Positions 1 through 64,000 of a stretch of DNA of 64,000 bases are shown here, piece by piece; within the stretch, counting starts at the first letter, position 1, and each line of letters opens with the position of its first letter. Both the position numbers and the translations under genes were made by a program. The stretch comes from an uncultured virus (IMG/VR IMGVR_UViG_3300001346_000004). Lineage: Duplodnaviria; Heunggongvirae; Uroviricota; Caudoviricetes. The DNA lies in the IMG/VR virus record IMGVR_UViG_3300001346_000004; one strand, written 5' to 3'. The notes under the pieces are model-generated. The model saw nothing but the letters and a program-made list of their open reading frames with translations, searched no databases and had not been told where the DNA came from.

Positions 1-2
1 TA

Positions 3-362
3 ACAGGCGGCGTTGGAGTTTCAGGAGCAATGTATGTAGGTGGAGATATATATTCATATGCATCTTCAGACAAAAGACTAAAAGAAAACCTTGAAAAAAT
101 TGATGGCAGTTTAGAAAAAATTGCAAAGATTTCAGGATACGAATATAACTGGAACAGTATTGCGCAAGAGATGCATCCAGAAAGAACAGAACGTGACTAC
201 GGGGTTGTTGCCCAAGAAGTACAAGAAGTTCTTCCATCAGCAGTAGTAGAAAGAGAAGATGGATATCTTGCTGTAAATTATGAGAGAATTATTCCACTGC
301 TAATAGAATCTATAAAAAGTTTAAAAGAAGAATTAGATATGATTAAACGAGGAGACGCATAA
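3..362 (+). CDS. C-terminal end of tail fibre with intramolecular chaperone (peptidase S74-like) domain; 5'-truncated by the window edge
   Basis: Frame is open from position 3 (TGGVGVSGAMYVGG...). Motifs SSDKRLKEN, YGVVAQEVQEVLP and LAVNYERIIPLLIESIK are typical of the S74 autocleaving chaperone. Confidence 0.85.
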   Translation, partial: TGGVGVSGAMYVGGDIYSYASSDKRLKENLEKIDGSLEKIAKISGYEYNWNSIAQEMHPERTERDYGVVAQEVQEVLPSAVVEREDGYLAVNYERIIPLLIESIKSLKEELDMIKRGDA

Positions 363-1189
363 TGCCAGTACAATTATCAGACAAAGGTATAGTTTATTCA
401 AACAATCAACATCAATGTAAAATTGCCGAAGGTTACGAATTTTATGTATATGACGGCGATTGGTGGACACCATGTAATGGCGGAAGATGTTGTAGTTGGT
501 CTGTACCAGCAGGAACTACATCAATTAAATTTGAAATACTATCAGGTGGAGGCCCAGGTGGCTCATCAGGTGGTGACTATGATAACGGAATTGGTGGACA
601 GGGCGGAAACTACGCTGTAAAAACACTACAAAAATCAGTACACGGATTTAGCGATGGCACATCATACACAATTTGTGCTGCTGGATCTTCAGCATGTAGT
701 TGTTGTTGTAGATGTAACGTAAACAACCGTCATGGTTGCAGAAGTTATGTTAATGGTACAGGTTTAAGTAATTTCTGTGCAACAGGCGGCATGGGCGGTC
801 CTACAGTTTGGGATAAATCTTCAAACTGTTATAACTGTCATATTGGTAACGTTCAGTGTAACAGAGGTTTATATAACAGTAGTTGGCAAGCAAATGCATG
901 TAACGAAGCAACTTATGGCGCTGATATGTCATTTAGAGGAACAGCAGGTTCAATGAACAGACAGTACAACTGTTGTGCTGATTACTTCTCGGTAGCAGGC
1001 GGCCCTTCAGGACCATTTGCAGCACCACACGGAGTAGGCGGCAAACACTGGTGTACAGGTAACTTGGCTTGTTGTTCAGCACACGCAGCATTTCCAGGCG
1101 GTGGTGGAGCAGGACACGGTACTGGTTCAAGTAATGCTTGTTGGGGATCATTCGGTGCAGGCGGATTAGTAAGAGTAACATACAGTTAA
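362..1189 (+). CDS. Gly/Cys-rich tail-fibre-associated protein
   Basis: WSVPAGTTSIKFEILSGGGPGG...GAGGLVRVTY glycine-rich architecture; 22 Cys; lies between a fibre gene and a fibre-assembly gene. Confidence 0.6.
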   Translation: MPVQLSDKGIVYSNNQHQCKIAEGYEFYVYDGDWWTPCNGGRCCSWSVPAGTTSIKFEILSGGGPGGSSGGDYDNGIGGQGGNYAVKTLQKSVHGFSDGTSYTICAAGSSACSCCCRCNVNNRHGCRSYVNGTGLSNFCATGGMGGPTVWDKSSNCYNCHIGNVQCNRGLYNSSWQANACNEATYGADMSFRGTAGSMNRQYNCCADYFSVAGGPSGPFAAPHGVGGKHWCTGNLACCSAHAAFPGGGGAGHGTGSSNACWGSFGAGGLVRVTYS

Positions 1190-1198
1190 GGATTAAAC

Positions 1199-1924
1199 AT
1201 GGCAAATATACAAAAAACACTAACTTACAGTTTACCAGATACTATGTATTCATCAACAACTGATCTGGGTAAAACTAGTACTATGCATTATAACGGTCCG
1301 GCAGAGATCGTACTATGGATTGATAAAGAAACAGGATACTTAGAACAGTGTCATTCACATGAAGAAGAGCCTGATTGTCCACTTCCACAAAACCTAAGAA
1401 GAGAAATATTAAAGGCAGATACTGATGTTAACACAATTAAAATTGCTTTATTGTGGGGCGGTATAGAAGAACCAAAAGTATACGAAGTAGCAGTTGGTCC
1501 TAGTGATCAACCAAACGCTATCATTCCTGATCCTACACACATTTGTGAAGTTTATAACGAATATGCATTATACGATGATTATAAAAAACCTTTAGAATGG
1601 GCACCGATGGATAGAGCAGCCTATGTTGAAGGTTGGGATTTCTTAAGACAAGAAAGAAATCTGCGATTAGCAAACACCGATGGCAAACTAGCAGAAGATA
1701 TGCCAGACTCATTAAAAACTCAATGGCGAGAATATAGACAAAAACTAAGAGATATGCCAGTAACGTGGGATGGAGTTCCTGGAAATTTGGTAAGATTTCC
1801 ATTAGCACCTGACGATGCTCCTGATCCAAACTTTAATGATGAAAATGTTAGAGTTACAATGATCGCTGAAAGAACTAGTGACGATGATGATGCTATTAGC
1901 ATGCTTCCAAACGGTGTAAATTAA
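1199..1924 (+). CDS. Tail fibre assembly chaperone-like protein
   Basis: C-terminal motif WDFLRQERNLRLANTD...WREYRQKLRDMP resembles phage tail assembly chaperones. Confidence 0.7.
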   Translation: MANIQKTLTYSLPDTMYSSTTDLGKTSTMHYNGPAEIVLWIDKETGYLEQCHSHEEEPDCPLPQNLRREILKADTDVNTIKIALLWGGIEEPKVYEVAVGPSDQPNAIIPDPTHICEVYNEYALYDDYKKPLEWAPMDRAAYVEGWDFLRQERNLRLANTDGKLAEDMPDSLKTQWREYRQKLRDMPVTWDGVPGNLVRFPLAPDDAPDPNFNDENVRVTMIAERTSDDDDAISMLPNGVN

Positions 1925-2003
1925 ACTATTCACATTACTACCTTAGCATAAATCTATAAAATAAATATTATAACTACAGCATTTAGCAAAGGTTATAATA
2001 TTA

Positions 2004-2936
2004 ATGAAAAAAGCATTCTTTATTAACGGTGGCGCAGGTCGCGTTCTTTGTGCGATTCCAGCACTAGAATATCATTTAAAAAATATAGATCCAACAGCAC
2101 CTATTATTGTAGAAGGTTGGATTGATTTATATCTTACTAGCAAAATATTAGTAAACAATACCTTTCCTGCTAATGATCCTAATCTTTTTGACAAATTGAA
2201 AGATAGAGAAATCATTACACCTGAACCTTACAAACTTAATGCGTATTTTACTCAACGAGCCAATCTAGTTCAATCCTTTGACATGTTGATTAACTATGAT
2301 TATCCACCTGAAACAATTCCAGAAACAAAAGAATATAACGAACTCTTTGTAGGAAAAAAAGATATTGCAACAGGAGAAGAGCTAGTAGCAGAAGCAAAAA
2401 GACATTTCAAAAAAGATAAAGTTATAATATTTCAACCATTTGGATCTACTGCTACAATACATGGCGGTGTAATTGTTGATGAAAGCGGCAGGTCGTTTGA
2501 AGTAGATGATATTATAGACTTACTTGAAGAATTGAATAAAGATTATGCTGTCATACTAATGAGCTCTATGAAAATACCAACTGATAAAAATCTTAATGTA
2601 ATGTTTCCAGAAGAAGTAAGTTTATTACAATGGACTGCAATTATCAATGCTGCGGATTATTTCTTAGGTTGTGATTCAGTAGGACAACATGTTGTTCACG
2701 CTCTTAAAAAACCTGGCACAGTAGTTATAGGTAGTACATTTCCTGAAAACATTTCCTATCCGGAAAGCACTACACTAAAAATTATAGACAACGGAATAGG
2801 TGAAAGAAAATATTCTCCTTTAAGAGTAGCAATAGATATTAGGATTGATAGACAGAATGAAAACTTAATGAAACTGAGCTCAGACACTAAGAAAAAAATT
2901 GTAAAACAAATTAAAGATACTTTAGGAAAACAATAA
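2004..2936 (+). CDS. GT-B glycosyltransferase, GT9/heptosyltransferase-like
   Basis: GGAGRVLCAIPAL N-terminus, IIFQPFGS, and AIINAADYFLGCDSVGQHVVHALKKPGTVVIGST resemble the GT9 C-terminal signature. Confidence 0.65.
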   Translation: MKKAFFINGGAGRVLCAIPALEYHLKNIDPTAPIIVEGWIDLYLTSKILVNNTFPANDPNLFDKLKDREIITPEPYKLNAYFTQRANLVQSFDMLINYDYPPETIPETKEYNELFVGKKDIATGEELVAEAKRHFKKDKVIIFQPFGSTATIHGGVIVDESGRSFEVDDIIDLLEELNKDYAVILMSSMKIPTDKNLNVMFPEEVSLLQWTAIINAADYFLGCDSVGQHVVHALKKPGTVVIGSTFPENISYPESTTLKIIDNGIGERKYSPLRVAIDIRIDRQNENLMKLSSDTKKKIVKQIKDTLGKQ

Positions 2937-4762
2937 TGAGAAAAACAGGCTACATTGCAGGAATTGCTAGAGGGCACAATGCAGGTGTTTGTCTTTTAAA
3001 AGACGGCGAAATTGTATTTGCAATTGAAGAAGAAAGATTATCCCGTTACAAATACGACGGAGGACCTCTTGCAAGTATGATTAAAATTTTAGATTATACA
3101 GATAAGATTGATTATCTTGCAATATCTCATACGCAAGACGCAGACGAACCTCTAAACGATTACGTCCGTCAAGATGTATATACTGCACTTGCTAGAAAAT
3201 TAAGATTAATTGAAGACCCTGAAACACAGGTTGTTAAATATCATGCGCAACATCACAGAAGTCATGCTGCACTAGCATTTTATAGATCAGGATTTGAAAA
3301 GGCAAGTGCTATAATTGTTGATGGAGCAGGAACATTTGTAGAACGACCAGATGGACAAACTATGTTTGAGGTTGAAAGTATATACGATTGCGCATATCCT
3401 GCAACGTTTACAGAAATTTATAAGCATTTTGGAGGAAACGGGCCTTGGAGAACTGAGCACTATAATGCCGACGGTAGTGCTACAGAAGTAATGATAAACG
3501 ATAAAGCAGGTATTGTTAAAGCATACGAAGCAGTAACTAGATTTTGCGGATTTGATTCAATTGAAGCCGGTAAAACAATGGGACTATTTCCATATGGTGA
3601 ACCAAACAAAGCACCTAAGATTTACACTAATGCTTTTGGTGGCAACAAAGATTTATTTACTTGTACATATCCTAATGGAGCATGGGTAGATGAATCTGAA
3701 TTTCCAGAGATTAGAGATAGAATATATGATCCGAGTGATATAATTCGATCTGCTAAAGATCCAGACAACCAAGATGAACAAGACAGAATTCAAGAACTGC
3801 TTAGAAAATCTGACAGAGAAGATGTTACACTACTTCCATCACGCAGAAACATGGCATATAATGTTCAAGTAGAATCTCAACAACTAGTACTTGATTTAAT
3901 ATTAAAATCAATTGAACGCACTGGTAATAAAAATATTGTTATCAGCGGCGGCTATGCTTTAAATTGTGTTGCTAATTATTTCTTTTTAAAACATTTACCA
4001 GAAGGTGTAAAAATATATGTAGAACCTGTTAGCAATGATGCAGGTACTGCAATGGGCGCAGCATTTTATCATTATTATCTTACATCTCAAGATAACAAAT
4101 TAAGAACTAAAGATGAAAACTTATTTTTAGGACCAGTACAAAATATTACTGAAGATATAATTAGAGAAACTGCAAAGAAATACAATGGTAATGTAACAAC
4201 AGATGTAGATTATAAACAAGTTATAGATACTATTAGAAACAAAAATATTGTAGCACTATATCAAGAAAGAGGAGAAAGCGGTCCTCGTGCATTAGGTAAT
4301 CGTTCTTTAATGTATGACCCAACAGATCCAAACGGCAAAGATTTTGTTAACTTGGTTAAGAAGCGTGAATATTTTAGACCGTTTGCTGCAACTGTATTAC
4401 AGGATGATGTACATGATTGGTTTGATTTACGTGGGATGGAAGATTCACCTAGTATGATGTATGCTGTCAATTGTCAGCCTGGCGTAAAAGAAAAAATACC
4501 AGCAGTTATACACGTAGACGATACATGTAGAATACAAACAGTTACTAAAGAACAAAACAAACATTGGTACAATTTGATTAAAGAATTTAAAAACCAAACA
4601 GGAGTACCTGCATTGTTTAATACTAGTTTTAATTTAGGCGGCGAGCCACTAGTTGAAACTATTGACGATGCTATGCGTACTCTTTATAATTCAGGAATAA
4701 ATTATATCTATTTTCCTGCAACGAAAATGCTAGTAAATATAGATCATAATGAAAGGCAGTAA
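2936..4762 (+). CDS. Carbamoyltransferase (NodU/CmcH/TobZ family)
   Basis: GHNAGV..AIEEERLSRYK, HHRSHA, VDGAG, GGYALNCVAN, ESGPRALGNRS, KKREYFRPFA, NTSFNLGGEPLVE. Confidence 0.93.
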   Translation: MRKTGYIAGIARGHNAGVCLLKDGEIVFAIEEERLSRYKYDGGPLASMIKILDYTDKIDYLAISHTQDADEPLNDYVRQDVYTALARKLRLIEDPETQVVKYHAQHHRSHAALAFYRSGFEKASAIIVDGAGTFVERPDGQTMFEVESIYDCAYPATFTEIYKHFGGNGPWRTEHYNADGSATEVMINDKAGIVKAYEAVTRFCGFDSIEAGKTMGLFPYGEPNKAPKIYTNAFGGNKDLFTCTYPNGAWVDESEFPEIRDRIYDPSDIIRSAKDPDNQDEQDRIQELLRKSDREDVTLLPSRRNMAYNVQVESQQLVLDLILKSIERTGNKNIVISGGYALNCVANYFFLKHLPEGVKIYVEPVSNDAGTAMGAAFYHYYLTSQDNKLRTKDENLFLGPVQNITEDIIRETAKKYNGNVTTDVDYKQVIDTIRNKNIVALYQERGESGPRALGNRSLMYDPTDPNGKDFVNLVKKREYFRPFAATVLQDDVHDWFDLRGMEDSPSMMYAVNCQPGVKEKIPAVIHVDDTCRIQTVTKEQNKHWYNLIKEFKNQTGVPALFNTSFNLGGEPLVETIDDAMRTLYNSGINYIYFPATKMLVNIDHNERQ

Positions 4763-4764
4763 CT

Positions 4765-5385
4765 ATGGATGTCGAAGGACAAATTTTTCAATTATTTCCA
4801 ACACCTCTATATACCTATAAATTAGAAAACCAAGCATATACAGATGTGCAAAACGAATTACAGCCTATAGTTGATAAACTATATAACGAAGGAAGTTGGG
4901 GACAAAATCCAAATTGGGGTTCATCTTCACAATATCTATCTAACCAAGGCGACTTTTTTGAGCATTTATTGCAATTAGAAAATATGAAAACAACTGGTGA
5001 AACTATTATGCACCACTGTGTAAATTATATGGCAGCAATGAATGTCCAACCTGCCTACAAAGCAGCGATGACTTCTTCATGGTTAACTTTAAACAAGCCT
5101 GGACTTTCCTCGCATATTCATGATCATGGTAATGCCCATATTAGTGGAGTATATTGGTTTAAAACTAGTGGAGATGACGGAGATATTGTTTTTAGAAATA
5201 CACTGAAAGCGTTAAAATGCAATCCTATTGGAAGTTCTATTGCACATGAAAATTCTTTTTCGCCTGAGCAAGGTAGACTAATTTTGTTTCCAGGATTTTT
5301 AGACCACAGTGTTAATGAAAACAAAACTAACGGAGATAGAATTAGTATGTCTTTTAATATCTTGTTAGAAACAGGCGCAGTATAA
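4765..5385 (+). CDS. 2OG-Fe(II) oxygenase-like protein
   Basis: LFPTP N-terminus, HxH (HIHDH), ISGVYW, LILFPGFLDHSV, RISMSFN. Confidence 0.85.
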   Translation: MDVEGQIFQLFPTPLYTYKLENQAYTDVQNELQPIVDKLYNEGSWGQNPNWGSSSQYLSNQGDFFEHLLQLENMKTTGETIMHHCVNYMAAMNVQPAYKAAMTSSWLTLNKPGLSSHIHDHGNAHISGVYWFKTSGDDGDIVFRNTLKALKCNPIGSSIAHENSFSPEQGRLILFPGFLDHSVNENKTNGDRISMSFNILLETGAV

Positions 5386-6119
5386 TGTTGCATATTTTTG
5401 GAGATAGTTTTTCAATCCCCCAGAACCATATGGACGAAGTATTTGGTCCAGATAAGACTGAAGTAACATATCTACCTTTAGAAAAAAGTTGGACAACTAT
5501 AGTAAGTGATGCTATAAGTAACGATCCTCATACTAACTATGCTATTTTAGGCTGCTCTAATGATTACATTTATCAGCAATTACGTGAAAAAGAATTGTTG
5601 TTCAAATCAGGAGACTGTGTTATAATACAATTAACTAATTTATATAGAGAATGGTTCTTTGAAAATAAACCATATATGGCTGTTCATATGGCAACACAAA
5701 TGACTCCAGGTGTAGATATTACTGAACAAGAGTATGCTGCATTAGAAATGTATAAACGACATTTATATTCAGAAAGGCGCCTCATTTTGCATTATCATAC
5801 ACTACTTGATGCATTAACTCTTAGAACAAAATTATATGGAGAACAAAATATTAAGTGCTTAATTTTACCAGGCTTTCACAATATTCAAGGTATAGAAGGG
5901 AATTTGTGTGAAGCATCCGGATCAGAATTTGACAATGAAAAAACTTCTATAGCATACCATGAAAAAACCGGTGACAATAGATTTAATCATTTTTCTGAAG
6001 TTAATCATAAAATTTTAGCAAGTAAAATAATTAATTTTTTTAATACAGGCGAAAGTATTGACTTAACATCTGGATTTAAAACTAGTATAATGACAAAGGA
6101 AATATTAGAAACATGTTAA
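5385..6119 (+). CDS. Hypothetical protein, SGNH/GDSL-like motifs
   Basis: IFGDSFS N-terminal motif, GCSN, and C-terminal NHFSEVNH. Confidence 0.5.
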   Translation: MLHIFGDSFSIPQNHMDEVFGPDKTEVTYLPLEKSWTTIVSDAISNDPHTNYAILGCSNDYIYQQLREKELLFKSGDCVIIQLTNLYREWFFENKPYMAVHMATQMTPGVDITEQEYAALEMYKRHLYSERRLILHYHTLLDALTLRTKLYGEQNIKCLILPGFHNIQGIEGNLCEASGSEFDNEKTSIAYHEKTGDNRFNHFSEVNHKILASKIINFFNTGESIDLTSGFKTSIMTKEILETC

Positions 6120-6727
6120 AACTTTCACTTGAAGGATATCCAGTTGGTATAAAAGAATTAGAACCACAGGATCTTAAAAGTTTACAGGATTATTACCTAC
6201 CGTTAATTTTAGATGGAAGTAATACAGGAAGTTCTAATAATGCTAGTAAAATTTCTAAGAATCTATCTCAACGTTGGGACGATTCAGATTTTTTTAAAAA
6301 ATGGAATGATACATTACTACCATCACCTTATATACAAGATTATATTGATTCATATTTGTTTAAATTTCCTTATAGTGTAGACATAGAGACTTGGTATAAC
6401 GTACATGAGCAACACGATCATCAACAATTACATGATCATATTACAACTAACGTGCCAGCGTTTTCTTGTGTTGTAATTTTAAAACAGCCTAGTCCAGAAG
6501 CAGGACAATTTGTTTTTAGGACACCTAACTTATCAAACCATTTAAAGTATTTAGAATTAGATCCTATGAATGATTATCCTAATGCTTTCTACCCTGAAAT
6601 GAAAGAAGGATTATTACTAATGTTTCCTTCTTGTTTAGAACACTATGTACATTTTAATCAAACATCTGAACCTAGAGTTGTGTTTTCATCAAATATAATT
6701 GTTAAAAGAAAAGGTAACTTATACTAA
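6113..6727 (+). CDS. 2OG-Fe(II) oxygenase-like protein
   Basis: WYNVH..QQLHDH, FSCVVIL, LLMFPSCLEHYV, RVVFSSN. Confidence 0.8.
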   Translation: MLKLSLEGYPVGIKELEPQDLKSLQDYYLPLILDGSNTGSSNNASKISKNLSQRWDDSDFFKKWNDTLLPSPYIQDYIDSYLFKFPYSVDIETWYNVHEQHDHQQLHDHITTNVPAFSCVVILKQPSPEAGQFVFRTPNLSNHLKYLELDPMNDYPNAFYPEMKEGLLLMFPSCLEHYVHFNQTSEPRVVFSSNIIVKRKGNLY

Positions 6728-7257
6728 TGGATGATATTATTCCGTTTCCTATTACTGTAAGACCATTTAAGGAACACAATCAACTAAAACAGCAAGTACT
6801 AGATGCTATTCATGCACAAGAAAATGCAGAACATATGACTGCACCCGACAGTGATATTGTTAAATGTGATTGGAATACTGCAAGATATGATGGAGATAGA
6901 GAGTGGTTGAAACTAATAAATCCTTCTCTTTCTACGCACATTAATAAGTGGTGTGAAGAAATGGGATATAAAACATTTGGCATTACTGAAATTTGGTTTC
7001 AACAATATGCAAAAGGCGGCAAGCACGCATGGCATACACACAGTAACAACTTTACAAATGTTTATTACGTAAACTTGCCAGAAGATGCACAAACAGAATG
7101 GATTAATCCGTTAACTAAAGATACACATACATTTGACGTACACGAAGGAGATATAGTTACATTTCCTAGTTGGGTTATACATAGAGCTCCTGTTAATAAT
7201 ACAGAAGAAACAAAAACAATTATTTCATGGAACATGGATATATCAATAGATGAATAA
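6727..7257 (+). CDS. 2OG-Fe(II) oxygenase-like protein
   Basis: WFQQY..HAWHTH, NVYYV, EGDIVTFPSWVIHRA, KTIISWN. Confidence 0.8.
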   Translation: MDDIIPFPITVRPFKEHNQLKQQVLDAIHAQENAEHMTAPDSDIVKCDWNTARYDGDREWLKLINPSLSTHINKWCEEMGYKTFGITEIWFQQYAKGGKHAWHTHSNNFTNVYYVNLPEDAQTEWINPLTKDTHTFDVHEGDIVTFPSWVIHRAPVNNTEETKTIISWNMDISIDE

Positions 7258-7873
7258 TATTACTATAGGATTAGATAGAGACGGAACAATAAACGAAGAT
7301 CTTGGAACTTATGTTACTCATCCTATGCAATTTAAACCTATAGAAAATAGTATAGAAGCGGTAACACTTCTTAGAAAAAAAGGTTACAATATTGTTGTAC
7401 TAACTAATCAAGCCGGAGTTAGTAAAGGTATAATGACTACTGAAGAAGTTGCTGTTGTACATGATTACATGCTTAATTTACTAGGAGAAGCAGGTTGTGA
7501 TAGCATAGATGGAATTTACTATAGTCATACAAGCCAGAAGAACGATATGTTTGCTAAACCAAATATTGGTATGTTTAAAAAAGCAGAATCTGAATGCAAC
7601 TTAAAATTTAAAGGCGGATTTTATGTTGGAGATAAATTAACAGATTTAAAAGCAGCAGAAAAAATAGGAGCAACACCTATATTAGTTCGTACCGGGTATG
7701 GAGAAGAAACAGAAAAAAAGTTAAAGAAATTTACCTACAAAAACCTTGCAAGAAAAGTTATGGTGTTTGATAACTTGTGGGCATTTGCTAGTTCTTTACC
7801 AGATCCTGAAATAGAAAATGCAGCATGTAAAGAAATTACATCGTCTGCAGGTATAAAAGCATCTTTTGTTTAG
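7250..7873 (+). CDS. gmhB: D,D-heptose 1,7-bisphosphate phosphatase (HAD family)
   Basis: LDRDGTIN, VLTNQAGV, AKPNIGM, YVGDKLTDLKAA, ILVRTGYG. Confidence 0.88.
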   Translation: MNNITIGLDRDGTINEDLGTYVTHPMQFKPIENSIEAVTLLRKKGYNIVVLTNQAGVSKGIMTTEEVAVVHDYMLNLLGEAGCDSIDGIYYSHTSQKNDMFAKPNIGMFKKAESECNLKFKGGFYVGDKLTDLKAAEKIGATPILVRTGYGEETEKKLKKFTYKNLARKVMVFDNLWAFASSLPDPEIENAACKEITSSAGIKASFV

Positions 7874-8682
7874 ACACCTTCAATATATTCTTTTACAGTT
7901 TTAAACTGTATATCAAAAATATTTAGTAACTTAGTTATATCTGCACAGGTATATTCTTGATATTGCCCTTGTAATTCCTCTGGCATTGGAATATACTTTA
8001 TATCTGCATTATATTTTTTTGCAATTATTTCTGCAACTGTTTGGAAACTAGTTGCAGAGCCTGTACCAATATTGTACAAGCCAGACTTTTTAACATGCAG
8101 CATCATTTGCTCATGTATGTCACACACATCGCCTACAAAGATAAAATCTCTTAGGTACTTGTCACTGTTTTCAAACAAAGTAATAACACCTTCTTCCTTT
8201 GCTTGTTTTGTAAACTTTGTTACAGGACTTGCCTGTGTGCCCTTGTGTTCTTCTCTAGGTCCGTATACATTAAAATATCTCATACCCTGTACACATACGT
8301 TATGTTTTTGCTGCAATATCCATCTATCAAATAGATACTTGCTCCAAGCATAAGGGCTCTGAGGTTGTTTAGGATCATCTTCTCCAAACTTTTCATATGG
8401 TCCATATACACTTGCACTAGATGCATATTGAAAATTTACACCTTTAGAATTACATTCTTTGAATATCCATTTAGAAAATTCATAGTTTTGTAACATAATC
8501 TTGTCAACATCTCTTTCTGTAGTATCTGATATTGCTCCTAGATGTATTACCCAATCATATCCGTCAATACAAGGTTTATGATTTTCATTATAATCATAGC
8601 CATGAACTTCGTGTTCTGTTTTTAGTTTATCAATTAGATGTCTTCCAATAAACCCAGTATCTCCTGTAACTAATATTATCAT
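7870..8682 (-). CDS. hldD: ADP-L-glycero-D-manno-heptose 6-epimerase
   Basis: VTGDTGFIG, HLGAISDTTE, YASSASVYG, YAWSK, RYFNVYGPREEHKG, RDFIFVGDV, YQEYTCADITKL. Confidence 0.9.
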   Translation of the reverse strand: MIILVTGDTGFIGRHLIDKLKTEHEVHGYDYNENHKPCIDGYDWVIHLGAISDTTERDVDKIMLQNYEFSKWIFKECNSKGVNFQYASSASVYGPYEKFGEDDPKQPQSPYAWSKYLFDRWILQQKHNVCVQGMRYFNVYGPREEHKGTQASPVTKFTKQAKEEGVITLFENSDKYLRDFIFVGDVCDIHEQMMLHVKKSGLYNIGTGSATSFQTVAEIIAKKYNADIKYIPMPEELQGQYQEYTCADITKLLNIFDIQFKTVKEYIEGV

Positions 8683-9434
8683 ATTTGTTTTAAATCCTCT
8701 TCTGTAAGCACGTATACTCCGCTATGCTGTACAGATAGTGCAGCGGCATTGTTAGCGTGCATAATTGACTGTTCAATGTTGTTGCAGTTTAAATATGAAT
8801 ATGCAAGCACAGATAAAAATGTATCACCGGCACCGCATACATCGTGAACTTCAACTACAGGTGCATTATAAGTATTACCTTTGTATGTAGCACCTTGTTT
8901 ACCTTTTGTTACTATTAAATCGCTACAAAAGGTTTTTGCACGATTATATTCAAGATCGTTTATTTTAAGTATGCAGCCTTCAAATTTATCAAGATAAAGT
9001 TTTTTAGTATCAACAAATACAGGTCCTTTAAATTTACTACGTAGACTTATAATTAAATCTTCAGTTACAAATCCTTTGTTATAGTCACTTATTATTATAG
9101 CATCATAGTCTAAATTATGAAATTCAACGTTGCAAGATTTGACTTTGTCTTCTTTGTCAACTCTTATTAAATGCTGTCCTGATCTGTAATCAATATATCT
9201 TGATTTAGTTATTTGTTCTTTGTTGGTAACAAACTCTACATCGCACCCAAATGCTAATAAGTTTTCATTAACATTAGCAGCCATGCCAGGATTTGTTTTT
9301 GTATTTTTATATTGAAATACAGGAACGGGTGCTTCGGGACTTATACGATCGGTACTACCATAATGGTACTCGTCAGTACAACTATCCCCGATTAATAATA
9401 TCTTGTAATTTTTTTGTTGTTGAATAACCATCAT
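8679..9434 (-). CDS. hldA: Heptose-7-phosphate kinase (HldA / RfaE domain I, PfkB family)
   Basis: IGDSCTDEY, RISPEAPVPV, GMAANV, ISDYNKG, DVCGAGDTF. Confidence 0.88.
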   Translation of the reverse strand: MMVIQQQKNYKILLIGDSCTDEYHYGSTDRISPEAPVPVFQYKNTKTNPGMAANVNENLLAFGCDVEFVTNKEQITKSRYIDYRSGQHLIRVDKEDKVKSCNVEFHNLDYDAIIISDYNKGFVTEDLIISLRSKFKGPVFVDTKKLYLDKFEGCILKINDLEYNRAKTFCSDLIVTKGKQGATYKGNTYNAPVVEVHDVCGAGDTFLSVLAYSYLNCNNIEQSIMHANNAAALSVQHSGVYVLTEEDLKQI

Positions 9435-10161
9435 TTATCTCATAGAATTCGATTGCTTTGCAATATTCCTTGCCAACAATTCTTTGATTTTTATAATCAC
9501 TGCCTTTTACCATTATATCAGGATTATACTTTTTTATAATATCTACTAGTTCTTGTTCTGAATCAAAATAAGAAATATCATCAACTGCTTTTAGATTAGA
9601 TAGTAAGTTTAGTCTTTCATCTAAAGAATTAATAGGTCTGTCTGAACCTTTTAATTGTTTAATTCTATTATCACTATCTATAGCAACTAACAAATGATCC
9701 CCTAATGATTTTGCATAGTTTAATAATTCAATATGCCCTTTATGAATAATATCAAAACTACCATTTACAATAATTTTTTTGTCTGACTGCTGACTGCTAC
9801 CTGGAAAAACTCTGTAGTTGTCTTCGACACTGTCGGCTGTGCTTACTTCAAATATCTCACTCATTTCTTCAAGTGCCTCTAGTTGATGTGGCTGTAAAGG
9901 AGGATTATGCCATTTGTCGCCTTCTACTAATTCTTTTGTGTGTACCGTTGCATCTTTAGTATCAATCCATTTAAGCAAAAATTTACCCGAATTTACAAAC
10001 CATGTTTCTTCTTTTTCTTTATGAAAATGCATGCTAAATTTAGCACCTACTTTTTCAAATACCATAATTTTTCCACAGTACTTTTCATTAGTGGCCCATA
10101 TTAATTCATAGCCCCAACCTTTTTTAATTTTTCCTTCTAAACGTGTATGCATTTTATCCAT
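9382..10161 (-). CDS. hldC: Cupin domain fused to heptose-1-phosphate adenylyltransferase (HldC / RfaE domain II)
   Basis: N-terminal cupin (KGWGYELIW, SMHFHKEKEETW, PHQLEA); C-terminal NGSFDIIHKGHIELL, DSDNRIKQLKGSDRPIN, VKGSDY, YSTTK. Confidence 0.85.
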   Translation of the reverse strand: MDKMHTRLEGKIKKGWGYELIWATNEKYCGKIMVFEKVGAKFSMHFHKEKEETWFVNSGKFLLKWIDTKDATVHTKELVEGDKWHNPPLQPHQLEALEEMSEIFEVSTADSVEDNYRVFPGSSQQSDKKIIVNGSFDIIHKGHIELLNYAKSLGDHLLVAIDSDNRIKQLKGSDRPINSLDERLNLLSNLKAVDDISYFDSEQELVDIIKKYNPDIMVKGSDYKNQRIVGKEYCKAIEFYEINDGYSTTKKLQDIINRG

Positions 10162-10227
10162 TATATGTGTAGTTTATTATTTATCTAGTTACTGTAACCC
10201 ACAAAAAATAATAATGACGCATATGGA

Positions 10228-10233
10228 TAAATA
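10228..10233 (+). promoter_or_regulatory. Putative T4-like late promoter core (TAAATA)
   Basis: GATAAATATT upstream of the structural operon starting at 10260; GGAG ribosome-binding site at 10244-10247. Confidence 0.55.
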
Positions 10234-10259
10234 TTATGGTAACGGAGAGAATATAAAAT

Positions 10260-11783
10260 ATGTCACTAATTCCAATTTTTCCTGGCGTAAGAATAGTACC
10301 TAGAGATGAAGATTATCTTGATAGAAAATCAGGCTCTCGAGGTGAAATTTTCTTCGATAAGGATAATCAATCACTTAGAATATTCGATGGTTCCAACATT
10401 GGCGGAACACATATTCTAACACCTACAAACGTAGCAAAACAAATTACATCTTCAGGTGTTGCAACAGTTACTTTTAGTACAACAGTTGCAAGAAATGCTG
10501 GAGATACAGCAAATGTATATTATTATAACGGAGTTGAAAATCCTGAACTAACACTAGTTGTTGGTTATACATATGTATTTGATCAAACAGATTTAACAAA
10601 TTTATATTTTCCTAACAGTAACGGAACAACATTAAACCAACATCCTTTAAACTTTAGTTCAGATGATGCTAACGGCGAATTAGGTAGCGGTACTGCATAT
10701 CTTAATAACGTTCTTTATATAATAGATGGAGTTACTGTAAACAAAACACAATATTGGGCAAAGTTTGCCACTGCAACTACACGTTCTGTACAGATAACAA
10801 TTACAAGTAACACTCCATCAACACTTTATATATGGTGTAAAAATCATAGTGGTATGGGGAATAGTGTAACTGTAGCCGAGCCAGGTGCCGGCGGCGGAGG
10901 CGCAAGTCTTGCAGTGTCTGATACTGCTCCTAGCAGTCCTACACAAGGAGATATTTGGTATAATAGCACAAGTGCAAAACTATATGTGTATGTACAAGAT
11001 ACTGATAGCAGTCAATGGGTACAACCTGCTGCTCCTGCTCCAGGAACACTATTAGGATTAGGTATTGCAGACGGAACAAACGGACAGGCACTGAAAACAG
11101 ACGGTGCTGGTAACTTCTCGTTTGGCGATGTGTCGGCATCGACAGCCTTTGCTGATTTAACAGGTAAGCCTACTACAATAGCAGGATATGGAATAACAGA
11201 TGCTATTCCTGCTTTCTCTGCAATTACTAGTAAACCAACTACAATAGCAGGGTATGGTATCACAGATGCGTTTGATGGAGCGTTTGCTTCATTAACAACT
11301 AAACCAACTACACTCGCAGGGTATGGTATCACAGATGGATATGCAAACACAGATGTTGATGCACATCTAAATCAATCAAACCCTACAAGTGGTTATGTAC
11401 TAAGTTGGAACGGTTCAGATTATGCCTGGGCGGCAAACACAGGTGCACCAGGCGGCAGTACAACTGAAGTACAATTTAATAATGCAGGTGCATTTACCGG
11501 CGACAGTGATTTTACGTACAACAGTACTACTAATACATTAACTGTTCCTAACATAAGTGCATCATTAACTGCTGGACTTGGTGTTACTAACTTAACAAGT
11601 GCAAGTACAATAACACTTACAACCACAGACGGTGTAAGAGTTACCGGTGCTCCATTTAGATTACCAAGTTTTACTACAACAGAAAAGAATGCATTAACAT
11701 CTGCAAACGGTGATATGATATATGACACTACGTTGAACAAAGCACAGGTATACGAAAACGGTGGCTGGGCGAGCTTAGTATAA
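10260..11783 (+). CDS. Virion fibre/structural protein
   Basis: Thr/Gly-rich; RGEIFFD and APSSPTQGDIWYNS repeats; three KPTT(I/L)AGYGITD repeats; LYIWCKNHSGMG; NGDMIYDTTLNK C-terminus. Confidence 0.7.
   Translation: MSLIPIFPGVRIVPRDEDYLDRKSGSRGEIFFDKDNQSLRIFDGSNIGGTHILTPTNVAKQITSSGVATVTFSTTVARNAGDTANVYYYNGVENPELTLVVGYTYVFDQTDLTNLYFPNSNGTTLNQHPLNFSSDDANGELGSGTAYLNNVLYIIDGVTVNKTQYWAKFATATTRSVQITITSNTPSTLYIWCKNHSGMGNSVTVAEPGAGGGGASLAVSDTAPSSPTQGDIWYNSTSAKLYVYVQDTDSSQWVQPAAPAPGTLLGLGIADGTNGQALKTDGAGNFSFGDVSASTAFADLTGKPTTIAGYGITDAIPAFSAITSKPTTIAGYGITDAFDGAFASLTTKPTTLAGYGITDGYANTDVDAHLNQSNPTSGYVLSWNGSDYAWAANTGAPGGSTTEVQFNNAGAFTGDSDFTYNSTTNTLTVPNISASLTAGLGVTNLTSASTITLTTTDGVRVTGAPFRLPSFTTTEKNALTSANGDMIYDTTLNKAQVYENGGWASLV
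11166..11339 (+). repeat. Three coding tandem repeats KPTT(I/L)AGYGITD
   Basis: Units start near 11166, 11232 and 11301 (spacing 66 and 69 nt). Confidence 0.85.
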
Positions 11784-14287
11784 TGAGTGAAAAAGAATAC
11801 GTAGTAATTGTAAAAGCCGATGTTGATCTTGAAGCATTTGATGCTGAAGTAGCCGCAGATACAGGTTCAGGACAGATACCTAATAGAGCTGTTACAGTAG
11901 CCAATCCAAGAATTGGATCAAAGCGTATGACACATTGGATGCTCACAGACGAAGAAGCAGAAACTTTAGAACAAGACGAAAGAGTTGTTGCTGTAGAGAT
12001 TCCACCAGATCAAAGAGATGATATTAGTATAGGACTTCATGCAAGTCAAACAGCAACTTTTCAAAGACAGTCTGGAAATAACGCAACTTGGGTAAACTGG
12101 GGATTGCGTAGATGCGATGAAGCAACAAATACGTTTGCTGATGCAACTACATTATCAGGAGATCATCTTTACGCTTTAGACGGAACAGGTGTAGACTTTA
12201 TTGTACAAGATAGCGGAATACAAGCAGACCATCCTGAGTTTTACATGCCTAACACAACTGAATATGCTAGTGGTGCATTAGGAAGTGATGCAACCAATGG
12301 AGCAGTTTTTGACAGAAGTTTAACTGTAAGGGGTGTAAAACTTGTAGCAGCAGGAGCGGTCGGCGGACAAACAACTGTACCAGATGAATGGGTAAAGAAA
12401 ACAGCGCAGGCTGTAAAGTTATTAATTGATCCTAACGGAGATAGCATTGATATTACACAACAGAAAAATTTAATTGCAACACTTAAAGGTGATGCAGGAA
12501 CAACACATGCAGGAACTCCAACAGCACAACGAATTGGTTATGGTGGCGGAGCATCATATACACCAAATTGGTTGACAGATGCTGGCGCGGCACAGTACTC
12601 TGGATATACAGATTTTTTAGACAGTCATGCAGTTAATGATATGGTTTGGTATAAAAACACAAGCGGTCCTGATCCTAGTGAGAGTGATAGAGACATTGAA
12701 GAAATTATGGAACACTTGTTCCATACAATACACAACTTTGGTATTCCGGGGGCTGTAGAAGGAAGTGCAACACAAGTTCCAATGGAAACATTGCTGATGA
12801 TATTAAATGGTAACCCAAGTTTTTCTTGGACGACTACAGAATTACATCTTGCTATGAAAGAAGCAATTGACGCAGGGTTATATGATCCAAGTGGTTATGC
12901 TACTGATTGGGCAACAGATTCTGATGCAGCCGTAGTAGCATATAAAGAATATACTTACTTAGTAAATTGGTCAATGTGGGATATGAGTGAGTTTTGGGAC
13001 GGAGAAAGTCTTAGTCCTGAATGGGATGATACTTTAAAAACACCTGCAGGTATGTTAGCAAATAATCCACTAGGTTATGCCATGTTTAACAAATACTTTG
13101 CACCAGTACTTAGTAAACCAGATTTTAATATACTAAAACGTATATTTCAAGATAATGATGCTGGAGTATCTGGCTATGTAGCACAACCGTCTGCATCACG
13201 AGTGCAAGAAATTGATTGGTTTGCTGACAGTGGTATTGTAGGTGAAACACAAGACTCAAACTTTTACACAGACTATGACGGCCACGGCACTCATTGTGCA
13301 GGTATTTCCGTAGGTAAAACATTTGGCTGGGCAAAAAATGCAAGAATATATGCTCAAAAATTAGGTGGACTAGAAGGTACATTAGATCCAAATGATGGCA
13401 TTAGTATCACTAACGCATTTGATACAATTAGACTTTGGCACAATAATAAATCAAACAATAGGCCCACGGTTGTTAACATGAGTTGGGGATACGGAACTAC
13501 AAGGACAGGAGATCCAACAAGCGGAACATACAGGGGAACAGCCTGGACATATGGTGTTGAATATAGTACTCGAGCAGCGTTAGAAGCAGCAACTGGAGTA
13601 AATGAAAATAGAACAACCTTAGGCGCTTCGTCAGCATGTAAACTGAGTGTCAGAGTAGCATCAGTCGATGCTGAAATAGAAGATATGGTATCAGCAGGAA
13701 TACATGTAGTAATTGCAGCAGGTAATAACTATAACAAAATAGAAGCATCTGGCGGTACTGATTATGATAATGATGTATTATGGCAGGGAAGTACAACAAC
13801 TTATCATAGAGGCAGTTCACCGTATAGCTCAAATGCATACATGGTTGCTAGTTTAGATAGCACTACACAAGACGATAGCGGTGCTGAAAAAGATAGAACA
13901 AGTATTTTTTCAAGTAGAGGACCAGGATGTAATATATGGGCACCAGGTTCAGATATCATGAGTGCTTGTAGTACTCCATATAATAACACTAAGTTTGCGC
14001 CGATAGCATATTTTGACAATGGCAGTTTTTACCAAATGAGCATAAGCGGAACATCTATGGCAGCACCACAAGTTGCAGGACTATTATGTTTACATCTAGA
14101 ATCAGATTCAACACTTACTCCGGCACAATTAAAATCAAAAATTTTAGCAGATGCAAAAAGTGTTGTGTATAGTACAGGCCAAAATGCCGACTATAATCAG
14201 ATAAGTACAAGTACATTTGGACAAGATTTAAAAATAATATATAGTAGATATGCAAGTGCAAATGCATTTGCTATAACAAAGGAATAG
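11783..14287 (+). CDS. Subtilisin-like (S8) serine protease with large internal insertion
   Basis: Catalytic triad motifs DFIVQDSG, DGHGTHCAG and SGTSMAAPQVAG; VVNMSWG; AAGN oxyanion motif; N-terminal propeptide-like region. Confidence 0.88.
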   Translation: MSEKEYVVIVKADVDLEAFDAEVAADTGSGQIPNRAVTVANPRIGSKRMTHWMLTDEEAETLEQDERVVAVEIPPDQRDDISIGLHASQTATFQRQSGNNATWVNWGLRRCDEATNTFADATTLSGDHLYALDGTGVDFIVQDSGIQADHPEFYMPNTTEYASGALGSDATNGAVFDRSLTVRGVKLVAAGAVGGQTTVPDEWVKKTAQAVKLLIDPNGDSIDITQQKNLIATLKGDAGTTHAGTPTAQRIGYGGGASYTPNWLTDAGAAQYSGYTDFLDSHAVNDMVWYKNTSGPDPSESDRDIEEIMEHLFHTIHNFGIPGAVEGSATQVPMETLLMILNGNPSFSWTTTELHLAMKEAIDAGLYDPSGYATDWATDSDAAVVAYKEYTYLVNWSMWDMSEFWDGESLSPEWDDTLKTPAGMLANNPLGYAMFNKYFAPVLSKPDFNILKRIFQDNDAGVSGYVAQPSASRVQEIDWFADSGIVGETQDSNFYTDYDGHGTHCAGISVGKTFGWAKNARIYAQKLGGLEGTLDPNDGISITNAFDTIRLWHNNKSNNRPTVVNMSWGYGTTRTGDPTSGTYRGTAWTYGVEYSTRAALEAATGVNENRTTLGASSACKLSVRVASVDAEIEDMVSAGIHVVIAAGNNYNKIEASGGTDYDNDVLWQGSTTTYHRGSSPYSSNAYMVASLDSTTQDDSGAEKDRTSIFSSRGPGCNIWAPGSDIMSACSTPYNNTKFAPIAYFDNGSFYQMSISGTSMAAPQVAGLLCLHLESDSTLTPAQLKSKILADAKSVVYSTGQNADYNQISTSTFGQDLKIIYSRYASANAFAITKE

Positions 14288-14298
14288 AGGGCAGGAAC

Positions 14299-15879
14299 AT
14301 GGCAATAAATTTTCCGGGTACACCGGCACTTAATGAAACATTTACAGAAGGTAGTACTACCTGGCAGTATGATGGTACTACTTGGAATGTAACTTCTTCT
14401 CCGGCAGCAGCCCCGAATGTGTTTACAAGATTTAATGCTGATACAGGATTTACTATTGCTAACATTCCTACAGATAGTTTAACAGTAACTGGTGGTTCTA
14501 ATATTACTACTGAAATTAGCGGCGATACAATTACGATTAATGGTACAGCCGGCGGCGGAAATGCATTTGGCACTATAACTGCTGATGAAGGTTCAACAGC
14601 AGCGGCAAGTATAAATGATACACTTAATATAGTAGGCGGTACTAACATAGCAACTGCTATTGCTACAGACTCAGATATTGTAACAGTTAATATGAGTACA
14701 TTTAGTGTAGACTTTTTATCAGATGTTGATACAACAACATCACCACCAAGTACAGGTAGTGTATTAAAATGGGACGGAGCAAAGTGGGCACCAGGAACTG
14801 ATGCTACTACTGGTGGCGGTGGTACTGATGCAGATACTCTTGACGGTCAAGACGGATCATACTATCTTAATTACAATAATTTAAATAACAAACCTACAAT
14901 TTTAGCGTTATCGGCTTTAAGTGTAGGTGTTGAGAACAGTGCTAGTGGTAACGGTGCAATTAGTTACAACAATAGTACTGGAGAATTTAAATTTACACCT
15001 CCCACTGCCGCAGGTATTGGTGCACTATCTGCAGAAACAAATGACTTAACAGCAGCAGTTACGTGGGCAAATGTACCAAATACAAATATTACTGAGTCAA
15101 GTGTAACACAGCACCAAGCAGCATTAAGTATTACTGAAAGTCAAATAAGTGATTTAGGAACATATCTAACTGGTAGTTCAAGCATAAATGCACTTAGTGA
15201 TGTAGATACATCAGGAGCATCATCAGACGATGTTTTACAATGGAACGGATCTAATTGGGTGCCTTCTGCGTCAGCAGGTGGTGGCGATGCAAATCAAAAT
15301 GCATTTAGTACAATTTCTGTTACAGGGCAAAGTGATGTAGAGGCTGACACAACAACTGATACAGTAACCTTTGCAGGCGCCAGCGGCATTACTATTACAA
15401 CTAACGCTGCATCGGACATTGTAACATTTACTGGACCGGGAACAATTATTACTGCGTTTAGCGGATTGTCAGATGCAATTACTGCTCAACTTACAATAGA
15501 TAAATTATATCTTCCAGCAATTACTAGATTAGATGTAACTGCAAATGGTACATCTTCATATAGATTTGATCAATACGGATCTACTGACAATCCTACAATA
15601 TATGGAATTAACGGAACTACTATTGCATTTAATCTTAGTGCTATGGATTCTAGTCATCCGTTCCTTATTCAAAATTCGTCAGGTGTTAACTACAGTACTG
15701 GATTGATTCATGTAGCAACTAACGGAACATGTAGTGTTGGTTCTGCTGCACAAGGTAAGGAAAGCGGTACGTTATATTGGAAAATACCATCTGCTATTAG
15801 TGGTACTTATAGATATCAGTGTTCATTACATGGTGCAATGGTAGGAGCAATAATTGTTAAGAACTTTGGTTCAATCTAA
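14299..15879 (+). CDS. Virion structural/fibre protein with C-terminal cupredoxin-like motif
   Basis: MAINFPGTP start; repeated DTL.I.GG.NI.T and LSDVDT...VL.W.G..W units; C-terminal HPF...YRYQCSLHGAMVG. Confidence 0.65.
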   Translation: MAINFPGTPALNETFTEGSTTWQYDGTTWNVTSSPAAAPNVFTRFNADTGFTIANIPTDSLTVTGGSNITTEISGDTITINGTAGGGNAFGTITADEGSTAAASINDTLNIVGGTNIATAIATDSDIVTVNMSTFSVDFLSDVDTTTSPPSTGSVLKWDGAKWAPGTDATTGGGGTDADTLDGQDGSYYLNYNNLNNKPTILALSALSVGVENSASGNGAISYNNSTGEFKFTPPTAAGIGALSAETNDLTAAVTWANVPNTNITESSVTQHQAALSITESQISDLGTYLTGSSSINALSDVDTSGASSDDVLQWNGSNWVPSASAGGGDANQNAFSTISVTGQSDVEADTTTDTVTFAGASGITITTNAASDIVTFTGPGTIITAFSGLSDAITAQLTIDKLYLPAITRLDVTANGTSSYRFDQYGSTDNPTIYGINGTTIAFNLSAMDSSHPFLIQNSSGVNYSTGLIHVATNGTCSVGSAAQGKESGTLYWKIPSAISGTYRYQCSLHGAMVGAIIVKNFGSI

Positions 15880-16148
15880 GTTTTTTGTATTTGATCCCAA
15901 TCACGAAGTTTTCTCTCAATAACTTTTCTTACTTCAGCAATTCCGTCTTTGTGATCGTTTCCTAATCTGATACTTTTAGAATATATCATTTCAGAATGCT
16001 CTTTGTCAAATGCTTTTACATGTGCAACTAACTTATTAAGAAAATTTTGTAATTGATTTTTAAGACTTTCATCTGTAATTTTTTCAATTTTATTTTTGTA
16101 ATTGTTATAATCATTTTGAAATGATTCAGACTCATATATTGACAGCAT
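15876..16148 (-). CDS. Hypothetical protein
   Basis: 90-aa ORF overlapping its neighbours in a minus-strand operon. Confidence 0.6.
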   Translation of the reverse strand: MLSIYESESFQNDYNNYKNKIEKITDESLKNQLQNFLNKLVAHVKAFDKEHSEMIYSKSIRLGNDHKDGIAEVRKVIERKLRDWDQIQKT

Positions 16149-16518
16149 CTTCTAACTCCAGTACAGTTTCTATTTTTGTACGTATAAGACTATTATTTAA
16201 TGTACTTCGTAGTCCAGTGTGTACATTCTTGGGCAGGTAACCTAAATCAGCCCAACAAAATGTTGGTATTTCTTCAGTAATAAATTCTTCTTTTACAAGA
16301 CAAATATACGTTCCGTACTCAAAACCTTTGTCTTTTGAAAGATACAATTCTATAGGTATTATTTTACCTCTAGAAAATTTTTGTTGTAAATCTTCACTAT
16401 CTTGTATTACACTATTTTCAAGTGAAAATGTTGGTACGGTCCATTTTTCGTTTTCTAAAATAAGAAGTATTCTGTGCGAATCTCTAGATAGATATAATAG
16501 TCCTACTCTCTTTTGCAT
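16132..16518 (-). CDS. Hypothetical protein (possibly degenerate NUDIX-like fold)
   Basis: VGLLYLS..ILLI..KWTVP..YGTYICLVKEEF..FCWA..LPKNVHTGL pattern; no intact Nudix box; preceded by TAAGTA-N5-ATG. Confidence 0.5.
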   Translation of the reverse strand: MQKRVGLLYLSRDSHRILLILENEKWTVPTFSLENSVIQDSEDLQQKFSRGKIIPIELYLSKDKGFEYGTYICLVKEEFITEEIPTFCWADLGYLPKNVHTGLRSTLNNSLIRTKIETVLELEDAVNI

Positions 16519-16526
16519 AAAACTAC

Positions 16527-17957
16527 TTATGCACCTTCAGGATCTAGTCTCCAATAACCTGGTGCATACTCGCCTTCGAAAGATTTAATCCACTGTATAC
16601 CATCCCACTTATACTGTATTCCTGTAGTAATATTACTGAGATATGTAAAATTTTCGACAGTAGCCGGATCAAATACCACTGCCCAACTTGCTCCATTCCA
16701 TTCAGCAACACTGTTTGCTTTGATAGATGTATTAGTGCTGTCGTTGTTTTTCCAGCCATCAGCATTATCTGCTACATCTTCTAAGATTAGTAATCTATGT
16801 CCTGTTGGAATAGTACCTAATCTAGCAATAGGATTATAGGTAGTTGGATCTACAATTGCATCAAACGTTCCCTTGCCGTCAGGATATTGAGGACTTACAA
16901 GTAAAGTATTTTCTGTCCATCCTGGAGAATCTTTATCAATTGTTACTAAGAGAATATAGTTATCAACAGGATTGATTGCAAATGTTCCTGTGATGTCTTC
17001 ACCATTAGGTTGACGGAAATGTATTGTACTAGTACCTTCTGTAAAACTTCCTAGTGCTGCTAATACAGCATTCCAGTCAAGTTTTTTATCATCTGTAAAT
17101 TCTTTTTTATCTAGTCCTAAACTTTGTATTGCAGCATTCTGATCTAATATAGATAAGTCATAATCATTAGGATTACCATTATTTGCTTTGAATAACAATA
17201 CAGGGTATCTTGGATTTACATATACATCATTTGAAACTTTCTGATTGTAAACTAGACTTGATAAGTTTTGTATATCACCTTCTTCTGTAAATATGTTTGC
17301 TATTATGCTTCTTACAACACCTAGTTTTTTTACTTTGGCAGGAGGAGAAACATACATTGGTATTTCAAAATCTATTGAGCAAATGTCAATTTCTGACTCA
17401 GTTCCAGCAGGTATACTTCTAGAACTAAAATTCATTCCAGTCATTCTTACTACACTTAAACTAGTCCAGTCAATGTAGTTGTCGTTAGTTTGTATTTCAA
17501 ATGCAGGATTAAACAAGACCATTATTTGTTCTAGCAATTGTAATTTTTGATCTGTATTACTTGTCCATATATCTAGTTTACATGTCATCATATATGGTGT
17601 TGGCATCAATCTTTCTACGGTTACATTCTTTCCTGGAGCGCCTGTATATTCTCTATTTCCTGATTCGTCTACATTATAGTTTCTTTCACGTATGTTTACT
17701 TTACTTACAAATGTAGGATCAGTTAATCTACTTGTATCAATGTCCATTCCAGTAATATATGCTGCCATTCTAGGTACTGTTGGCAATTTGTTTTCAGAGT
17801 TTTCTCTAATAATGTTTGCTACCTGGCGTGTCAAATCGCCGTACATTACAGGAACAGATTGCTGATCGCCGTTACCTGCTTCATATTTAAAGCCGATAAA
17901 GATACGCATAAACTGTGTTACATATCTTCTAATCTGTCCGTCGTAGAAAAAATCCAT
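16527..17957 (-). CDS. Tail sheath stabiliser/terminator (T4 gp15-like) with C-terminal extension
   Basis: FFYDGQIRRYVTQF, VPVMYG, PRMA, MPTPY, QLLEQIMVLFNP; adjacent to neck genes. Confidence 0.7.
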   Translation of the reverse strand: MDFFYDGQIRRYVTQFMRIFIGFKYEAGNGDQQSVPVMYGDLTRQVANIIRENSENKLPTVPRMAAYITGMDIDTSRLTDPTFVSKVNIRERNYNVDESGNREYTGAPGKNVTVERLMPTPYMMTCKLDIWTSNTDQKLQLLEQIMVLFNPAFEIQTNDNYIDWTSLSVVRMTGMNFSSRSIPAGTESEIDICSIDFEIPMYVSPPAKVKKLGVVRSIIANIFTEEGDIQNLSSLVYNQKVSNDVYVNPRYPVLLFKANNGNPNDYDLSILDQNAAIQSLGLDKKEFTDDKKLDWNAVLAALGSFTEGTSTIHFRQPNGEDITGTFAINPVDNYILLVTIDKDSPGWTENTLLVSPQYPDGKGTFDAIVDPTTYNPIARLGTIPTGHRLLILEDVADNADGWKNNDSTNTSIKANSVAEWNGASWAVVFDPATVENFTYLSNITTGIQYKWDGIQWIKSFEGEYAPGYWRLDPEGA

Positions 17958-18136
17958 TAGTTACTTGCCTTCTTAAAATTATGTGTGTATGCATTTTTAT
18001 CACCTTTTGCAGCAGCAGCTCTTCGTTGCTGTAACTTAATTGCAAGAGGCTCGTCATCATCTCTGCGTACTTTTTTCTTAATTGTAGTTCTCTTTGGAGT
18101 TTTTGATGCAAACCCTAATATTTCATCTATACGCAT
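17957..18136 (-). CDS. Small basic protein (59 aa) absent from the ORF track
   Basis: MRIDEILGFASKTPKRTTIKKKVRRDDDEPLAIKLQQRRAAAAKGDKNAYTHNFKKASN*; TAATG stop/start overlaps at both ends. Confidence 0.8.
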   Translation of the reverse strand: MRIDEILGFASKTPKRTTIKKKVRRDDDEPLAIKLQQRRAAAAKGDKNAYTHNFKKASN

Positions 18137-19464
18137 TATTCATCCGCCTTTGGTTTTAGTGCTTTAGAAAGACTTTGTCTTTCTTTTACTGTTTGACCAT
18201 CAATAACTTGTTGGTTTGTATTATTAATAAATGAAGTTTTTTGTGTTTCTCGTTTTTCGTCACCAGCAAAATCTTTACCTGCTGCTGTATCACTTGGTCC
18301 TAAGTTTGTAATATTTGTTCTCACATCATCCTCAACTTTGCTCCATCTACCTTTAGCAAATCTAAACAGTCTGGTTGGTTTATAATCCGTTCTAAGATGG
18401 AATTGTCCTTCTGCAGGTCCCATCGGAAATGCAATACCTTGAGTAAATGGTGCTCCGTTAGGTGGAATACCATCTCCTATTAAGTAACCTTTGTATCCGT
18501 TTGCTTCTGCTGATTGGAATACAGTATCAGCAGTTACAGTATCAATGTCTGCATCATCTATTGTACCATCAGCAGTAACAAGTTCTGTTTTACCAGTTTC
18601 GTCTTGCTGTAGTGTGTATAATTTTGTAGTGTCATAACCGCTTTGCGGAGTATCTGCATTTGCCTGATCTTCAACAGCCTTGGTAATTTGCATTTCTTTC
18701 TCATACGTAGACATAATATCTTTGAGTGTATCTGCAAGTTTATAATATGTTGTATCAGGTGGAGCAGTACCTGTAACTTCTTGTGTTACTGTATACTGTT
18801 GACCATTAGGTGCTGTTACTGTATCTCCAGGATAATATGTTGAATCTGGATTCCAGGTTCCTTTGAAGTTTTCTGAATCTGCAATTTGATCCAGTATACC
18901 TTTGAACTCTTGTGAGTCTACTAGTGGTTTACACTTTGCTCTGTATAAATGAGGATACCATGTTACAGAAAATCCTTCTGCCGCTCTGTTTACATCTTCT
19001 ACAACATAAAATCTTTTCAGTGCATAATTTAAATCATTAAGAGCATACTCATCTTTTAAGTGAGGTAATTCTATTACATCACCAGGAATAATTTTTCTAC
19101 CAAGTTTCTCAACAGTATCTGAAATATGGAATGTAATAAAAACCGTATCGTTCTGTAAGAACAAACCAAATTGGCTTAGATTAAAATCAATGTCTTGTAC
19201 ATTGTATACTCCACGCATAACAAAAACATCAGAATCATATTTTCTATCTCTATTTTCAAGGAATAGCATATCCTGTATATTAGTAGGACTTAGAGTATCG
19301 TATTTAGGCTCGCTTGGAGTTGCTTCTTTGCTTGATGCTTCGGTACCTAAATACTTGTGCATAAGCACATCGGTACCACCTACCTGAAACATTTCCCAGG
19401 CAGTTTTATCAATAAACTTGTAATCGTTTCCCTTCTCGGGACGGTATAAACTCAGTCTTGGCAT
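18136..19464 (-). CDS. Neck/head completion protein (T4 gp14-like)
   Basis: LFLENRDRKYD, LSQFGLFLQND..FITFH, PGDVIELPH; divergent from a gp13-like gene. Confidence 0.65.
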   Translation of the reverse strand: MPRLSLYRPEKGNDYKFIDKTAWEMFQVGGTDVLMHKYLGTEASSKEATPSEPKYDTLSPTNIQDMLFLENRDRKYDSDVFVMRGVYNVQDIDFNLSQFGLFLQNDTVFITFHISDTVEKLGRKIIPGDVIELPHLKDEYALNDLNYALKRFYVVEDVNRAAEGFSVTWYPHLYRAKCKPLVDSQEFKGILDQIADSENFKGTWNPDSTYYPGDTVTAPNGQQYTVTQEVTGTAPPDTTYYKLADTLKDIMSTYEKEMQITKAVEDQANADTPQSGYDTTKLYTLQQDETGKTELVTADGTIDDADIDTVTADTVFQSAEANGYKGYLIGDGIPPNGAPFTQGIAFPMGPAEGQFHLRTDYKPTRLFRFAKGRWSKVEDDVRTNITNLGPSDTAAGKDFAGDEKRETQKTSFINNTNQQVIDGQTVKERQSLSKALKPKADE

Positions 19465-19508
19465 AGTATATGTATTTACCTAATCCGTCACAAGGCATAA
19501 ATACTTAC

Positions 19509-20267
19509 ATGAGCCAAATAGATAAAGCAAAACAAGAAGTATTTGATTATGTAAGACTAATGCTAGGCGATGGTATGATTGATGTCGAGCTTGATCCTGG
19601 CCATTATGAAACAGCATTACAGAGATCACTAGGCGTTTTTAGACAGCGTAGCGATAATTCTGTGGAAGAAAGTTACATAACTTTAAGTTTAGAAGAGAAT
19701 CAAAACGAATATATATTGCCTAAAGAAATACAACAAGTTAGGCAAATTTATCGTAGAAGTGTAGGATCACGTACAGGTAGTGGAACAGGTGGTACAGTAT
19801 TTGAACCGTTCAACTTAGCATACACAAATACATATTTGTTAAGTTCAACCAATATGGGCGGACTAGCAACATACGAATTATTTGCTCAATATCAAGAACT
19901 AGTTGGAAAAATGTTTGGATCATTTATCAACTTTACTTGGAATCCACAGAGCAAAAAACTAATTATTATGCAACGTCCAAGAGGAACTGAAGAAGTTTTA
20001 TTATGGGCATACAATGATAAGCCTGATCATGTAATACTCGAAGATGTTTATTCAGGACAATGGGTTAAAGATTATACTCTTGCAAACTGTAAAGTAATAG
20101 TAGGACAAGCAAGAGAAAAATTTGCAAGTATTGCAGGTCCACAAGGTGGTACAGCACTTAACGGTGCAAGTATTAAAGCAGAAGGCTTTAATGATATTGA
20201 AAGACTGACCATGGAACTTGGAACACAAGTTGCAGGCGGACACGGCTACAGTTGGATTATAGGTTAA
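19509..20267 (+). CDS. Neck protein (T4 gp13-like)
   Basis: VRLMLGDGMIDVELD, WVKDYTLANCK..GQAREKF..IAGPQGGTALNG, terminal IIG. Start moved to ATG 19509 after TAAATA-N5. Confidence 0.75.
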   Translation: MSQIDKAKQEVFDYVRLMLGDGMIDVELDPGHYETALQRSLGVFRQRSDNSVEESYITLSLEENQNEYILPKEIQQVRQIYRRSVGSRTGSGTGGTVFEPFNLAYTNTYLLSSTNMGGLATYELFAQYQELVGKMFGSFINFTWNPQSKKLIIMQRPRGTEEVLLWAYNDKPDHVILEDVYSGQWVKDYTLANCKVIVGQAREKFASIAGPQGGTALNGASIKAEGFNDIERLTMELGTQVAGGHGYSWIIG

Positions 20268-20608
20268 TGAAAATACACGAATTAGTAACAGAAGAAGAGC
20301 ATCAGGAAATCTTTAATGAGGTTGCTAAAATGGTGTGGGGTAGAGCTGCTCCTACTGCTAAAGGCGGCAAAACTAAACTGCGTTTTAGATGCTCAGTAGG
20401 TCCAAGAAAAGGCAGACAAGTTAGTCATCCTTCTAAATGTGTACAACAGTACAATGTTGCTAGAGCACAAAAAATGAAAACTACTCGTGCTAGAACTTCA
20501 CCAACACAAGCACGTAGACAGAAGAGAAGTAAATCAATTAACACAGCAAGTGTTTTGGCAAGAAAACTTAACACAGGTAAGCCAGGACAACCAAAACCTT
20601 TTTATTAA
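20267..20608 (+). CDS. Small basic protein
   Basis: MKIHELVTEE N-terminus, then Arg/Lys-rich with a RCSVGPRKGR..C motif; TAATG coupling. Confidence 0.65.
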   Translation: MKIHELVTEEEHQEIFNEVAKMVWGRAAPTAKGGKTKLRFRCSVGPRKGRQVSHPSKCVQQYNVARAQKMKTTRARTSPTQARRQKRSKSINTASVLARKLNTGKPGQPKPFY

Positions 20609-20612
20609 ACAC

Positions 20613-20640
20613 TTGACATACACGCAATAGATGCTATAAT
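20613..20640 (+). promoter_or_regulatory. Sigma70-type early promoter
   Basis: TTGACA-16nt-TATAAT with TGn extended -10; AAGGAG RBS before 20664. Confidence 0.75.
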
Positions 20641-20663
20641 ATAACTTTAAAGGAGAGAGTTAT

Positions 20664-21281
20664 ATGATTATAGGCGTTTGCGGGTTTATCGGTTGTGGTA
20701 AAGATACAGTAGCAGACTATCTGGTTAATTTCCATGAGTACCGTAGAGAAAGTTTCGCAGATTCACTAAAAGATTCAGTAGCAGCAGTATTTGGCTGGGA
20801 TAGAATCATGCTTGAAGGAAGAACAAAAGAGTCTCGAGAATGGCGTGAGCAGGTAGATAAATGGTGGGCTGAAAGATTAGATATGCCTACACTTACTCCT
20901 CGTTGGGTATTACAATATTGGGGTACTGAAGTATGTCGTAAAACTTTTCATGATGATATATGGATTGCTAGTATTGAAAACAAATTACGTCAAAGCAAAG
21001 ATAATATTGTTATTAGTGATGTACGTTTTCCTAACGAAATCAAAGCAATTAAGAATTTAGGTGGTGAAATACTTTGGGTAACACGCGGTGATTTACCTGA
21101 ATGGTATGAGCATGCTGTAAAAGCAGTCAACGGTTCAAACTTAAATATAAATGAAATGAAGATTCGTAAAATACACTCGTCTGAATGGGCATGGGTAGGA
21201 ACAAAGTTTGATCATATAATTGCTAATGATAATAGTATTGATGACTTGTATACAGATATAAAATCAATAATCAGCAACTAA
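20664..21281 (+). CDS. Deoxynucleoside monophosphate kinase (T4 gp1-like)
   Basis: IIGVCGFIGCGKDT, SFADSLK, TPRWVLQYWGTE, ISDVRFPNE, HSSE. Confidence 0.9.
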   Translation: MIIGVCGFIGCGKDTVADYLVNFHEYRRESFADSLKDSVAAVFGWDRIMLEGRTKESREWREQVDKWWAERLDMPTLTPRWVLQYWGTEVCRKTFHDDIWIASIENKLRQSKDNIVISDVRFPNEIKAIKNLGGEILWVTRGDLPEWYEHAVKAVNGSNLNINEMKIRKIHSSEWAWVGTKFDHIIANDNSIDDLYTDIKSIISN

Positions 21282-21599
21282 ATCGCCCTGTTTCCATTTA
21301 ACACCTTCTTTAGATAGTACAGTACGGCAATTAGCACATACACTTTTTAAATTGCTGTGTTTACAGTTATCTAGATTCTCATCAACATGATATACTCTAA
21401 ATACTTCTTTGTGCGGCGATTTGTGGCCGCATTTATCACACTGTTTCTTGATTCTGTAACCTGCTCTATACCATCTAGGTATACCATGATATAATCCATG
21501 TTTAGAACATGCTTCACATAGACTTCTATAATACGTTTTACCGTATTTCTTATAGTTTACTGCTTTGGGTCTTAAACCGCACTTGCATAAAGGTCTCAT
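21264..21599 (-). CDS. Zn-binding HNH-like protein
   Basis: CKC, CEAC, CDKC, VYHVDENLDN..NLKSVCANC. Confidence 0.65.
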   Translation of the reverse strand: MRPLCKCGLRPKAVNYKKYGKTYYRSLCEACSKHGLYHGIPRWYRAGYRIKKQCDKCGHKSPHKEVFRVYHVDENLDNCKHSNLKSVCANCRTVLSKEGVKWKQGDLVADY

Positions 21600-21727
21600 A
21601 CATGTATTTACACCTTTTCTATCCCTTTGTCTAAAGCGCCTTAACGCACCATTTTTTAATCATTCCGCTAAATACAATATAACAATACATTACGTAATGA
21701 ATTGAATTATTACCAGGAGAAAAGTAA

Positions 21728-24700
21728 ATGGCACTTACATCACCCGGCGTAGAAGTTAGTGTAATAGATGAGAGTTTTTATACTCCGGCTGAACCCGGAA
21801 CAACTCCACTTATTATAGTAGCAACGGCCCAAGACAAAACTAATGCCGCAGGCACTGGCGTTGCTTCAGCAACTTCGGCGGCGAATGCAGGGAATGCATT
21901 TAAAGTGACAAGTCAAAAAGAATTAGTAGATCTTTTTGGAGTTCCTAACTTCGAAAAGACAGCGAGCAATACACCTATTCATGGTAGCGAACTTAATGAA
22001 TATGGCCTATTGGCAGCATACAGTTTACTAGGTGTATCTAACGCAGCGTTCGTAACGAGAGCAAATGTTGATTTAGGGCAACTAACAGGAACAGCAGAGG
22101 CTCCGGGAGCGAACCCACCTGATGGAACTTGGTGGATTAACACTGGATCTACAGCATGGGGTATCCAACAATGGAATAGTGCAGCATTAAGCACTACAGG
22201 CGGACAAAAATTTGCTGCTAAGACTCCTATTGTTTTAACTGATGCAGATGCAGCGAAGATTTCAAATAACGCTCCACTAGGATCAGTAGGATCAATTGGT
22301 GACTATGCAGTTGTATTTGAAACTGTAGGAACAGCAGCAACAGGGTCATTTAGTTTTTCTAAAGACCCAGCAAGAATGTATTACAAATCACCAGGTAACA
22401 CACAAGCAGGTGTTGCAGCAGGTAATTGGGTACTAGTAGGTTCTCAGGAGTGGAGAGCAAGTATTCCAACAGTAATTACAGCACAATTAACAGGATCTAA
22501 AATTACAGCAGCAGCAGGTAACTTTACTATTAATAGTACAACAGTTGCAATAGGCGGCAGTGATTCAGTAGATGATATTGTAGCAACAATTAACGGTCTA
22601 AGTATTGCAGGTACTACAGCAAAGAATGTAAGTGATAGAATTTACATTTACACTGATGGAACTTCTAATACAAATGCAAACACAGTTGTTATTGGAGCAA
22701 ACAATGCTGACTTAACTGAATTAGAAATTTCACCAGTAACATACAAAGGTCCAGAACTTTACCAGGCGCCACACACACTTGTGCCACAGTGGAAAGGTAC
22801 TCCTGGAACAGATGCAGGCGCTAGACCAACAGGATCAGTTTGGATCAAAACTACAGAACCAAACAACGGTTCAAGATGGAGAGCAGCAAAGTGGAATTCA
22901 GCAACTGCAACTTGGGTATCATATGATGCTCCATTATATGCAAGCGGACATTCAGCAATTTATTCATTAGACAGAAGCGGAGCAGGCATTAATTTAGCAG
23001 CAGACAGTTTGTTTGTACAAACTAATGCATTTGAGCATAGCATGTATGATTCATCTCCAGCAACAGCAGTGTTCCGTACATGGCGTAGAGCTAACACTGG
23101 AGTAACAACAGTTACATCAGCAGTTGTTGCAACACAATTGATAGCAGATGATTACACATTTGAAATCCAAGAATCAATTCAAGGACAAGAAGCATTAAAT
23201 GCAGCAATAAATGTTACATTTTCAAGTTCAGGTTCAAGTTCAGATGCTAACACAATGGCAGCGGCTATTAACGCAGCAGGCTTTACAAATGTTGAAGCGG
23301 CTGTTACAGCAAATAACGAAATTACAATTTCACACAAAACAGGCGGTGAAATTAGACTTCGTGATGTAGGAAGAGATGCTCTTGGTGCATTGTTTACACC
23401 ATATAACATTGATACAGCAGCAGGTACTGCTAACTTCTACAACTTGTCAGACGCATCATTAACAGCAGGTTCAAGTCAATTAGCACCAGGTGCTGATGAT
23501 TCAACTGCTGAAAATAGATATCTTGCTTCAAACTGGCAGCCACTTTCATCAAGTGATTTTTATGCTAGTTCAGACAATCCAGAAGCAGAGCCAGCAGACG
23601 GACAACTTTGGTACAACCCAGAGTTTTCAGATGTAGACATGATGATACACGATGGTACTACTTGGGTAGGTTACAGAAGTGCAACAAGTCCATACACTGA
23701 AGCAGCAAGCGATAGAGTTGGTTATGTTCCAACTGTAAGTGCTTCTAATCCGTATGTAGCAGGAACAACTGTTACAGGCGACCTTTGGATTTCAACAGCA
23801 GATATTGAAAACTATCCAACAATTTACAAGTATGACGGTAACCAATCAGGACCAGTTTCAGAAAGATGGGTTTTAGTTGATAAAACTGATCAAACATCTG
23901 AAGATGGTGTATTGTTTGGTGATGCACGTTATGGTTCAACTGGTGCTACTGGTAACACAGCAGCAACAATTAAGGATTTACAAAAAGTAGACTTCTTAGA
24001 TCCAGATGCTCCAGATCCTGCATTATACCCACAAGGTATGCTTTTATGGAATCTACGTAGAAGTGGCGGTAACGTTAAACGTTATGCTAACAACTACATT
24101 GATATCACAGCAGATAACCAACGTTTCAATAACGACGAAGCGATGGGTGCATATGCAACTGACCGTTGGGTTACTGAATCAGGTAACAACGAAGACGGAT
24201 CAGGTTCATTCGGTAGAAAAGCACAACGTAAAGTTGTTGTACAAAGAATGAAGAGTGCAGTTGATACAAGCAGCCAGGTACGTGACGAAGAGAGACGCAA
24301 CTTTAACATAATTGCTGCTCCTGGTTATCCTGAGCTAATGAGCAACCTAGTTAATCTAAACATTGACAGAGGCTTAACAGCGTTTGTTATTGGTGATACA
24401 CCACTTAGATTAGCAGCAGATGCAACTACATTGACTAACTGGGGAACAAATGCTTCCTTAGTAACAGACAATGGCGATGACGGCTTAGTAACATACGATG
24501 AATACTTAGGTGCGTTTTATCCAAATGGATTTACAACAGACTTAGGTGGTTCAAACGCAGTTGTTCCAGCATCACACATGATGATGAGAACTATTGCACT
24601 AAGTGATCAAGTATCGTTTCCATGGTTTGCACCTGCAGGAACAAGACGAGGCGGCATTTCAAATGCTACAGCAGTAGGATTTATTGATGCAGCAACAGGC

Positions 24701-25147
24701 GAGTTCCAAACAGTTGCACTTAACGAAGGACAAAGAGATACATTGTATGATCTAAAAGTTAATCCAATTACATTCTTTAATGGTGTAGGGTTAGTAAACT
24801 ACGGACAAAAAACTAGAGCAAGAAACGCTTCTGCACTAGATAGAATAAACGTAGCACGTTTAGTTGTATACATGCGTAGTCAACTTAACAAATTGGCTCG
24901 TCCGTATATCTTTGAACCAAATGACAAGATTACTAGAGATGAAGTAAAACAGGCAGTTGAAAGTCTACTTCTTGAACTAGTTGGTCTTAGAGCAATTTAC
25001 GATTTCGCAGTAGTATGTGATGAAACAAACAATACTCCGGCTAGAGTCGACCGCAACGAACTATATGTTGATATTGCGATTGAACCAGTCAAGGCTATTG
25101 AGTTTATATACATTCCGTTGCGTGTCAAGAACACAGGGGAGATATAA
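21728..25147 (+). CDS. Contractile tail sheath protein (gp18-like)
   Basis: MALTSPGVEVSVIDES, PWFAPAGTRRG, NPITFF, GQKT, ALDRINVARL, FEPND..TR, VVCDETNNTP, VDIAIEPVKAIEFIYI. Confidence 0.95.
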   Translation: MALTSPGVEVSVIDESFYTPAEPGTTPLIIVATAQDKTNAAGTGVASATSAANAGNAFKVTSQKELVDLFGVPNFEKTASNTPIHGSELNEYGLLAAYSLLGVSNAAFVTRANVDLGQLTGTAEAPGANPPDGTWWINTGSTAWGIQQWNSAALSTTGGQKFAAKTPIVLTDADAAKISNNAPLGSVGSIGDYAVVFETVGTAATGSFSFSKDPARMYYKSPGNTQAGVAAGNWVLVGSQEWRASIPTVITAQLTGSKITAAAGNFTINSTTVAIGGSDSVDDIVATINGLSIAGTTAKNVSDRIYIYTDGTSNTNANTVVIGANNADLTELEISPVTYKGPELYQAPHTLVPQWKGTPGTDAGARPTGSVWIKTTEPNNGSRWRAAKWNSATATWVSYDAPLYASGHSAIYSLDRSGAGINLAADSLFVQTNAFEHSMYDSSPATAVFRTWRRANTGVTTVTSAVVATQLIADDYTFEIQESIQGQEALNAAINVTFSSSGSSSDANTMAAAINAAGFTNVEAAVTANNEITISHKTGGEIRLRDVGRDALGALFTPYNIDTAAGTANFYNLSDASLTAGSSQLAPGADDSTAENRYLASNWQPLSSSDFYASSDNPEAEPADGQLWYNPEFSDVDMMIHDGTTWVGYRSATSPYTEAASDRVGYVPTVSASNPYVAGTTVTGDLWISTADIENYPTIYKYDGNQSGPVSERWVLVDKTDQTSEDGVLFGDARYGSTGATGNTAATIKDLQKVDFLDPDAPDPALYPQGMLLWNLRRSGGNVKRYANNYIDITADNQRFNNDEAMGAYATDRWVTESGNNEDGSGSFGRKAQRKVVVQRMKSAVDTSSQVRDEERRNFNIIAAPGYPELMSNLVNLNIDRGLTAFVIGDTPLRLAADATTLTNWGTNASLVTDNGDDGLVTYDEYLGAFYPNGFTTDLGGSNAVVPASHMMMRTIALSDQVSFPWFAPAGTRRGGISNATAVGFIDAATGEFQTVALNEGQRDTLYDLKVNPITFFNGVGLVNYGQKTRARNASALDRINVARLVVYMRSQLNKLARPYIFEPNDKITRDEVKQAVESLLLELVGLRAIYDFAVVCDETNNTPARVDRNELYVDIAIEPVKAIEFIYIPLRVKNTGEI

Positions 25148-25150
25148 GAC

Positions 25151-25792
25151 ATGCCTATTACATCATTAAATAACTTTTCAGTACCAACAGACGCAGGCAA
25201 CCAAGTGCTCTTGATGCCTAAACTAAAGTATCGCTTTAGGGTGACACTTTTAGGATTTGGAGTAAGTTCTGCAACTGAATTAACAAAACAAGTAGTTGAC
25301 GTTACAAGACCAAAAGTTGGTTTTGAAGAAATGACGCTAGACGTTTACAACTCAAAAGTATTCTTAGCAGGTAAGTATACATTTGAGACTATCACGCTTA
25401 ATTTGCGTGATGACGCTAGTGGCGAAGTTCAAAAACTTGTTGGTCAACAGGTTCAGAAGCAGTTCGATTTTGTTGAACAAGCATCTGCTAGATCAGGTAT
25501 TGATTACAAATTTACTACTAAGATTGAAGTATTAGACGGTGGCAATGGAAACAATGCTTCCGGAGTTAACGTGTTAGAAACAGCAAATATGTATGGTTGT
25601 TTCTTAACGTCCGCTGATTATGGCGATGCAAACTACGGTACTAACGAAGACATGCGTGTAGCATTAACTATACGTTTTGACAACATGGTACAATGGGGTG
25701 CAGGCGAACAAGGCGTTGGCGTTGGAATTGGTGCAGCAGTGGAAAGAACGCTTGGCGCATCTACTACTGGTTCTGGTACAGCACAAGGCTAA
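25151..25792 (+). CDS. Tail tube protein (gp19-like)
   Basis: Directly after the sheath; PKLKYRFRV, VTRP, AGKYTFETITLNLRDD, YGCF, LTIRFDN. Confidence 0.85.
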   Translation: MPITSLNNFSVPTDAGNQVLLMPKLKYRFRVTLLGFGVSSATELTKQVVDVTRPKVGFEEMTLDVYNSKVFLAGKYTFETITLNLRDDASGEVQKLVGQQVQKQFDFVEQASARSGIDYKFTTKIEVLDGGNGNNASGVNVLETANMYGCFLTSADYGDANYGTNEDMRVALTIRFDNMVQWGAGEQGVGVGIGAAVERTLGASTTGSGTAQG

Positions 25793-25816
25793 TACTAATT
25801 TTAGTATTGATATTAG

Positions 25817-25848
25817 AAAGCTCGGGCTTAAAACCCCGGGCTTTTTTT
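25817..25848 (+). terminator. Intrinsic terminator after tail tube gene
   Basis: AAAGCTCGGG-cttaaaac-CCCGGGCTTT followed by a T run. Confidence 0.8.
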
Positions 25849-25864
25849 ATGGCTAAATACTAGT

Positions 25865-26977
25865 ATGGCAAATAAGTTTACTAGATTTCTGACAGACGTA
25901 TTCACAGGTATTACAAATCCTAAAGGTAGAGTAGCGAACTATACACATGCTACTAGATTGTTTATTGATGATAATATGCGTCTTGCACCAAAGACGAAAT
26001 TTAATTATTATTTAAAAATTGAATTAGATCCATCTGCACACAAGGCTGCTAATTTTACAGCAAAGCATGCTGACGAAACAGGATTACTAGTAAAGACTGC
26101 TGACTTACCAAAGTTTAATTTTGACACAGAAACTTTTAATCAGTATAATCGAAAAAGAATTGTTTACAAAAATATTAATTATGAAGATGTAAGTTTTACA
26201 TTCCACGATGATAACCAAGGTGTTATAAATGCATTATGGGCAATTTACTATGGTTATTATGTTAAAGATAGAAACTTACCTAGTTCAGCGTATAGTGATA
26301 AAACAGATCCTTATAGAGCAACAGGTACAGAATTTGATAAGTTTAGATATGGATTAGATAACGATGTTAGTAGTCCACTATTTAAAAGTGTAACTTTGTA
26401 TACAATGGGCAGACGAAGATTTATAGGATATACACTTGTCAATCCTAAAATTAAAACTTGGCAACACGGCAATAGAGATTATGCAGCAACATCTGAGCCT
26501 GCTGAAAGCACAATGACTTTACAGTATGAAGCAGTTGTTTACTCTGCAGGAACAGTTAGCGAAGGCGAACCTAAAGGGTTTGCTACATTACATTATGATA
26601 ATACACCTGGACCTTTAACTGTCGGAGGCGGCGGCACAGGAAATTTATTAGGAGCAGGTGGAGTACTAGATGGATTAGAATCTGTGTTTGGTGCAGTTGG
26701 AGATGGTACAGCATTTAGTTCTGGAGGAAATTTTTTAAGCACTGCAATTAAAGCAGTAAATACTTATAAGGGTGCTAAAGGATTAAGCAAAGCAGGATTA
26801 TTATCAGAAGCAACAAATATACTTACTAGCCCAGTTGGTACACAAGCAGTTGCAAATACAATAAGCGGAATTGCAGGCTCAGTGTTTAATAAAAATGATC
26901 CTAGCAACTCAACTACTAAAGGCACACCGAAAAAATTAGGTGGATCCGGCACAGGAAGACAGGACATCGGACAATAA
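25865..26977 (+). CDS. Tail tube-like baseplate/tube initiator protein (gp48/gp54-like)
   Basis: LVKTADLPKF, NQYNRKR, YEDVSFTFHDD, YTLVNP, MTLQYE suggest a tube-fold paralogue. Confidence 0.6.
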   Translation: MANKFTRFLTDVFTGITNPKGRVANYTHATRLFIDDNMRLAPKTKFNYYLKIELDPSAHKAANFTAKHADETGLLVKTADLPKFNFDTETFNQYNRKRIVYKNINYEDVSFTFHDDNQGVINALWAIYYGYYVKDRNLPSSAYSDKTDPYRATGTEFDKFRYGLDNDVSSPLFKSVTLYTMGRRRFIGYTLVNPKIKTWQHGNRDYAATSEPAESTMTLQYEAVVYSAGTVSEGEPKGFATLHYDNTPGPLTVGGGGTGNLLGAGGVLDGLESVFGAVGDGTAFSSGGNFLSTAIKAVNTYKGAKGLSKAGLLSEATNILTSPVGTQAVANTISGIAGSVFNKNDPSNSTTKGTPKKLGGSGTGRQDIGQ

Positions 26978-26978
26978 T

Positions 26979-27347
26979 ATGGCTACAACAAATTTACCAG
27001 CAAAAAAACTTACTGACAGTGCTGCAAAAACAAAATTGTTTTTTGACACATACGGTACTGCACCGTTAGAATTTAACGCAACTGAAGTTGATGCGACTAT
27101 AGGTTTTTTTGAAAGCAGAGGATTTTCAAAAGAAGCAGCATCAAGTATTTCAATGAGTGTTCTAAAACAAGCAAAACTTGAAAATACACCAATTTTTTCT
27201 ATACTAGATGATTTGAAAAAATTAGAAGGATTAGAAATAAGTGGTTTAGTATCTGAAATACTTAACAACAACCGACCGCCTACATCTACGCTAGGCTATA
27301 GAAACCCATCTCAAGATATATCAAAACAACGTAACGTGGTACCATAA
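26979..27347 (+). CDS. Hypothetical protein
   Basis: ORF coupled to its neighbours; start at ATG 26979 is likelier than the track start. Confidence 0.6.
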   Translation: MATTNLPAKKLTDSAAKTKLFFDTYGTAPLEFNATEVDATIGFFESRGFSKEAASSISMSVLKQAKLENTPIFSILDDLKKLEGLEISGLVSEILNNNRPPTSTLGYRNPSQDISKQRNVVP

Positions 27348-27787
27348 TGCCTAAGTTTGCACAAGGAAGATTCGAAATGAAGAATCCTGCAAAATATGTA
27401 GGTACAAAAAAACCCCTTGCTAGAAGTAGTTGGGAGTTTGTTTTTATGAGAATGCTGGATGAACATCCAGGTGTAGAAACATGGGCAAGTGAAAGTATCA
27501 AGATACCATATAGAGATCCATTAACAGGAAAGTATTCAATATATGTTCCAGACTTTTTTGTTGTATATTTGCAAAAAGGTGGAAAGAAGAGAGCGGAAGT
27601 TATAGAAGTAAAACCTAAAAACCAAACTATGAGAGAACATGTTGGAAAAAGCAGATTCAATCAAGAACAGTATATTAAAAATATGGCAAAATGGGAAGCA
27701 GCAGGAGCATGGTGTAAACAAAAACGTGTTAGATTCCGTATTGTAAATGAAGAAGATATTTTTCACACTGGCAACAAGAGACGATAA
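27347..27787 (+). CDS. Head completion nuclease (T4 gp4-like, TnsA-type PD-(D/E)xK)
   Basis: NPAKYVG, RSSWE, WASE..IPY, YVPDF, IEVKP, NMAKWEAA..WC. Confidence 0.88.
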   Translation: MPKFAQGRFEMKNPAKYVGTKKPLARSSWEFVFMRMLDEHPGVETWASESIKIPYRDPLTGKYSIYVPDFFVVYLQKGGKKRAEVIEVKPKNQTMREHVGKSRFNQEQYIKNMAKWEAAGAWCKQKRVRFRIVNEEDIFHTGNKRR

Positions 27788-27795
27788 GTAATAGT

Positions 27796-28284
27796 ATGAC
27801 AAAGAAATTAGAAGAACTGTTTAATATGGAAGATAAAAAAACTGCCCAAAAGCAAGCAGAAGAGTCAGTTCCTGTTGAAGTAACACCTCAACAAATTAAA
27901 AGCATTGAAGAAAGTTACAAAGAAGTAACTAAAATAACAGGCGATTTGCCTAAGATAAACGAACTAGATGCTTTAGAAGAAAAAGATTTAGATAGTCTTG
28001 CAGATAAAGCAGAAAAAGCATATGATGATCTAATGGATTTAGGCATGAACGTAGAAGTACGTTATAGTGGACGAATATTTGAAGTTGCTAGTAGTATGCT
28101 TAAAAATGCTATAGATGCTAAAACTGCAAAAGTAGATAAAAAACTAAAAGCAGTAGATTTACAGTTGAAAAAATTTAAATTGGACCAAGATTCACCCGAA
28201 GATTCTAATGATGTTCTCGATGGAAAGGGCTATGTAATGCTTGATCGCAATGAATTAATTAAGAAATTAAGCGAAAAGGAATAA
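27796..28284 (+). CDS. Putative terminase small subunit-like coiled-coil protein
   Basis: Helical AYDDLMDLGMNVE.R...RIFEVA..MLK pattern resembles T4 gp16-like proteins; lies upstream of terL. Confidence 0.45.
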   Translation: MTKKLEELFNMEDKKTAQKQAEESVPVEVTPQQIKSIEESYKEVTKITGDLPKINELDALEEKDLDSLADKAEKAYDDLMDLGMNVEVRYSGRIFEVASSMLKNAIDAKTAKVDKKLKAVDLQLKKFKLDQDSPEDSNDVLDGKGYVMLDRNELIKKLSEKE

Positions 28285-28292
28285 ATACTTAC

Positions 28293-28883
28293 ATGAAGAC
28301 GTACACACAATATCTATCAGAAGCCAAAAAAACCTATAGTTTTAAGGTAAAAGTTGCAGGTGATTTACCAGAAAGTTTTGCAGACGATTTAAAAGCAAGA
28401 CTTGATAATCGCGGTATTATGCAATTTGAACAAATGAAAACTACTCCGGTTACAGAAGTACCACATGATTTTCCAACGTTGAAAAACATGGAGGTACACA
28501 CATTTGATGTAATGACTGAGTATCCAATTACTACTTCAGAAATTGAAAAAGAAATTTTTGAAATGGAATGTTGTGAAGCAGGTTATTACAAAGTTAGAAA
28601 TAGTGCAAGCCCAACAGAAATTGATCAAATTACTATGGGAAGCAAAGCAGATTACGAAGGTGCATTACTACATGACAACGAATATAAAGATGGCATGAAC
28701 GTAAAGCAAAAGGATTACTTTGGAGATGACTTCAATAAAGGTTTCTTAAAAGAACTTTCTAAAGAAGCAAAAGCAAGAAAAAAAGAACTAGGGCATGATA
28801 AACTAAAAGCAGATGTTTATCAAGACACACCAAAATTAAAACAAGACAAAGCAGGGGTCAAGAGTCCTGTAGGGAGTAATTAA
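28293..28883 (+). CDS. Putative internal head protein with capsid-targeting-like N-terminus
   Basis: MKTYTQYLSEA resembles the T4 internal-protein capsid targeting sequence. Confidence 0.55.
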   Translation: MKTYTQYLSEAKKTYSFKVKVAGDLPESFADDLKARLDNRGIMQFEQMKTTPVTEVPHDFPTLKNMEVHTFDVMTEYPITTSEIEKEIFEMECCEAGYYKVRNSASPTEIDQITMGSKADYEGALLHDNEYKDGMNVKQKDYFGDDFNKGFLKELSKEAKARKKELGHDKLKADVYQDTPKLKQDKAGVKSPVGSN

Positions 28884-28884
28884 C

Positions 28885-29637
28885 ATGAACTTTCATGAAC
28901 TACTATCAAAGATGCAGGAAATTGATACAGCAAAAACTGAAGCAGCACCTTTAGATCAAAGCACAGATGAATGCGGAATGAACGAAATGCCGCCAATGAT
29001 GGCACCTAATATGCCACCCGCAGAGCAGAAAGACAAAGCGTCAATGAGTATTAATATAAATGCACAAGGCGATGCAATTGATGATATTTTAAGATTAATG
29101 ACTAAAGTTAATCCTGATATGATCAACCAACCAGAAAAACCTGAAATGCCTACATTGTCTATTATGTCACCAGGAATGGACGGACCAATGGACGGACCAG
29201 AAGGTCCAGATATGCCGCCAATGCCAAAGCCAATTAATAAATTAATTCCGGACTTTGATGACGACAATGACGATATGCCAGGCGGAGAAAAAGATTCAAT
29301 GGATCTTCCAAAAGACCATGACAAAGATCACGTTATGATTAAGTCACTTGATAAAGACGGTGACAGCGATCATGATATGGACGATCATGATATGGAAAAA
29401 GATGATAAGGAAGATGATAAAGATAAAGAAGAAGCATACGCAAATGAGCCTGACGAAGAGTATAAAGATATTGATTACATTACTCAAAAAACAGCAGGTG
29501 GTATGCATAGACGTAAAGGAACACATCCAAAAGTTGCAGGCGGAGATAATCCTATGCAGAAAGTTGGGGAATCAGACTTACGTGCTTCTATCAAAGACCA
29601 ATTGCTAAAAGCATTAGAAGAACATAAAGGAGCATAA
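28885..29637 (+). CDS. Acidic, Pro/Met/Asp-rich low-complexity protein (possible prohead core component)
   Basis: DxDxDH repeats, MPPM motifs, EEAYANEPDE; located in a late operon. Confidence 0.55.
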   Translation: MNFHELLSKMQEIDTAKTEAAPLDQSTDECGMNEMPPMMAPNMPPAEQKDKASMSININAQGDAIDDILRLMTKVNPDMINQPEKPEMPTLSIMSPGMDGPMDGPEGPDMPPMPKPINKLIPDFDDDNDDMPGGEKDSMDLPKDHDKDHVMIKSLDKDGDSDHDMDDHDMEKDDKEDDKDKEEAYANEPDEEYKDIDYITQKTAGGMHRRKGTHPKVAGGDNPMQKVGESDLRASIKDQLLKALEEHKGA

Positions 29638-29639
29638 AG

Positions 29640-30074
29640 ATGGCAGATTTAACACAAGCAACAATCGGCGGCGGTAGTGCAGTATTAGTGGCTGCAAACA
29701 GAAAACCATACGCTGATATGACAGCAATACATTACAACGGTAACAAAACTTTAACAGTTTTTGAAGTTGCATGTGGCGCAGCAGTAAATGCTCAAACAGG
29801 AAGCGGTTTAGCAATTGAAAGCATTATGCGTATTGTCGAAAAATATTGTACTGTTGTTATTCGTGGCGCACTATATGGTACAAACCAAAAGTTTGCACTT
29901 GTAGTTGAGCAACCAAATGATTCATTAGATTATGATGGTGCAGGTGCTGAAACACTTGTTGAGCAAATCGAAGATGAGATTATTGCACTAACTGATTTAT
30001 CAGGTGCTACACCAGCACAAATTGATTTTACTGGCGTAACTTGCACAGTAAAAACTACACTAGAACTAGCATAA
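29640..30074 (+). CDS. Hypothetical (likely virion) protein
   Basis: Strong AAGGAG RBS; followed by a terminator. Confidence 0.65.
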   Translation: MADLTQATIGGGSAVLVAANRKPYADMTAIHYNGNKTLTVFEVACGAAVNAQTGSGLAIESIMRIVEKYCTVVIRGALYGTNQKFALVVEQPNDSLDYDGAGAETLVEQIEDEIIALTDLSGATPAQIDFTGVTCTVKTTLELA

Positions 30075-30096
30075 GTTAGTACGTTTTATACTATCC

Positions 30097-30120
30097 AAAT
30101 AGGCTCTTCGGAGCCTATTT
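30097..30120 (+). terminator. Intrinsic terminator hairpin
   Basis: AAATAGGCTC-TTCG-GAGCCTATTT perfect stem with UUCG tetraloop. Confidence 0.8.
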
Positions 30121-30138
30121 CCTTCTATAAATACTAGT

Positions 30139-31728
30139 ATGGCAAAGAGTTTAGATGGCGTTCAGATTAAGAAAGCCCATGAAAAGCAAAAATATACACT
30201 AGAGGAAGTCAAGCACTTAGAGGCTTGTATGGATCCTATCACGGGTCCATTATACTTTTGTGAAAACTTTCTAACCATTCAACACCCTGTAAAAGGTTCA
30301 ATGAAGTTTGTACCTTATGGATTTCAACGAGAACTAATTCAAGCATATGCAGAAAACAGATACTGTGTTGCTATGCTACCAAGACAGATGGGCAAGACAA
30401 CCTGTGCTGCTGGATATTTATTATGGTATACAATGTTTACTCCTGAATCGCAGGTGCTAATTGCTGCACACAAATATACAGGTGCGCAGGACATCATGAA
30501 CAGATTTAGATACGGGTATGAAACATTGCCTGACTTTGTTCGTGCTGGTATCTATACATACAACAGAAACACAATTGAATTTGATAACGGCAGTAGAATA
30601 CAAGCAACAACCACAACAGAAGATACTGGACGTGGTAAATCACTTTCATTAATATACTGTGATGAGTTTGCGTTTGTGCAACCACCAGAAAAAGCCAAAG
30701 AGTTTTGGACTGCACTTTCTCCTACACTGTCAACAGGTGGTAAAGCGATTGTTACAAGCACACCAAACTCAGATGAAGATCAGTTTGCTATGATTTGGAC
30801 AGAAGCAAATAAAAAGTTTGACGAATTTGGTAATGACAACGTTGTAGGAACCAACGGCTTCTATCCTTATTTTGCTCCATGGACAGAGCATCCAGATAGA
30901 GATGATGCATGGGCAGCAGAAGAACGTTCCAAAATTGGAGACGAACGATTCCGTCGTGAGTTTGATTGCGAATTTTTAATCTTTGATGAAACATTAATTA
31001 ATAGTGTGAAACTTGCTGAACTTGAAGGCAAAGAACCAATTCAAAATATGGGGCAAACACGTTGGTATAAAAAAATTAATCCTAAAGCAACTTATTTGTT
31101 ATCACTTGATCCATCACTAGGAACTGGTGGCGACTACTCAGCCATACAGATATTTGAAATGCCTGCAATGGAACAGGTTGGAGAATGGAGACACAATCTT
31201 ACACCTATACAGCAACAGATAAGACATTTAAAGAGCATCTTAAAATACATTTATGATGAACAAACTGCCGGCGGCAATGCAAATCCTACAATATATTACA
31301 GTTGTGAGAATAACACCATAGGCGAAGCAGCATTAGTTGTTATTAAAGATATAGGTGAAGAAAACTTCCACGGGCTATTCCTAAGTGAACCTATGAGAAA
31401 AGGACATGTAAGAAAATTTAGAAAAGGATTTAACACCACACACAAAACAAAGATTACTGCCTGTAGCACTTTTAAAAATGCACTAGAAAGAAACAAGTTG
31501 AAGATTAATAGTAAACCGTTAATATCAGAGTTAAAGACATTTGTAGCACACGGTGTAGGATACGGTGCTAAAACAGGCGAACATGACGATTTAGTCAGTG
31601 CTTGCTTACTAATCATACGCATGGCAAGTCAATTGGCTGATTGGGATCCTAAAATATATGAAAAAATGACGGAGAGAATGACCGAAGACCAGTACCCAAT
31701 GCCTATATTCATAAGCGGCGGTTTTTGA
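30139..31728 (+). CDS. terL: Terminase large subunit (gp17-like)
   Basis: PRQMGKTT Walker A, LIYCDEFAFV Walker B, TSTPN, FRREF.CEF, LDPSLGTGGDYSA, HDDLV. Confidence 0.95.
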   Translation: MAKSLDGVQIKKAHEKQKYTLEEVKHLEACMDPITGPLYFCENFLTIQHPVKGSMKFVPYGFQRELIQAYAENRYCVAMLPRQMGKTTCAAGYLLWYTMFTPESQVLIAAHKYTGAQDIMNRFRYGYETLPDFVRAGIYTYNRNTIEFDNGSRIQATTTTEDTGRGKSLSLIYCDEFAFVQPPEKAKEFWTALSPTLSTGGKAIVTSTPNSDEDQFAMIWTEANKKFDEFGNDNVVGTNGFYPYFAPWTEHPDRDDAWAAEERSKIGDERFRREFDCEFLIFDETLINSVKLAELEGKEPIQNMGQTRWYKKINPKATYLLSLDPSLGTGGDYSAIQIFEMPAMEQVGEWRHNLTPIQQQIRHLKSILKYIYDEQTAGGNANPTIYYSCENNTIGEAALVVIKDIGEENFHGLFLSEPMRKGHVRKFRKGFNTTHKTKITACSTFKNALERNKLKINSKPLISELKTFVAHGVGYGAKTGEHDDLVSACLLIIRMASQLADWDPKIYEKMTERMTEDQYPMPIFISGGF

Positions 31729-31739
31729 TAAATAATAAT

Positions 31740-34688
31740 ATGGATGCAACCAACAACATTTCAACCGATCTGTTCTATAAAATTAGAAGTAGATTTACAG
31801 GTTTAAAACTAGGCGAATCAACAGGGCAAATTACAATTAACCCTGAAAATGCTCGTTTCTTTGATTTTGACTACATGGAAAACGATAAAAACATAGGGCA
31901 TGTAAGCATTAGTTTAGCAGAACCTAATTCAATGAAGGTATACTTTTCGAGTGGTATTACCGAAGGTATGGACCAAGATCAAAAAGGTAATTGGTACGCT
32001 TTCCTAAAAGAACTTAGAATGTTTGCAAAACGCAGACTATTGGCATTTGATACTAGAGACATTGCAAAGGATAATTTAGACAAACGTGATTATGCTTTCC
32101 TTAGTCAACACTCAACGCCACAATCGGATAACGATACAATAACTAAACCCGTCGGAGAAGCAGTAATGAATGAGAGTAATCTTTATGGAACGAAAACACA
32201 AAGTTTCCAAAAGTTGGAAGACACGAGATTAATTATTAAGCACAGCAAGAAACTTGCTGATGACTTTGAACAAAAACCAGGTGATAGAAGTAGAAATATT
32301 TCTGCACTATTTGTTGAGAACCAAGACGGTGAAAGATTTAAATATCCTTTTGTTCACTTAGCAGGTGCAAGAGCTATGCAGCGACATGTGGCTAACGGCG
32401 GGTTACCATATGATGCTATCGGCGAAAGCATTATTAAAACAAGCGAAGAAATTGCTCAACTAAAAAGTTTTACAAATTACTGTGTACGTAACGATTTAAT
32501 GAACTCCGACACTAATTCAATTGTTGAACGCAGCAAAGCACAGCTCAACGGGTTAAGAGAAAGAATTGCAAAATTATCTAAACAGGCACATTACGAAAAC
32601 TATGTAGCAGAATTCCAAGAGCCAGAGGCAATGGAAATACCAGATGATGTAATGAAAGAATACACAGAAAAATTTACAGTTAAAAACTTTAAAGAAGATA
32701 TTGCTAACGCATTTCCTATCATTTATAAATTAATGAAGGAAGAAGAAACTGTAGGCTATGACGACATAGTCGCAATGACAGGCATGGAAGATGCATTTGA
32801 TAAGGCAGATAGAATTACAGATCCAGAAGAACTTAATTTATTTGGTCCAGAAGACATAGAAAATAATAGTCAACTAAATGCAGAAGAACTTAAAGACGAG
32901 CTAGAAGGCGACATCTATCATTTAATGAATAAAGCCAGTGACGACTTTACTGACAATGATCATATTGCAGATGAAATGGGAGACCACTTTGCCAACATGC
33001 ATCTTAAAGCCGACGATAAAACATTAAGTTGTTATTCAGCGATGAGAGATATGATTGATGCAGATCCAGCAGACGTTTATGAGACAGGTAAGAAATGTCT
33101 TAAAATATTAGGTGCTCAAGAACATCAAGATCAGGAGCAAGGTAACAAAGGACCAAAAGGCCGTCCAGCCGCAGATGCTTATGCTGGTGGTATGGAAGGC
33201 TTTGCAAAGTTTGAAAATTGGGTTAATCAACTAGGCGAAGAATCTCCACTAACAACGGCAGACGAAGAACAAAAGTCAGACATGGTTAAAAAACTAAATG
33301 GAATGCTTAAGACAGAATTCCAAGCAGGCGTAGAAGGTATTAATGCTATTCAAAGTTTAGAAGGCATTATTGAAGATCCTAAACTAGAGCAAGATATTAA
33401 AAAGGCAGAGCCAGAAGCAGATGTTCGTCCTATGGTTAAGGCTTGGGTTGAAGAAAATGCACCAGACGTATTATCCGAATTAGATTTTGGTGATATGATT
33501 GATGAGCCAACAGCAGGCGCAGCCGAAGTTGAACCACAACAAGAAGAAGGTGTGACAAGTAAGTTTATGAAAGATCCATCAATGGGTATGAACAAGTATG
33601 GACTTGCTGCTATTCAAAAGGACGGTATGTTCTTTAGTATTAAAGATAAGAAAATTACAGGCGGACCATTTGACACTATTGATGAACTTAAAAAGCATCA
33701 AGAAGAATTAATGAACAAAGACTCCGATGATGACTACAAAGATACGCAACCAGAGTTAAAAGGTGGCGGTAGTGCATTCAAAGGTTTCAAAGGCAAAGAT
33801 CCTGAAGCAGATGAACTAAATGATATTATGAAACTGTCAGGCGAATCTTATAGCAAAACACAAGAAGCCGGTGGATATTATGGACAAATGAATGATCCAA
33901 TAATGTTTAAAGGCAAAGAAGTTGATATGGACAAACTAGATTACGACATGCAAGATGTTAGTGATGAGATGTTTAATGTAAATGCTCCTGTGTATTACAC
34001 AGACGGTACAGAAGTTGACTCCGGAGATATGGAAGAATTAGAAGGAATGGAAGAATTTCATATGTGGGTTATGCAAGATTATATGGACAATCAAGCACCA
34101 CAAGAAGGATCAGTTTCAGAAGGTGGTAATGCTTGGGATATGGCACTTACAGGTGGAATGGAAATTATTTCAAACTGTGATAGTGAAGAAGAATGCATTA
34201 AGCAACTAGAAGCAGAAATAACAGGCGGCAAAGATGCTGATGATGCATATGCTGATATGATTACCAAAGACTATATCGAAAAAATTAAAAAGCACGGACT
34301 TGAAAAAGTAAAACGTGATGTAGACGCTGAAGATGTAATGGGTGAGCCTGTTGATTTAGAAGGACAAGAAACTGAAGGAAACGAATACGGCGATAAAGTT
34401 TCGTCTCTTAAAGCACAAGGTGCTAAGAAAGGCACTAAGTTTAAAACATCAGATGGTGAAGAACACACATTAGAAGGTTTAGCAGAATTTATTAAATCTT
34501 TTTATGATAGTACTACAGGCACTTTTCCAAAAGGCCCAGAAGGTGTAGCAACAATGGTAGGCAAGAAGTTTGGTGAACAGGCTGAGCAGGTTGCACGTAA
34601 GATGGTAGAGAGAATGGCTCCTGCACAAGAACAAGGCGCAGACGAACTAGAAGAACTAGGTAGAATTAAAGATCTTATTAAATTTTAA
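31740..34688 (+). CDS. Large acidic protein, possibly prohead core/internal protein
   Basis: About 980 aa; ordered-looking N-terminal third (GERFKYPFVHLAGARAMQRH) followed by acidic modules. Start ATG 31740 follows TAAATA-N5. Confidence 0.6.
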   Translation: MDATNNISTDLFYKIRSRFTGLKLGESTGQITINPENARFFDFDYMENDKNIGHVSISLAEPNSMKVYFSSGITEGMDQDQKGNWYAFLKELRMFAKRRLLAFDTRDIAKDNLDKRDYAFLSQHSTPQSDNDTITKPVGEAVMNESNLYGTKTQSFQKLEDTRLIIKHSKKLADDFEQKPGDRSRNISALFVENQDGERFKYPFVHLAGARAMQRHVANGGLPYDAIGESIIKTSEEIAQLKSFTNYCVRNDLMNSDTNSIVERSKAQLNGLRERIAKLSKQAHYENYVAEFQEPEAMEIPDDVMKEYTEKFTVKNFKEDIANAFPIIYKLMKEEETVGYDDIVAMTGMEDAFDKADRITDPEELNLFGPEDIENNSQLNAEELKDELEGDIYHLMNKASDDFTDNDHIADEMGDHFANMHLKADDKTLSCYSAMRDMIDADPADVYETGKKCLKILGAQEHQDQEQGNKGPKGRPAADAYAGGMEGFAKFENWVNQLGEESPLTTADEEQKSDMVKKLNGMLKTEFQAGVEGINAIQSLEGIIEDPKLEQDIKKAEPEADVRPMVKAWVEENAPDVLSELDFGDMIDEPTAGAAEVEPQQEEGVTSKFMKDPSMGMNKYGLAAIQKDGMFFSIKDKKITGGPFDTIDELKKHQEELMNKDSDDDYKDTQPELKGGGSAFKGFKGKDPEADELNDIMKLSGESYSKTQEAGGYYGQMNDPIMFKGKEVDMDKLDYDMQDVSDEMFNVNAPVYYTDGTEVDSGDMEELEGMEEFHMWVMQDYMDNQAPQEGSVSEGGNAWDMALTGGMEIISNCDSEEECIKQLEAEITGGKDADDAYADMITKDYIEKIKKHGLEKVKRDVDAEDVMGEPVDLEGQETEGNEYGDKVSSLKAQGAKKGTKFKTSDGEEHTLEGLAEFIKSFYDSTTGTFPKGPEGVATMVGKKFGEQAEQVARKMVERMAPAQEQGADELEELGRIKDLIKF

Positions 34689-34729
34689 TGATTTTACGTA
34701 TTGATTTTATACGTAAAGATGTTTAAATA

Positions 34730-34764
34730 ATAGTGTAGTAGGAAACTGCTACACTATTTTTTTT
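34730..34764 (+). terminator. Hairpin plus U-tract upstream of pqqA
   Basis: ATAGTGTAGTAG-GAAA-CTGCTACACTAT (one G-U pair) running into a T8 tract. Confidence 0.7.
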
Positions 34765-34781
34765 ATATAAAGGAAATCAAT

Positions 34782-34853
34782 ATGTGGACAAAACCTCAAG
34801 CAATAGAGATGAGATTCGGCTTCGAAGTAACGATGTACATAGCCAACCGATAG
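34782..34853 (+). CDS. pqqA: Pyrroloquinoline quinone precursor peptide PqqA (23 aa)
   Basis: [24 protein letters not shown]-x-K-P start and R-x-G-F-E-V-T-x-Y core (Glu15/Tyr19); AAGGA RBS at 34770-34774. Confidence 0.92.
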
Positions 34854-34922
34854 ACAAAGAAGTAGAAGTAGAAGTAGAAGTAGATATGAGCAGACTAATA
34901 GAAACATTAGACTGCGAATAAA

Positions 34923-34949
34923 GAAAGGATCTTCGGATCCTTTCCTTTT
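34923..34949 (+). terminator. Intrinsic terminator closing the pqqA cassette
   Basis: GAAAGGATC-TTCG-GATCCTTTC followed by CTTTT. Confidence 0.85.
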
Positions 34950-34983
34950 GGCTAAACAAAATCACATTTAGTTAAAAATACAC

Positions 34984-35012
34984 TTGACAAGATAAATAAA
35001 GTTGCATATAAT
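34984..35012 (+). promoter_or_regulatory. Sigma70 consensus promoter for the ssb/uvsX operon
   Basis: TTGACA-17nt-TATAAT; a TAAATA also lies in the spacer. Confidence 0.8.
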
Positions 35013-35071
35013 AGTACGTATGCATAAGGCATAAATGACATTTAAATTAGGCAAACAAAGGAGGCTACAAA

Positions 35072-36070
35072 ATGGCATCATTAGCAGAGATCCGCGCAAA
35101 ACTAGCGGAACAACAAAATCGCTCATCTGGTAATTCTACTGGAGGCGGAGACAACGCAATTTACCCACATTGGAATATGCAAGAAGGCAAGGAAGCCGTG
35201 GTAAGATTCTTACCAGACGGTAACACTGACAACACATTCTTTTGGGTAGAACGTGCGATGATTAAATTACCTTTCGCAGGTATTAAAGGCGAATCAGATA
35301 ACCGTAACTTAATTGTGCAGGTTCCATGTGTGGAAATGTACAACGATGGTACTACTTGTCCGATTCTAACAGAAGTACGTCCATGGTTTAAAGATAAGAG
35401 TCTTGAAGATATGGGTCGTAAGTATTGGAAAAAGCGTTCTTACATTTTCCAAGGCTTTGTAAACGAAGATCCGATTGGTGAGGATTCAACTCCAGAAAAT
35501 CCAATTAGACGTTTTATTATTGGTCCACAAATTTTCCAAATTATTAAGGGTGCATTAATGGATCCTGAATTGGAAGAATTGCCAACTGATTTTATGAAGG
35601 GTGTAGACTTTAGAATCAAGAAAACTTCTAAAGGTGGTTATGCTGATTATTCAACATCACAGTGGTCACGTAGAGAGCGTGCATTGAGCGATGAAGAAAA
35701 AGCAGCAGTTGACTCAAACGGTGTGTTTAACTTGTCAGACTTCCTTCCTAAGAAGCCAGGCGAAGTTGAACTTAAAGTAATGAAAGAAATGTTCGAAGCA
35801 TCAGTAGATGGTGAAGCATACGATATGGACAGATGGGGACAATACTTCCGTCCAGCGGGTGTGTCACAACGTACAGGTGATCCAAACAAAGCTCAAAGTA
35901 CTCCAGCGGCAACACCAGCGCCAGCGGCGGCACCTGCTCCAGTAGCAGAAACTGCTCCGGCTCCTGCAGCAACTACAGCACCAGTGGCTGAAGCGGCTCC
36001 AGCAGAAGGTGGCGACAGTGCTAACAGAGCACAGGACATTTTAGCAATGATCCGTAATAGACAACAATAA
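35072..36070 (+). CDS. Single-stranded DNA-binding protein (T4 gp32-like)
   Basis: AVVRFLP, C..CPI, YWKKRSY, GVDFRIKK, GGYADYSTS; Ala/Pro-rich linker tail; AGGAGG RBS. Confidence 0.88.
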   Translation: MASLAEIRAKLAEQQNRSSGNSTGGGDNAIYPHWNMQEGKEAVVRFLPDGNTDNTFFWVERAMIKLPFAGIKGESDNRNLIVQVPCVEMYNDGTTCPILTEVRPWFKDKSLEDMGRKYWKKRSYIFQGFVNEDPIGEDSTPENPIRRFIIGPQIFQIIKGALMDPELEELPTDFMKGVDFRIKKTSKGGYADYSTSQWSRRERALSDEEKAAVDSNGVFNLSDFLPKKPGEVELKVMKEMFEASVDGEAYDMDRWGQYFRPAGVSQRTGDPNKAQSTPAATPAPAAAPAPVAETAPAPAATTAPVAEAAPAEGGDSANRAQDILAMIRNRQQ

Positions 36071-36150
36071 AGAGTTTATGAGAGTTCCGGCAAAAACCTC
36101 CTTACGGTAACCAGCGAGGTCTCTCATACTTTAACAAAGGAAAGGTAATT

Positions 36151-37221
36151 ATGGCAAAAGCGTTTGACGTAACTAAATTTAGAAAAAGTCTTACAAAGTC
36201 TATTGACGGACTTGGTATTGGCTTTAATGATCCTACAGATTGGATCAGCACAGGCAACTATGCACTTAACTATCTTGTAAGTGGCGACTTCCACAAAGGT
36301 GTTCCACTAGGCAAGGTAACTGTATTAGCAGGAGAATCGGGTGCAGGTAAATCATATATTGCTGCCGGTAATATTGTAAAATCGGCACAAGAACAAGGTA
36401 TCTTTGTAGTACTAATTGACACAGAGAATGCCTTAGATGAGAAATGGCTACACGCATTAGATGTAGACACATCTCCAGAAAAGATTCTTAAACTTAACAT
36501 GAGCATGATTGATGATGTTGCTAAAACAATATCAGAGTTTATGAAAGAATACAGAGATATGGCAGAAGAAGAACGCCCTAAAGTATTGTTTGTAATTGAC
36601 TCACTTGGTATGTTACTAACACCTACAGATGTTGATCAGTTTAACAAAGGTGATATGAAAGGTGATATGGGTCGTAAGCCTAAAGCACTAACATCACTTG
36701 TACGTAATACTGTTAATATGATTGGTAGTTATAACGTAGGTATGGTATGTACTAACCACACATATGCATCACAAGATATGTTTGATCCAGATGACAAGAT
36801 TAGTGGTGGACAAGGCTTTATATATGCATCAAGTATTGTTGTTGCTATGCGTAAACTTAAACTAAAAGTAGACGCAGATGGTAATAAGACTACTACAGTA
36901 CAAGGTATTCGTGCTGCGTGTAAGGTAATGAAAACACGTTATGCAAAGCCGTTTGAAGCAGTACAAGTACAGATTCCATATGAAACAGGAATGGATCCAT
37001 ACAGTGGATGTGTTGACTTGTTTGAAGCAAAAGGTTTGCTTAAGAAAGATGGTAATAGACTTAAATATACAGACTTGAATGGAGAAGTCCATTTAGAGTA
37101 TCGTAAAAACTGGACTGGCGACAAACTAAACATAATTATGGAAGAACTTGGTAAGGAGCCTGAGACTGTAGAACCAGTCGAAGTCGAGTTAGAGGAGATA
37201 ACTGAACCTGTAGCGGAGTAA
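36151..37221 (+). CDS. uvsX: RecA-like recombinase UvsX
   Basis: ISTGNYALN, GESGAGKS, IDTENA, VIDSLG, TNHTY, ISGGQG..YASS, KTRYAKP. Confidence 0.92.
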   Translation: MAKAFDVTKFRKSLTKSIDGLGIGFNDPTDWISTGNYALNYLVSGDFHKGVPLGKVTVLAGESGAGKSYIAAGNIVKSAQEQGIFVVLIDTENALDEKWLHALDVDTSPEKILKLNMSMIDDVAKTISEFMKEYRDMAEEERPKVLFVIDSLGMLLTPTDVDQFNKGDMKGDMGRKPKALTSLVRNTVNMIGSYNVGMVCTNHTYASQDMFDPDDKISGGQGFIYASSIVVAMRKLKLKVDADGNKTTTVQGIRAACKVMKTRYAKPFEAVQVQIPYETGMDPYSGCVDLFEAKGLLKKDGNRLKYTDLNGEVHLEYRKNWTGDKLNIIMEELGKEPETVEPVEVELEEITEPVAE

Positions 37222-37224
37222 GAT

Positions 37225-37446
37225 ATGGAAGCAAACATGATAGCAGACATATGGGGTGTCTTAAGCGAGAAGATTGCAGAGAAAGATAAAGCAGAGGCTG
37301 CTCAAGAATACGTTAATACATTACTTGATTACGATATTCCTGAGTCAACATTAGAAGGTATGATGGGTATAGATACATATCTTGATGCTGCACTTGAATA
37401 TGTTCTCGAAGACGAACCAACTGACGAAGAAGAAGATTGGAATTAA
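37225..37446 (+). CDS. Small acidic hypothetical protein
   Basis: GGAG RBS; fills the gap between uvsX and uvsY. Confidence 0.7.
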   Translation: MEANMIADIWGVLSEKIAEKDKAEAAQEYVNTLLDYDIPESTLEGMMGIDTYLDAALEYVLEDEPTDEEEDWN

Positions 37447-37447
37447 T

Positions 37448-37906
37448 ATGACAAATTGGTATGATAAAGTTTCTAAAGATGTAAACAATATCCCTGCGGC
37501 AGTACAATATTACGAAGCAGAATTATTGCAAGCAAAAAAGGAAACAAATATTACAGGTCGTATTGAAAAAGCATCGTCGGTTATGCCAGCACTTGTTGAA
37601 ACTCGATTTGGGCAACTTCAAGAAATTGAAGCAATACTCGAATACTTAAACATCGAACTTCGCCGTTTACGTGCAACACATTTTAGAAAATATGTTGAAA
37701 ATTATCAACGTCAATTAAGCTCAAGAGACGCTGAAAAATTTGTAGATGGCGAAGCCGATGTTGTTGACTTCGAAAAAATTATAAATGAATTCGCACTACT
37801 ACGTAACAAATGGCTAGGAATAATTAAAGGACTAGACATTAAACAATGGCAGTTATCTAATATTGTTAAACTTAGAACTGCTGGACTAGATGATGCATCA
37901 CTATAA
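37448..37906 (+). CDS. uvsY: Recombination mediator UvsY-like protein
   Basis: Helical protein, YxRxLSSRDAEKFVDG, KGLDIKQWQLSNIVKLR; downstream of uvsX. Confidence 0.75.
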   Translation: MTNWYDKVSKDVNNIPAAVQYYEAELLQAKKETNITGRIEKASSVMPALVETRFGQLQEIEAILEYLNIELRRLRATHFRKYVENYQRQLSSRDAEKFVDGEADVVDFEKIINEFALLRNKWLGIIKGLDIKQWQLSNIVKLRTAGLDDASL

Positions 37907-37953
37907 GTATATAATAAATGGCATACAGATAAGTAACTGTATAAGGAGACTAA

Positions 37954-38541
37954 ATGGCAGAAGTAATAATAGATAATACACAACCACACTTAGGTGGTAA
38001 TAACGTTTCATTAAACAGACATACATTTGCTCCAGAAGCATGGACATATATTATAGAAAAATATAATATTAGATCAGTACTTGATGTAGGAAGCGGATAC
38101 GGCCATCATTCAAAATGGTTTGCACAACAAGGATTAAGGTCTTATGCTATTGAAGGTTTACAACAAAATGTAGACAATGCAGTATACCCGACAAGAAGAG
38201 TTGACTTAACAGAAGGTAGTTACACTACGGAAGTTGAAATGGTAAATTGTATTGAAGTAGTAGAGCATGTCGAAGAGAAATATATTGATAACTTATTAAC
38301 AACATTAACGTGTGGCAAATATATCTTTATGACTCACGGTATTCCCGGACAACGTGGACATCATCATGTAAACTGTCAATGGCAAGAATATTGGATAGAA
38401 CATATGGAAGCCCGAGGGTTTAACTATGCAGAGGCAGATTCAAAAGAAATAAGAAAACTATGTACCGGCACAAAACAAAATAATGAAAACGGTAAGCATA
38501 TTAATGAAAGCGGACTGTTTTTCATAAGAAAGGAAAAATAG
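37954..38541 (+). CDS. Class I SAM-dependent methyltransferase
   Basis: VLDVGSGYG, CIEVVEHV, PGQRGHHHVNCQ..EYW. Confidence 0.8.
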   Translation: MAEVIIDNTQPHLGGNNVSLNRHTFAPEAWTYIIEKYNIRSVLDVGSGYGHHSKWFAQQGLRSYAIEGLQQNVDNAVYPTRRVDLTEGSYTTEVEMVNCIEVVEHVEEKYIDNLLTTLTCGKYIFMTHGIPGQRGHHHVNCQWQEYWIEHMEARGFNYAEADSKEIRKLCTGTKQNNENGKHINESGLFFIRKEK

Positions 38542-39180
38542 ATGGGATACAAACCCTCTTATCTTAATTGGATGAATGATCATATTACTCCAATTTATCC
38601 AAACACATACGGATTAAAGATGCTAGAACTTGGTAATCAAGTTATTCGTCCAGACAAACAAATACACGAAACTACGGGCAAGGCATATTTTACAAGACTA
38701 GGTTACGAGCATACGTCAGTTGATCTTAATGGATTAGACGGTGCGCTAGTAAAAGATTTGTCTAAACTTGAAGACTTTACTGAATTCAAAAATTATTTTG
38801 ATGTAATTACAAATGCCGGAACAATAGAACATGTTGAACCATACGAGTCTCAACATACTGCATTTTTAAACGTTCATAATAGTTTAAAAATTGGCGGCAT
38901 AGCAATACACATTGGTCCTGAACTTGGAGTAACAAAGCCTGGACATTGTCAATATTATTACGATATTCCTTTTTGGGATAATATAACTAATTATTCTGAT
39001 TATACTTTTTTAGGAACTGCTTTACTATCTCGCTGGCGCTTATACGCTGTAAGAAAAACAGGCGATAAATTTATCGATGCTGATCAATTACATTCTAAGA
39101 TTCATAGAATGGAAGGCCCAAAAGGCGGCATGTATATAGACGGCAAAGATAAAAAAGCAAGAAGTAAATTAAAGACTTAA
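38542..39180 (+). CDS. SAM-dependent methyltransferase-like protein
   Basis: MLELGNQ, SVDLNG, FDVITNAGTIEHV, LKIGG. Confidence 0.7.
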   Translation: MGYKPSYLNWMNDHITPIYPNTYGLKMLELGNQVIRPDKQIHETTGKAYFTRLGYEHTSVDLNGLDGALVKDLSKLEDFTEFKNYFDVITNAGTIEHVEPYESQHTAFLNVHNSLKIGGIAIHIGPELGVTKPGHCQYYYDIPFWDNITNYSDYTFLGTALLSRWRLYAVRKTGDKFIDADQLHSKIHRMEGPKGGMYIDGKDKKARSKLKT

Positions 39181-39181
39181 T

Positions 39182-40510
39182 ATGTGCGGATTTGCAGCCA
39201 CAAATTATAGTGATCCGATAACCTCAAATAAACATTGTCAGAACCGAGGTCCTGACATGACTACTGCTGAAAAAATCCGTGGAGTATATTATCTACATAA
39301 TTTGTTACATATTACAGGTGAGTTGACTCCTCAACCGTTAATAAAAGATGATGTAGTATGTGTCTTTAACGGAGAAATTTATAATTATACATCATTTGGA
39401 AATTATAATAGTGACAGTGAATGTATTATAGATCTATATAATACTAAAGGCGAACATTTTGTAAAAGATTTAGACGGAGAATTTGCATTATGTTTAATTG
39501 ATTACAAGAAACAAAAACTAATTATTTCTGTAGATACTTTTAGTTGCAAACCACTTTGGTATGAAATGAGAGACGATAAATTTTGTATTGCATCATACAA
39601 TAGTCAACTAGATGGATTAGGATTTAAGAATGGCAAAAAACTTAAATCAAATACAACACTTGTTTTTAATTTATCTACACTAACACAACTTACTAGTTAT
39701 GAAAACAGAACATTTGATATAAAACAGCACAAAACAACATTTGACGATTGGTTAACAGCATTTAGTAATAGTATTCGTAAACGAACTGCAAATACAAAAC
39801 AAGGTATGTTTGTAGGTTTAAGTTCAGGTTATGACAGTGGTGCTATAACCTGTGAGCTAGAAAAACAAAATGTTTCCTTTAAAACATATTCCATACTTAA
39901 TACAGAAAATCCTAAAATTATGGAAAGAAGATTAAAACTAGTTACTAATGCAGAAGCATTTAATCTTACTACAGACGAATACAATCATTGGCAACAAGAG
40001 CTAGATAATAACTGCGAAGATTTTATTTACGGCACTGGCAAAAAGAAATATAACATAAAAGAAGATCAAGCATCAAAAGGCCTAGCAGCAATTTGTCATA
40101 GGGCTAATAAAGAGAAAAGAAAAATTTATTTCTCAGGACAGGGTGCAGATGAAATTATAAGTGATTACGGATTTGGTGGGGTTAAGAAATATAAACACAG
40201 CGGCTTCGGTGGACTTTTCCCTGAAAGTTTAGATGGATTCTTTCCTTGGCAAAGTTTTTATGACGGAACACAAATAAAATATCTTAATAAAGAAGAATAT
40301 GTAGCAGGACATTTTGGAGTTGAAACTAGATATCCATTCCTTGATAATGACTTAGTACAAGAATTCCTTTGGTTATCTCCTGCATTAAAAAATAGTGTAT
40401 ATAAAAGTTGTTTACACGAATACCTTACTAGAAACAATTTTCCTTTTAAACCTTCTGAAAAGAAAGGGTTTAATGTTGGACAAAAAAAGAAAAAGCACAA
40501 AACTCTTTAA
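39182..40510 (+). CDS. Asparagine synthetase-like glutamine amidotransferase (AsnB family)
   Basis: MCG N-terminal Cys, RGPD, FNGEIYN, LDGEFA, LSSGYDS, SGQGADE, ETRYPFLD. Confidence 0.88.
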   Translation: MCGFAATNYSDPITSNKHCQNRGPDMTTAEKIRGVYYLHNLLHITGELTPQPLIKDDVVCVFNGEIYNYTSFGNYNSDSECIIDLYNTKGEHFVKDLDGEFALCLIDYKKQKLIISVDTFSCKPLWYEMRDDKFCIASYNSQLDGLGFKNGKKLKSNTTLVFNLSTLTQLTSYENRTFDIKQHKTTFDDWLTAFSNSIRKRTANTKQGMFVGLSSGYDSGAITCELEKQNVSFKTYSILNTENPKIMERRLKLVTNAEAFNLTTDEYNHWQQELDNNCEDFIYGTGKKKYNIKEDQASKGLAAICHRANKEKRKIYFSGQGADEIISDYGFGGVKKYKHSGFGGLFPESLDGFFPWQSFYDGTQIKYLNKEEYVAGHFGVETRYPFLDNDLVQEFLWLSPALKNSVYKSCLHEYLTRNNFPFKPSEKKGFNVGQKKKKHKTL

Positions 40511-40546
40511 TTTTATCTCCCATTAACTACGCACATAAATACTACT

Positions 40547-41323
40547 ATGAAAACCATAGTATTAGTAACAGGTGGGTTCGACCCACTGCATAGTGGACAC
40601 ATTGAATATTTCAAAGCAGCAAAAGAACTAGGAGACGAACTAGTTATTGGATTAAATTCTGATGAATGGCTGACTCGTAAAAAAGGCAGACCATTTATGA
40701 CATTCAAAGACAGGTGTGCTATTATCAACAGTTTAGAAGTTGTTGATAGAGTATTGTCATTTAATGACGATGACGATAGTGCATGTGGTGCAATATATAA
40801 ACTAATGGCGACAACAGCAGATTGTAATTATGTTTTTGCTAATGGTGGTGACAGGACAGATTTAACGACACCTGAGAGCAAAATTTACGGCGATCATCCT
40901 AATATAGAATTTGCATTTGGTGTTGGTGGTACAAACAAAATGAATTCAAGTAGTTGGATTCTAGACGAATGGAAGACACAAAAGACAGAAAGAGATTGGG
41001 GATATTGGAGAGTGTTAGATCACAATCCAGAAGCAGGATACAAAGTAAAAGAGCTTGTAATATATCCAGGTAAAAGTTTAAGCGACCAAAAACATTTTAA
41101 GAGATCAGAAGTTTGGTCAATACTTCAAGGTGTTGTAAAAATTAAAACAGAATGGGATAATAGAGTAGATGATGTGCATTTATTACCACATACAAGATCA
41201 TATGAAATAGATAAAGAAGTTTGGCATCAAGCAAGTAACCCTGGCGGTGTGAATGCACATGTGTTAGAGATACAATGGGGCAGCGAATGTATAGAAGAGG
41301 ATATAGAAAGACGTGAAACGTAA
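40547..41323 (+). CDS. Cytidylyltransferase-family nucleotidyltransferase fused to C-terminal cupin (mannose-6-phosphate isomerase type II-like)
   Basis: TGGFDPLHSGH, LNSDEWLTRKKG, FANGGDR, NSSS; then RDWGYW, LSDQKHFKRSEVW, LEIQWG..EEDIER. Confidence 0.85.
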   Translation: MKTIVLVTGGFDPLHSGHIEYFKAAKELGDELVIGLNSDEWLTRKKGRPFMTFKDRCAIINSLEVVDRVLSFNDDDDSACGAIYKLMATTADCNYVFANGGDRTDLTTPESKIYGDHPNIEFAFGVGGTNKMNSSSWILDEWKTQKTERDWGYWRVLDHNPEAGYKVKELVIYPGKSLSDQKHFKRSEVWSILQGVVKIKTEWDNRVDDVHLLPHTRSYEIDKEVWHQASNPGGVNAHVLEIQWGSECIEEDIERRET

Positions 41324-42116
41324 TTGGATTTTTATAAGCAAAGGTAATCAAGACCCTTATATAAATGACTTTGCAAGAGGTTGTGGTGTAATGACTGTAG
41401 ACTCTAACAACTTTGATTATGACGCTTCTGAAGATCCAATTGTATTACGAGGTATTCTAAAAAAGAAATGGATACGTAAATGCTGGAAAGATGGTAGAGA
41501 TTTTTATTATATGGATACAGGATACTTTGGTAATGAACAAACAATAAGTAATCCTAATGGTTGGAAGTATTGGCACAGAATTGTTAAAAACGATTTACAA
41601 CACAACGATATAATAAAACGCCCTTCTAACAGATTTGATTCGTTTAAAAAAAAGTTTAACCCGTGGAAGAAAGACGGAAGAAAAATTTTAATTGCAGCAC
41701 CCGACGAAAAACCAATGAAGTTTTATGAAAAAGATTTAGAACAGTGGATAGAAGATACAACTGCTGAATTAAAAAAGCATACCGATAGACCTATAGAAAT
41801 AAGATCAAGAAGTAAAAATAGGATAGATAGAGTTGTAACCGATACTCTACAACAAGCACTAGATGATGATGTATACGCACTAGTTACATTTAATAGTAAT
41901 GCTGCTGTAGAATCAGTATTTCATGGAATACCAGTATTTCCGTTAGCACCTACAAGTGCTGCTTCTCCTGTCGGTTCAAAAGATTTATCTCAAATAGAAA
42001 ATCCGTACTACCCGGACAAAGATAAATTATACGAATGGGGTTGTCATTTGGCTTACGGACAATTTCATATGAGTGAGTTAAAAACAGGTAAGGCTAGAAG
42101 GATATTAGAACAATGA
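41313..42116 (+). CDS. Capsule-synthesis-like (GT-B) protein, paralogue 1
   Basis: YMDTGY, WHRIVKN, VTFNSNAAVESVFHGIP, LAYGQF..E..G.A. Confidence 0.55.
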   Translation: MKRNWIFISKGNQDPYINDFARGCGVMTVDSNNFDYDASEDPIVLRGILKKKWIRKCWKDGRDFYYMDTGYFGNEQTISNPNGWKYWHRIVKNDLQHNDIIKRPSNRFDSFKKKFNPWKKDGRKILIAAPDEKPMKFYEKDLEQWIEDTTAELKKHTDRPIEIRSRSKNRIDRVVTDTLQQALDDDVYALVTFNSNAAVESVFHGIPVFPLAPTSAASPVGSKDLSQIENPYYPDKDKLYEWGCHLAYGQFHMSELKTGKARRILEQ

Positions 42117-42793
42117 AAGTATTTGTAGGATACGATACAAGAGAAGATATTGCATATCAAGTATGTAAGCACAGCATTATTGCAAGAAGTAAAGAGGCTG
42201 AAGTAATTCCTCTTAAACAACAAGAACTAAGAGATGCAGGATGGTACAAAAGACCCATTGATAAATTAGCATCAACAGAATTTACGTTTACAAGATTTTT
42301 GATACCAGAACTAACTAACTTTAAAGGTTGGGCAGTGTTCATGGACAGTGACATGATATTAACAACAGATATTGCAGAACTGTTTGAACAAGCAGATGAC
42401 AAGTATGCTGTTATGTGTGTACAACATGATTATAAAGTAACTGAAACTACAAAGATGGATGGTCAAAAACAAACAATCTATCCACGTAAGAATTGGAGCT
42501 CGATGGTATTATGGAACTGTGGACACCCTAGTAACAAAGTTGTTAATCAAGACTTTGTAAACGAAACTGAACTCAACGGAGCATATATGCATCGCTTTAG
42601 TTGGTTAAAAGATGAAGAAATTGGTAGCATTGATCACACATGGAACTATCTAGTAGGTGTATATGATGATATTGAAAAACCAAAACTAATTCATTACACA
42701 GAAGGTGGACCGTGGTTTGAAAATTATAGAGACTGTGAATTTCATGCTGAATGGAAAAATGAATTATTTAATATGATGGAAGACGAGGTTTAA
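42113..42793 (+). CDS. GT-A glycosyltransferase (GT8-like)
   Basis: VFVGYDTRE, STEFTFTRF, FMDSDM, YPRKNWSS, WNYLVG, HYTEGGPW. Confidence 0.8.
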   Translation: MKVFVGYDTREDIAYQVCKHSIIARSKEAEVIPLKQQELRDAGWYKRPIDKLASTEFTFTRFLIPELTNFKGWAVFMDSDMILTTDIAELFEQADDKYAVMCVQHDYKVTETTKMDGQKQTIYPRKNWSSMVLWNCGHPSNKVVNQDFVNETELNGAYMHRFSWLKDEEIGSIDHTWNYLVGVYDDIEKPKLIHYTEGGPWFENYRDCEFHAEWKNELFNMMEDEV

Positions 42794-43572
42794 TGGCAAA
42801 CAAACTTAGTTTAGAAGAATCACTAGTTATAGGTTCTGGCGGTAAGTTAACTACAGACCCTAAAGATACTTCTAAACCTCTTGTTGTTAGAGGCGTAATA
42901 AAAAAAGATCATGTAAATGCATGCATCAAAGCAGGCAGAGATTTTTACTATATTGATACAGGCTATCTTGGTAACTTTGTTAGTAAAGGAAATCCAAGCG
43001 GTAAAAAACTTTGGCACAGAGTAGTTAAAAACGAAAACCAGCATTCTAAAATAAGAAATGTTCCAACTGACAGATGGCAGAAACTACTAGAACAAGATCC
43101 TAGTCTTAGTTGGTCTGGATGGAAAAATAATAACAAGAAAATTTTATTAGTTTTACCTAACCCCAAAGCATGTAGATATTATGGAATAGATTATGATACG
43201 TGGGTAAAAGAAACTACTTCAAATATTGAAAAGTATAGCAACTTACCAATTGAAGTAAGAGTAAAAGGATCAAGATCCGCAAGAGTAAAAGAATACACAA
43301 TATACGATGCTTTAGACAGCGGAACATATGCAACAGTAACTATGAATAGTATGGCTGCAATGGAATCTGTAGTACATGGTGTTCCTGCATTTGTAAGTGT
43401 TCCGTGTGCCGCAAGTCCTTTAGCATCGCATAACATTGAAGATTTATCAAACCCATTTAAGCCAACCCAACAAATAATTGAACAACAATGTGCAAGTCTA
43501 GCCTACGGGCAGTTTACTATTGAAGAAATAGAAAACGGTACAGCATACGAACTAACGGAAGAATATTCATGA
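42793..43572 (+). CDS. Capsule-synthesis-like (GT-B) protein, paralogue 2
   Basis: YIDTGY, WHRVVKN, VTMNSMAAMESVVHGVP, LAYGQF..E...G.A. Confidence 0.55.
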   Translation: MANKLSLEESLVIGSGGKLTTDPKDTSKPLVVRGVIKKDHVNACIKAGRDFYYIDTGYLGNFVSKGNPSGKKLWHRVVKNENQHSKIRNVPTDRWQKLLEQDPSLSWSGWKNNNKKILLVLPNPKACRYYGIDYDTWVKETTSNIEKYSNLPIEVRVKGSRSARVKEYTIYDALDSGTYATVTMNSMAAMESVVHGVPAFVSVPCAASPLASHNIEDLSNPFKPTQQIIEQQCASLAYGQFTIEEIENGTAYELTEEYS

Positions 43573-44711
43573 AACTTTTATTAAACAATAAAGAAATTGC
43601 AAATTTTTTAATAAGTTTAATAAATTTGGAAAAGCAAGTAGCAAAAAGAATTGATGAAGTAACAGATTTTAATTTGAACGAAGTTACTAACGCATTTGCA
43701 GAAAGAGAGTCAGAACGTAAACGTCGTGCTATGTTAAAAGGACAAGATTTTATTCCACCAAAAGATCATATAGATGATGCTGGCAAGAACAAACTCTACG
43801 AAAAAATATTTAAAGGTGTAAGTAGAGATCTAGAGTTATATGTTAGAACTATAAAAGAAGAAAGAGGAAAAACTAAACAAGATATATTTCACGGAGTTCA
43901 CAGCAATATAGAAACATTTATAGAAAGATTAGGTAAAGAATATATTTTACAAAAGTATCAAAAAAGCCCTTATAAAGATTTTGTAAAAGGTACAGGTAAT
44001 ACGTTAACAAAGAACCCTCAACTAATAAGAAGAAAAGAGTTTAAAAACTACAAAGAAGATTGCTTAATTAGGAATACTGTAGGTAATGAAGAACTATTAG
44101 TAACGAAAATTGATAAACAATATCCTATGTGGTTTATAGATAGTGGTTATACAAATTTTCTAGAACCAAATAAAAAATGGCATAGACTAGTTCGTAATCA
44201 TATGCACTTTGGTAAATCATTTGATGCACCTACAAGTAGATTGAAGAACTTTCCTATTTTTCCTGTGCCGTGGCGCAAGAATGGTGAGATAATTTATGTG
44301 ATAGAACCTGGACCATTTGCAGCAAATGTTTTTCATATAAATTTAAAAACATGGAAGTATGATGTTGCTAAAGAATTAAGAAAATACACAGACAAACGTA
44401 TTGTATTTAGAAAGAAAGCACCTCTTAGACAGCGTCCTAAGTTGATTAAGCAGTTATTAGACGAGGATTATTGTTGTGTAGTAAGTATTAATAGTAATGC
44501 TGCTACAGAAGCAATATGGGCTGGTATACCTGCAATAACATTAGGAACACATATAACTAATCCTGTAACTAGAAACAAACTTAGTGATATAAACGACCTA
44601 TATTATGGAGATATATCTAAATGGTTGTGCATGCTAAGTTATAGCCAGTTTACCAAAGAAGAACTAATAAATGGAACAGCAAAAAGGATAGTTGATAAGT
44701 ATCATGGCTAA
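43569..44711 (+). CDS. Capsule-synthesis-like (GT-B) protein, paralogue 3, with N-terminal extension
   Basis: FIDSGY, WHRLVRN, VSINSNAATEAIWAGIP, LSYSQF..E...G.A. Confidence 0.55.
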   Translation: MKLLLNNKEIANFLISLINLEKQVAKRIDEVTDFNLNEVTNAFAERESERKRRAMLKGQDFIPPKDHIDDAGKNKLYEKIFKGVSRDLELYVRTIKEERGKTKQDIFHGVHSNIETFIERLGKEYILQKYQKSPYKDFVKGTGNTLTKNPQLIRRKEFKNYKEDCLIRNTVGNEELLVTKIDKQYPMWFIDSGYTNFLEPNKKWHRLVRNHMHFGKSFDAPTSRLKNFPIFPVPWRKNGEIIYVIEPGPFAANVFHINLKTWKYDVAKELRKYTDKRIVFRKKAPLRQRPKLIKQLLDEDYCCVVSINSNAATEAIWAGIPAITLGTHITNPVTRNKLSDINDLYYGDISKWLCMLSYSQFTKEELINGTAKRIVDKYHG

Positions 44712-45621
44712 TTTTACAGCAGTGGCATATTTTGGAGGTATTCCTCCTAATAACAATAATCCAGAAAAACCGTTAATACTTAATAACTTCCTACAAGGAG
44801 TACAAGTAACTGGTGATCGTGCAATTGCACATCAGGGTTTCAATACTATTGATTGTGATGTTGCACTTATACAAGGATTTGTTCATGAACACGGTAAGAC
44901 AGCACCGCACTTGCAGTTGCGACAGCGTGCAGTAGAACAACAGAAACAAACAGGTAAAAGAAGTTTGATAGTTGATAGTAATTTATTTCTTTATGCTGAT
45001 CCTGGCAATACTAAACACTACCTAAGATATAGTTTTGACGGAGTATTTCCTACTACGGGTTATTATTTTACTGAAGAAGTTGATCCGACACGTTGGCAAA
45101 AGATTAGTGCTAATCTCGGACTTAGTTTAAAACCATATAGAAAAACTGGTAATCATATACTAGTATGTTGTCAACGCAACGGTGGGTGGAGCATGAAAGG
45201 TATTCCTGTACAAAACTGGTTAGATCAAACTATCAAACAAATACAAACGTTCACTGATAGACCTATTGTTGTAAGGCCTCATCCTGGTGATAAGAAATGG
45301 CGTAACTATCTTTTACTTAACAAGTATAAAAATGTTACATTAAGCACACAACATGTACTACAGGATTTACAAAATGCTTGGGCAACAGTATTGCACAATA
45401 GTAGTCCAGCAGTTGCAAGTTCAATTGAAGGTGTACCTGTATTTTTAACTAATGCTCAAGAAAGCCAAGCAGCAGATGTTTGTAATACTAATCTAAAAAG
45501 TTTAGAAGATCCAAAAATGTTTGATAGACAAGCATGGATTGAAAAACTTTCTATGTGTCATTGGAATTTTGATGAATTAAGATCCGGTGAAGCCTGGCAG
45601 TTTTTTAGAAAATTTATTTAA
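44704..45621 (+). CDS. Capsule-synthesis-like (GT-B) protein, paralogue 4
   Basis: RPIVVRPHP, LHNSSPAVASSIEGVP, WIEKLSMCHWNFDELRSGEAW. Confidence 0.55.
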   Translation: MANFTAVAYFGGIPPNNNNPEKPLILNNFLQGVQVTGDRAIAHQGFNTIDCDVALIQGFVHEHGKTAPHLQLRQRAVEQQKQTGKRSLIVDSNLFLYADPGNTKHYLRYSFDGVFPTTGYYFTEEVDPTRWQKISANLGLSLKPYRKTGNHILVCCQRNGGWSMKGIPVQNWLDQTIKQIQTFTDRPIVVRPHPGDKKWRNYLLLNKYKNVTLSTQHVLQDLQNAWATVLHNSSPAVASSIEGVPVFLTNAQESQAADVCNTNLKSLEDPKMFDRQAWIEKLSMCHWNFDELRSGEAWQFFRKFI

Positions 45622-46462
45622 ACTGTTGCCAATAAGGTTCTGTTCTTGGAACTTTTAAATCGTCTCTTTTACTTTGTCCAAGTTGTTTTCTACCACCTTT
45701 AAGATGATCTAGATATGCACCCCACTCGCAGTTTATTAGTGGATGACCTTCACCTGTACTCATACCCGGTCGTGGTCTAATATCATTTAATGATGCTGCC
45801 CAATCAGTTTGTTTAAAATTAGAGAAGCGTGTTCTTACACCGTCAAATACAAAACTATCATGCCATTCTGCCATTGAAAAGATGCCGCCATTACCTTCTG
45901 CATCATCATATACACGTTGAAATTCTTTTAAAAAGTTTATAGTGTTTTCAGAAGTTAAACGCATAGCGTATAATCCGCATTCACTATATTTTCCTTTTCT
46001 TCCTAAGTAACAAAGTTCTTGCTTATCTGGTAGTAACCTTGATATTTGTTTTTCTGATATAGGACTGTGACAAATAGTATCTGCATCCATCCACATTAAC
46101 CATTCCGTATTGCATTCTTTTGCACAAGAAAAAATACTATAAACCTTGTGTGCAAAACGAACAGCATGCCATTTAAATCCCTTGCCGCTGTCTTTTCTTT
46201 TACTTCTAATTGGATCAGCACTAACATCACCATTTGCTTTAGGTACGCCTTTCCATTTATTTTTAAATGCTACAAGCTCAGGACTAGATTGATGTAAGTC
46301 TTTAACAATTAAGTTTGGTGCAGATTCAGTTACTGTGCAATCTTCTGCGTACACGTACAACTTAATACTACTAGGCCAATTTTTTAAGAACGATTCTATC
46401 ATACGTTTTCCATAGGTATCGTAACCCTGCTTATGAAAAGTAGTAATAACTGTTACATTCAT
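45614..46462 (-). CDS. GT-A glycosyltransferase-like protein
   Basis: VITTFH..GY..YGKRMIESF, AVRFAHKVY, WMDAD (DxD), EWHDS, HLKG. Confidence 0.7.
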   Translation of the reverse strand: MNVTVITTFHKQGYDTYGKRMIESFLKNWPSSIKLYVYAEDCTVTESAPNLIVKDLHQSSPELVAFKNKWKGVPKANGDVSADPIRSKRKDSGKGFKWHAVRFAHKVYSIFSCAKECNTEWLMWMDADTICHSPISEKQISRLLPDKQELCYLGRKGKYSECGLYAMRLTSENTINFLKEFQRVYDDAEGNGGIFSMAEWHDSFVFDGVRTRFSNFKQTDWAASLNDIRPRPGMSTGEGHPLINCEWGAYLDHLKGGRKQLGQSKRDDLKVPRTEPYWQQFK

Positions 46463-46463
46463 T

Positions 46464-46862
46464 TTAAACTCCTCTTGAACTCCACTGATGCATATATCCT
46501 AACTGTGCAACTGCTACATATCCTAATTGATATAAGACTTTAGTATATTTCCTTTCAAGTACATCGTTACCTTCAACAAACACATCAGGGCCTTTAGTTA
46601 GTAAAGGAGATATATTATCTATAAATTCTACTTTATCCAAATCAATAAAAACTCCACTTACGTTGGCTAACTGAAATACACTTTGAAAATCTTTTCGTTG
46701 TATAAGATTTTTTACTTTAAGTTCTAATGTACTTTCTAGTACAAACACTGTATTAAACATACCTAAAAAGTCTTGAATATGTCCAAAGCCGTCTCCGATC
46801 ACAAGGCAGTCGTTTGGATGATTTCTTATGTTTTTTGATAATCTTTTTTGAAATTTATTCAT
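46464..46862 (-). CDS. Hypothetical protein
   Basis: 132-aa ORF tightly upstream of the GT gene; CLVIGDGFG suggests a degenerate Rossmann/methyltransferase fold. Confidence 0.55.
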   Translation of the reverse strand: MNKFQKRLSKNIRNHPNDCLVIGDGFGHIQDFLGMFNTVFVLESTLELKVKNLIQRKDFQSVFQLANVSGVFIDLDKVEFIDNISPLLTKGPDVFVEGNDVLERKYTKVLYQLGYVAVAQLGYMHQWSSRGV

Positions 46863-46901
46863 TCTAAACCATTAAATACTACTATATTTATTGGAGACAT
46901 C

Positions 46902-47762
46902 ATGCGTTTCAAACTTTTCCGACAGCACGGAGCACTAAACAGTCCTAGCATATTTGATGCATTTGAACAAGGACTTAAAGCACAAGGACACCAAATAGTA
47001 GATAATAACGAAGATGTTACTGTTATTTGGAGTGTGTTGTGGCATGGAAGAATGAGTCCTAATCAACAAATTTACGAAGCATGTATTGCACAAAATAAAC
47101 CTATTATAATTATAGAAGTAGGTAATTTAAAAAGAAATGAAACTTGGCGTATATGTCTTAACCATATCAATGGCTTAGGAGAATTTGGTGCTAACGAGGA
47201 TATCGATGTAGACAGACCTAAGAAGTTAGGATTACAAATGTCTTTACCTAACGTCAATAGAAGCAACAAGATATTAATTGCTACACAGCACGAAAAAAGT
47301 TTGCAGTGGAAAGGTATGACTTCTATGACTGATTGGACTATGCAAACAATAGATAAGATTAGAAAAATTACAAATCGCCCTATTGTTATTAGGCCGCATC
47401 CAAGGTCGCCGATGCCTGGTATTGAACATGAATTTACAAATGTAACAAGACAGCAACCTATACAAGTAAGTGGCACATATGATAACTTTGATATTGTATA
47501 TAATTATCATGTAGTTATAAATCATAACAGTGGACCTCCGATACTTGCTGCAATTGCAGGCACGCCGGTAATTACAGACAAGAGCAGCCTAGCATATCCT
47601 GTAAGTGATACTATAGATAATATTGAAGACCCTAAACTGCCTGATGATAGACTTTTATGGTTTACTAAACTTACACATTGTGAGTGGACAGTTGAAGAAA
47701 TTCAACAAGGTATTCCTATCAAACGATTAGAAAAGTTTATTAAAACGCAAGTAAGTCATTGA
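46902..47762 (+). CDS. Capsule-synthesis-like (GT-B) protein, paralogue 5
   Basis: IEVG, RPIVIRPHPR, INHNSGPPILAAIAGTP, WFTKLTHCEWTVEEIQQG; GGAG RBS before 46902. Confidence 0.55.
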   Translation: MRFKLFRQHGALNSPSIFDAFEQGLKAQGHQIVDNNEDVTVIWSVLWHGRMSPNQQIYEACIAQNKPIIIIEVGNLKRNETWRICLNHINGLGEFGANEDIDVDRPKKLGLQMSLPNVNRSNKILIATQHEKSLQWKGMTSMTDWTMQTIDKIRKITNRPIVIRPHPRSPMPGIEHEFTNVTRQQPIQVSGTYDNFDIVYNYHVVINHNSGPPILAAIAGTPVITDKSSLAYPVSDTIDNIEDPKLPDDRLLWFTKLTHCEWTVEEIQQGIPIKRLEKFIKTQVSH

Positions 47763-47787
47763 CTTCTTAGCTCAACTACGTTATAAT
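47759..47787 (+). promoter_or_regulatory. Sigma70-type promoter
   Basis: TTGACT-17nt-TATAAT, with ATG 6 nt downstream. Confidence 0.7.
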
Positions 47788-47793
47788 AACAAT

Positions 47794-48996
47794 ATGTTAA
47801 ACAAGTTTTTTATTGAAGAAATATTCTTGGAATTTTATTCCACTATGCAAGCAAACCGTCTTGGTATGCAACCTCATGATTTAAGAGCAGCATCTAGTTT
47901 TAATTTAACATTAGCAGAAGGTAAAGATATTACAGAAAAGCAAGGTGCATACATTTTAAAAATACTTACAAAGTATAGAAATACTTGCGCTCAGTTTTAC
48001 GATTATAGAGACTTATTAGAAAATCCTGTATGGGCTAAACCTTTTAGAACAGTTGATAACAGAAAACTAGTATGGGTTGAACAAGACGAAGATAAAACGC
48101 ATTGGATTTGCTTAAAGTTTCCTTTTGCGTTTAAGGCAGAGTTTGATGAAAGCATTGGAAAATCTGATGAATACATGATTGCTAAGAGTCTTTGGGATCA
48201 AGAAAGAAAGGTTAGAAAATTATCGTTGTATGATTTTAATCTAGTAAATCTAATTGAGTTTTTAAAAAATAAAGACTTTGAAATAATGGACAGTGCAATT
48301 GAAGCACTATCACAAGTTGAAGAAATTTGGAACAATCAAGATCAATATTTAAAAACAATGTCAGATATAAATGGCGAAATTAGATTGCATAATGCTGTTG
48401 ATGAAACACAAAGGTACTTTAATAAGCATAAAAATAATAGGACAAATAATGATTTGATGCTTGCTAAAAATTTAGGACATCTTTATTACGGAAAGAAAAG
48501 TACAGTTTGGAAAAAAATAGCAAGTAATAAAACAAATATATTTCATTGTAGTGATATACAAAAATTTCTAAAAATATGTTATGGAGTTACAGGAAAAATT
48601 GTTATTTTGCTAGACAAACCTTTACAAAATGCTCCTGATCATGCAATTGAATGGATTAAACAATTAGCAGATAACATTGATGCAGGCGGTTATAATAAAA
48701 TAGATTTTAGAGTTTGCTTCAGACCTAGTAACAAAACGGATAAAGATTTTAACAATTGGGTAAGCGAAAATGGCTTCGGCGGCAAGATTGATACTGCTAA
48801 ATTTTTAATATTCAGAGAAAAGCCTGCAAAGTGGTTGTTCAAAGACGAAAAAGATGTTATAATAGTTGCAAGTAACGAACTTCTACCTGGACTAAATTCA
48901 AGTGGTAAAGCAATGCTTAAATCACATCCTTGTGTAATATACATCGGTGATTATAAGCCTGTTAAACAATATGGAGAAACAATAGTTGAACTGTAA
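47794..48996 (+). CDS. Hypothetical protein
   Basis: 400-aa ORF preceding uvsW; no recognisable motif. Confidence 0.7.
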   Translation: MLNKFFIEEIFLEFYSTMQANRLGMQPHDLRAASSFNLTLAEGKDITEKQGAYILKILTKYRNTCAQFYDYRDLLENPVWAKPFRTVDNRKLVWVEQDEDKTHWICLKFPFAFKAEFDESIGKSDEYMIAKSLWDQERKVRKLSLYDFNLVNLIEFLKNKDFEIMDSAIEALSQVEEIWNNQDQYLKTMSDINGEIRLHNAVDETQRYFNKHKNNRTNNDLMLAKNLGHLYYGKKSTVWKKIASNKTNIFHCSDIQKFLKICYGVTGKIVILLDKPLQNAPDHAIEWIKQLADNIDAGGYNKIDFRVCFRPSNKTDKDFNNWVSENGFGGKIDTAKFLIFREKPAKWLFKDEKDVIIVASNELLPGLNSSGKAMLKSHPCVIYIGDYKPVKQYGETIVEL

Positions 48997-50437
48997 GTTA
49001 ATTATAAAAGACGAAGTAAACGTAAAGTTTGAAGGACTTGCTGTTGAAACACGCAGAAAGATTGTAAACAAACTTAAATTTGATTTACCTTATGCACGTC
49101 ATATGCCTGCCTTTAAACTAGGCAGATGGGACGGCACTGTCAGTTTCTTTGGTATTGGTGGTAATGGATTTGTAGCACATCTTGACATTGCATTGCCTAT
49201 AGTTGAAGAGTCAGGATATGATATAGAAGTAATAGATCAGCGCAATCCTACTAAATTAGACTTTGAGAAAATTACAGAAAATTATTGGGCCGACCAAGGT
49301 ATATGTTGGCCAGAAGGACATGCTGAAGCAGGCAAGCCTGTTATTCTTCGTGATTATCAATATGATGTAGTTAACAAGTTTTTAGAAAATCCACAAAGTT
49401 TACAAGAAGTAGCAACTGGCGCAGGTAAAACAATTACAACTGCTACCCTTTCGCATCTATGCGAGCCTTATGGTCGTACAATGGTTATTGTGCCAAATAA
49501 AAGTCTTGTTGTGCAAACTGAAGAAGATTATAAAAACTGTGGATTAGATGTAGGTGTATATTTTGGTGATAGAAAAGAATTAAATCATACACATACTATT
49601 TGTACATGGCAAAGTCTTAATGTGTTAGATAAGAAAAAACATGATACTGATAGCCTAACACTTGCTGAATTTACTGAAGGAGTAAGTGCAGTAATCATAG
49701 ATGAAGTGCATCAAGCAAAAGCAGACGTACTGAAAAAACTACTTACCGTAAACTTTCGTAATGCTCCTATACGTTGGGGACTAACTGGTACAGTGCCTAA
49801 GGAAAAGTGGGAGTTTCAAGGCATACTTGCAGGAATTGGTCCTGTAATTAATAACGTATCGGCACACGACTTGCAGGAACGAGGTGTGTTGGCAAAACTT
49901 GATATACAAATTGTACAAACAAAAGACATTGAAGAATTTAGAAATTATCAAGAAGAATATACATGGTTAGTTACAGATGAAAAGCGATTAACATATATTA
50001 GCAATCATATTAAGAAAGTTGCAAACAACGGTAATACACTTGTACTTGTAAACAGAATAGACACAGGTAATAAGTTAATAAAAAATATACCAGATGCTAC
50101 ATTTATCAAAGGGGATGTAAAACTTGATGACCGTAAAGAACAATATGACGAAATTAAAACAAGTGATGGCAAAATCATTGTTGCTACTTACGGAGTTGCC
50201 GCTGTGGGTATTAACATTCCTAGGATTTTTAACCTTGTTCTTATTGAGCCTGGTAAGTCTTTTGTTCGTGTTATTCAGTCAATTGGCCGCGGTATACGGA
50301 AAGCAGAGGACAAAGATTTTGTCCAGATTTGGGATATAACTTCTACTTGTAAATATGCAAAAAGACATCTTACAGAAAGAAAAAGATTTTACAGAGAAGC
50401 AAAATATCCACACTCAGTAACAAAGGTAGATACATGA
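48986..50437 (+). CDS. uvsW: SF2 helicase UvsW-like
   Basis: GRWDG, LRDYQ, ATGAGKT, IIDEVH, GLTGT, VGINIPR, QSIGRGIR. Confidence 0.9.
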   Translation: MNCKLIIKDEVNVKFEGLAVETRRKIVNKLKFDLPYARHMPAFKLGRWDGTVSFFGIGGNGFVAHLDIALPIVEESGYDIEVIDQRNPTKLDFEKITENYWADQGICWPEGHAEAGKPVILRDYQYDVVNKFLENPQSLQEVATGAGKTITTATLSHLCEPYGRTMVIVPNKSLVVQTEEDYKNCGLDVGVYFGDRKELNHTHTICTWQSLNVLDKKKHDTDSLTLAEFTEGVSAVIIDEVHQAKADVLKKLLTVNFRNAPIRWGLTGTVPKEKWEFQGILAGIGPVINNVSAHDLQERGVLAKLDIQIVQTKDIEEFRNYQEEYTWLVTDEKRLTYISNHIKKVANNGNTLVLVNRIDTGNKLIKNIPDATFIKGDVKLDDRKEQYDEIKTSDGKIIVATYGVAAVGINIPRIFNLVLIEPGKSFVRVIQSIGRGIRKAEDKDFVQIWDITSTCKYAKRHLTERKRFYREAKYPHSVTKVDT

Positions 50438-50970
50438 AAGTAAGCAACGACATAAAGATAAAACATGATGTAAAATTTACATCAGTTACTAGCGGAACAA
50501 GAGAGCACTTTGTTTCAGATATTGTAAAGAATAATAACTTAAAATTAGGTGCAGAAATAGGCGTACGAACAGGCAAAACAACTTTTCACATTTTAAATAA
50601 TAATGTACAGTGTGAAATGTATGCAATAGACAAAGATATAAACCAATTCTTTAATAATAATGTAAAAGAAAAATACGGTTACCGTTTAAAAACATACGAA
50701 ACAGATAGCAGAGTATCTCCAGATTTTGTCGAAGATTATTCTTTAGACTTTTTCTTTATCGATGCTTCGCACACATACAAAAACGTTAAAAAAGATTTAC
50801 AAGCCTGGTTACCTAAACTTAAACCTACAGGTTGGATGATGGGTCATGATATCGATTATCCATCTGTAGAAGCAGCAGTAAAAGATGTTATAGGATACTA
50901 CGAAGTTGGTCCTGATAATGTTTGGTTTGCCAAACAAGACAAGGTATACACAGGAATACAGGAGAACTAA
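50434..50970 (+). CDS. SAM-dependent methyltransferase (Methyltransf_24-like)
   Basis: GAEIGVRTG, LDFFFIDASHTY..VKKD..W.PKLK..G.M.GHD. Confidence 0.8.
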   Translation: MKVSNDIKIKHDVKFTSVTSGTREHFVSDIVKNNNLKLGAEIGVRTGKTTFHILNNNVQCEMYAIDKDINQFFNNNVKEKYGYRLKTYETDSRVSPDFVEDYSLDFFFIDASHTYKNVKKDLQAWLPKLKPTGWMMGHDIDYPSVEAAVKDVIGYYEVGPDNVWFAKQDKVYTGIQEN

Positions 50971-51476
50971 TGAGAATATTAACCTTAGAGAACAAAGCAT
51001 TTGACTTGAATGAATTGCCAGAAGAAGTTGAAGCAGATGCTAGATTTAGTGTGTTGGATAATTCGGATCCTAAGAATCCGGACTTCTTTTTCCAACCACT
51101 TATATTTTTAGAATCATTTAACAGCCCAGCCATACTGATGAAAATTGGTGGGCATGAAGTTAAGATGCCTTTAGATTGGTCAATACTAGTTGGAGATAGT
51201 GAAAGCGGGTCTGACCCAGAAATATTGCCGCTTACATCTATCAACGAAAGAGGATTTGAAGCATTTGTTTTTAATCCAATTAAAGGATATAAATTAGATT
51301 ATACTGATATAGAAATAATTAACATCTATCAAGATGTTAGATGGTATTTTCCTAAAATGAAAAACGGACAATTACTATCAGTACCACTACACAACGAGTA
51401 CAACCCACCATGTGCATTTTTTGTAAAAGAAATAAGCAGACAATCAGAAATAGTTTCTGTGGGAGATTTGATGTGA
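50970..51476 (+). CDS. Hypothetical protein
   Basis: TAATG-coupled start with AGGAG RBS; beta-rich composition. Confidence 0.65.
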   Translation: MRILTLENKAFDLNELPEEVEADARFSVLDNSDPKNPDFFFQPLIFLESFNSPAILMKIGGHEVKMPLDWSILVGDSESGSDPEILPLTSINERGFEAFVFNPIKGYKLDYTDIEIINIYQDVRWYFPKMKNGQLLSVPLHNEYNPPCAFFVKEISRQSEIVSVGDLM

Positions 51477-51512
51477 TAAGTATTGATAACGCCGAAAAGA
51501 AAAGGAAGGTAT

Positions 51513-51881
51513 ATGACTATGAAAGCAGGTAAAATATGGGGACAAACAGAACTCATTCATGCGAACGGTGTACTAGAGTTTCATCGTATTGAATATAAAG
51601 CAGGTTATAAATGTTCAGAACACGAACATCAATATAAATGGAACGGATTCTTTGTTGAATCGGGCAAGATGATTGTACGTGTTTGGCAAGATGCTGATCA
51701 AGAAGGACTAGTAGATGAAACTATTCTCGAAGCAGGTGAATTCACACAGGTAAAGCCAGGAAAGATACATCAGTTTGAAGGACTAGAAGATGGAGTTGCT
51801 TTTGAATTGTACTGGGCTGAATTTAATCATGACGATATTGTTAGACGCACTGTCGGAACTAAAATTAAAGGTAACAAATGA
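51513..51881 (+). CDS. Stand-alone cupin protein
   Basis: GKIWG, CSEHEHQYKWNGFFVESG, VKPGKIHQF, DDIVR. Confidence 0.8.
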   Translation: MTMKAGKIWGQTELIHANGVLEFHRIEYKAGYKCSEHEHQYKWNGFFVESGKMIVRVWQDADQEGLVDETILEAGEFTQVKPGKIHQFEGLEDGVAFELYWAEFNHDDIVRRTVGTKIKGNK

Positions 51882-52639
51882 AAGTAGGAATAATAGGTTA
51901 CGGTTGGATAGGAAAGGCAACACAAAAACTCTTTCCAGATGCACAAGTATATGACAAATATATAGAAGGGTATACGAAACCTTTAGAAAATTGTGACATT
52001 GCATTTCTTGCTGTACCTACTCCATGGAATCAAGGAGACGGACTAGATTGTTCTGCTGTAGAAGATGCAATAGCAACATGTGGTGCTGACTTTATTGTAA
52101 TTAGAAGTGCAACACAGCCAGGATTTGCAGACGAAATGGTTAAGAAATACAAAAAGAAAATAGTTGTACAACCAGAATACCTAGGCGAAACACCTAATCA
52201 TCCTTTCTTACAGATGGATTCAAGACAGTTTATGATTATAGGCGGTGAAGCAGAAGATAGAAGAAAAGTTATTGAATGCTATCAACAAGCCTACAATGCA
52301 AACGTCACTATTAGACAAGTAACAAGATACGAAGCAGAAATTATTAAATTTACAGAAAATCGTGCAATATTTTACAAGGTTATGCAGTGTCAAGAACTGT
52401 ATGATGCATGTGAAGCAGCAGGAGTAGATTACTACACAATACGTGATGCAGTTTACGGTGACGACCCAAGACAAAACTTATGGTTCAGTTTTGTGTTTCC
52501 TAAAAATAGAGGAGCCAACAGTAAATGCATTCCTAAAGACATTTACGGATGGTGTGCATGGGCAGAAAGCGTTGGTGTTGATCCTAAAGCAACAAAATCT
52601 TTACTAGAATACAATCAGTTTTTGCTCGGCAAAGATTAA
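51878..52639 (+). CDS. UDP-glucose/GDP-mannose dehydrogenase family protein (short form)
   Basis: VGIIGYGWIG, FLAVPTP, IRSAT.PG, PEYL, AEIIK..EN, D.R, SKCIPKD. Confidence 0.8.
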   Translation: MKVGIIGYGWIGKATQKLFPDAQVYDKYIEGYTKPLENCDIAFLAVPTPWNQGDGLDCSAVEDAIATCGADFIVIRSATQPGFADEMVKKYKKKIVVQPEYLGETPNHPFLQMDSRQFMIIGGEAEDRRKVIECYQQAYNANVTIRQVTRYEAEIIKFTENRAIFYKVMQCQELYDACEAAGVDYYTIRDAVYGDDPRQNLWFSFVFPKNRGANSKCIPKDIYGWCAWAESVGVDPKATKSLLEYNQFLLGKD

Positions 52640-52645
52640 TCAGAA

Positions 52646-53275
52646 ATGATTAATAAAATTACCACAGTTATAGCAGGCGATGCAAATTTTAAAAAATATG
52701 TAGACAAAGCAGTTGCATATTCTAAAAATGTTGGATATGATCCTGTAGTTTATGATTTAGGCGGACTAGGTTACGGAACTCCTTTCAATGCAAGGGTAAG
52801 TCCTAAAGTCGGAGCAAAAATACCGTCGAAACCAGGCCTAATTATGGAAACTTTGAAGACTGTCAACGACGGCGATTACGTTGTGTGGCTAGATGCTGAC
52901 GCACTTATAGAACAACCTATAGATGAAATAATGTTTGACTATGATATAGGTGTTACAGTAAGACAACCTAAACAAATTGAAAATAGTTTGCCTATAAATG
53001 CAGGAATAGTGTTTGTAAGAAAAACAAAGGCTGCTTTAGACTTCGTAGAACGATGGATGACACTGTGTGAGACAGGTATAAGCGACCAACAAGAACTAAA
53101 CAAGTTGTGCAAAGTAACAACTGAACATACAGACACCACAGTAATTAGAGGATACGTAAGAATACGTGTGTTTCCTTGTAAAATCTATAATAATTTTTAT
53201 TTTGCAAAAAAGAAAGTACCGCATGCAAAAATAAAACATTATAAAAGTAAACTAAGACATCTTTGGCCGGAGTAA
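52646..53275 (+). CDS. Nucleotide-diphospho-sugar transferase (GT-A)
   Basis: KPGLI, VVWLDADA, INAGIVF, SDQQELN. Confidence 0.75.
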   Translation: MINKITTVIAGDANFKKYVDKAVAYSKNVGYDPVVYDLGGLGYGTPFNARVSPKVGAKIPSKPGLIMETLKTVNDGDYVVWLDADALIEQPIDEIMFDYDIGVTVRQPKQIENSLPINAGIVFVRKTKAALDFVERWMTLCETGISDQQELNKLCKVTTEHTDTTVIRGYVRIRVFPCKIYNNFYFAKKKVPHAKIKHYKSKLRHLWPE

Positions 53276-53277
53276 AC

Positions 53278-54099
53278 ATGAAAATATTAGTAACAGGTAG
53301 TAACGGATACATAGGAAAACATTTATGTAAAATGTTACATGGAAAGTATGAATTACATGGAATTGATCTAGACGATGAAAGCCATACAGCGTATCTTACT
53401 AAGTATTTTCCAATTAATATTGATGAAAAATTTCAATTGACAGATGAATACGACTGTGTAATACACCTAGCAGCCTTAGTAAGAGTTGGAGAAAGTGTTA
53501 GCCACAGGTCAAGATACGAAAAAACAAATATAGTTGGAACACGCAACGTTTTAAACGGAGCAAATTACAAAAATTTTGTATTTGGATCAACTGGTGCTGC
53601 TGCAACACCTACATCTCCTTATGCTCTAACAAAATTAATGGCAGAAGGCGAAATAGAAGAAGTGTGTACCAATAATAACAAGCCGTACACTATGTTTAGA
53701 TTTTATAATGTAACTGGTACCGATGGATTTGCTGCAACCAATCCAGATGGTTTGTTCTTCAAACTAAATGAAGCCATTGAAACTGGTGAATTTTCAATTT
53801 ATGGTGGAGATTATGAAACTAGAGACGGTACAGCAATACGTGATTATGTACATGTCAACGAAATTTGCAATGCATTAGAAAAAGCAATTACTGCACCTTC
53901 CAATTCTATAGAAAATTTAGGACATGGTAAAGGTTATACAGTAAAAGAGATAGTAGACACTTTCAAAGAAGTAAACAAAGTGGAATTTGACGTAATTATT
54001 GAAGATAGACGTGAAGGAGATCCTCCAAAAAACGTTTTGGACTCAGTTTCAATTTATATGGAAGAACTTTACACATTGGAAGATTATCTAAAAATTTAA
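53278..54099 (+). CDS. galE: UDP-glucose 4-epimerase-like SDR
   Basis: ILVTGSNGYIG, HLAALVRVGESV, PYALTK, RFYNV, TRDGTAIRDYVHV, RREGDP. Confidence 0.82.
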   Translation: MKILVTGSNGYIGKHLCKMLHGKYELHGIDLDDESHTAYLTKYFPINIDEKFQLTDEYDCVIHLAALVRVGESVSHRSRYEKTNIVGTRNVLNGANYKNFVFGSTGAAATPTSPYALTKLMAEGEIEEVCTNNNKPYTMFRFYNVTGTDGFAATNPDGLFFKLNEAIETGEFSIYGGDYETRDGTAIRDYVHVNEICNALEKAITAPSNSIENLGHGKGYTVKEIVDTFKEVNKVEFDVIIEDRREGDPPKNVLDSVSIYMEELYTLEDYLKI

Positions 54100-54128
54100 T
54101 TGACAAACACTCTTTGTCATGTTAAAAT
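54100..54128 (+). promoter_or_regulatory. Sigma70-type promoter containing an inverted repeat
   Basis: TTGACA-17nt-TAAAAT; TGACAAA-cactc-TTTGTCA palindrome overlaps the -35 box. Confidence 0.65.
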
Positions 54129-54160
54129 AAAAGAGTAAATTTAACTAAAAGGAGAAGGTA

Positions 54161-54358
54161 ATGCTTCATAAAATTAGTCAAATGTGTGATAAAGTTAATG
54201 TTATGTACGATAAGTCCATGGTACTTAGACGTCTGAAATACGACACTCCAAAAGATCAAAGAGACAACGATCAAATAGATATGTTGGTTCAAGACATACA
54301 AGCACTAGCACGTGATATTGCAAATGACCAGTCGCCATATACAAAGTTGGATGACTAA
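54161..54358 (+). CDS. Small hypothetical protein
   Basis: AAGGAG RBS; downstream of a promoter. Confidence 0.7.
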   Translation: MLHKISQMCDKVNVMYDKSMVLRRLKYDTPKDQRDNDQIDMLVQDIQALARDIANDQSPYTKLDD

Positions 54359-54578
54359 GATATACGAATCTCCAGATAACGGAGAAACAATATTTGAACG
54401 TGATACAGAAACTGGAGTTAGAATCTGTATTGAAAAGAAAAAATATCCTGATTGGTATTTGGACGATCATGATTTTTCTGAAATACAGCATCTTGCAAAT
54501 AGGGGAAATAAGGCCTTGCAAAAAATGCTAAAAGAACTTAAACTAATATACAAATTGTCGAAGGATAGTGATGAGTAA
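54351..54578 (+). CDS. Small hypothetical protein
   Basis: MTKIYESPDNGETIFER...; overlaps both neighbours. Confidence 0.65.
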   Translation: MTKIYESPDNGETIFERDTETGVRICIEKKKYPDWYLDDHDFSEIQHLANRGNKALQKMLKELKLIYKLSKDSDE

Positions 54579-55041
54579 AGACGCAAAATTAAAACTAAAT
54601 GAAATACTTGGTGCTATTGATCTCAACGCAAAAGAAGTATGGGATGATTTGTCAGAAGAGCAACGTAAAAGTATTGTTTTCTTCACGCTTAACCGCTATA
54701 TAAGCAACGTACAAGGGTCTAGAGAAGATAAGGAGCACTTTGTACTGCTAGGCAACGAACGCTTTAATAAGAACCTTTTCCTGCTGTTAAACAAGCATAA
54801 TAAATTACTATGGCAACTAGCATGTAGTTGTGGTCATGAGTCAAAAAAGGTGTTTTTCCATAAATGGATGAAACTAACAAAAAGCAAAAACAAAAAGGCA
54901 GAGTTTTTAGGCAAACTGTATCCTAATATGAAACAGGTAGATTTGGATGCAATGAGTGAAATTACAACAGATAAAGAGATCAAAGAATACTGCAAAGAAT
55001 TAGGCTGGGATAAGAAAGAAATCAATGCAATCAAATTATAA
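54571..55041 (+). CDS. Hypothetical protein, possibly clamp-loader small subunit (gp62)-like
   Basis: Size, helical pattern, F.LNRY.S and K.FFHKW.K motifs; weak resemblance only. Confidence 0.4.
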   Translation: MSKDAKLKLNEILGAIDLNAKEVWDDLSEEQRKSIVFFTLNRYISNVQGSREDKEHFVLLGNERFNKNLFLLLNKHNKLLWQLACSCGHESKKVFFHKWMKLTKSKNKKAEFLGKLYPNMKQVDLDAMSEITTDKEIKEYCKELGWDKKEINAIKL

Positions 55042-55708
55042 ATGTCCATACTGTGGTAAGTCATTTTCAAAAGAGAAGACTCTGGCAGTACATGTGTGTG
55101 AACCGAAAAGACGTCATTTATCTAAAAACGAAAAGCATGTTCAACTGGCGCTTTTGACATACCAACGATTTTATGAAATTAGTCAACAACAGCAAGGTAA
55201 GACATTTGACGAGTTTGTGAAGAGTCCATACTATAATGCGTTTGTAAAGTTTGGAAGTTTTATGTCTAACGCTAACCCTATATACCCAGAAAAATTTATA
55301 GACTTTGTTATAAAGAGCGGAGTGAAACTAGATCATTGGTGCCGTGATGAATTATATGATACATATCTAAAAGAATTATTAAAAATTGAACCTGCTGATG
55401 GTGCAATACAAAGAACAATAAAAACTATGATGGATTGGGCAGACGATAATGAAGCAACATGGAATCATTATTTTAGTTACTGCAATCTAAACAGAGCAAC
55501 ACACGATATTAAAGAAGGCAAAATATCTCCATGGTTACTTTTACAAAGTAAGACAGGAAAAAAGATGTTGAAAACTATGAATGATGAACAACTATCAATA
55601 ATAGGAGATATTATTAGTCCCCAACACTGGATAGGCAGATTTAAAAAACTTCCTGCTGACGTTGAACTAGTCAAAGAAGTAATAGCGGAGGCAAAAATAG
55701 ATGGATAA
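55025..55708 (+). CDS. Protein with N-terminal zinc finger
   Basis: YKCPYCGKSFSKEKTLAVHVC. Confidence 0.7.
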   Translation: MQSNYKCPYCGKSFSKEKTLAVHVCEPKRRHLSKNEKHVQLALLTYQRFYEISQQQQGKTFDEFVKSPYYNAFVKFGSFMSNANPIYPEKFIDFVIKSGVKLDHWCRDELYDTYLKELLKIEPADGAIQRTIKTMMDWADDNEATWNHYFSYCNLNRATHDIKEGKISPWLLLQSKTGKKMLKTMNDEQLSIIGDIISPQHWIGRFKKLPADVELVKEVIAEAKIDG

Positions 55709-56300
55709 TAAATTACATGCAGACATGTGGTTTCCTAGTATCTTGTGGAGTACAATGCTTGAAGACATAGATAATAAAGCACTAGTTGAGTATGCCAATC
55801 AATTAAGAAGCCAAGATAGTGAAGGGCAACATCATAGTAACAGAACAGGATATCATAGTACTTACATAGAAAACAGTAACAACAATGCTTATATTAAACT
55901 ACTAGAAAGAATAAACAGTTGTGTAAATGAATGTGCAAAAAGTGTGCGATTAGGTGATGTAAAATTGGCAAACATATGGTTCATGATTAATGGCAAAGGA
56001 GCCTACAATATTCCACATACACATCCTGGATCAATTCTAAGCGGAGTGTATTATCCATATGCTATTCCAGGTATGGGTGCATTTGCATTTGAAAGAACAG
56101 ACGGAGCAGAACACTATCTACCAACAGTTCCAGAACCTACTCCATTTAATGTAGGAAATTGGCATTATCCAAGTGAGACTGGAAAATTACTTATATTTCC
56201 AAGTTGGTTACGTCACCATGTAGAACAGAATCAGATAGATGAAGAAAGAGTAAGTATTTCATTTAATTTTTCTAGTACAAGGGAGTATCAAGATGCCTGA
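55701..56300 (+). CDS. 2OG-Fe(II) oxygenase-like protein
   Basis: WFPS, WFMIN, PHTHPGSILSGVYY, LLIFPSWLRHHV, RVSISFN. Confidence 0.85.
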   Translation: MDNKLHADMWFPSILWSTMLEDIDNKALVEYANQLRSQDSEGQHHSNRTGYHSTYIENSNNNAYIKLLERINSCVNECAKSVRLGDVKLANIWFMINGKGAYNIPHTHPGSILSGVYYPYAIPGMGAFAFERTDGAEHYLPTVPEPTPFNVGNWHYPSETGKLLIFPSWLRHHVEQNQIDEERVSISFNFSSTREYQDA

Positions 56301-56865
56301 TATAGATATAGATTTTTTAGATAGAGAAAAAGCATTATCTCATTTTAAACATGTTCGTGCAAGACGTGAAGATGATGGTAAGGTACTTAAACACAACACA
56401 GGAGTTTACATGCACGAGGTTCCTTTTGATCCTAAAAATAACTTGTGTAGTATAGAGTATGACAAAGCCGAAGATAACGGTTTGTTTAAACTTGATTTCT
56501 TAAATGTATCGTTATACAAAGGNATCAAGAACGAAGAGCACCTAACAAAATTAATGGATAAGGAACCACTATGGGAACTACTAGAACAGGACGATTTCTC
56601 AAACTTGCTCTTTCACGTCAACGGACATGGTATCATATTAAGAAAACTGAAACCAACAAACATACCACAGTTGGCAGCGGTACTAGCGATGATACGTCCG
56701 GCGAAGAGACATCTGATAGAAAAGACGTGGACGGACATTATGAACGAGGTGTGGACGAAGCCTAAAGGTAATGAATACTTCTTTAAAAAATCTCATGCAA
56801 CAGCATATGCGGTAGCAGTTGTTGTACAAATGAACTTAATCTGCGAGCAATTATATGAACTATGA
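56293..56865 (+). CDS. Miniature DNA polymerase III alpha (DnaE)-like protein
   Basis: MPDIDIDF, KHNTGVY, FKLDFL, LAMIRP and FKKSHATAYA occur in DnaE order within 190 aa; one ambiguous base (n at 56523). Confidence 0.75.
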   Translation: MPDIDIDFLDREKALSHFKHVRARREDDGKVLKHNTGVYMHEVPFDPKNNLCSIEYDKAEDNGLFKLDFLNVSLYKXIKNEEHLTKLMDKEPLWELLEQDDFSNLLFHVNGHGIILRKLKPTNIPQLAAVLAMIRPAKRHLIEKTWTDIMNEVWTKPKGNEYFFKKSHATAYAVAVVVQMNLICEQLYEL

Positions 56866-57094
56866 AATGAACGATTATAGAAAACCCCCTAAAAAACCTA
56901 AGTTAGGTAAATGGCCTTTTTGGGTTGTTCCTGAATTCTGGGCATTACAATACGTAACAAGACTTGCATTGGTATTGTTTGTCCTGCCATTCTTGTTCGG
57001 CATGGCACTAACACCCGGTGGTATATTCTTAATGTTTATAGTGTATGATTATGTGACTTACCGCTCACTTAAGACGGCTTTCGGACTAGAGTAA
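56855..57094 (+). CDS. Small membrane protein
   Basis: Basic N-terminus followed by two hydrophobic segments. Confidence 0.6.
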   Translation: MNYEMNDYRKPPKKPKLGKWPFWVVPEFWALQYVTRLALVLFVLPFLFGMALTPGGIFLMFIVYDYVTYRSLKTAFGLE

Positions 57095-57440
57095 TTGACT
57101 TACGTTTTATTCTTTTAATAATAATATTGTTTAAACTTGTAACCGGACCATGCAAAACTCTTACATCTTTTGAAGTAAAATTGCGTATTGTGTATGCAAA
57201 CTGTTGTATTTCATTGCGTAAAAATATATTGATAGGAACTTGCCTGTTTGACTCCCACCACCATGCTTCTCCTAGCTCAAGCATCTTACTTTTCTCTTCA
57301 TCAGTACTACACAATTCATAGTCATAGAAGCTCGTAACATTGCTGTCTTGGTTTATTATTATTCCCACATATTCCTTGTCAGAGTGTGTTAATACGCTAA
57401 TAAACGGGAAGTTCTCTTGTAAATTTTTTGTTATTCTCAT
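57069..57440 (-). CDS. Hypothetical protein
   Basis: PFIS..EYVGIIIN..WWWESNRQVPINIFL; compact 123-aa ORF. Confidence 0.65.
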   Translation of the reverse strand: MRITKNLQENFPFISVLTHSDKEYVGIIINQDSNVTSFYDYELCSTDEEKSKMLELGEAWWWESNRQVPINIFLRNEIQQFAYTIRNFTSKDVRVLHGPVTSLNNIIIKRIKRKSITLVRKPS

Positions 57441-57494
57441 TCTTTTTTTAGATAGCTCTCATCGATAAATAGTATAAAGGTTCATGTTAAACAT

Positions 57495-58391
57495 ATGCAA
57501 ATTAACTCAATATATTTATATCCAAACAAGTTGGATGTTTACACAAGTGACACAGCAACTTGGACTGCGGAGAGAAACAGAATGGTATACAATCGTAATC
57601 TAAAGGTCTATAGAGGATCAGACAATCGCATTGATCTGCAACTACGAAACGGCGATCAAAAAGCGTATAATGCTACAGGCAGCACTATTATTTTTAATCT
57701 AGTGAACAACGAGACGCAAGATTTAGTTGTAAGAAAAGATTGTAGTGTAGATGACATCAGTGTAGGCAGAGTATACGCTACTATTACAGAAGAAGAATTA
57801 TTAGACATAGAAGCAGGATATTACTCATATAGTTTCCACAAAGAAACTAGAACTAACGTAGATAGTACTGATTACAAAGTTGAGTCAAAGACACCGCTAT
57901 ACATGGATAGTCAATACGGTGCTATTGGCACTATAGAAATAATAGGTGGTATGGAAGGTAAACCTTATGATACTAAAACTGTTGACACATTCAGAAAAAT
58001 TACTAATTTTGATGTACCATCAGAGAAATCATCTGGAGATCCATTAGATAGTCCACGTCCAAACTTTGCACAAAATTATAATACATCAGGATACGAAGAA
58101 TATTTTATTAGTAGCACAATAGAAGCAAATCCAAGAATGTCTACACCACAAAGTTTACACACATTCCAATTTTACTACAACAACTATATTGGAGATGTAA
58201 TACTTCAAGGAAGTTTGGGAGAAGGTGGTAATCCAATTGAAGGATCATGGACAAATATTAATACATTTACAATCACAGCAGCCAATTTAAATGAATTCCA
58301 TAATGTTACAGGAAAGTATAATTGGTTTAGAATTAAGCATACTCCGGACGAAAATAACACAGGAACAGTTGACAAAGTATTATATAGATAG
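57495..58391 (+). CDS. Putative virion structural protein
   Basis: Preceded by TAAATA (57466); LKVYRGSDN..NGDQK..; C-terminal GKYNWFRI..GTVDKVLYR beta-sandwich pattern. Confidence 0.5.
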   Translation: MQINSIYLYPNKLDVYTSDTATWTAERNRMVYNRNLKVYRGSDNRIDLQLRNGDQKAYNATGSTIIFNLVNNETQDLVVRKDCSVDDISVGRVYATITEEELLDIEAGYYSYSFHKETRTNVDSTDYKVESKTPLYMDSQYGAIGTIEIIGGMEGKPYDTKTVDTFRKITNFDVPSEKSSGDPLDSPRPNFAQNYNTSGYEEYFISSTIEANPRMSTPQSLHTFQFYYNNYIGDVILQGSLGEGGNPIEGSWTNINTFTITAANLNEFHNVTGKYNWFRIKHTPDENNTGTVDKVLYR

Positions 58392-58397
58392 TATAAT
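58369..58397 (+). promoter_or_regulatory. Sigma70 consensus promoter for primase
   Basis: TTGACA-17nt-TATAAT overlapping the upstream gene end; ATG 6 nt downstream. Confidence 0.75.
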
Positions 58398-58403
58398 ACA
58401 TGT

Positions 58404-59435
58404 ATGACTTTGGTTCTAGATACATTTCAGACACTTATTCCGCCTCGGGCAAAAAGTAATCCAAGCGGTTGGACTAGTTTTAATGCTCCGTGTTGCCATC
58501 ATCGCGGACATAGTACTGACAAGCGTAAGCGTGGTGGACTTAGATTTGATTCAGGTGTAGTTTTTAACTGTTTCAATTGTAAGTATACTGCTAGTTGGCA
58601 ACCTGGCAGACCGTTATCTGAAAAGTTTAAATCTTTATGTAGATGGCTAGGCGCATCAGAAGATACTATCAATGTTATGATATTCGAAGCATTGAAAACA
58701 GAATCTCCTGAATACACGCCAAGAGAATCACAAGTCAGGATATCATTTGCAGAAAAGAAACTTCCTGATAACAGTTTGCCAATTGCTGAATGGCTCGACT
58801 CCGACTTTGCTGGCAATAAAAAACTTGAAGAAATGTTTGCAAAAGTTGTTGCATATATCTATGACAGAGGATTTGATCCAACAAGTAAAGACTTTTATTG
58901 GAGCCCTCAAGAAGGATACCAAGACAGAGTAATAGTTCCTTTCTATTACAAAGGTAAAACAGTTGGTAACACAGCAAGAAAGGTAAGAAGCGGAAGGCCT
59001 AAATATCTAAGTGATCATCACAATAGTTTTGTATATAACATTGATGCACAAGAAGAAGATCAGAAATATATATTTGTTACAGAAGGTCCTTTCGATGCAT
59101 TATCTGTCGATGGTGTAGCATTACTTACAAACAATGTAAGCGAGCAACAATATAGAATTATCCAAGGACTAGGACATGAAGTAATTGTTATTCCAGATCA
59201 AGATGAAGCAGGAATAAACTTAATTAATAAGTCAATTGAATATGGTTGGAGTGTTGCTTTTCCTAATTGGGAAGATGATGTTAAAGATATAGCAGACGCT
59301 GTAATAAAGTATGGTAAACTATTTGTTATGATGGATGCTATTAAAACTGCACAAGCAGGATCAATAAAACTTAACATGGCAAAGCAGAAGTTTAAGAATA
59401 AGTTGGAGAAAATAAATGAAAAAGCAACTATGTAA
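58404..59435 (+). CDS. DNA primase (gp61/DnaG-like)
   Basis: Zn finger PCC..FNCFNC, RVIVPF, PKY, TOPRIM VTEGPFDA, PDQDEAG, KDIAD. Confidence 0.88.
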   Translation: MTLVLDTFQTLIPPRAKSNPSGWTSFNAPCCHHRGHSTDKRKRGGLRFDSGVVFNCFNCKYTASWQPGRPLSEKFKSLCRWLGASEDTINVMIFEALKTESPEYTPRESQVRISFAEKKLPDNSLPIAEWLDSDFAGNKKLEEMFAKVVAYIYDRGFDPTSKDFYWSPQEGYQDRVIVPFYYKGKTVGNTARKVRSGRPKYLSDHHNSFVYNIDAQEEDQKYIFVTEGPFDALSVDGVALLTNNVSEQQYRIIQGLGHEVIVIPDQDEAGINLINKSIEYGWSVAFPNWEDDVKDIADAVIKYGKLFVMMDAIKTAQAGSIKLNMAKQKFKNKLEKINEKATM

Positions 59436-59541
59436 TATATGGAATAAAGTAAAAAAATACTTTACAGATATATATTTTAAATTTAAGATGAGAAAAAAGA
59501 TAAAGGAAATGAAAAGGAAAGATCCGTTTATCTACAAATAA
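59416..59541 (+). CDS. Small basic protein (41 aa) absent from the ORF track
   Basis: MKKQLCNIWNKVKKYFTDIYFKFKMRKKIKEMKRKDPFIYK*; GGAG RBS at 59405; fills the intergenic gap. Confidence 0.6.
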   Translation: MKKQLCNIWNKVKKYFTDIYFKFKMRKKIKEMKRKDPFIYK

Positions 59542-59564
59542 CAAGAATGGAAAGGATACATCGA

Positions 59565-59801
59565 ATGAAGAATGAGTTTCAAGTAGGAATATTTGAAGTA
59601 TTCAAGAATTTACTAAAAGGAAATAGTATAACCTTAGCACTAATATATACAGCAGGACATGTTATAATAGCAATGAATGTTGTGTATTGGATGACAGGCG
59701 CAAGTCTTTTCGAAGCAGGATTAGTTGCTTTGGTTGAGCCAAGTATCAACGGCGTTTGGTTTTACATTTTACATAAACTATGGAAAAAATATAACACATG
59801 A
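59565..59801 (+). CDS. Small membrane protein (DUF2061-like)
   Basis: IYTAGHVIIA..TGA..AGLVALVEPSINGVWFYILHKLW. Confidence 0.6.
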   Translation: MKNEFQVGIFEVFKNLLKGNSITLALIYTAGHVIIAMNVVYWMTGASLFEAGLVALVEPSINGVWFYILHKLWKKYNT

Positions 59802-61270
59802 TAAGTTGGGGCATAAGTGCCAATAGTCACGATGGTTCATTAGCAGTATTTGATAATAACGAATTAGTATTTGCTAGCCATACAGAAAGATTTAGCGGGT
59901 TAAAAAATGATCCGCACCTTAATAAACCATTGCTTGATTATGCAAGACAGTGGGGAGAACCTAACGAAGTGATATGGTATGAGAAGCCATTTAAGAAAAC
60001 TGTAAGACAACTGTATGCTGGGCAAGGCTGGAACTGGAACGAAAACAATGTTAAAAGTTATCTAAAACAATTTAACATTAATGCACCCTTAGGTTACAGT
60101 AACCACCATGAAAGTCATGCAGCCGCAGGATATTACACTAGCGGATTTAAAGATGCAACTGTTATAGTTCTTGACAGTATAGGTGAATGGGAAACTTATA
60201 CTATCTGGGAAGGTAACGGAGACAAACTTAAGAAAGTATACTCACAAGAATATCCACACAGTGTAGGATTGTGGTATAGTGCAATGACACAGCGAGTAGG
60301 ATTAAAGCCTAATGAAGATGAATATATTCTAATGGGAATGGCTGCATACGGAGATCAAAGAGAACACTATCATCATATGCGAGAAACATTCTTTGAACTT
60401 GGGCCGCACGATCACTGGACCTTTCCTGATGTAAAATTTAAACACAATTTACATAGAGGATGTAAATGGTATAGAGAAGGATACAATAAATGGACTGACA
60501 AACTTAATATTGCAGCAGCAACGCAAAGCATATACGAAGATATATTCATAGGGATAGTTGAACATTGCTTTAACAAATATAAAAGTAAAAATTTAGTTGT
60601 AATGGGCGGGTGTGCATTAAACTGTAAGGCAAATAGCAAAGCATCTGCATATTATAAAAATGTATGGATAATGCCTAATCCAGGCGATGCAGGTAGTAGT
60701 GTTGGTGCTGTATTAGCACACAAAGGCAAACATATTAAATGGCAAAGTCCTTATTTAGGATACGACATAAAAGGTGAATATCCTGTAGATAATCTATTTA
60801 AAAAACTTAAAAGTACAGGTATGGTAGGTGTTGCAAATGGAAAAGCAGAGTTTGGGCCTAGAGCATTAGGCAATAGAAGTTTACTTGCAGATCCGAGAGG
60901 GCAGGACATGAAGGACAAAGTAAACTCAATAAAGAAAAGACAAAAATATAGACCATTTGCTCCGGTAATTTTGGCAGAACATGCTGAACAATATTTTTAT
61001 GGTGATGTAGGACCATACATGCAATTTACATCTAAATGTAGAAAAGCAAAAGACTTTCCTGCAATTGTACATGTAGACGGAACAAGTAGAGTGCAAACTG
61101 TTGGTAAAGATGATAATACAGGTTTACGAGAACTTTTGGAAAGATGGTATGGCAAGACTGGATGCCCAATGTTACTTAACACTAGTCTAAATATCAAAGG
61201 AAAGCCGATGGTTAATAACGAAAAGGATGCAAAAAAGTTTGCTCATAAGTACGGTGTGAGTGTATACTAA
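59798..61270 (+). CDS. Second carbamoyltransferase (NodU/CmcH family)
   Basis: SHDGS, ERFS..K, HHESHAAAG, LDSIGE, GGCALNC, GDAG, EFGPRALGNRS, RPFAP, DGTSRVQ, LNTSLN. Confidence 0.92.
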   Translation: MISWGISANSHDGSLAVFDNNELVFASHTERFSGLKNDPHLNKPLLDYARQWGEPNEVIWYEKPFKKTVRQLYAGQGWNWNENNVKSYLKQFNINAPLGYSNHHESHAAAGYYTSGFKDATVIVLDSIGEWETYTIWEGNGDKLKKVYSQEYPHSVGLWYSAMTQRVGLKPNEDEYILMGMAAYGDQREHYHHMRETFFELGPHDHWTFPDVKFKHNLHRGCKWYREGYNKWTDKLNIAAATQSIYEDIFIGIVEHCFNKYKSKNLVVMGGCALNCKANSKASAYYKNVWIMPNPGDAGSSVGAVLAHKGKHIKWQSPYLGYDIKGEYPVDNLFKKLKSTGMVGVANGKAEFGPRALGNRSLLADPRGQDMKDKVNSIKKRQKYRPFAPVILAEHAEQYFYGDVGPYMQFTSKCRKAKDFPAIVHVDGTSRVQTVGKDDNTGLRELLERWYGKTGCPMLLNTSLNIKGKPMVNNEKDAKKFAHKYGVSVY

Positions 61271-61303
61271 TAGAATAATTATGTATGAAGGTAAAGAAAA
61301 TTA

Positions 61304-62746
61304 ATGGCTGATACTAAAAATTACGATTACGAAGTCCAAAAAGTTTATTTGGAAATGATGCTGGCTGACGCAGAAACATTTGTGCGTTGTCAAGGTATCT
61401 TTGATCATACACTATTTGACAGAAAATTGCAAGATGCTGCAGAGTTTGTAAATGAATACACAAAGCAGTATAGTGTAATGCCTGACTTTGAAACAGTAAA
61501 TGCAAGTTGCAGAACTGATTTGAAAGCACCAAAAGAACTTAAAGAAGGACATCTACAATGGTTAATGGATGACTTTGAAAGTTTTACAAGGCACAAAGCA
61601 CTAGAACGTGCAATTATTAATTCAGCAGATTTATTAGAAAAGAATGACTATGGATCAGTAGAAGCCATGGTTAAAGATGCAGTTCAAATTGGACTGGCAC
61701 GTGACATGGGTACAGATTACTTTTTAGATCCAAGAGCAAGACTTATGGGACTTAAAGATAAGAACGGACAGGTTAGTACTGGTTGGGATACCATGGACAG
61801 AAAACTGTTTGGTGGTTTTAACAGAGGCGAACTGAATATTTTTGCAGGTGGATCGGGTGCAGGTAAAAGTTTATTCTTAGCAAACTTAGGTGTTAACTGG
61901 GCACTACAAGGATTGAATGTTGTTTACTTAACACTTGAACTTAGTGAGCAACTTGTAAGTATGCGTGTGGATAGTATGGTAACAGGTATTACTACAAGAG
62001 ACATTTTCAAGAACATTGACGATGTTGAAATGAAAGTTAAGATGATTGGTAAGAAGTCGGGTGCATTACAAGTTAAGTATATGCCTAGTGGTAAAACTAC
62101 AAACGATATTAGAGCGTATTTAAAAGAGTATGAAATTAAAGTAGGCAAGAAAGTAGATGTATTATTAGTAGACTACTTAGACTTGTTGATGCCTGTAGGT
62201 AAAAAAATTAGTGCAGAGAACTTGTTTGTTAAAGACAAGTATGTATCAGAAGAACTTCGTAACCTAGCAATGGAATTACAGTGTGTGTTTGTAACTGCGG
62301 CACAGTTGAATAGAGGTGCAGTAGAAGAAGTAGAGTTTGATCACTCGCACATAAGTGGCGGACTTAGTAAGATTCAAACAGCAGATAATGTAATAGGTAT
62401 CTTTACAAGTAGAGCAATGCGTGAACGTGGACGTTATCAATTACAACTTATGAAAACACGTTCTAGTAGTGGTGTGGGACAAAAAGTAGATTTAGAATTT
62501 AACATTGAGACACTAAGGATTACTGATCTTGATGAGGATGAACAAGAAGCAACGAACGGTAACAATAGAGGCAGCAGTAGTATAATAGATAGCATTAAAA
62601 GAAAAACAGAAGTACAAAACACCCAAGATCCTACAAATGATGATCCAACACAAGGAGTATCAGTAGGTAAAATCAGAGGCAAAGTAGAGTCAACAAAATT
62701 GCGTGAGATTTTGAATAATATGGGTGATGATGATGAGGAACACTAA
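61304..62746 (+). CDS. Replicative helicase (T4 gp41/DnaB-like)
   Basis: GGSGAGKS, LTLEL, VDYLDL, SEELRNLA, TAAQLNR, QTAD, MKTRSS. Confidence 0.92.
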   Translation: MADTKNYDYEVQKVYLEMMLADAETFVRCQGIFDHTLFDRKLQDAAEFVNEYTKQYSVMPDFETVNASCRTDLKAPKELKEGHLQWLMDDFESFTRHKALERAIINSADLLEKNDYGSVEAMVKDAVQIGLARDMGTDYFLDPRARLMGLKDKNGQVSTGWDTMDRKLFGGFNRGELNIFAGGSGAGKSLFLANLGVNWALQGLNVVYLTLELSEQLVSMRVDSMVTGITTRDIFKNIDDVEMKVKMIGKKSGALQVKYMPSGKTTNDIRAYLKEYEIKVGKKVDVLLVDYLDLLMPVGKKISAENLFVKDKYVSEELRNLAMELQCVFVTAAQLNRGAVEEVEFDHSHISGGLSKIQTADNVIGIFTSRAMRERGRYQLQLMKTRSSSGVGQKVDLEFNIETLRITDLDEDEQEATNGNNRGSSSIIDSIKRKTEVQNTQDPTNDDPTQGVSVGKIRGKVESTKLREILNNMGDDDEEH

Positions 62747-62975
62747 AGTTACATTGTACCAATGGACCGGAAATAATCATCCAGACGAATACTTTGATAT
62801 AGATTGGCCGGCTGTACACAAAGAATGTGGTGTAGATCATATAAACTGGCTAAACAGACAACCCCATGATAAATGTCAATTAAGTTTAGAATTTTTCCGT
62901 GGCGGCAAAAGATTAATAGTAGAATTTTTCAACAAAGAGACAGCAAATAGATATTACTTAATGTGGGCTAAATAG
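62733..62975 (+). CDS. Hypothetical protein
   Basis: Short ORF between the helicase and the nucleotidyltransferase; exact start uncertain. Confidence 0.6.
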   Translation: MRNTKVTLYQWTGNNHPDEYFDIDWPAVHKECGVDHINWLNRQPHDKCQLSLEFFRGGKRLIVEFFNKETANRYYLMWAK

Positions 62976-62979
62976 TAGT

Positions 62980-63693
62980 ATGCGCATACAGGACCTACTA
63001 TTCGAGCAAGCAGATTTCGTTACAGTCAATAGAAGACTGAATCCTAAACTATGGAAAAATGACACTCTTAAACCTGAGATAAAAGAGCAATTAATTAAAA
63101 TTGCAAAAGTATTTGAAGAGTTTATTGGTATTGACATAGAAGTAATCAACTATACAATTACAGGATCAAATGCAAACTATATGTGGACTGAATACAGTGA
63201 TTTAGATTTACATATTATTGTAAAAGGACTGCCTGATGAAAAAGAACGTGAATTGTTCAATGCTAAAAAAGCATTATGGGCAGAAGAACACAACATCACT
63301 ATCAAAGGTTTACCTGTAGAATGTTATGTACAAGGATCAAAAGAAGAACACCATTCAACAGGTGTTTATAGTATAGTTACTGATCAGTGGTTAGAAAAAC
63401 CTAAAAAAGTAAAACCAGAAGTTGATGACGCGGCAGTAAAGGCTAAGAAGAACAGTATTCATCATGATATAGAAACTGCACTTCTAAGTAAAGATATTAC
63501 TAAACTTAGACAAGTTAAAACAAAGATTACACAGATGCGTAAAGCAGGGCTTGCAAAAGCAGGTGAATGGTCTGTTGAGAATCTTGTGTTTAAAATTCTT
63601 AGAAATTTAGGAATGATAGACAAACTTACACAAGAAATTAGAGATCTTGAAGACCAAGAATTAAGCCTAGAAACTGCACCAATCTTACAATAA
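62980..63693 (+). CDS. Pol beta-superfamily nucleotidyltransferase
   Basis: ITGSNANY.W..YSDLDLH (GS...DxD) and a third acidic residue in VECYVQ. Confidence 0.75.
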   Translation: MRIQDLLFEQADFVTVNRRLNPKLWKNDTLKPEIKEQLIKIAKVFEEFIGIDIEVINYTITGSNANYMWTEYSDLDLHIIVKGLPDEKERELFNAKKALWAEEHNITIKGLPVECYVQGSKEEHHSTGVYSIVTDQWLEKPKKVKPEVDDAAVKAKKNSIHHDIETALLSKDITKLRQVKTKITQMRKAGLAKAGEWSVENLVFKILRNLGMIDKLTQEIRDLEDQELSLETAPILQ

Positions 63694-63744
63694 TTTTTCC
63701 AAAAAACTATTAAATATAATATAATAGAAGGAATATTCGAACGC

Positions 63745-64000
63745 ATGAGATTGCAAAAGATTAATGTTATAGATCCTTGGATACAAGAGATTATAAAAGA
63801 CGATCCGGTAAGGGCTGAGATACCTATCGATCATCGAATCAATGAAGACGCTGAAATTTACGCATTATGGAATGATACAGAACTAGGTGCTATAACCTGT
63901 GTATCATATACTGAAGGCATACCTGGAAGTGTAGAAGAAATGTACAGTCTATCAAGTCCTTTTATGGATACGGTTGTATTCTATACAATTTGGAGTTACA
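63745..64000 (+). CDS. Hypothetical protein, 3'-truncated by the window edge
   Basis: MRLQKINVIDPWIQEIIKDDPVRAEIP...VVFYTIWSY open to the window end; AAGGA RBS upstream. Confidence 0.6.
   Translation, partial: MRLQKINVIDPWIQEIIKDDPVRAEIPIDHRINEDAEIYALWNDTELGAITCVSYTEGIPGSVEEMYSLSSPFMDTVVFYTIWSY

Follow-up and report, generated by a model that had tools for sequence, protein, structure and literature searches.

PqqA is a small peptide of ~20–40 residues whose conserved Glu and Tyr (E-x-x-x-Y) are cross-linked by PqqD/E. It is consumed stoichiometrically, and the resulting PQQ is the cofactor of methanol dehydrogenase. The locus studied here consists of a 23-codon ORF within 64,000 nt of uncultured Caudoviricetes DNA, and we refer to this whole stretch as the window. 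The initial annotation had read the ORF as an orphan pqqA that feeds the PQQ machinery of the host, with a decoy role as the alternative.

A PqqA-type ORF between structural and replication genes

PHROG and Pfam scans identified the window as DNA of a T4-type, jumbo-like myophage that encodes tail sheath and tube, head closure and the tail-sheath stabiliser gp15. The nearest relatives of its TerL are PA5oct-type jumbo phages (53%), followed by Phosso and Atu_ph07. Since CheckV rates related contigs of 33.6, 101.9 and 117.8 kb as 9%, 28% and 33% complete, respectively, genomes near 360 kb are implied. Public runs that contain the window number 20 and come from 11 studies; their label is marine metagenome or, in one case, viral metagenome. 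The phage is a marine T4-type myophage, probably of the jumbo class (~360 kb). No tRNA was found in the window, and there was no integrase among its genes in the PHROG and Pfam scans.

The Pfam scan also revealed unusually many sugar-nucleotide and modification genes in four blocks of the window (2936–10161, 39182–45621, 50434–56300 and 59798–61270). These comprise two carbamoyltransferases, five 2OG-Fe(II) oxygenases, epimerases, cytidylyltransferases, a PfkB kinase, an asparagine-synthase-like enzyme, glycosyltransferases and a subtilase domain in an 834-aa protein.

The ORF had been placed between the packaging and replication modules, and the scans agree with this. The TerL gene (30139–31728) and a 987-aa structural gene precede it, and gp32, UvsX, UvsY, helicases and a primase follow. 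Homologues of the 987-aa gene also sit 5' of pqqA in related contigs. Both in the window and in its relatives, pqqA is flanked by phage genes on either side, and is therefore a host-type metabolic gene within a phage genome. The features of the locus are as follows.

31725–34688, + strand: gene for the 987-aa virion structural protein (phrog_13484, E 1.7e-10), directly 5' of pqqA
34693–34717, + strand: inverted repeat, 9 bp and perfect, TTTACGTAT / ATACGTAAA with a 7-nt loop, within a block conserved with the relative L029
34729–34758, + strand: terminator-like hairpin of 13 pairs with a T run after it, just 5' of the pqqA ribosome site
34770–34774, + strand: Shine-Dalgarno-like AAGGA, 7 nt 5' of the pqqA ATG
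34782 (ATG)–34853 (TAG), + strand: pqqA, 23 codons, with Glu15 and Tyr19 (E-x-x-x-Y), matched by the PF08042 and TIGR02107 profiles
34858–34884, + strand: perfect tandem repeat of AGAAGT (period 6, 4.5 copies) between pqqA and the mini-ORF, length-polymorphic
34886–34921, + strand: mini-ORF of 11 codons, MSRLIETLDCE (consensus M-[SQHR]-R-L-[ILV]-E-T-[LQ]-D-C-E)
34923–34944, + strand: terminator-like hairpin of 9 pairs, GAAAGGATC-TTCG-GATCCTTTC, closing the pqqA/mini-ORF unit
34984–35012, + strand: perfect sigma-70-type promoter for gp32, TTGACA-17-TATAAT (12/12 matches), belonging to the next transcription unit
35072–36070, + strand: gene for a gp32-type ssDNA-binding protein (phrog_1192, E 1.2e-63), the 3' neighbour

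We compared the 23-residue peptide with two PqqA profiles. Pfam PF08042 matched with 43 bits (cut-off 21.1, E 4e-11, profile positions 1–19 of 19) and the NCBIfam equivalog TIGR02107 with 41.4 bits (cut-off 20, E 9e-11, positions 1–21 of 21), so that both scores are about twice the cut-off across the full length of the model. The E15-V-T-M-Y19 motif is intact. A WTKP leader motif aligns to the start of both models; the N-terminal leader of PqqA is recognised by PqqD, and the W-x-K-P region belongs to the family models. A PDB sequence search with the peptide gave no match at E ≤ 10. Judged by its sequence, the ORF at 34782–34853 is a real PqqA.

The ORF had also been credited with a ribosome-binding site and a terminator of its own. 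The first is present as AAGGA, and relatives carry AGGAG or AAGGAG at the equivalent position. The second holds in part: a hairpin does lie downstream, at 34923–34944, but it is shared, with the tandem repeat and the 11-codon ORF lying in between. This hairpin is kept in L029, and other relatives have a different GC hairpin after the mini-ORF instead. Upstream, the block that holds the inverted repeat is nearly invariant in the alignment of the window with L029, and the stem of the 34729–34758 hairpin differs in that relative. Two terminator-like sites were observed in the scan, against 0.5 ± 0.7 expected from shuffles. A promoter scan recognised no sigma-70-like promoter 5' of pqqA. The conserved TGTTTAAATA upstream of the gene is not enriched in the window (15 matches vs 22.4 expected).

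An Rfam search matched the marine RNA motif IMES-4 at 34706–34776, over the full model and covering the hairpin before pqqA. At 29.1 bits (E 0.017), this is below the gathering threshold of 48. We consider the match unsupported, and a larger Rfam search did not find IMES-4 in the relatives. Further downstream, the gp32 promoter is invariant in L029, and the window and L029 agree more closely over the promoter and gp32 leader (34950–35071) than over the coding DNA on either side. T4 gp32 has an autoregulatory leader, and by analogy the leader at 34950–35071 may be autoregulatory as well.

An orphan gene under purifying selection

The initial annotation had noted that pqqB-E are missing from the window. 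A Pfam scan of its 60 ORFs bore this out, with no match to PqqB, PqqC, PqqD, PqqE or PQQ-dependent dehydrogenases. Likewise, six-frame tblastn searches of the whole window with PqqB/C/D/E returned nothing at E ≤ 1e-3. The queries came from a Methylophilus operon and were validated as Lactamase_B_2, PQQC, PqqD and rSAM+SPASM proteins. Used against the 124 other viral pqqA loci (680 kb), they again gave nothing at E ≤ 1e-3.

The same check was extended to five related contigs (348 kb in total), which carry one pqqA apiece. PqqB, PqqC, PqqD and PQQ_2 had no match in these contigs, and the PqqE model yielded only generic radical-SAM matches of 14–18 bits vs a cut-off of 381. Neither the window nor these 348 kb yielded a PQQ-dependent dehydrogenase. 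Phage pqqA thus showed no genomic linkage to pqqBCDE in the window, the 124 viral loci or the five contigs. Such linkage is not obligatory, as many bona fide bacterial pqqA copies are unlinked too.

We then asked how the ORF varies among 22 pqqA copies (11 DNA versions) that were found via the neighbouring mini-ORF and not via pqqA. Across the 11 versions, nine pqqA codons vary only synonymously, with silent changes between GAA/GAG, CGT/AGA, TTT/TTC, GGT/GGC, GTA/GTT, ACA/ACG and TAT/TAC, in three Pro codons and in the stop codon. Residue changes are limited to positions 3, 4, 6, 7, 8, 20, 21 and 23. The variable core codons show synonymous change only in all 22 copies, and Glu15 and Tyr19 are never replaced. 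This substitution pattern shows that pqqA is under purifying selection and is not a decaying fragment.

The same pattern bears on the possibility that the real gene is an overlapping 45-codon ORF in another frame (34784–34921), with pqqA being accidental. The gaps between pqqA and the mini-ORF (5, 8, 11, 26 and 32 nt; window 34886–34921 and loci L254–L274) all keep one frame relation. In 11/11 cassette versions, no stop interrupts the overlapping frame between the GTG at 34784 and the end of the mini-ORF, which fits a longer gene; the residues that this frame encodes, however, are not conserved. Between window-type and L029-type sequences the PqqA core is 100% conserved, whereas the overlapping frame changes at most positions, and both PqqA models match strongly. 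We rejected the 45-codon ORF on the substitution pattern and regard it as highly improbable.

Phage and bacterial copies of pqqA

Next, we looked for pqqA in other phages. A blastn search with the window region matched the pqqA part only in MEP401, MEP402, Venkman and the podovirus MW202481, at 79–82% identity. A tblastn search with the peptide, which does not depend on any sequence pattern, returned 12 records at E ≤ 10 from a set of 50,697 phage records. It uncovered an intact pqqA in 10 true phage records: MEP401, MEP402, Venkman, four Melnitz isolates, MEP301, P19250A (a freshwater LD28 phage) and MW202481. All of these copies are intact ORFs, and those of the cultured phages have 23–25 residues and the core of the window peptide. 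The remaining two matches are titled 'Acinetobacter phage MD-2021a'; the one that we opened (L253, CAKLQF020000010.1) is bacterial chromosome at the match, with ppk, pqqB, pqqC, pqqD and a PqqE-like gene. The phage set leaves out HIM624-A, phiMB624-A, MEP431–434, Venkman EXVC038S, MG-MTP1 and RSA-MFP1 (names from the NCBI taxonomy). Because these further named phages lie outside it, we do not claim that all Methylophilales phages carry pqqA. When the Venkman locus was used as a megablast query, it matched no further record of that phage, and a literature search for MEP431 turned up no paper.

The gene is unannotated in every cultured-phage record that we opened. The records of Melnitz and MW202481 have an opposite-strand 'hypothetical protein' CDS called over pqqA. 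In Melnitz MZ577097.1 (L250), pqqA lies at ~76134–76208, just 5' of tRNA-Leu and overlapped by this CDS. Its position differs between phages: in Venkman, MEP301 and P19250A it has recombination genes nearby, in MEP401 it is close to the end of the record, and in Melnitz it lies upstream of the gp5 region with a small ORF on one side and tRNA-Leu on the other. All of these cultured phages (Venkman, Melnitz, MEP301, MEP401/402 and P19250A) share the PqqA core with the window but are other phage types with other insertion sites, and they do not have the 11-codon partner ORF.

Among uncultured viruses, a pattern for the exact core matched at least 120 IMG/VR contigs with phage neighbours. The ORF is intact at 23–25 residues in 124/124 viral loci, which encode 45 distinct peptides. 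Its commonest neighbours are a RecE-like exonuclease (32 loci), Sak or Erf annealing proteins and endolysins; others that are common include a replication initiator, primase-helicase, DNA polymerase, head, portal, RegA, clamp loader, Hsp20 and GroES. These loci are several kinds of phage context and not misfiled pqq operons.

Within the group of the window phage the gene is rare. Its gp32 family is very large and uncultured (593 relatives among 600 IMG/VR matches listed). The best 80 listed relatives (loci L276–L355) are 66–85% identical to the window gp32, and 74 of them have at least 400 nt of upstream sequence. Because only three of these 74 carry pqqA at this site, we regard it as an accessory insert of a sub-clade. 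This rarity, together with the scattered orphan pqqA copies of host genomes that could be captured, would suit a neutral passenger that plays no part in infection, whether as a chance host fragment or as a site of recombination or attachment. A passenger would not, however, be expected to remain intact in all 124 viral loci with synonymous substitutions only in its core, to have its own ribosome site, or to recur at different sites in unrelated lytic-type lineages. We consider this explanation quite unlikely. The attachment-site variant is ruled out by the full-length ORFs, the lack of an integrase among the window genes and the lytic-type lineages.

To place the peptide among bacterial ones, we used degenerate DNA pattern scans. 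These demanded the exact 11-residue core and are biased to the Methylophilaceae type, so they cannot show that the core is conserved. The scans found at least 125 bacterial stretches, including duplicate loci of one contig. By hand count, 94 of the 125 listed matches are titled Methylophilaceae, Methylophilales or genera within (Methylotenera, Methylophilus, Methylobacillus, Methylovorus, Pseudomethylobacillus, Novimethylophilus, Ca. Methylopumilus and the OM43 clade). Of the others, 27 have higher-rank labels only and four are Acidovorax (two), Rhodocyclaceae and Pseudomonadales. The resemblance of the core to Methylophilaceae PqqA, as proposed in the initial annotation, is thereby confirmed.

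Bacterial Methylophilaceae PqqA has the same length and core as the phage peptide, and many of the peptides encoded by viruses have identical counterparts in bacteria; the two that are most frequent in viruses are, letter for letter, also the two most frequent in bacteria. The variant in the window was seen only in the near-identical record G001. A nearest-neighbour comparison gave closest bacterial peptides that are 20/23 identical, in MAGs labelled 'beta proteobacterium' or 'Burkholderiales'. The OM43 single-cell-genome type is 17/23 identical, and the window peptide departs from it at residues 6–8 and in its tail (IANR). The window variant (Q6, I8, tail IANR) occurs in none of the bacterial loci retrieved. 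Bacterial pqqA is also often unlinked to pqqBCDE, as at the Ca. Methylopumilus locus L163, but the window copy is phage-encoded and sits between structural and replication genes.

Host genomes themselves carry surplus pqqA. We found it above cut-off in 101/101 genomes of the Ca. Methylopumilus family, with 1–12 matches apiece. Sixteen family genomes of 1.2–1.4 Mb have two or three pqqA each, and three streamlined genomes each combine a single above-cut-off PqqE with three pqqA. For Lake Washington Methylophilaceae, a published account gives 3–12 pqqA copies vs a single pqqBCDE set (PMC4109929). Amplification of pqqA only, even in 1.3-Mb genomes, would be expected if precursor supply limits PQQ.

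An OM43-like, PQQ-using host had been suspected for this phage. All 10 true phage matches are Methylophilales or Methylophilaceae phages or the uncultured podovirus, and the marine metagenome runs and the 32–39% GC content of the window give further backing. On these comparisons, pqqA was most likely derived from the host, and the host is most likely a marine, OM43-like methylotroph of the Methylophilaceae.

The match to host peptides also weighs on the decoy alternative, according to which the phage peptide would occupy host PqqD/PqqE without yielding PQQ and so shut down cofactor synthesis. Leader positions 6–8 and the tail are indeed unlike those of the commonest host peptides. A decoy, however, needs no cross-linked residues, and purifying selection acts on Glu, Tyr and the core as a whole. 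Moreover, many viral copies are identical to host copies, and the hosts multiply pqqA themselves. A decoy role is therefore very unlikely.

The two-peptide cassette and the proposed role of phage PqqA

Alignment of the window with L029 revealed the mini-ORF downstream of pqqA as conserved. In 21/21 IMG/VR contigs that match the mini-ORF pattern, pqqA ends 5–32 nt 5' of it. The gap is 32 nt in the window and 26 nt in the close relative L272, which has one repeat unit fewer; the AGAAGT repeat is absent from the diverged L029-type relatives. The mini-ORF has seven DNA versions. Five of its codons vary silently only (Arg AGA/CGT, Leu CTA/TTG/CTT, and also Thr, Asp and Cys), and residues change only at positions 2, 5 and 8. 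The pattern was found in 0/201 host-family genomes. Among pqqA loci it occurs in 4 of 269 instances, all of the window's lineage, and is absent from the other pqqA loci.

The cassette occurs in two contexts. Six of the 21 loci share that of the window, with the 987-aa gene, cassette and gp32 in this order. The other 15 have no match to the window 987-aa protein, gp32 or UvsX, and the annotated loci among them have a prohead protease, phrog_10922 and the major head protein, followed by the cassette. Contig G003 encodes a gp32 that is 72% identical to that of the window, ~56 kb away from its pqqA/mini-ORF cassette. Given the two contexts and this distance in G003, pqqA and the mini-ORF have moved as a unit.

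Known RNA motifs follow the cassette in relatives with the head-gene context (L256 3071–3653; L264 2845–3341; L255 341–388; L260 2857–2940). These are a glutamine riboswitch aptamer (50–51 bits, gathering 35), a freshwater-2 RNA (up to 76.6 bits, gathering 49.9) and a manA RNA just below threshold.

We tentatively suggest that pqqA is a convergently acquired hallmark gene of Methylophilaceae phages, and that in the jumbo T4-like lineage of the window it has become part of a mobile two-peptide cassette whose 11-residue peptide (M-x-R-L-L-E-T-Q-D-C-E) aids or regulates maturation of the precursor. This is a doubtful but possible extension of the data. If true, pqqA would be usable as a host marker that has been overlooked since gene callers skip 23-codon ORFs, and the cassette would be a viral two-peptide module without a host counterpart.

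Alternatively, PqqA and the phage-only 11-residue peptide may serve a phage-directed modification, for example by a radical-SAM/SPASM enzyme, with a product other than host PQQ. The tie between the mini-ORF and pqqA in all 21 contigs and both contexts agrees with this, as does the lack of mini-ORF matches in the 201 host-family genomes. Moreover, three radical-SAM ORFs, one of them with SPASM, lie side by side in the related contig G002 (L275, G002:C1:7000-15000). This cluster, however, is separated from pqqA by ~59 kb and has FemAB-like and glycosyltransferase-like ORFs next to it. It scores 14–18 bits vs the PqqE cut-off of 381, and Pfam found no radical-SAM gene in the window. Most phage pqqA copies, including those of Melnitz, Venkman and the MEP phages, come without the mini-ORF, and viral peptides are often identical to host ones. 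We consider a separate modification pathway unlikely.

The reading that we favour, based on the sequence comparisons above, is that pqqA is probably an auxiliary metabolic gene (AMG) that feeds a consumable precursor to host PqqBCDE. The phage would make the 23-residue precursor inside the infected cell. Glu15 and Tyr19 of this peptide would be cross-linked by host PqqD/PqqE, and the remaining steps to PQQ would fall to host PqqB/PqqC and peptidases. With one PqqA spent per PQQ, the extra template would raise or maintain the amount available of the single stoichiometric substrate. PQQ-dependent methanol dehydrogenase (XoxF/MxaF type) and the energy supply could then be sustained as host transcription falls. 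Expression of pqqA, its processing by host enzymes and a benefit to the phage are the parts of this scheme that we infer.

Public RNA data touch on the first of these. Contigs from two RNA libraries of one study span the whole 4 kb evenly together with the flanks, which may reflect DNA carry-over. The T-run hairpin immediately 5' of the pqqA ribosome site and the failure of the scan to recognise a promoter there count against the favoured reading. Two other RNA runs cover parts of gp32 and UvsX and not pqqA, a gap that is uninformative. In the head-gene context, the position of the cassette directly behind the major head gene suggests late co-transcription.

The concept of a viral PqqA is already in print. 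Lake Baikal viruses VP_266/VP_139 were described as T4-like, with ~35% GC and a predicted Methylophilaceae host; a viral methanol dehydrogenase was reported with them, and their PqqA was interpreted as an AMG that supports methanol oxidation (Coutinho et al. 2020, PMC7678222). That paper also cites the PQQ chemistry. The window phage resembles these viruses in being T4-like, in GC content, in the host and in carrying PqqA as a putative AMG, and radical-SAM genes occur both in a Baikal virus and in a relative of the window phage (PMC7678222). The Baikal viruses, however, are freshwater and were reported with a viral methanol dehydrogenase (PMC7678222), whereas the window phage is marine, and the searches of the window and of 348 kb of related contigs gave no PQQ-dependent dehydrogenase. 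The likeness is one of description only. Viral pqqA, pqqD and pqqE also appear among the AMGs of a 2026 sediment study (PMC13188868). The window thus adds a marine, jumbo-type case.

In the accessible text of the Melnitz paper PQQ figures only as a medium ingredient, with no mention of pqqA, and that of the MEP401/402 paper mentions neither pqqA nor PQQ. We found no report linking pqqA to OM43 phages in the paper texts searched. Within this literature, the breadth of pqqA across cultured Methylophilaceae phages and the two-peptide cassette appear to be new.

The proposed role has a parallel in cyanophage psbA, an AMG that resupplies a fast-consumed host component while the rest comes from host machinery. 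By analogy, the phage would bring only the consumable part in both cases; psbA encodes a protein subunit, whereas the product of pqqA is a 23-residue RiPP precursor that is destroyed in cofactor synthesis. Because pqqA occurs in phages that are in culture together with the bacteria they infect, namely Venkman, Melnitz, the MEP phages and P19250A, the proposal is directly testable. That the gene is unannotated in each cultured-phage record opened indicates that very small AMGs are systematically missed. A new lead comes from the partner ORF of 11 conserved codons. The methanol dehydrogenases of OM43 and related Methylophilaceae depend on PQQ, and these bacteria connect methanol from phytoplankton with the marine carbon cycle. 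Were it routine for phages to bring their own PqqA, the supply of precursor would be a point at which the energy metabolism of infected methylotrophs is controlled.
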